Below, piece after piece: positions 1-20,000 of a stretch of 20,000 nt of DNA. Position numbers and translations under genes: made by a program. The notes beneath the pieces are model-generated. The model was not told the DNA's origin. It made no database searches and saw only the letters and a list, made by a program, of their open reading frames with translations. Within the stretch, counting starts at the first letter, position 1. Each line of letters opens with the position of its first letter. The stretch is from IMG/VR virus record IMGVR_UViG_3300026408_000032. One strand, 5' to 3'. The stretch is from an uncultured virus (IMG/VR IMGVR_UViG_3300026408_000032) (lineage: Duplodnaviria > Heunggongvirae > Uroviricota > Caudoviricetes).

Positions 1-1
1 C

Positions 2-478
2 ATCCTGATCCACGAAAGCGGCGCTACTTGGTCGGACGATTCCGAGCGACGGACGATCATGCTGGACCATACCGGGCCGCAGTCGTTTGGTGCCGCCGAA
101 AGCTATGCGGTCAAAACGTTCATGCGTTCGCTGTTCCTGGTCGCCACCGGCGATAAGGACGCCGACGCACAAGAGCAGCATCAGGCCGAAGTCATCCGCG
201 CCACCGTCAAAGCCGTCAAGGCAAAGAAGGAAACCGGCGAAGGCCAAATCCTGATCGACTTCGGCAACGGCATGGAGCCGATCGCAGCCTCCGACGTGCA
301 GACCCGCGTCTTGACCTACATGGCCGAAATCGGCAGCGCCAAAGGCTGCTCAGATTGGTGGGCAGAACAGAAGCACGGTCGCGAGCAGTTCCACAACGAA
401 TTTCCGAAACTCGCGCTCGAACTCAAGCGCAAGGTCGAAGCCTACATCGGCTCTCTCACGCAAGAAGCCGCCGAATAA
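2..478 (+). CDS. erf: ERF-family single-strand annealing protein (5' end outside window)
   Basis: Frame is open from base 2: ILIHESG...GPQSFGAAESYAVKTFMRSLFLVATGDKDAD matches the ERF pattern (LxHxSG; Q-x-x-G-x-A-x-SYA...F...D-x-D-x-D). Confidence 0.8.
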   Translation: MLIHESGATWSDDSERRTIMLDHTGPQSFGAAESYAVKTFMRSLFLVATGDKDADAQEQHQAEVIRATVKAVKAKKETGEGQILIDFGNGMEPIAASDVQTRVLTYMAEIGSAKGCSDWWAEQKHGREQFHNEFPKLALELKRKVEAYIGSLTQEAAE

Positions 479-503
479 CATTTCCAACCTCATGGGGGAC
501 ACT

Positions 504-1202
504 ATGAAAGCACTCACACTCGTAATTTCTGCCGCTGCACTCGCAATGACAACGCCTGCAAAAGCTGATCCGTCATGGACTGGCCCTTACATCGGTGCGC
601 ATGTCGGCGGTGCATGGGGCAACGCTTCAACTACCGATGACGCTGCTGACTGGGGCAATGACAAGAAATTCATCGGCCCGTTTGACTATAATCCTTCGGG
701 CGCATTCGGCGGCGCGACTGCCGGTTACAATTTGCAGATCGATCGCGTCGTCGTCGGCGTCGAGGGAGACCTTGGCTATCTGGGGCTCTCAGGATCGATG
801 GACACGCCGTCTTCTCAGTCGGGCAATCATCAGACCTTGAACGTTGACGGTGGCCTCTACGGCGTTGCTGCGGCCCGCGCTGGCATCCTCGTGACTCCGG
901 CGACCCTTCTGTACGGGAAAGGCGGCTTCGCATTCTTCGACGGTGAGGCAACGCAGACGACAACCGCCAAGGGTTACGAGACGCACGGCACGTCCACCTT
1001 TACCGGATGGGCGGTCGGTGGCGGCATCGAGCATCGTCTGACCGATAACCTCTCGGTCCGTGTCGAATACCTCCACCTGGAATTTGGCACCGAAGACGGC
1101 GACCAGACCTCGCTGACGGATGCTCCCGTAGGGCATGTTTATGAGAGCCACACATCGCTCAAGGCGGACAGTGTGCGCGTCGGTCTGAACTATCAGTTCT
1201 AA
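504..1202 (+). CDS. Omp25/Omp31/RopB-family 8-stranded outer-membrane beta-barrel protein
   Basis: Signal peptide MKALTLVISAAALAMTTPAKA, then SWTGPYIGAHVGGAWG, GWAVGGGIEH, and C-terminal beta-signal GLNYQF. GGGGGA RBS favours ATG 504 over ATG 492. Confidence 0.9.
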   Translation: MKALTLVISAAALAMTTPAKADPSWTGPYIGAHVGGAWGNASTTDDAADWGNDKKFIGPFDYNPSGAFGGATAGYNLQIDRVVVGVEGDLGYLGLSGSMDTPSSQSGNHQTLNVDGGLYGVAAARAGILVTPATLLYGKGGFAFFDGEATQTTTAKGYETHGTSTFTGWAVGGGIEHRLTDNLSVRVEYLHLEFGTEDGDQTSLTDAPVGHVYESHTSLKADSVRVGLNYQF

Positions 1203-1234
1203 TCCGAGAATGAACACAAACGCGAGAGGCCATC

Positions 1235-2467
1235 ATGCTCGCTAGCAATTTGACGAAGCCGACGTCGGCAAAGCCACTAGCCAGTAACGGCAAGAAGCAC
1301 GATTCAATTCTAAACTGGGACACCGCTGAATGTCTCGGAGAGTTTCACGAGTTGGTGCAACATCCTCCCATGCACTCTGTCGTGGTCCATATTGAACCCG
1401 AGGCGGCTGAGCAGTTGCTGATTGTCACAAATTCCAAAAACCGACCAATGAGCCGGAGCTTTGCCAAACGCTTGGGCAACCTGATCGAAGCCGAAGAATA
1501 CGCCATCACTGGGGACACGATTAAGTTCTCCAAGAGTGGCACCCTATTGGACGGTCAGCATCGTCTCCAGGGGTGTGTCAACTCCAAGCGGGCCATAATC
1601 AGCCACATGGTTTTCGGACTTGATGACGATATTTTTGATGTACTTGACCAAGGCCACAAACGGACGGCTGGCGACATTCTCGCGCTTTGCGGGGTTGAAG
1701 AATATACGCTGACGGCGGCTTCAATTGCATGGGTACACACGCTGCGCAACGGGCGTACCTCTAATGCTAGCGGCCTGACACCGCGCGCAATTCGCGTCCT
1801 TGCGACTGGCGAAATGAGTGACATCGCACGCTATCTCCGCGATGCACGCCTCATCAGTTCGGCATTCAAGCACCCGCCGTCGTTGCTTGCCGCGATCCTC
1901 TACATCATCGGACAAAAGAGCGAAGCTCTGGCGAAATCGTTCGCCCACGAATGGGTTCACGGTCCGCGCATCGGACGAAACGAGAACTTTGACGTTCTCT
2001 CTGGTCGATTTCTTGCCGTGCAGCGGCAGGGCGGCGGCCACATCAACCGTTGGGTCCGGGCGGCCCTCATCGTGCAAACGTTCAATCACTGGAATGCTGA
2101 TGAGGTCGCGTCGCCTCGCAGTTTGACTTGGCGCAAAGAGTGGAAATTCCCTGAGTTCGAATTTAACGCCGCCTCGTTTCGAAAGCGCCGTGGCGAGGCT
2201 GAGCAAGAAGATACGCGGCTGACGGCGTCACAGGTCCGTCTACTAGCCGTCATGACGAACAGCATTGGCGACGATGGCCTTGTCCGACTGTCTCATGCGG
2301 ACCTCGCGACATCTGCAAACGTACCGCGTGGCAGCCTCAGCTATCTCATCGGCACACTTTTAAACGAGGGCGCAATTGAGATTGCTGAGGAACGCATTGG
2401 CACATCGCCAGCAGCCTATCGGATCGACGGGAAGTCACTCGATAGGCTTAAAGCAAAGGCGGCTTGA
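1235..2467 (+). CDS. Phage ParB/Srx-like (DGQHR) domain protein with C-terminal winged HTH
   Basis: NRPMS...GDTIKFSKSGTLLDGQHRLQG motif; C-terminal LSHADLATSANVPRGSLSYLIGTLLNEGAIEI has a wHTH pattern. Confidence 0.75.
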   Translation: MLASNLTKPTSAKPLASNGKKHDSILNWDTAECLGEFHELVQHPPMHSVVVHIEPEAAEQLLIVTNSKNRPMSRSFAKRLGNLIEAEEYAITGDTIKFSKSGTLLDGQHRLQGCVNSKRAIISHMVFGLDDDIFDVLDQGHKRTAGDILALCGVEEYTLTAASIAWVHTLRNGRTSNASGLTPRAIRVLATGEMSDIARYLRDARLISSAFKHPPSLLAAILYIIGQKSEALAKSFAHEWVHGPRIGRNENFDVLSGRFLAVQRQGGGHINRWVRAALIVQTFNHWNADEVASPRSLTWRKEWKFPEFEFNAASFRKRRGEAEQEDTRLTASQVRLLAVMTNSIGDDGLVRLSHADLATSANVPRGSLSYLIGTLLNEGAIEIAEERIGTSPAAYRIDGKSLDRLKAKAA

Positions 2468-2544
2468 GGGATCAGCGACCCGCTCCACGGGACATAGAGG
2501 GGCACGTTATTTCATGTGCCGTGGGGCGGGTAAGGGGGAATGAG

Positions 2545-2910
2545 ATGAACGCGCACGCAAAAATCTCCGAGCTTCCGCAGCAAGAGCGGCCGATCAGCGA
2601 GGAATACCGTCTCGTTGCAAAGCGCTGGATCGACGCCGACGCTGCCGCCCGCTTGCGCGAAGAAATGAAAACAACTTCGTTGGAACAGATGAAGCAAGAC
2701 CTCATCAATCGCGAAGGCGACATGCCGGACTCTCATGCCGAACGTCGCGTCAAGGCCGGGAAGGATTGGGAAGAATACATCAGAGCAATGGTCGAAGCGC
2801 GAACGGACGCGAACCGGCTGAAAGCTCAACTCGAATACGTGCGCATGAAGTTTTCCGAGCATCAGGATTTTAACGCGTCGGCTCGCGCTGAAATGAGGCT
2901 CAGCCGATGA
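2545..2910 (+). CDS. Phage helical/coiled-coil protein, possibly a recombination mediator (UvsY-like)
   Basis: ATG 2545 after AGGGGG; all-helical 121 aa protein with AERRVKA...Y...NASARAEMRL; lies in the recombination module. Function is inference. Confidence 0.6.
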   Translation: MNAHAKISELPQQERPISEEYRLVAKRWIDADAAARLREEMKTTSLEQMKQDLINREGDMPDSHAERRVKAGKDWEEYIRAMVEARTDANRLKAQLEYVRMKFSEHQDFNASARAEMRLSR

Positions 2911-3074
2911 ACATCCCCTCCGAGATCAAAGCAGAAGCAGAACGCCTGATGTGGAAATACCTAGACGCTCTCAAGGCAAAGGACCAGCCGGAACAGAAGC
3001 GCCTCTATCGAGACATCATGGCCCTTTGCGGCGTTCTTGAAGCTGCTGGGGAAGACGTGGAGTACATTCGATGA
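2907..3074 (+). CDS. Small phage hypothetical protein (55 aa, MNIPSEIKAEAERLMWKYLDAL...)
   Basis: Translated by hand (below ORF-track cutoff); ATGA overlaps with both neighbours. Confidence 0.7.
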   Translation: MNIPSEIKAEAERLMWKYLDALKAKDQPEQKRLYRDIMALCGVLEAAGEDVEYIR

Positions 3075-3196
3075 CCGACGCTCAGCTCCAGTGCTTCCTA
3101 GAGCGCCTGCGCTCCTACCACGGCGCATGTCGTGTGAAGCTCGAAATGTTCTTCGAGGACGGTCAGAGCATCTATCAGGAGGCCGTGAGCGAATGA
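3071..3196 (+). CDS. Small phage hypothetical protein (41 aa, MTDAQLQCFLERLRSY...)
   Basis: Translated by hand; ATGA overlaps at both ends. Confidence 0.6.
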   Translation: MTDAQLQCFLERLRSYHGACRVKLEMFFEDGQSIYQEAVSE

Positions 3197-3414
3197 ACCA
3201 GCCCGATGATCTTTTGCAGGCGGTTGCACGAGCCATCGCTGGCGAGGATGGCTGCTGCTGTCTCTGGAATTCTGACGGCCGGTGTTGCCAGACAAAGGTT
3301 GCGCGGGCGGCATTTCAGATCATCGCATGGCGAACCGGCTTGACGCTTGAATGGCTCGAAGGCGCGGAGAAAATTTACGAGGCGAAGAAGTTGCAGAAGG
3401 CACCTGCGAAATGA
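3193..3414 (+). CDS. Small Cys-rich phage hypothetical protein (MNQPDDLLQAVARAIA...)
   Basis: ATG 3193 overlaps the upstream stop, GGAGG RBS, VARAIA...ARAA pattern common in small phage proteins. Confidence 0.7.
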   Translation: MNQPDDLLQAVARAIAGEDGCCCLWNSDGRCCQTKVARAAFQIIAWRTGLTLEWLEGAEKIYEAKKLQKAPAK

Positions 3415-3677
3415 ACCCTCGCGATCTATCAGCCCAGACAGCCTCTCTACGGCACGTCCTTCACTTCGCAGACAGCGACGAAATCCGCGCCTGCGTCGAG
3501 CAAGCCATAAAGACTCTCGAATGGATGCAGAAAGGCGAACTTGTTTTGAAAGAGCTGATGCGCCTCCGAAAGGAAGACCCGGAATTGTTTGAGACGCTAC
3601 GCCGGTTATTCGGCATGGGTGCCAAGCTCTCAGACATTCGAAAGACCGAGGAAATGGCAGAGGAAATGGGGCTGTGA
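3411..3677 (+). CDS. Phage hypothetical protein (MNPRDLSAQTASL...)
   Basis: ATGA overlap upstream and GTGA overlap downstream; real start lies inside ORF 3351..3677. Confidence 0.7.
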   Translation: MNPRDLSAQTASLRHVLHFADSDEIRACVEQAIKTLEWMQKGELVLKELMRLRKEDPELFETLRRLFGMGAKLSDIRKTEEMAEEMGL

Positions 3678-4012
3678 GGCGAGAGTTCTCAAAGAAGGTC
3701 AAACTTGCGGCTTGGCAGCGCTGCGGCGGCATCTGCGAGTGCGGCTGTGGGGTGAAGATCATCACGGGCGATGGTCCCGAGTACGATCATCGCATCGAGG
3801 ATGCGATCGGCGGCGATCCGACATTGGAAAACTGCGTCGTGATGCGGAAGCGCTGTCACGATGCCAAGACCAAGCGCCGGCGCCCTGAACTCGACAAGAC
3901 GCGCCGTCTTTTCGAAAAGCAGATCAACGCTCGAAAATCATCGAAGCCGATGCCATGCGGTCGGAACTCGCCACTCAAGAAAAAGATGAACGGGGAAGTC
4001 GTTCCTCGGTGA
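3674..4012 (+). CDS. HNH endonuclease
   Basis: CECGC, EYDHRI...GG...LENC...CHDAKT motif. Confidence 0.9.
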   Translation: MRREFSKKVKLAAWQRCGGICECGCGVKIITGDGPEYDHRIEDAIGGDPTLENCVVMRKRCHDAKTKRRRPELDKTRRLFEKQINARKSSKPMPCGRNSPLKKKMNGEVVPR

Positions 4013-4050
4013 ACCCATCACTCCCAGATTCAGAAGGCTGATAGATAAAT

Positions 4051-4704
4051 ATGGAACAAGAAAAAATAGGAAGTGATTTGGTTCAAGCGGACAGCGTGCC
4101 TGCGGATTCTTCCGAGAAATTCAACTCGGCAGATGAGAAAACAGCCAAAGGCAAAACATCAACGTTTGTGATCCATCACGATAGATGTGATCCGTCGAAA
4201 TGGACGATCGCGCAATGGAAGCTACTGGCCGATTTCATAAAGCATGGCTCTCTCCAATACGCTGCGGGCTTAGCGCGACATGGAATGCAGTTGAAGCTTG
4301 ACGACCGCCTACAGGTCAGCGGCGGTGAGATTGAGCATGTTGGGTGGGCGTTCGGTCGCAAGGGAGATTTTGAGATCGACACCTTTGGCGAGAGCCTTAA
4401 CGACATAGTCCAGGATGATCTCGATGTTTCCGAAGTTGTCCCGATTTATCGCGGTCAAACTCAATGGGCCGTGTCATTTGCGATTGGCGACGAGGAAGGT
4501 TTCGTCGAGGGCCATGAGGTAGAGACATTCGATAATGCGGCTGACGCCGAGAAGTTTGTAGCCAGTATAATTGATGAGGCCGAGAGTCAGGCTGCGCAGT
4601 CCGATGCCGAGGTGAATTTCTCGAACGAAGCCGAGCGTGCAGACGTCAGCTTGAACCAAATACTTCCTACCGGCGCATCCAATAAGGAGGGCGGGAAGTC
4701 GTGA
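4051..4704 (+). CDS. Acidic phage hypothetical protein
   Basis: 217 aa ORF co-oriented with neighbours; no recognised motif. Confidence 0.65.
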   Translation: MEQEKIGSDLVQADSVPADSSEKFNSADEKTAKGKTSTFVIHHDRCDPSKWTIAQWKLLADFIKHGSLQYAAGLARHGMQLKLDDRLQVSGGEIEHVGWAFGRKGDFEIDTFGESLNDIVQDDLDVSEVVPIYRGQTQWAVSFAIGDEEGFVEGHEVETFDNAADAEKFVASIIDEAESQAAQSDAEVNFSNEAERADVSLNQILPTGASNKEGGKS

Positions 4705-4752
4705 CGCTCGAACAACTCCGCTCCCTTCAAGAGAACAGATAGGAACTGGAAA

Positions 4753-4932
4753 ATGAATTACGGATGGCCAATAGCTTTCGCGTTCGTAGGCATGTGCATG
4801 GCGATTGCGTGGGCGAACGCCAACCAACCACCGTCCAGGAACGAAAACGACGTCGCAATCGAGTGCATTAAGGCCAAAGGTCAGATGAACATTTGGGGCC
4901 GGTGCATCATGTCGAACGAGGCAAAGCCATGA
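4753..4932 (+). CDS. Small membrane-anchored/secreted phage protein (59 aa)
   Basis: Hand translation MNYGWPIAFAFVGMCMAIAWA...ECIKAKG...GRC: N-terminal hydrophobic helix and a Cys pair; ATGA overlap with next gene. Confidence 0.65.
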   Translation: MNYGWPIAFAFVGMCMAIAWANANQPPSRNENDVAIECIKAKGQMNIWGRCIMSNEAKP

Positions 4933-5399
4933 ACCTCTCTACTCTCAAATCTCTACAAGCAAGAATAAGAGAAGCGACCGGGGCGGATCGGGAATTGGAC
5001 TGCGCAATTGCCAATCTTCACGGCTGGCGCTGCGATGCCGACTATAACTACACGCCATCAGGCGCGATGACGCTCGAAGAACCGCCTCCCTACACATCCG
5101 ATCCAGAGGGCCTTGGTGCTTGCGTCGCTCTGTGTCGTGAAGTTCTCCCCGGCTATGCGTGGAAGGTCGGGACATGTTGTGTCTCTGACGACGCATGGGT
5201 TGTTCCAGACTTCAATTGTCCCGTTCATGGCGAACGGCTTCGCGAGAAGTTTGGCGAGATCGAGTGGGGCAGCATCTGGGATACCGGCATCGACATTGAC
5301 CGGCGCCCATCAGGCAACGTCTGTTTAGCGTTTCTCGACGGAATTGTGAGTGCTCTTATTGCAGAGGAAGAAGCGAAGCTAACGGAGAAAGCGGGATGA
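4929..5399 (+). CDS. Phage ABA-sandwich-like domain protein
   Basis: GADRELDCAIA...GW...PPPYTSD...L...VLPG pattern; ATG 4929 overlaps the upstream stop. Confidence 0.65.
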   Translation: MNLSTLKSLQARIREATGADRELDCAIANLHGWRCDADYNYTPSGAMTLEEPPPYTSDPEGLGACVALCREVLPGYAWKVGTCCVSDDAWVVPDFNCPVHGERLREKFGEIEWGSIWDTGIDIDRRPSGNVCLAFLDGIVSALIAEEEAKLTEKAG

Positions 5400-5635
5400 G
5401 GCCGCAAACATTAAACGGAGTTCCAGTCGTCGTGACGGAGAGCGCCACTGCTGCGCTCCCGGTCGAGCGTTGGGACTGGTCTGCGTATCGCTCGCCATCT
5501 CGCGCAAAGCGTCGTCGTGACCGCCGTAAGGTTATCACGCGCGAACCAGCCTGTTATCAGATGGAAGGCAAGATCGTCATTCACCCGCGTCTTTGGGCAG
5601 AAGTCCGCACCTTATCTAAAGATCAGGGGGAATAG
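5396..5635 (+). CDS. Phage hypothetical protein (basic)
   Basis: ATGA overlap with upstream gene; RSPSRAKRRR...HP pattern. Confidence 0.7.
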   Translation: MRPQTLNGVPVVVTESATAALPVERWDWSAYRSPSRAKRRRDRRKVITREPACYQMEGKIVIHPRLWAEVRTLSKDQGE

Positions 5636-5637
5636 AG

Positions 5638-5784
5638 ATGCTGCAGCGGCTTATCGAGCACTTTGATTGCTGGCGCGCATGCCGACGCCTACGTCAAACG
5701 CTTCGTCGCAACGACATGAAAACAATTGCCGACGTGAAGCGAGAACTCGGATTTACACAGCATACAGACACTCAGGGGAAGTAA
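5638..5784 (+). CDS. Small phage hypothetical protein (48 aa, MLQRLIEHFDCWRACRRL...)
   Basis: Hand translation; AGGGGG RBS; starts 2 nt after the upstream stop. Confidence 0.5.
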   Translation: MLQRLIEHFDCWRACRRLRQTLRRNDMKTIADVKRELGFTQHTDTQGK

Positions 5785-5843
5785 CTTGGACGAGAAAACA
5801 AAACCGACAGAGCAATTTCAATTCGGGACTTGGTAGAAATGAC

Positions 5844-6254
5844 ATGAGGAAAAAACGCAAACGACCGTCAGCGATAGTTGGAAAGTCGCCGTTGGCGACG
5901 GTCGAGAATATCAAGACACTCGGGTTACTTCTGGCCGAATCTAAGAAAGCAAAGCCGGAAGATAAGTTCGCAATCTGGGACAAATACCTAACTGAAATCA
6001 TCGAAAGGATAGCACCCGAAATGGCACCGAAGAAACAGCCAAAGCTCACGACCACCATCGCAATAGACATGGTGAAGCGCATCGAGGCGCTGCAGGATCA
6101 GATCGACGACATCTACGCGGAAGCCCGTTCTTATGACGGCACGAACAACGACTCCGTTATTCACGATGCGGTTTCTGCGCGCCGCGAGAAGCGGGATGCG
6201 CAAGAGAGCGAGGATGCTCTCCTTGGCAGCTTCGATGCTGAGGACGTTTTTTGA
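5844..6254 (+). CDS. Divergent GapR/DUF2312-like DNA-binding protein
   Basis: C-terminal VKRIEALQDQIDDIYAEAR...R...RDAQESEDALL resembles the GapR pattern IERIE.L...I.EVYAEAK...R.....E.EALL; start ATG 5844 inferred. Confidence 0.55.
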   Translation: MRKKRKRPSAIVGKSPLATVENIKTLGLLLAESKKAKPEDKFAIWDKYLTEIIERIAPEMAPKKQPKLTTTIAIDMVKRIEALQDQIDDIYAEARSYDGTNNDSVIHDAVSARREKRDAQESEDALLGSFDAEDVF

Positions 6255-6322
6255 AAGGCGATGACATACGGGGGTGGGTTCTCTCCCTTCCCCCACCCCC
6301 AGCATCAGAGGAGAGATGAGGG

Positions 6323-6700
6323 ATGACGACGCTGACAGATAGCATATCGGCAGACGATCTGCGCTCCGAAGCGGTGGAGGCCCTTCGACTGTTGGGGCTC
6401 TCTCGTGATGATTATGACCGAGAGGAATACCTGCTTTCGTTGCTCAAGGTTGTTTTTCAACGAGGGGCGATTGCGGCAGGCGATAGGGATATTTCGAAGA
6501 ACGATCGAACGCTGGCTCTTATCGGGACACTTACCGCACAGCGGGAGGCGATCCGTTCCGCAACGATTGAGGAATGCGCCAAGGTGGCGGACTCTTACGA
6601 ACAGAACGCACGCGAGCACGGAGCGACCCCTCAAGCCAATGCGTTTGAGATGCTTGCGAAATCCATCCGTTCACTAACGAAGGCGGGGAAGGGGGAGTAA
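6323..6700 (+). CDS. Phage hypothetical protein
   Basis: Purine-rich RBS; R.ATIEECAKVAD...A..IRSL motif typical of small phage proteins. Confidence 0.75.
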   Translation: MTTLTDSISADDLRSEAVEALRLLGLSRDDYDREEYLLSLLKVVFQRGAIAAGDRDISKNDRTLALIGTLTAQREAIRSATIEECAKVADSYEQNAREHGATPQANAFEMLAKSIRSLTKAGKGE

Positions 6701-6705
6701 AGGTT

Positions 6706-7107
6706 ATGGCCTTGTTTCGTACATTCGAGGAAGCGGTGGAGGCGATCTATCCGCCTGACCGCAGACCGCGTGTGCGTACCCTGCGTGAAAGAATGGCGGC
6801 CGTGCAATGCGTCGTCTACGACGGCCGTGAGTGCTATACCACCGACGCTCTGATCGAAAAATTCAAGGCTCAGCTATGCAAGGCTACCGCTCCAAGCTCA
6901 AACCAGTTAAGCGGCGCAAGAAAACGAAGGAAGGGGCCGAAACGTATTGGGTCGCGCGTGGCTTCATTCCAGTTCGAAGACGAGACGGCACTTTCGCCCG
7001 AAGACGAATTGAACGCAGCCTTGGAGGCCACACGGCTAAGGAAAGGCAAGCCGAAGTCGATAAGCTCAACCAAGCCTTTGAAGATGCTGCCCAGAACATC
7101 AGTCTGA
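6706..7107 (+). CDS. Putative excisionase/recombination directionality factor
   Basis: GGGGGAG RBS; N-terminal HTH-like segment; directly upstream of and overlapping the integrase start. Confidence 0.55.
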   Translation: MALFRTFEEAVEAIYPPDRRPRVRTLRERMAAVQCVVYDGRECYTTDALIEKFKAQLCKATAPSSNQLSGARKRRKGPKRIGSRVASFQFEDETALSPEDELNAALEATRLRKGKPKSISSTKPLKMLPRTSV

Positions 7108-8051
7108 CGTTTGCGAAGGCGTACAACAATTATATCGGCGTCGGTAAAGAAGTGCCGATGCTAGGCGAACAGATCCTTCACGAACTCGGCGTCCGCCAGT
7201 GCATTGAGATTGACGATAGCGTAATGCTTGCGGCGAAGGCTGTTATTTTCAAAGCCGACGCTAAGCCTTCCTATATCAACCGCCACCTCTACACGCCTGT
7301 TCATGCCATCCTGAAGATGGCGCTCAAGGAAGCGACGCCTCAGTTGACGCGGCCGGAGGGTCACAAGGACTCGCCAGAAATTCAAATCCCGGATCAGAAC
7401 TGGTTCCGCGTTGTCGGGCAGCAAATGGGGATCGACACCCGCGCCCTGGTTTACTTCCTGACGATCCACGGCCGCCGTCTCGGGGATGCCCTCGGACGCA
7501 TCCCAGACAACTTCGACCCGACGGCCGGGACGCTAATGATCGGCAAGACCAAGACGGGCAAGCCGCTATTCATCGATCTGCATCCGACCGTGGTCGAGGC
7601 GTTCAAGCTGATGCCGGACTGGCAGAAGCGCCGCTGGCTGTTCAGAGACGGACCCAACTCCGGCAACAACGTCCGGAAGGACATTCTCGTCGCGGTGCTA
7701 AAGGCCAACGGCTTCGACCCAAAAGACTTCCAGCGCAAGGTGAAGGGGCGGCCGCCGCAGATCGATGAGGCGAAGGCCCGCGACTACATCCGCGAGCACG
7801 GCTCGGTGCCCTACTTCGGAACACATGCCATCGGGCGGCATTCAGCGGCGACGCGAGCTTTGCTCGCCGGGTACAGCCTGCTCCACGTGCAGAAGATGTA
7901 CGGCTGGGACACCATCGAAATGCTCTCGCGCCGCTATGGTCACTTGGCGAAGGCTGAGACGAATGCGGCAGTGCACAAGGTTGCAGATGCGTTCATTGAA
8001 CAAATTGAAAACAAATCAAAGAAGGAAAGCGGCGAACGCGATGGATATTAG
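6876..8051 (+). CDS. int: Prophage tyrosine integrase
   Basis: Arm-binding-like N-terminus (YWVARG...ERSLG); catalytic R (HGRRLGDAL), K (KTKTG), H...RH (HAIGRH), GW, Y (RRYGH). ATG 6876 preferred over 6831. Confidence 0.92.
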   Translation: MQGYRSKLKPVKRRKKTKEGAETYWVARGFIPVRRRDGTFARRRIERSLGGHTAKERQAEVDKLNQAFEDAAQNISLTFAKAYNNYIGVGKEVPMLGEQILHELGVRQCIEIDDSVMLAAKAVIFKADAKPSYINRHLYTPVHAILKMALKEATPQLTRPEGHKDSPEIQIPDQNWFRVVGQQMGIDTRALVYFLTIHGRRLGDALGRIPDNFDPTAGTLMIGKTKTGKPLFIDLHPTVVEAFKLMPDWQKRRWLFRDGPNSGNNVRKDILVAVLKANGFDPKDFQRKVKGRPPQIDEAKARDYIREHGSVPYFGTHAIGRHSAATRALLAGYSLLHVQKMYGWDTIEMLSRRYGHLAKAETNAAVHKVADAFIEQIENKSKKESGERDGY

Positions 8052-8550
8052 AAAAGTGAATGATGACGAGATTGATGCGTTGCTACGCCGGTTTGCTCCG
8101 ATACCTAGTCTTCATGACATTTGCCAGGTCTATGGCGTGTACTGCGAAGGCTATGTGAAGATTGGGTACGCTGCTAACTTAGCTAGCCGCGTCGGAGTAT
8201 TTCGAACGTCGTGCCCCTTTCCTGTTGAGGCCATTTTCAGTCAGTCGGCAATGCGGGCGTCGGCTGTCGTGACGGAACAGCTACTTCATCTCCACTTCGG
8301 AGAACACCGCCATCGCGGCGAATGGTTCAAGATCGAAAAGACTGCGCTGCAAGAAATTGCCAAGGGCATAGATAGGGCCATCAGGTGGACGCAGGCCGCA
8401 CATTCTAGGTTGATCACACAAGACGCCGATTACATCCAAACCTACCAAGACTTCGAGCGGGCGAATTGGCGGCCAGAGGGGGCAAAAGTGGGGCTGCGCG
8501 GGTGGGGCCTGAAATCAAAATCTATAGATTTACCCAACAAAACATGCTAA
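8041..8550 (+). CDS. GIY-YIG nuclease, T5orf172/MUG113 family
   Basis: VY...YVKIGYA.NL..R....RTSCP...E..LH..F..HR.RGEWF; ATG 8041 overlaps the integrase 3' end. Confidence 0.88.
   Translation: MDIRKVNDDEIDALLRRFAPIPSLHDICQVYGVYCEGYVKIGYAANLASRVGVFRTSCPFPVEAIFSQSAMRASAVVTEQLLHLHFGEHRHRGEWFKIEKTALQEIAKGIDRAIRWTQAAHSRLITQDADYIQTYQDFERANWRPEGAKVGLRGWGLKSKSIDLPNKTC
8479..8508 (+). repeat. Putative integrase arm-type binding repeats (GGGGC x3; GTGGGGC x2)
   Basis: GGGGC 8479, GTGGGGC 8488 and 8502, about 70-100 bp from the att core. Confidence 0.45.
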
Positions 8551-8577
8551 AAACCGTTTGCCATATAATCAATGAGA

Positions 8578-8629
8578 CGCTGCCCTCCGAAGGCGAAGGT
8601 CACAGGTTCGAATCCTGTCGGGTGCGCCA
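8578..8629 (+). tRNA. tRNA-Arg(CCG) 3' fragment = att core (not a complete tRNA)
   Basis: GCC-CTCCGAA-GGC anticodon arm, ACAGG-TTCGAAT-CCTGT T-arm, CGGGTGCG-CCA end; no 5' acceptor strand or D-arm upstream. Confidence 0.9.
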
Positions 8630-8679
8630 CCTAGCTAACAAGCAGCATTTCCTAAGAAAAACGAACGTTTTTAGCCCGA

Positions 8680-8709
8680 CGGTACCTTGTGGAGGTTCCT
8701 TCGGTACCT
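8680..8709 (+). repeat. Second set of putative arm-type repeats (CGGTACCT / AGGTTCCT / CGGTACCT)
   Basis: Direct repeats at 8680, 8693 and 8702, about 50-80 bp right of the att core. Confidence 0.45.
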
Positions 8710-8954
8710 AGATTTCATTTTTTTGGACCGCGTGAAGTTTCCTGTCAATCGCAAGCTCTGTCGAGGCTCGAAATGTGCTCGGCCATCGGGACGAAGATGA
8801 CGAGTTGCACCGATAGTCCCTTAGAGAACGGAGGGCACTCTCAGTTTGACGTTACGCCTCCTCAGGCGAACGACAGAACGCACGTCGCGAGCCAACAGTA
8901 ACGAAAAGCGACCTCGATAACATGGAGGGGCTCTATGGGAGCCCTTCTCGCGTT

Positions 8955-9281
8955 TTAGAAGTGCCAAGCTCGATACAAGATCGTGATAGCAGCAGCGAAC
9001 ACAACGAGACGGTACGCAAATTTAAGGAGGGTGGCGAGCAGCTCTACGTTTGCGGACTTCGGCACATCCCGAAGCTTCTCAAAATGCTCGTTGAGTGCTT
9101 GGTGCTCCAAGTAACGCTCTCGAAGGGTAGTTAGCTCTTCTGGTGTCGGTTCCCGCGCTCCCGGCGTTTGATCACGTACAGCACTGAACTTCTGCGCGAT
9201 GACATCAGCAATTCTTGAGAACCGCATATGGGCGACGTAATTACCGCCACCGACCGTCCACAACTGCTTGCTCTCGCTCAT
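8955..9281 (-). CDS. Hypothetical protein with C-terminal transmembrane helix
   Basis: 108 aa; hydrophobic C-terminus LVVFAAAITILY. Confidence 0.6.
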   Translation of the reverse strand: MSESKQLWTVGGGNYVAHMRFSRIADVIAQKFSAVRDQTPGAREPTPEELTTLRERYLEHQALNEHFEKLRDVPKSANVELLATLLKFAYRLVVFAAAITILYRAWHF

Positions 9282-9294
9282 CTGTATCCACCGA

Positions 9295-9708
9295 TTACCT
9301 TGGTCTACACTTTCCCATAAATGTAGCCTTCGGGGAAATCTTGAGAGTCAGTTCACTATTGGCGACCCTATATCCACCGACCATCTCGGTCTTACCGAAA
9401 TCCCAAAAGACGAACATCGCCAACGTGCCATCTCCAACTCGCTCAAGTCTGGACACATAATCTGCCAGTCCGGCGTTATCCAACTGAATCCTCAGGTCTC
9501 CGTCACTCTCTGACCAGAGATGAACCCACCAGCGGTATTCGGAAAGTTCTACATGAGCAATATCGGCTCGTGAGGGAGCAGTGCCGTGGAAGTTCAAATT
9601 GCCGTCGCACGTAAGCGCGGTAGTCGTCGTGGAAAAATTGAACACAGCGAGCAAGGCTATTCCGGCCAAAACTAATAGGCACAGCACTAGCTTCGCAGCT
9701 GACTTCAC
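9295..9708 (-). CDS. Hypothetical exported/membrane-anchored protein
   Basis: N-terminal hydrophobic helix, LTCDG...GKC Cys pair, GAGG RBS upstream. Confidence 0.75.
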   Translation of the reverse strand: MKSAAKLVLCLLVLAGIALLAVFNFSTTTTALTCDGNLNFHGTAPSRADIAHVELSEYRWWVHLWSESDGDLRIQLDNAGLADYVSRLERVGDGTLAMFVFWDFGKTEMVGGYRVANSELTLKISPKATFMGKCRPR

Positions 9709-9774
9709 GGTCGCACCTCATTCTTTAGGTCATGCAAAGGCGCTGATCTAGTAACCGGCGAATCTTGTACAAAA

Positions 9775-10713
9775 CTAGTATGAGGGTTCGCTAGGCTTAT
9801 CCTTCTTGCGGGTTCCTCGCCCAGAGCGGACTGCCTGCTCAACTACGCCTTCGCCGGGAGAGATAATGGTCTGGACGTTCGCATTACCTAGATTCTTGTG
9901 AATCAAGCTGGTGGCTGTCACGCCGGTGCGCTTTGCTTCGTTGAAAAGCTCTTGAAGCTTTTCTCCAGAAATGGTCTCGCCATCAGGAGCCATGATCATT
10001 GTACTAAGAGAAAGCGTCCCTCGCTCTGCATCGGTGATCGAGCGACCATGTTCGATTAGCAATTCTGGAGCGACCTCATGCAACAAATCACGCATTCCTT
10101 CGCCGCCCGGATTTACTCGCTTGATCAGGTCTGGCGCGGAGCGTTGGGCTTCGAGATCAATTAAGTCTTCATCTGTAAATGGTACGTGGAAATCGTTGTA
10201 CCGAATGAACGGCAGGCGGTTGACCCTCATTTGAAAGTGATAGTGCGGCTTCTGTGACTCGGGATTATTCGTATCGTGCCCAGCGTAATCATTCTCGCTA
10301 CATGAGAATGACCACTCGAATTGCTTATATCTGATTGTCTCTTCAATAAGCTTGCCCGTACCTTCTTCTGGGAGATCGTTTATATTCTGCGCCCTTACAT
10401 CTTCGTTTGCGACCCACCGAAGATAGCAGGACAGGTGGCGGTACCCGTACGCCGTAGCGACAGCTAGAAAGTCATTCTTCGTGAAACGGGGCGGCTTTAA
10501 GAGCCAATGATAGCACGGCATGATTCTGTAGAATGAGTTCAGCTCAGCTAGACACCAGTAACAGCGGCCGTCTTTGAACGCAGTGCTGAACTCAGCGTGC
10601 TCTTGCTGCGCCTGCTTTACACCTTCTGCATTTCGCTCGCTAATCTGTTCAGGCGTCAGACCGCGAATGTCTGAAGCGAGCTTCTTCCCTTCCGACTTTG
10701 GGTCTTGGCACAT
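9775..10713 (-). CDS. Hypothetical protein (CxxC and PHYHF motifs), candidate defence/cargo gene
   Basis: 312 aa ORF with CYWC, CYHW and KPHYHFQM; family not recognised. Confidence 0.75.
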   Translation of the reverse strand: MCQDPKSEGKKLASDIRGLTPEQISERNAEGVKQAQQEHAEFSTAFKDGRCYWCLAELNSFYRIMPCYHWLLKPPRFTKNDFLAVATAYGYRHLSCYLRWVANEDVRAQNINDLPEEGTGKLIEETIRYKQFEWSFSCSENDYAGHDTNNPESQKPHYHFQMRVNRLPFIRYNDFHVPFTDEDLIDLEAQRSAPDLIKRVNPGGEGMRDLLHEVAPELLIEHGRSITDAERGTLSLSTMIMAPDGETISGEKLQELFNEAKRTGVTATSLIHKNLGNANVQTIISPGEGVVEQAVRSGRGTRKKDKPSEPSY

Positions 10714-10773
10714 TGTTCGCTCTGATAGCGGTATGATTATCGGGAGAAATCCAAAGCCTTGTTTCGTCGTCTA

Positions 10774-10998
10774 TCAGCCGAAGAGAGACCGAATCCAATA
10801 GGGCATTCCGAAAAGCAACGAGTACGCCCCAACGGGCGCTGTTATCAGAAAAAATGGCCCTGCGAACCCAAGAAAAAACATAATGAAGCTCTTCACGTTG
10901 ACTGCCATCCAAAGCCAGTAGACTTCCCCGACAGTGAATAGCGCCATTAGAGCGAACGCCCCGGCCACGCCAAATGTCTCTTTGAGTTTCGTAAGCAT
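10774..10998 (-). CDS. Small integral membrane protein
   Basis: 74 aa, almost entirely hydrophobic; GGGG RBS upstream. Confidence 0.7.
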   Translation of the reverse strand: MLTKLKETFGVAGAFALMALFTVGEVYWLWMAVNVKSFIMFFLGFAGPFFLITAPVGAYSLLFGMPYWIRSLFG

Positions 10999-11301
10999 GT
11001 GTGCCCCCGTGCATCACGAATCGCCCATGCTGTAGAGTACGGGGGATTGGGAGCATATGTCGTGAAGCGATAGTCGTGTTATCCACTGGTGCTGGCTATC
11101 GCCTTTAAAAATTACCTCATCGTGCCTTTCAGCGTGCAACGTACTCAGAATTAAATTGTGCGTTCGACTCGTCCAAAAGCCTGCGCAAGCTCTCATACAC
11201 TTAATATGTCTGTGAACAGAACGATTCGCCCGACATACTGTCGGCGGTCACCCATCCAATCAGCTCTAATTGGCGTGGTACAATTGAGAGAGGCTAGAGC
11301 T

Positions 11302-11835
11302 ATGAATTGGTCGCGAGGGCTCTTTCGAATTTGGATCGCTTTTACCGTAGTGTGGGTTCTATGTGTCGTTGGTGGTGCCTATAATGGTTGGCCCCAAAAG
11401 CAAGAGTGGACTCAGACTTCCGGCGCAAGCAATCCACGATCAGAACAAAGACCCGTTCGGCTTACCTATGTCGGTCCTGATGTCGGATCGGCACGCAAGC
11501 ACATAGTTCAAGCCGCTGATGGCGCAAAGTACAGCATTGAAGCACCCGAGGGTGCAACGACAGAGCAAATCATAGCATTCGCACAAAAGAACATTCCAAC
11601 GACGAACGCGACCCAATCAATATCGAAGCCCGCAAATGTTTTTGACCGATATGACACACCGCAGTCTGGTCCTCGGGAAAACTACAAATCGCCTACTGAG
11701 ATTGACACTAAGTATCGTGAAGCTGTGTTAATTCACTTAGCGCAGGCTTCAATGGCAGCTATCTCAGTACCGGGAATCTTGTTCTTATTGGGTTGGACAC
11801 TGCTATGGATTAGTCGAGGTTTTAAGAAGACATAG
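11302..11835 (+). CDS. Two-TM membrane protein with an extracytoplasmic loop
   Basis: MNWSRGLFRIWIAFTVVW N-terminal TM and PGILFLLGWTLLWISRGF C-terminal TM; GAGG RBS before ATG 11302. Confidence 0.8.
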   Translation: MNWSRGLFRIWIAFTVVWVLCVVGGAYNGWPQKQEWTQTSGASNPRSEQRPVRLTYVGPDVGSARKHIVQAADGAKYSIEAPEGATTEQIIAFAQKNIPTTNATQSISKPANVFDRYDTPQSGPRENYKSPTEIDTKYREAVLIHLAQASMAAISVPGILFLLGWTLLWISRGFKKT

Positions 11836-11846
11836 CTGGGGTGCTC

Positions 11847-12254
11847 ATGGGAAATTGGTTAAATCTCACCGGGCTGTTATACGACATCACCGGCGCATAT
11901 TTTCTCGTAAGAGCCGTCGTCTTCAATTCGAAAGAAAAAATTGCACAGCAGGTCGCTACGGCATGGAATTATAACAAGCATCTTATTCCGGCGGTCGTAG
12001 AACAAAGACTTGAGGGTGTGTTAGGGCTGATGTTGCTCGTGCTCGGGTTTATCCTGCAAGGATTAAGCGATTTTTGGGGCGGAGAGCGCGAAGAATTGCT
12101 TTTCGGTCTCGGACTCTTGGCAGCAATTTTACTCACTTATCGCCTGTCATCTCGTCTATTGATTCGTATCGGCACCGAACGAGTGATCGAATTTATCGAA
12201 GAGAAAAAACAAAAAGCTCAGGGAGAGGGGAAATCGAAGAACAATCCTGCGTAG
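11847..12254 (+). CDS. Multi-TM membrane protein
   Basis: Three hydrophobic segments (GLLYDITGAYFLV; GLMLLVLGFILQ; LLFGLGLLAAILL); likely co-transcribed with the upstream gene. Confidence 0.75.
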   Translation: MGNWLNLTGLLYDITGAYFLVRAVVFNSKEKIAQQVATAWNYNKHLIPAVVEQRLEGVLGLMLLVLGFILQGLSDFWGGEREELLFGLGLLAAILLTYRLSSRLLIRIGTERVIEFIEEKKQKAQGEGKSKNNPA

Positions 12255-12281
12255 TGCCTGAGTAATGGATCACGTCGGTGG

Positions 12282-12512
12282 TCAGCTGGCATTTTTTGTC
12301 ATCATGTAGAAACGACATAGCTCCATCCACAACAGCATCTTGCCTTTGTCCGATGTTGAGCTGGCGTAGAACATTGATCCGTTACGCTCGACTCCGATCA
12401 CAAGCACATCAGTGAGTTCGGCCTCTTCGGCGGCTTTCAGAACGTCGAGGGGTGGTGCTGGTGCGTAAGGATTGTAACCGTCGCCCTTTGGCTGTTCACT
12501 GGCATCGCTCAT
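12282..12512 (-). CDS. Small phage-type hypothetical protein
   Basis: VLKAA...LTDVLVIG...G..FYASS..D...LLWME pattern; AAAGGA RBS favours the MSDAS start. Confidence 0.7.
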   Translation of the reverse strand: MSDASEQPKGDGYNPYAPAPPLDVLKAAEEAELTDVLVIGVERNGSMFYASSTSDKGKMLLWMELCRFYMMTKNAS

Positions 12513-12662
12513 TTCATTATTTCCTTTTCCAATCACACAATGGGTCTCGCGCTAGCGTGGCGTTGTCCAAGTAAACCCCAACAAACAATCAACCTCAACT
12601 CGCCACCTGCACGAGGGCACGCACGTTCGCGCCCTGTGGTGTTGCGACCAACGAAGATCAAA

Positions 12663-12953
12663 ATGAAAGAAACACCAAAAGTCTACTACGCAGACGGCAG
12701 ACCTCTCAACCACTCGGTCGAAGTAACTCGCCAACTATGGCCGGTACTCCAAGACGTGAAGAAACTCGAAGCCGAACTCCTAGACCACGAGCGAAAGTAT
12801 CTGAATGAACTCGCTCGCCAGATCACGGAGCGAGGTTACATAGAAAGTGCCAACGCTGGGAGATGGGCAGAAAACACTCTGCAAGCAGTAGAGCAACGAC
12901 GTCTCAAGGCGGCAAAGATTGCTACACAGAAAAAGGCTCTCCCCAATGCGTAA
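12663..12953 (+). CDS. Hypothetical protein
   Basis: Start MKETPK inferred; first gene of the co-oriented + strand module. Confidence 0.6.
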   Translation: MKETPKVYYADGRPLNHSVEVTRQLWPVLQDVKKLEAELLDHERKYLNELARQITERGYIESANAGRWAENTLQAVEQRRLKAAKIATQKKALPNA

Positions 12954-13173
12954 CACAAGAAGAGGTCGTAGAAGCCGCCAATCTCAAGAGGCTCTGGACT
13001 CACTTCACTATCGCAGCGTCTCAGCAAAGTCGCGACCGACGGCAATCACATTCAAAGGCGATCACCTCAAGCGCCAAAAGTTGTTGGACACCAAATCGGT
13101 AATCTATGGCGGCTGTGTCGGTATCCGCGCCGATGTCCACTTGAAGCGACATGGGAGGTTGAACCGTGGCTGA
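12946..13173 (+). CDS. Small basic hypothetical protein
   Basis: 8-nt overlaps with both neighbours (ATGCGTAA, GTGGCTGA). Confidence 0.45.
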   Translation: MRNTRRGRRSRQSQEALDSLHYRSVSAKSRPTAITFKGDHLKRQKLLDTKSVIYGGCVGIRADVHLKRHGRLNRG

Positions 13174-13939
13174 TAGACCTTCACCGAAAGCCAAGCGCCT
13201 CGACGATACCGGACATAGGGCCGGCTGGGCGAAGTCCCCCTTCGTCAACATGAGAAATCAGGTCGTGGGGACGTGGCATGTCGTGGAGTATCTTTACGCT
13301 CTCGACCAAGCGACCTTGGACAGCGATTGGACCGAGCACTTTTGGCAGTGTCGTTGCGTTCAATGTGGAACGGAAGCGATCTTAGAACGACGTTACATTC
13401 GTGGTCGTTCTCAAAAGAAGTGTCCCGTATGTGTCGCCAGCCAGAAAGCTGAAAGGGTACGGCACGAGACCTTGAAGAAACTTCGAGTGAAACCCCAGGG
13501 TCGAAAACCTAAAGTCGATTGGGCAGAGATCAGGCGACTGACTCACGAGAAGACCGCCATTACCGAGATTGCTAAGCAGCTCGGATGCGCAACAGGAACG
13601 GTCGTAAACGCTCAGCAACGTATGGGCCTCAAGAGACCGCGCGTTTCGGTCAAGCAATACAAGGAGACGCTGCGAGTTCCCGTCGAAGTTCAGCGAGGGA
13701 AGGCAGCTAAGCGTCGCCGCGTAGAGAAGCTCGAAAGGCTGGTCTCAGGTAAGACCACGTGGAAGCATCTCAATGCTAACGGTCGTGTCGTGAAGTACGG
13801 CACCAACGAAGAGCGCATGGCTGCACGTAGACCTACAGAGGCTCAGAGAAAAGCTAGGCGTGAAGCCTATCGTCTCTCGAAGGGTCTTTCTGCCGATGCT
13901 GTTCTGAAGCGAACTGGGCGACCTCGTAAATATGCGTGA
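13166..13939 (+). CDS. Basic DNA-binding protein: Zn-ribbon + HTH + AT-hook-like tail
   Basis: WQCRCVQCG...KKCPVC; ITEIAKQLGCATGTVVN HTH; C-terminal KRTGRPRKY; GGAGG RBS. Confidence 0.75.
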   Translation: MADRPSPKAKRLDDTGHRAGWAKSPFVNMRNQVVGTWHVVEYLYALDQATLDSDWTEHFWQCRCVQCGTEAILERRYIRGRSQKKCPVCVASQKAERVRHETLKKLRVKPQGRKPKVDWAEIRRLTHEKTAITEIAKQLGCATGTVVNAQQRMGLKRPRVSVKQYKETLRVPVEVQRGKAAKRRRVEKLERLVSGKTTWKHLNANGRVVKYGTNEERMAARRPTEAQRKARREAYRLSKGLSADAVLKRTGRPRKYA

Positions 13940-13960
13940 ACCTGAGGTGAGCTTCGGGTT
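13939..13960 (+). terminator. Hairpin right after the stop codon (possible terminator)
   Basis: AACCTGAG / TTCGGGTT stem with two G-U pairs; poor U tail. Confidence 0.3.
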
Positions 13961-14444
13961 GTGTGCAGAGTGGCTTTAGGTGAAGTCAAAAATTCTACCG
14001 GAAAAATTCGCGTGGCAAGTAGACAAGGGCGCGGTACGACTTACCCCGGTAGCCCGGTCCGTTTCCATCTGAGACCAATCTGAGCACAAACGCACTTCCG
14101 ATTAGAACTCACAGAACGCAGCTCACCTTCAGAAACTCGCAGCTCACTCGAAGCTCTCATTCAGCTCGACACCACGACAGCATGGGGGGACTTCAAGCGG
14201 CGCACTGCGCTACCGAGCTGCCGTCGGTCGCCTCTAAGTAGGTTGCACATAACAACTCTGGAATTGACTCAGGAGGGGCGTTCGCTCTCGACCTCAATCA
14301 GCTTCGGAGCAAACGCGCCGACCGCGCCTCGTTGAAATTCAGGGCATCTACGGGTCTTCTGAGAGCTTTCGATGGAACCTCGGTCGAATGGCCTTGGTGA
14401 GACCGCAAGTGGACGCGAGGTGGCTTTGGGTTGCACCGGCGGAA

Positions 14445-14464
14445 TTTCCGGGACGTCCCGGAAA
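14445..14464. repeat. Perfect 20-bp palindrome TTTCCGGGACGTCCCGGAAA
   Basis: Read directly; self-complementary over 20 bp. Confidence 0.85.
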
Positions 14465-14600
14465 ATGAGCCGTGCGAACACCATTGTCACCGCCCTCTGT
14501 CACTGACCTGAAGAAACCCGATGCAACTCAAGGGGCCATACTGGACACAGAGTCTATTTGGTCCTTTGCTCCGTATATGCGAAACACGACCAATCAGGGG

Positions 14601-14733
14601 CTTCTCATGGAATACGCATTCTGTGAGAAGTCTCTCGTTTGGCCCAAAATCATTGAGTCAAATTGACTCGGGATTCTTGACGGTCGTCCAGACTTCTCAC
14701 ATTTTCGTCGAAGCAATTTCGAAACGTGAGAAC
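14601..14733. promoter_or_regulatory. Multi-box inverted-repeat site upstream of the recombinase (putative res/operator)
   Basis: Four TGAGAA boxes in alternating orientation; perfect 12-bp IR 14622-14633 / 14690-14701 around GAGTCAA-A-TTGACTC (14655-14669). Confidence 0.6.
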
Positions 14734-14756
14734 TCCAGGGCATCTTCGAGGGCACC

Positions 14757-15314
14757 ATGAAACAGGCACGAACACTCACCGACGCACGGCACGCGCAGGC
14801 GCTCAAAGCACTAGACCATCCACGAGACCGGCTCATGTACCTACTCAGTGCACGAGCTGGCCTTCGAGCTGTCGAGATTGCAGGACTCAAGTGGGACCGC
14901 ATCGACTTCGACGAGAGAGTGCTTCGTTTGAAGACCACGAAGGGCAGGAAGCCACGAGCTGTTCCGATTGCCTCGGAGGTCTTCGACGCTCTGAAGCAAT
15001 ACGAAAAGCACTCTGGTCGCCATAGGTCCGGTCTCGTCTTCGTGAACACGCACAGCCGCCCAGGGCAACCACTGACGCCCAACAGTATCGCTGCATGGTT
15101 CCGCGACCTCTACACGCGACGTCTCGGCTGGGACGGCTATTCGAGTCACTCAGGACGGCGCACATTCTGCACGAAGGTCGCTCGCAAGATCACTGAAGCT
15201 GGAGGGTCGCTCAAAGACGTCCAGGCACTCATGGGCCACGAGAGCCTTCAGACGACCTCGCGCTACATCGACACCGATCCCGAAGCACAACGCAGAGTGG
15301 TCGATTTGATTTAA
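14757..15314 (+). CDS. Small tyrosine recombinase (catalytic domain only)
   Basis: Full catalytic set: AGLRAVEI (R), TTKG (K), HSGRRTF (HxxR), LMGH (H), TSRYI (Y); 185 aa with no arm- or core-binding N-terminal domain. Confidence 0.92.
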   Translation: MKQARTLTDARHAQALKALDHPRDRLMYLLSARAGLRAVEIAGLKWDRIDFDERVLRLKTTKGRKPRAVPIASEVFDALKQYEKHSGRHRSGLVFVNTHSRPGQPLTPNSIAAWFRDLYTRRLGWDGYSSHSGRRTFCTKVARKITEAGGSLKDVQALMGHESLQTTSRYIDTDPEAQRRVVDLI

Positions 15315-15343
15315 CACAGAGAAACGGCAAGTCAGCTCTAGGT

Positions 15344-15378
15344 GCGGCTCGGGGAAACTCGGGCCGCTTCGCGTTTTT
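15344..15378 (+). terminator. Intrinsic terminator after the recombinase
   Basis: GCGGCTCGGG-GAAA-CTCGGGCCGC 10-bp stem with GNRA loop, followed by TTCGCGTTTTT. Confidence 0.7.
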
Positions 15379-15468
15379 GCGCCTCTCTCGGTCCACCTAG
15401 ATGGGTCCGAGCTAGGACAAAGCGTACATTATAACAAAACAATTCCAAAGCAACTACGAGCAAACACA

Positions 15469-16152
15469 ATGAAGCACCCTTTGTTTCCCGAGGGCTGCCC
15501 GTTGGAGATCAACGACCATGTGAATCTGTTCCGAAAGAACCACACTTGGACTGGTCATCTTCTGAGGCGGCTCGGCACCAATCCAACTCAAGAGAAATTT
15601 GTAGCAATGGAGCACGATCTAAAAACTGTCGCCCTTCATGCCTTCGAGTACGCACTGCCATTCGACAAGAGCGTGAAGTTCACTGCGGTCGGCATCAGGT
15701 TGGTCTCGAAGGAAGACGTCGGGTACGACCGAGTAGCAATTATTCCGACTGAAGTTCTCATTCCCATGTGTCGCGCTGGAATGCCTCTGCGCTGGTATCT
15801 GGCTAGAAACGATTATCCCAATTTGTTCCTGTACTGGCAGACCGCAGACGTGAAGTCGAAAAAGCGGATTTGCACGTCCGTACCCCGTCTATTGTTCAAT
15901 GGTCCGACAGACAGACACGTTAGGCCAATCTGGTCGCCGCTCCTCTTGCATCCCAAGGCGTGGGTCGTTCGAAAGAGCAAGCGACAGGGCAAGCCAAACA
16001 GAGACGATCTACCGGCGCTTCTGCGTCTTCACAAAATCTATCATGAGCGCGTGAAGGGCCACTCTTGGTCCCCTCTGCGCGACGCTGAGAAGGTCTTGGT
16101 GCGACCGGAGGCGATCAACTTCGAGCACTACTGTACTCCGTCGAAGCGGTGA
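15469..16152 (+). CDS. Hypothetical protein
   Basis: 227 aa ORF between the recombinase terminator and the promoter repeats; no recognised motif. Confidence 0.7.
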   Translation: MKHPLFPEGCPLEINDHVNLFRKNHTWTGHLLRRLGTNPTQEKFVAMEHDLKTVALHAFEYALPFDKSVKFTAVGIRLVSKEDVGYDRVAIIPTEVLIPMCRAGMPLRWYLARNDYPNLFLYWQTADVKSKKRICTSVPRLLFNGPTDRHVRPIWSPLLLHPKAWVVRKSKRQGKPNRDDLPALLRLHKIYHERVKGHSWSPLRDAEKVLVRPEAINFEHYCTPSKR

Positions 16153-16205
16153 CAAAAGTCGAGAGTGTGGTGGCGCGACCTGCCGCCCCTCTCGAAGTGC
16201 TCCCC

Positions 16206-16277
16206 AATTGTCACCCACTTAAGGAAATACAATTGTCACTCACTTAAGGAAGAGGATTGTCCCCACCTAAAGGAATA
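16206..16277 (+). promoter_or_regulatory. Three tandem 23-bp repeats resembling T3/T7-type single-subunit RNAP promoters
   Basis: AATTGTCACCCACTTAAGGAAAT (16206), AATTGTCACTCACTTAAGGAAGA (16231), GATTGTCCCCACCTAAAGGAATA (16255); 15, 18 and 15 of 23 ungapped matches to T3 AATTAACCCTCACTAAAGGGAGA. Alternative reading: iterons. Confidence 0.65.
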
Positions 16278-16591
16278 GACCAGCTCTCATTGCCGGTCTC
16301 TGCCGATTATTTTTTCTGGCGGACCTATTTTCGTGAGCCAGATTCCGGCCAGACCCGCCGTCCATTGCTCACAGCATTAGGTCTTTGAGTTTATCGGCGG
16401 GACGACCTGAAGCTCTTACTCGCTTCGCTCGCGCTTCTACGACCATCCAAGATCGCCTTCTCATCAGCACACTCGAAGCCTCGCTGCGAAAACGCTCAGG
16501 GGACTTGAAGTTGTGCGCAGAGACGTCGCTTCCTCGATTTCAAAATAAGGGTACGATTTCCTAATAGGCACCCTAACCGCGAGCAAACGCT

Positions 16592-16640
16592 AAAATTGTG
16601 CAGTTCTCCATATAAGACCTATAGGCAGATGCACAAATTT
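16592..16640. repeat. AT-rich inverted repeat in the putative origin region
   Basis: AAAATTGTGCA (16592-16602) / TGCACAAATTT (16630-16640), one mismatch, 27-nt spacer. Confidence 0.6.
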
Positions 16641-16808
16641 CAATTCTCTCCTGTTGGCCTGATTTGATTGGTCTCCCGGCGCAGCCGCTCAAGGCGAGCT
16701 TGGGACCTGTCGCCAGTAGGTTTTAGGCACCTACTTCAAACAATCCCAGACGGCACTCGCGAAGTTCGCTTCGTGAGGTGAGCCCGTCGCATCTCATGGA
16801 AACAACCA

Positions 16809-18815
16809 ATGGACTTTTTGCAGACGGCTAACGCCGCCTATTCGACCACGCTTGCCACGCTCTCAGATCGCGGAATGCGTCCGACATCACAGCACAGTCG
16901 TGCCCTTCACTCGCTATTGGGCACAATGTCCTACATCTTCCAAGGCAGGAGCCCAAAGACTGCTTCTCTGTCTTCGCTGTCGCCGGGTATGGCAAAGACC
17001 ACTGCACTCGTTTCGTTCATCAATCACATTACAGCGAATCCCGGCGAGACAACCGAAGACGGCCACAAGTTCTCAGATGTCGGTATTCTCGTTTGCATCA
17101 ATACGCTTGACGAAATCGAGGCGTTCGCTTCTCAGCTCGACCCTGCAAGACTGTGCGTGTGGGTAGGTCGTGAAGGCGAACTTGAACAACGCTGTGCCGC
17201 TCTCGGCAAGATCACCAAGCCGACAGACGCTCAGATACTCGTCACAACACATCGCCGCATAGAGATCGAACTGAACACTGCGGACGGTCTCAGAGACTTC
17301 GGGGATGCGTCGAGCCTAGCCTTCCAGGGAGAGCTGCGTCGTCTAAAAGTTTGGGACGAGGTCTTTCTGATGGGGACGCCGGTCGTCTTACCTCTGAAAG
17401 AACTTCGCCGCGCTGCCCCGTACTTGCGAGAGTTTGATGCAGAAGCCGGTAACACGTTGGACTTCGCTGCAAAGATCGCTCACCACCTGATAGAAGCTGG
17501 CAACGACAGCGTCGCTTGGACGTTTACAGACGTATGGCGCAAGCACAAGCTCGACCTCGAAGCAATCATTGAGCATCTCAGGCGAGACCGCAAGATTACC
17601 GATGGCCACCTAGAGTCACTCACCGACATCTTCAAGGCGGTCGAGTACATCTCTGGTCGCAAGGTAATCATCCGGTCAGACGGGAATGCTGTTGGTAACT
17701 CCGTGCTCACATACGAGCCAACAATTCCGCAGTCGTTTCTGCCAGTAGTGATCTTAGACGCATCAGGTCGCAAGGGCATCAGACGCACTTACGACAACAT
17801 GGTCGCGGACAAGAAACTACACCGTCTCGAACCAGAGGTACCCAAGTCCTACAAGAACTTCGCCATCGACGTCTGGCACAAGGGTGGGGGCAAAGCGTCA
17901 TTCATCAGTAACTTTCAGCATCGCGTTGAGGGCATTGCAAAGTGGATCGTCGCTCGCGTTCCAGATGGCGAGAGATGCCTTGTCATTCAGCACTTGCCAG
18001 ACGGCCTCAGTGCTGGACAGCAAAGGGAGAAGCGTAAGAAGTACTTCCGACCTGTCATGCCAGACCTGTCTGCTGCGTTGGTTGCTTATCTTCAAACGCA
18101 TCACCCTATGTTCGACGTGGATCGTCTCGCTTTTACGACGTGGGGGCAGCATCGCGGCCAGAACAAGTGGTCTGACTACGGGGCAGTGGTCGCAGCAGGA
18201 ACACTCTTCAAGCCCGACAGCGTTTATGAAGCTACCTATCGCCTCTCTCGTCGCTTCAAGCCCGAGCGTGGTCTGCTCAAACAGCACTCGTTATCAGACT
18301 TCAAAATCGGTGAGTACGCCGACGACCTGCTGCAAGGGCTAGGTCGCATCAGAATACGGAAAGCATACCGAGGCGACTCGACAGTTTGTCCACCCGCTGT
18401 TGCGCTCGTGGTCGCTTCGACAAGCTCGAAGATACCTGAGCACCTCGGTCAGTGGTTTCCAGAGGCTCAAGTTCGGCAAGTGGTCTTGATGCCCGAAGCA
18501 GACATCGACGGCACTGCTGGTCGAGTGTTCGCGTACCTAAACAACTGGCACAAGCGGTCGGCTGTCGGAGCGTTTCTCAAGTTCAGAGACATTCAAGCTG
18601 CACTTGGGGTTAGCTCCAAGGACTTCCGACAGAACGTGCTGCGTAACAAGACACTCGAAGCGAAGTTACTGGAAATGAAGATCGTCAAGTTCTTCAAAGA
18701 CGCGAGTTCGAAGTATGCGCAGGGCTGGCAAATCACTTCGATCATCGACAGCACTCGTGAGCAACTCGCAGACGAGCGTTCTTCGTGCGCGTCTGTCTAT
18801 GGCTTCGCAGCGTAA
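16809..18815 (+). CDS. Divergent SF2 helicase-like protein with C-terminal wHTH; putative replication/origin-binding protein
   Basis: Motif I SPGMAKTT, Ia ILVCINT, Ib ILVTTH, II KVWDE, III ILDAS, V RGQN, VI QGLGRIRIR; C-terminal FRDIQAALGVSSKDF. Confidence 0.75.
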   Translation: MDFLQTANAAYSTTLATLSDRGMRPTSQHSRALHSLLGTMSYIFQGRSPKTASLSSLSPGMAKTTALVSFINHITANPGETTEDGHKFSDVGILVCINTLDEIEAFASQLDPARLCVWVGREGELEQRCAALGKITKPTDAQILVTTHRRIEIELNTADGLRDFGDASSLAFQGELRRLKVWDEVFLMGTPVVLPLKELRRAAPYLREFDAEAGNTLDFAAKIAHHLIEAGNDSVAWTFTDVWRKHKLDLEAIIEHLRRDRKITDGHLESLTDIFKAVEYISGRKVIIRSDGNAVGNSVLTYEPTIPQSFLPVVILDASGRKGIRRTYDNMVADKKLHRLEPEVPKSYKNFAIDVWHKGGGKASFISNFQHRVEGIAKWIVARVPDGERCLVIQHLPDGLSAGQQREKRKKYFRPVMPDLSAALVAYLQTHHPMFDVDRLAFTTWGQHRGQNKWSDYGAVVAAGTLFKPDSVYEATYRLSRRFKPERGLLKQHSLSDFKIGEYADDLLQGLGRIRIRKAYRGDSTVCPPAVALVVASTSSKIPEHLGQWFPEAQVRQVVLMPEADIDGTAGRVFAYLNNWHKRSAVGAFLKFRDIQAALGVSSKDFRQNVLRNKTLEAKLLEMKIVKFFKDASSKYAQGWQITSIIDSTREQLADERSSCASVYGFAA

Positions 18816-18867
18816 CTCTCTCAATACCCAAACGATCAACGAAAGGTATTCACAACGAGGACACACA

Positions 18868-19257
18868 ATGAACCTCAAGAAATTCACTCAATCTGAACGG
18901 ACACTGAAGCTCGGCAAAGAGCGCGTCCAGTATCACAGCGAGCACCCCGAGACGACTAGAGGCGGCGTTGGTAGCGGTCGCCGTCGATGGGATGGGTCTG
19001 CGCCTAGCTTCACCGACTACGCGGCGATAAAGTATGAGACGTCTACTCAAAGTGTGCAGGCATACCTCGCTCGATATTCTGCTCTCGGTATTGACGTTTT
19101 GAAAGCCGTCATCGGCACGACCTTCGACAGAGGAAGTATGCTAGACACACTTGCTCTTATGCCGCCCGAAGATCGTTTGCCGTACATCAAGCGGCGAGCA
19201 ATCCCTATTCACAAGCGAAAAGATGTCTGCCGAGTTCGGTTTCCAGAAGCGGTCTGA
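18868..19257 (+). CDS. HTH DNA-binding protein resembling the C-terminal half of phage ParB-like proteins
   Basis: ER......Y...HPET..G...SF..YAA.K..TS.QSVQ..LAR...LG.D.L....GT.FD.G..LD.LA pattern; GAGG RBS before ATG 18868. Confidence 0.65.
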   Translation: MNLKKFTQSERTLKLGKERVQYHSEHPETTRGGVGSGRRRWDGSAPSFTDYAAIKYETSTQSVQAYLARYSALGIDVLKAVIGTTFDRGSMLDTLALMPPEDRLPYIKRRAIPIHKRKDVCRVRFPEAV

Positions 19258-19627
19258 GAAGCTCGCTTCGCTCTCTGATAACCCAGCGCCAAGCACGAAG
19301 ACCATAGTAGCTGATTACAACACCGAACTTCACGACAAGTGCAAGCAATCGGCCATCCTGGTCGATCAAGCCATCTCAGAATGGCAAGCACATTACCGCG
19401 TGAAGAACTTCGACACTCCCGAGAATTGGCGCTTCTGGCATCCATACTTCGTCGTTTGCGACAAAGACGGTTTCAGACCCCATGCGGTCGTGCCGCCTGA
19501 CGACCTCGTGGATGTGTTCGTGACGGCTCGGGAACTTCAGTTTTCGGTCTTCGACCTACAAATGCTCTTGACCCCGTTCTCGTCTCAGACAGAGCGGGTC
19601 ATTCAACACCTGAGACGGGCGGCGTAA
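19223..19627 (+). CDS. Hypothetical protein
   Basis: ATG 19223 overlaps the upstream gene; start uncertain. Confidence 0.6.
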   Translation: MSAEFGFQKRSEKLASLSDNPAPSTKTIVADYNTELHDKCKQSAILVDQAISEWQAHYRVKNFDTPENWRFWHPYFVVCDKDGFRPHAVVPPDDLVDVFVTARELQFSVFDLQMLLTPFSSQTERVIQHLRRAA

Positions 19628-19707
19628 GCTGCCCGCTTCATTGCGCTCGCCGTTGCCGCTCTCTAGCAGGGCGGCGAGTTAGCTAACTTCAAAAGGAGAA
19701 CAGCCTA

Positions 19708-20000
19708 ATGGCCGTTCAATCGTTCCAATCGTATGTGCCCCCTTCGACGGATACTTCGTACGGAACAAATACCAATTTCCTTCCCGTTGCTCCCGCTGCC
19801 CGCGATTACTCCAACACAGTCTCGCGAGTTCAGGTGACGGCACCTGACCCAACGAAAGTTGAAATCGGCGGATTCGTCACCACGAAAGAGGCCGCATATG
19901 CTGCTGGTCTCATTTCATTGGACGACGTGCATTCTGGACCTGTCGCCACACAAGAGGGCGCACGGCATGAGATTGCACACCGAGAAGCGGAACAGGTTGC
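19708..20000 (+). CDS. Hypothetical protein, 3' end outside window (MAVQSFQSYVPPST...VEIGGFVTTKEAAYAAGLI...)
   Basis: AAGGAG RBS, ATG 19708, frame open to the end of the window; GC-rich hairpin upstream (19646-19678). Confidence 0.75.
   Translation, partial: MAVQSFQSYVPPSTDTSYGTNTNFLPVAPAARDYSNTVSRVQVTAPDPTKVEIGGFVTTKEAAYAAGLISLDDVHSGPVATQEGARHEIAHREAEQV

What the first reader, a model, noticed from the sequence alone, without database searches (positions are those of the whole stretch)
12663..20000. Candidate satellite of a T7-like (Autographiviridae) phage in an alphaproteobacterium
Seen: a compact co-oriented module of Zn/HTH protein, phage-end-like non-coding tract, small tyrosine recombinase, unknown ORF, three T3/T7-like promoter repeats, origin-like region, helicase-like Rep, ParB-type HTH and unknown ORFs. 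No RNAP, terminase or structural gene is visible in the window. Known: enterobacterial 'T7 islands' have an Int-family gene upstream of 2-3 tandem T7-like promoters, no RNAP and no virion genes. Inference: the element stays silent until a helper single-subunit RNAP turns on its replication genes, then borrows helper capsids through a mimic of the genome end. I do not know of a characterised alphaproteobacterial example with this helicase.
Basis: partly seen in the sequence, partly recalled or inferred. Interest (0 to 1): 0.9.

Follow-up and report, generated by a model that had tools for sequence, protein, structure and literature searches.

The report
Island wired to T7-like phage polymerase
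A 14.6-kb mobile island in a soil bacterium has no virus-building genes, but it carries three copies of the switch sequence read by the RNA polymerase of T7-like phages and a likely copy of their DNA-packaging helper, so it probably lies silent until such a phage infects and then exploits it.

Summary
Identical metagenome contigs extend the window and show a 14,618-bp island (window 8630 to about 23230). A 17-nt direct repeat of the tRNA-Arg(CCG) 3' end flanks it, and an empty site exists in another sample. The island has its own integrase, a small tyrosine recombinase and an SF2-type helicase whose relatives are often fused to primase domains. I found no RNA polymerase, capsid or large terminase gene.

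The three 21-nt repeats at 16206-16275 match the predicted promoters of the temperate T7-like Rhizobium phage TRX32-1 (18 of 21 bases). A matrix built only from that phage's 7 sites ranks them 1-3 in 23.9 kb. Beyond the window lies an 84-aa ORF with sub-threshold similarity to the T7-type small terminase gp18 (PF11123).

Other islands with this helicase carry T7-like promoter arrays of other sequence classes, one SP6-type. Some also carry gp18-like ORFs and defence cargo.

Best reading: a satellite or hijacker of a T7-like phage, switched on by the helper's polymerase (confidence 0.55). Transcription, replication and packaging are untested. No helper phage was found, and the "genome-end mimic" has no support.

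The parts
8581..8629 (+). attL: the 3' 49 nt of a tRNA-Arg(CCG) gene. Its last 17 nt (8613-8629) are the direct repeat shared with attR.
   Evidence: Aligns with the intact tRNA-Arg(CCG) of L001. The 17-nt perfect repeat lies at L003 107-123 and 14725-14741. ARAGORN finds no whole tRNA in the window.
8630..12536 (.). Left arm of the island: about 9 orphan ORFs on both strands, several with membrane-like segments. Possible cargo.
   Evidence: Pfam, PHROGs, PADLOC and NCBIfam give nothing except phrog_11040 (unknown function) for 12282-12536. Relatives carry defence systems at this position.
12663..12953 (+). 96-aa ORF, unknown function.
   Evidence: No family hit.
13166..13939 (+). 257-aa DNA-binding protein with a Cys-pair zinc-ribbon-like segment and an HTH_7 domain. 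Candidate regulator.
   Evidence: PF02796 HTH_7 E 1.8e-5.
13940..14756 (.). 817-nt non-coding tract rich in inverted repeats: a perfect 12-nt pair at 14622-14633 / 14690-14701 and a palindrome near 14655-14669. Candidate site for the small recombinase. Not shown to resemble a phage end.
   Evidence: No Rfam match. No match to TRX32-1 DNA.
14757..15314 (+). 185-aa tyrosine recombinase with the catalytic domain only. It sits where relatives have a serine resolvase, so it is probably a resolvase-type enzyme.
   Evidence: PF00589 E 1.1e-28. 326 homologs, those listed mostly 180-197 aa. Resolvases in L072, L073, L026 and L038.
15469..16152 (+). 227-aa ORF, unknown function.
   Evidence: Only phrog_32950 (unknown function, E 4e-4). 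The Atlas gave nothing usable.
16206..16275 (+). Three tandem T7-like (single-subunit RNAP) promoter-like sites at 16206-16226, 16231-16251 and 16255-16275. Predicted starts are at G16223, G16248 and G16272, all reading rightward.
   Evidence: Repeat family. 18 of 21 bases match a TRX32-1 predicted promoter. The TRX32-1-only matrix ranks them 1-3 at 24.7, 19.9 and 11.8 bits; the next best is 5.7 and the largest of 100 shuffle maxima is 20.3.
16276..16808 (+). 533-nt leader and candidate origin: a hairpin at 16277-16299, a T-run at 16310-16315, and an imperfect inverted repeat at 16593-16602 / 16630-16639 around an AT-rich spacer.
   Evidence: Sequence. A similar inverted repeat lies in the leader of L072. 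No sigma-70-like site on the + strand. The origin function is inferred.
16809..18815 (+). 668-aa SF2-type helicase-like ATPase, the island's replication protein.
   Evidence: Invariant G60/K63, D183/E184 and Q509/R513/R517. 1966 representative relatives. 13 of 18 relatives scanned carry an N-terminal PriCT_2, with Prim-Pol or RepB_primase in 9. Foldseek's best hits are XPD/DinG, E 7e-7, but TM is only about 0.15.
18865..19627 (+). Two overlapping small ORFs (18865-19257 and 19223-19627), unknown function.
   Evidence: No family hit. 'ParB-type HTH' not confirmed.
19708..20000 (+). Start of a 255-aa ORF that runs to window-equivalent 20475. Beyond the window lie the gp18-like 84-aa ORF (L003 12714-12968, + strand), the 419-aa integrase (L003 13346-14605, - strand) and attR (L003 14725-14741).
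   Evidence: The 255-aa ORF has a 29%-identical homolog in L072. gp18-like ORF. Integrase: PF00589 E 1.5e-10, phrog_1 E 1.5e-30.

Best explanation
This is a 14.6-kb integrative island, inserted at the 3' end of a tRNA-Arg(CCG) gene in a probable alphaproteobacterium, that is wired to the transcription machinery of a T7-like (Autographiviridae) phage.

Shown by computation:
- Exact ends and an empty site in another sample.
- Its own integrase, a small recombinase and a helicase.
- Three tandem sites that fit the promoter set of a temperate Rhizobium T7-like phage.
- No RNAP, capsid or large terminase gene.

Inferred mechanism:
- The island's rightward operon (leader, helicase, four or more small ORFs, gp18-like ORF) has no evident host promoter, so it stays silent.
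- When a cognate phage infects or is induced, the phage's single-subunit RNA polymerase fires from the three promoters.
- This transcription expresses the helicase. As at the T7 primary origin (recalled: tandem phage promoters followed by an AT-rich stretch), it may also prime replication in the leader.
- The gp18-like small-terminase homolog then either directs the helper's large terminase to island DNA, giving transfer in helper capsids (a satellite), or blocks helper packaging.
For: Boundaries and mobility:
- L003 is 100% identical to window 8507-20000 and extends it by 3880 nt.
- A 17-nt perfect direct repeat marks both ends.
- A contig of run X4 joins L003 106 to 14725, skipping 14,618 nt with 17 shared letters.
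- attL is a tRNA-Arg(CCG) 3' fragment.

Promoters:
- Dataset S1 of PMC11880802 lists 7 predicted promoters for phage TRX32-1. That record is Autographiviridae, 'induction from lysogen', with an RNAP gene.
- The TRX32-1 21-mer finds only 16206-16226 in the window, and 0 of 200 shuffles give a match.
- The reverse search finds 2 TRX32-1 promoters, and 0 of 100 shuffles do.
- The matrix scan ranks the three sites 1-3.

Packaging link:
- The 84-aa ORF has PF11123 as its only Pfam hit (E 1.1e-4). Its two homologs give 2.6e-4 and 2.7e-4.
- The same family is hit by the TRX32-1 gene next to TerL (2e-19) and by SP6 TerS (6e-14).
- phrog_891 'terminase small subunit' scores E 1.3e-3.
- hhalign of island-family against phage gp18 gives probability 67%, E 5e-5.

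Family pattern:
- T7-like promoter arrays lie upstream of helicase homologs in L037, L026, L038, L032, L012, L009, L027 and L066.
- The L009 site matches 7 SP6 promoters within 3 mismatches.
- gp18-like ORFs lie next to the helicase in L033, L016, L017 and L025.

Absences:
- No TRX32-1 RNAP, MCP, portal, TerL, DNAP or gp4 homolog in 86 loci.
- No ssRNAP in 11 host genomes; the positive control found it in 4 of 4 phage records.
Against: - No transcription, replication, excision or packaging data exist.
- No circular junction was seen in the four runs laid. These are contigs only, which drop rare forms.
- No phage with the island's exact promoter variant (ATTGTC at -16 to -11) was found. The exact pattern gave 0 viral contigs, and none of the 34 matches to a looser pattern has it.
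- Every gp18 signal is below Pfam's cut-off (22.6 against 27.5 bits). The fold search gave no hit at E <= 0.001.
- The integrase is on the opposite strand, so these promoters cannot express it.
- In at least 50 of 59 non-redundant relatives no promoter-like site was detected. Enrichment is modest: 9 hits against 2.5 expected, p 0.001.
- The closest genome relative, L072, has only one partial site 1.9 kb upstream.
- The TRX32-1 promoters are themselves predictions from a paper, not mapped starts.
Confidence: 0.55

Rival explanations
1. Phage-sensing defence island. The phage-RNAP promoters act as an infection sensor (and perhaps a polymerase sink) that switches on island replication and anti-phage functions. 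The gp18-like protein poisons helper packaging. The island is not itself packaged.
For: Relatives with promoter arrays carry defence cargo: type I RM plus AbiEii (L037), an OLD-family nuclease (L026), GmrSD (L038), and MT-A70 plus BglII (L073). Arrays of up to 6-7 promoters would suit a decoy. No packaging signal has been identified.
Against: The window island's own cargo matches no PADLOC model apart from one weak hit, mad1 at E 0.002. A replication module, an integrase and a TerS-like gene together are the usual make-up of satellites (recalled). Interference and transfer are not exclusive in known satellites.
Confidence: 0.25
2. The three repeats are iterons or operator sites of a plasmid-like replicon, bound by an island protein, and only look like phage promoters by chance.
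For: They are tandem and regularly spaced (25 and 24 nt), and they lie next to a replication gene and a possible origin. Most relatives lack detectable promoter sites.
Against: The match to an independent phage's promoter set is far beyond chance. Other family members carry arrays of different classes that also fit the T7-type pattern, one fitting SP6's own promoters. All sites point toward the helicase.
Confidence: 0.08
3. Decayed remnant of a T7-like prophage that kept a few promoters and gp18.
For: Temperate T7-like phages exist in Rhizobiales; the TRX32-1 record says 'induction from lysogen'. A gp18-like ORF is present.
Against: No other TRX32-1 gene has a homolog here. The helicase belongs to a large non-phage island family: 1966 representatives and no match in 50,697 phage records. 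The ends are intact, and the island is present or absent between samples. The same architecture recurs in distant relatives.
Confidence: 0.05

Closest known systems
Enterobacterial tandem T7-like promoter islands (Chen & Schneider, Nucleic Acids Res 2006; PMC1380254). The paper is not held.
   Same: 2-3 tandem T7-like promoters, no RNAP gene, no virion genes, an Int-family recombinase, short direct repeats at the ends (17 nt here), and a proposed satellite lifestyle.
   Different: - The host is probably an alphaproteobacterium from soil rather than an enteric bacterium.
- The size is 14.6 kb (recalled range 4-13 kb).
- The full integrase lies at the far end on the opposite strand, with a small recombinase upstream of the promoters.
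- The replication protein is an SF2-type helicase, and a gp18-like ORF is present.
- Whether the proteins are homologous to those of the enterobacterial islands was not tested. L009 has no match in E. coli genomes.
Phage-inducible chromosomal islands (PICI / SaPI) and P4-like satellites
   Same: An integrase with an att site at a tRNA, an own primase/helicase-type replication module next to an origin-like region, no capsid genes, a small-terminase-like gene, and defence cargo in relatives.
   Different: In those satellites, induction works through helper proteins acting on a satellite repressor or activator (recalled). Here the proposed switch is direct recognition of promoters by the helper's own RNA polymerase. 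The helpers of PICI and P4 are not T7-like. No PICI or P4 marker family was hit.
PICMI, the minimalist marine satellites of virulent phages (PMC10803314; only the search listing and the start of the abstract were seen)
   Same: A small island with no capsid-remodelling genes.
   Different: PICMI are in Vibrionaceae. No T7-type promoters are mentioned in the text I saw. Homology was not tested.
T7 primary origin of replication (recalled textbook knowledge: two tandem phage promoters followed by an AT-rich region)
   Same: Tandem ssRNAP promoters directly followed by a non-coding stretch with a T-run and AT-richer segments.
   Different: The leader is only mildly AT-rich (0.36-0.62 per 50 nt), and no sequence similarity was tested. 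Functional analogy only.
Rhizobium phage vB_RleA_TRX32-1 (MW023914, Paadamvirus)
   Same: The promoter sequence class: 18 of 21 identical to the best window site. Its gp18 shares a motif with the island-family proteins.
   Different: There is no other protein or DNA similarity. Positions -13/-12 differ (AC in the phage, GT in the island), so TRX32-1 itself is probably not the cognate helper.

Membership tests
T7-type single-subunit RNAP promoter | A 21-23-nt site with an AT-rich 5' part, a conserved core and an initiating G, matching the promoter set of a phage that encodes an ssRNAP. | tested here: met
   18 of 21 bases match a TRX32-1 predicted promoter. A matrix from its 7 sites ranks the three repeats 1-3. 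TRX32-1 encodes the RNAP.
T7-type single-subunit RNAP promoter | Specific transcription initiation by a phage ssRNAP. | not testable with these tools
   Needs in vitro or in vivo transcription. The runs that hold the island are contigs and show no RNA ends.
Tandem T7-like promoter islands (Chen & Schneider 2006; features recalled) | Two or three tandem T7-like promoters and no RNAP gene in the island. | tested here: met
   Three sites within 70 nt. No RNAP homolog in the 23.9-kb composite. The whole genome is not held.
Tandem T7-like promoter islands (Chen & Schneider 2006; features recalled) | An Int-family recombinase and direct repeats of 17-24 nt at the ends. | tested here: met
   A 419-aa integrase and a 185-aa recombinase. 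A 17-nt direct repeat, confirmed by the empty-site joint.
Tandem T7-like promoter islands (Chen & Schneider 2006; features recalled) | Sequence homology of island proteins to the enterobacterial islands. | not tested
Phage satellite (PICI-like constellation) | Integrase with att sites, an own replication module, and no virion structural genes. | tested here: met
   (integrase and att). (helicase of a primase-linked family). (no structural gene).
Phage satellite (PICI-like constellation) | A gene that hijacks helper packaging, such as a small terminase homolog. | tested here: inconclusive
   PF11123 is the only Pfam hit but falls below the cut-off (22.6 against 27.5 bits). phrog_891 E 1.3e-3. 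hhalign probability 67%. The fold search was not significant.
Phage satellite (PICI-like constellation) | Helper-dependent induction, packaging and transfer. | not testable with these tools
   No helper was identified. No circular junction was seen in contigs.
PF11123 DNA_Packaging_2 (T7-type gp18 small terminase) | Score at or above Pfam's gathering cut-off. | tested here: not met
   21.4-22.6 bits against a cut-off of 27.5 for the island protein and its two homologs. Relatives score 18.5-25.7 bits. I therefore call it gp18-like, not a member.
SF2 helicase | Walker A, Walker B (DE) and motif VI arginines in a two-RecA-domain fold. | tested here: inconclusive
   The motifs are invariant in 7 sequences. 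This protein has no Pfam hit. Relatives hit ResIII only weakly, in 6 of 18. Foldseek's best hits are XPD/DinG at E 7e-7, but TM is 0.13-0.19 on a model of pLDDT 70.

The most novel reading that the evidence does not exclude
The window island is one member of a widespread, undescribed family of satellites of T7-like phages in soil and water Proteobacteria. The family is defined by an SF2 helicase (often fused to a primase) and an integrase.

Instead of sensing a helper protein, members carry arrays of 1 to 7 helper-RNAP promoters as their induction switch and probably as a T7-type origin. They also carry a gp18-like small terminase to capture the helper's packaging motor. Their promoter classes (TRX32-1-like, SP6-like and others) would have diversified to follow the promoter specificity of different helper polymerases. 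They would also ferry defence systems between hosts.
Probability: 0.35. Interest if true: 0.88.

Novelty: new variant of a known kind. Interest (0 to 1): 0.8.

Why it matters
No satellite of the T7-like phages has been characterised experimentally, to my knowledge. My four literature searches found none. The 2006 proposal that promoter-bearing islands are such satellites has stayed a hypothesis confined to enteric bacteria.

This locus gives that idea an exactly bounded, strain-variable example in a different bacterial class. It has a named relative of the likely helper and a candidate packaging gene, and related loci show the same layout.

It would also be a distinct induction principle: the parasite is read directly by the helper's own polymerase, so no repressor is needed. 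This makes several things testable with simple reporter and infection assays:
- how T7-like phages are parasitised or resisted in soil;
- whether promoter specificity co-evolves with such elements;
- whether these islands move defence genes.

Tried and rejected
- Whole genome: none is held.
- The first genome-contig scan, with the single protein, found nothing. The profile scan worked.
- DNA of 12663-20000 against phages: no match. Helicase protein against phages: no match. Against plasmids: two alphaproteobacterial chromids only.
- Rfam on 8000-20000: nothing.
- PADLOC and NCBIfam on 22 island ORFs: only the recombinases and one weak mad1 hit.
- ESM Atlas for the 255-aa and 227-aa ORFs: no usable hit.
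- Exact-pattern search for the island's promoter variant in viral contigs: 0. A looser pattern gave 34 single or double matches. Only the TRX32-1-like proviruses are relevant and none has ATTGTC. L104 is an AT-rich chance match.
- Helper search for the L026 and L037 promoter classes. There were 8 single matches, and none of the 5 records checked has an RNAP. The L037 pattern was too loose, with more than 116 single matches.
- The generic promoter matrix at 10 bits does not discriminate overall: 81 real hits against 90 in shuffles. Only position-specific enrichment is usable.
- The recalled T7 pause motif is not found downstream of the promoters.
- The alignment of the window and L072 leaders is poor apart from one inverted-repeat segment.
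- L009 against E. coli genomes: no match.
- Fold search of the gp18-like model against viral structures: no hit at E <= 0.001. T7-like phage small proteins are among the top, non-significant rows.
- Reads: no circle junction and no inversion joint in the four runs laid. These are contigs from libraries labelled RNA that clearly hold DNA (contigs up to 234 kb), so nothing can be said about expression.
- I considered the 185-aa recombinase to be a truncated pseudogene and rejected that, because its whole family is that short.


Full report
**Observation.**
- ORF 13166-13939 carries an HTH_7 domain (E 1.8e-5).
- ORF 14757-15314 is the catalytic domain of a tyrosine recombinase (E 1.1e-28). It belongs to a family that is short throughout: 326 homologs, and those listed are mostly 180-197 aa.
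- ORF 15469-16152 is an orphan.
- Three tandem 22-nt repeats lie at 16205-16275, spaced 25 and 24 nt. They are the only three copies in the island, and 0 of 200 shuffles reach three.
- The 668-aa ORF 16809-18815 has invariant Walker A (G60, K63), Walker B (D183, E184) and Q509/R513/R517 in an alignment of its 7 closest relatives.
- Two labels could not be confirmed. 'ParB-type HTH' for 18865-19257 has no hit in four libraries. 'Phage-end-like' for 13940-14756 also fails: the tract is rich in inverted repeats but matches nothing I could test.

**True extent.**
- No genome is held for this window, but two metagenome contigs are identical to it. L003 equals window 8507-20000 over 11,494 nt and continues for 3880 nt.
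- The continuation holds the rest of a 255-aa ORF, several small ORFs and a 419-aa tyrosine integrase on the minus strand (L003 13346-14605).
- A 17-nt perfect direct repeat lies at L003 107-123 (window 8613-8629) and 14725-14741.
- The left copy is the end of a 49-nt 3' fragment of tRNA-Arg(CCG). ARAGORN finds no whole tRNA in the window.
- Four runs that hold the stretch were laid on L003. Three have a contig running from position 94 to 14754-14796 (11215 in the third, where a second contig covers 11476-14945), breaking at the repeats.
- The fourth run has a contig that joins 106 to 14725. It skips 14,618 nt with 17 shared letters and 31 letters on the shorter side. This is the empty site.
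- Loose ends show the 5' half of an intact tRNA-Arg in the same samples.
- The island is therefore 14,618 bp, about window 8630 to 23230, and it is present in some populations and absent in others.
- Window 1-8580 is a second, separate integrative element at the same tRNA, with Erf, HNH, an integrase at 6831-8051 and a T5orf172 protein.
- The runs are labelled metatranscriptomes but hold contigs up to 234 kb. They contain DNA and say nothing about expression.

**The repeats are T7-type promoters by sequence.**
- Supplementary Dataset S1 of PMC11880802 (searched by term; main text not read) lists seven predicted promoters for Rhizobium phage vB_RleA_TRX32-1. The best window repeat shares 18 of 21 bases with one of them.
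- The phage record is Autographiviridae, genus Paadamvirus, host Rhizobium leguminosarum, 'induction from lysogen', with an RNAP gene at 317-2893.
- The phage 21-mer, allowing 3 mismatches, finds one site in the window, 16206-16226, and none in 200 shuffles.
- The window 20-mer finds two of the phage's promoters and none in 100 shuffles.
- I built a matrix from the seven phage sites alone and scanned 23.9 kb on both strands. It ranks the three repeats first, second and third at 24.7, 19.9 and 11.8 bits. The next best score is 5.7.
- The maxima of 100 shuffles have a median of 9.1, a 95th percentile of 15.0 and a top value of 20.3. The third site alone is therefore within chance; its position and spacing carry it.
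- All three sites point rightward. By the register of the dataset's 21-mers, the predicted starts are G16223, G16248 and G16272.
- Positions -13/-12 differ from TRX32-1, so the cognate polymerase is probably a relative of that phage's enzyme and not that enzyme itself.
- No σ70-like site lies on the + strand between 13900 and 17000. This is a weak consensus scan.

**The helicase.**
- The protein has no Pfam or PHROG hit.
- A profile of its 7 relatives finds 1966 representative proteins, 617 of them at E <= 1e-30.
- I scanned 18 of these. Thirteen carry an N-terminal PriCT_2 domain, and nine of those also have Prim-Pol (4) or RepB_primase (5). Six show a weak ResIII match.
- The AlphaFold model (pLDDT 70) matches XPD and DinG helicases best (E 7e-7 to 1e-4), but TM-scores are only 0.13-0.19.
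- I read it as the helicase half of a primase-helicase replication protein. No primase domain was found in this island.
- All 15 genome contigs that encode a relative are labelled as alphaproteobacteria or unclassified proteobacteria, and the closest (47% identity) is a Hyphomicrobiaceae MAG. This is the only basis for calling the host an alphaproteobacterium.

**A packaging link beyond the window.**
- The ORF at L003 12714-12968 (+ strand, 84 aa, window-equivalent 21220-21474) has PF11123 DNA_Packaging_2 as its only Pfam hit: E 1.1e-4, 22.6 bits, against a cut-off of 27.5.
- Its two homologs of 85-89% identity give 2.6e-4 and 2.7e-4.
- In the same call, PF11123 is hit by the TRX32-1 gene directly upstream of its large terminase (2e-19) and by the annotated small terminase of SP6 (6e-14). 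It is thus the T7-type gp18 family.
- PHROGs gives phrog_891 'terminase small subunit' at E 1.3e-3.
- Pairwise comparison with the TRX32-1 protein gives 26% identity over 72 residues, end to end, but only E 0.02 in a five-sequence search.
- The fold search found nothing at E <= 0.001.
- Every signal is sub-threshold, so I call the ORF gp18-like and not a member of the family.

**The family shows the same traits.**
- Upstream of the helicase homolog, on its strand, I found:
  - six to seven sites at a 60-nt period in L037;
  - five to seven sites at a 55-nt period in L026;
  - two each in L038 and L032;
  - two to four in L012;
  - two in L009;
  - one each in L027 and L066.
- These sites share the AT-rich 5' part and the core but differ in the middle positions.
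- The L009 site matches seven promoters of phage SP6 within 3 mismatches, the best with one; 0 of 100 shuffles match.
- L072, the closest genome relative, has one partial site sharing 13 consecutive bases with window repeat 2, but it lies 1.9 kb upstream.
- The counter-evidence matters. A matrix made from these sites does not discriminate overall (81 real hits against 90 in shuffles).
- In 59 non-redundant loci not used to build the matrix, only 8 have a hit at 10 bits or more within 1.2 kb upstream: 9 hits against 2.5 expected, p 0.001. The trait is recurrent but seen in a minority, or other promoter classes escape the matrix.
- ORFs directly upstream of the helicase in L033, L016, L017 and L025 have PF11123 as their best Pfam hit (E 1.2e-5 to 2.1e-3). 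Eleven of the 15 ORFs tested have none.
- The four share the motif A.L..AR.FL.DN.I with TRX32-1 gp18. A profile-profile comparison gives probability 67%, E 5e-5, over 41 columns.
- L072 and L073 share the order helicase, then several ORFs, then a minus-strand integrase. They have a serine resolvase where the window has the small tyrosine recombinase.
- Cargo in relatives is anti-phage defence: type I RM plus AbiEii, an OLD-family nuclease, GmrSD, and MT-A70 plus BglII.

**What is absent.**
- None of six TRX32-1 core proteins (RNAP, primase-helicase, DNAP, portal, capsid, large terminase) has a tblastn match at E <= 1e-3 in the composite or in the 86 helicase loci, 826 kb in all.
- PF00940 is absent from the 11 host genomes that could be searched. 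It is found in 4 of 4 T7-like phage records as a positive control.

**Mechanism.**
- Shown by computation: an intact, strain-variable integrative island with its own integrase, recombinase and helicase. It has three sites of a T7-like phage's promoter class facing a rightward gene set that ends with a gp18-like ORF. It has no polymerase or virion genes.
- Inferred:
  - The rightward genes are silent until a cognate T7-like phage supplies its polymerase.
  - Transcription then expresses the helicase and may prime replication in the leader, as tandem phage promoters do at the T7 primary origin (recalled).
  - The gp18-like protein couples island DNA to the helper's terminase for transfer, or blocks helper packaging.
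- Open points:
  - How the minus-strand integrase is expressed for excision.
  - What the packaging signal is.
  - Whether the island's size, about one third of TRX32-1's 42.8 kb, means packaging as multimers. That is a numerical coincidence only.

**Rivals.**
- A defence island that merely senses the phage polymerase fits the cargo of relatives and cannot be separated from a satellite without transfer data.
- Iterons that resemble promoters by chance are made unlikely by the independent matrix and the SP6-type site.
- A decayed prophage is made unlikely by intact ends, the lack of other phage genes and the recurrence of the architecture.

**Comparison and novelty.**
- The nearest described thing is the set of enterobacterial islands with tandem T7-like promoters proposed as satellites in 2006. 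I could not read that paper and rely on recall.
- The defining features I recall are met, except size. Protein homology to those islands is untested.
- Searches of the held library found no later description of promoter-bearing satellites of T7-like phages. The terms were: tandem T7-like promoter / genetic islands; T7-like promoter / satellite / single-subunit RNA polymerase; satellite / Autographiviridae / helper phage / promoter; and T7-like promoters / islands / satellite phage. The library lacks most subscription journals.
- I rate the finding as a new variant of a known kind: a new host class, a new replication protein, a candidate packaging gene and a family-wide pattern.

Noticed in passing
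window 1-8580: A second integrative element sits in tandem at the same tRNA-Arg. It has an Erf-like annealing protein (2-478), an OMP beta-barrel protein (492-1202), phrog_5931 (1235-2467), an HNH endonuclease (3674-4012), a 406-aa integrase (6831-8051) and a T5orf172/MUG113 protein (7765-8550). It ends at the 49-nt tRNA fragment.
   Followed up: partly
window 14100-14756: The tract just upstream of the small recombinase has a perfect 12-nt inverted repeat (14622-14633 / 14690-14701), a palindrome around 14655-14669, and two roughly 90-nt segments about 400 nt apart that share AATTGACTC and a 19-mer. This could be a resolution or inversion site. No inversion joint was seen in the contigs.
   Followed up: partly
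window 16593-16639; L072 about 9670-9715: The leaders of the window and its closest genome relative both have an imperfect inverted repeat of about 10 nt around an AT-rich spacer of about 27 nt, although the rest of the leaders barely align. This is a candidate origin or operator.
   Followed up: partly
L009 1148-1205: Two promoter-like sites of different classes lie 37 nt apart. One is SP6-type (one mismatch to an SP6 promoter). The other has a different middle part. An island with both might answer to two polymerase specificities.
   Followed up: partly
L037 92-8283; L026 5685-7670; L038 2227-3216; L073 3969-5698: Relatives of the island carry defence cargo next to the replication module: type I RM plus AbiEii, an OLD-family nuclease, GmrSD, and MT-A70 plus a BglII-like nuclease. 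The orphan ORFs at window 8689-12536 occupy the same position and could be unknown defence genes.
   Followed up: partly
L001 11897-12109: In the one viral contig that has a helicase homolog, the gene is followed directly by an intact tRNA-Arg(CCG), the same tRNA species that the window island uses as its attachment site.
   Followed up: no
runs X1-X4: Libraries recorded as soil metatranscriptomes hold contigs of 74-234 kb and cover the island evenly, so they contain substantial genomic DNA.
   Followed up: no
window 6831-8550: The integrase ORF of the neighbouring element and the T5orf172 ORF overlap by 287 nt as listed. The true start of one of them is probably further downstream.
   Followed up: no
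L087 (TRX32-1) 3173 and 3230: The phage itself has two identical predicted promoters 57 nt apart, just after its RNAP gene. This is a tandem arrangement like those in the islands.
   Followed up: no
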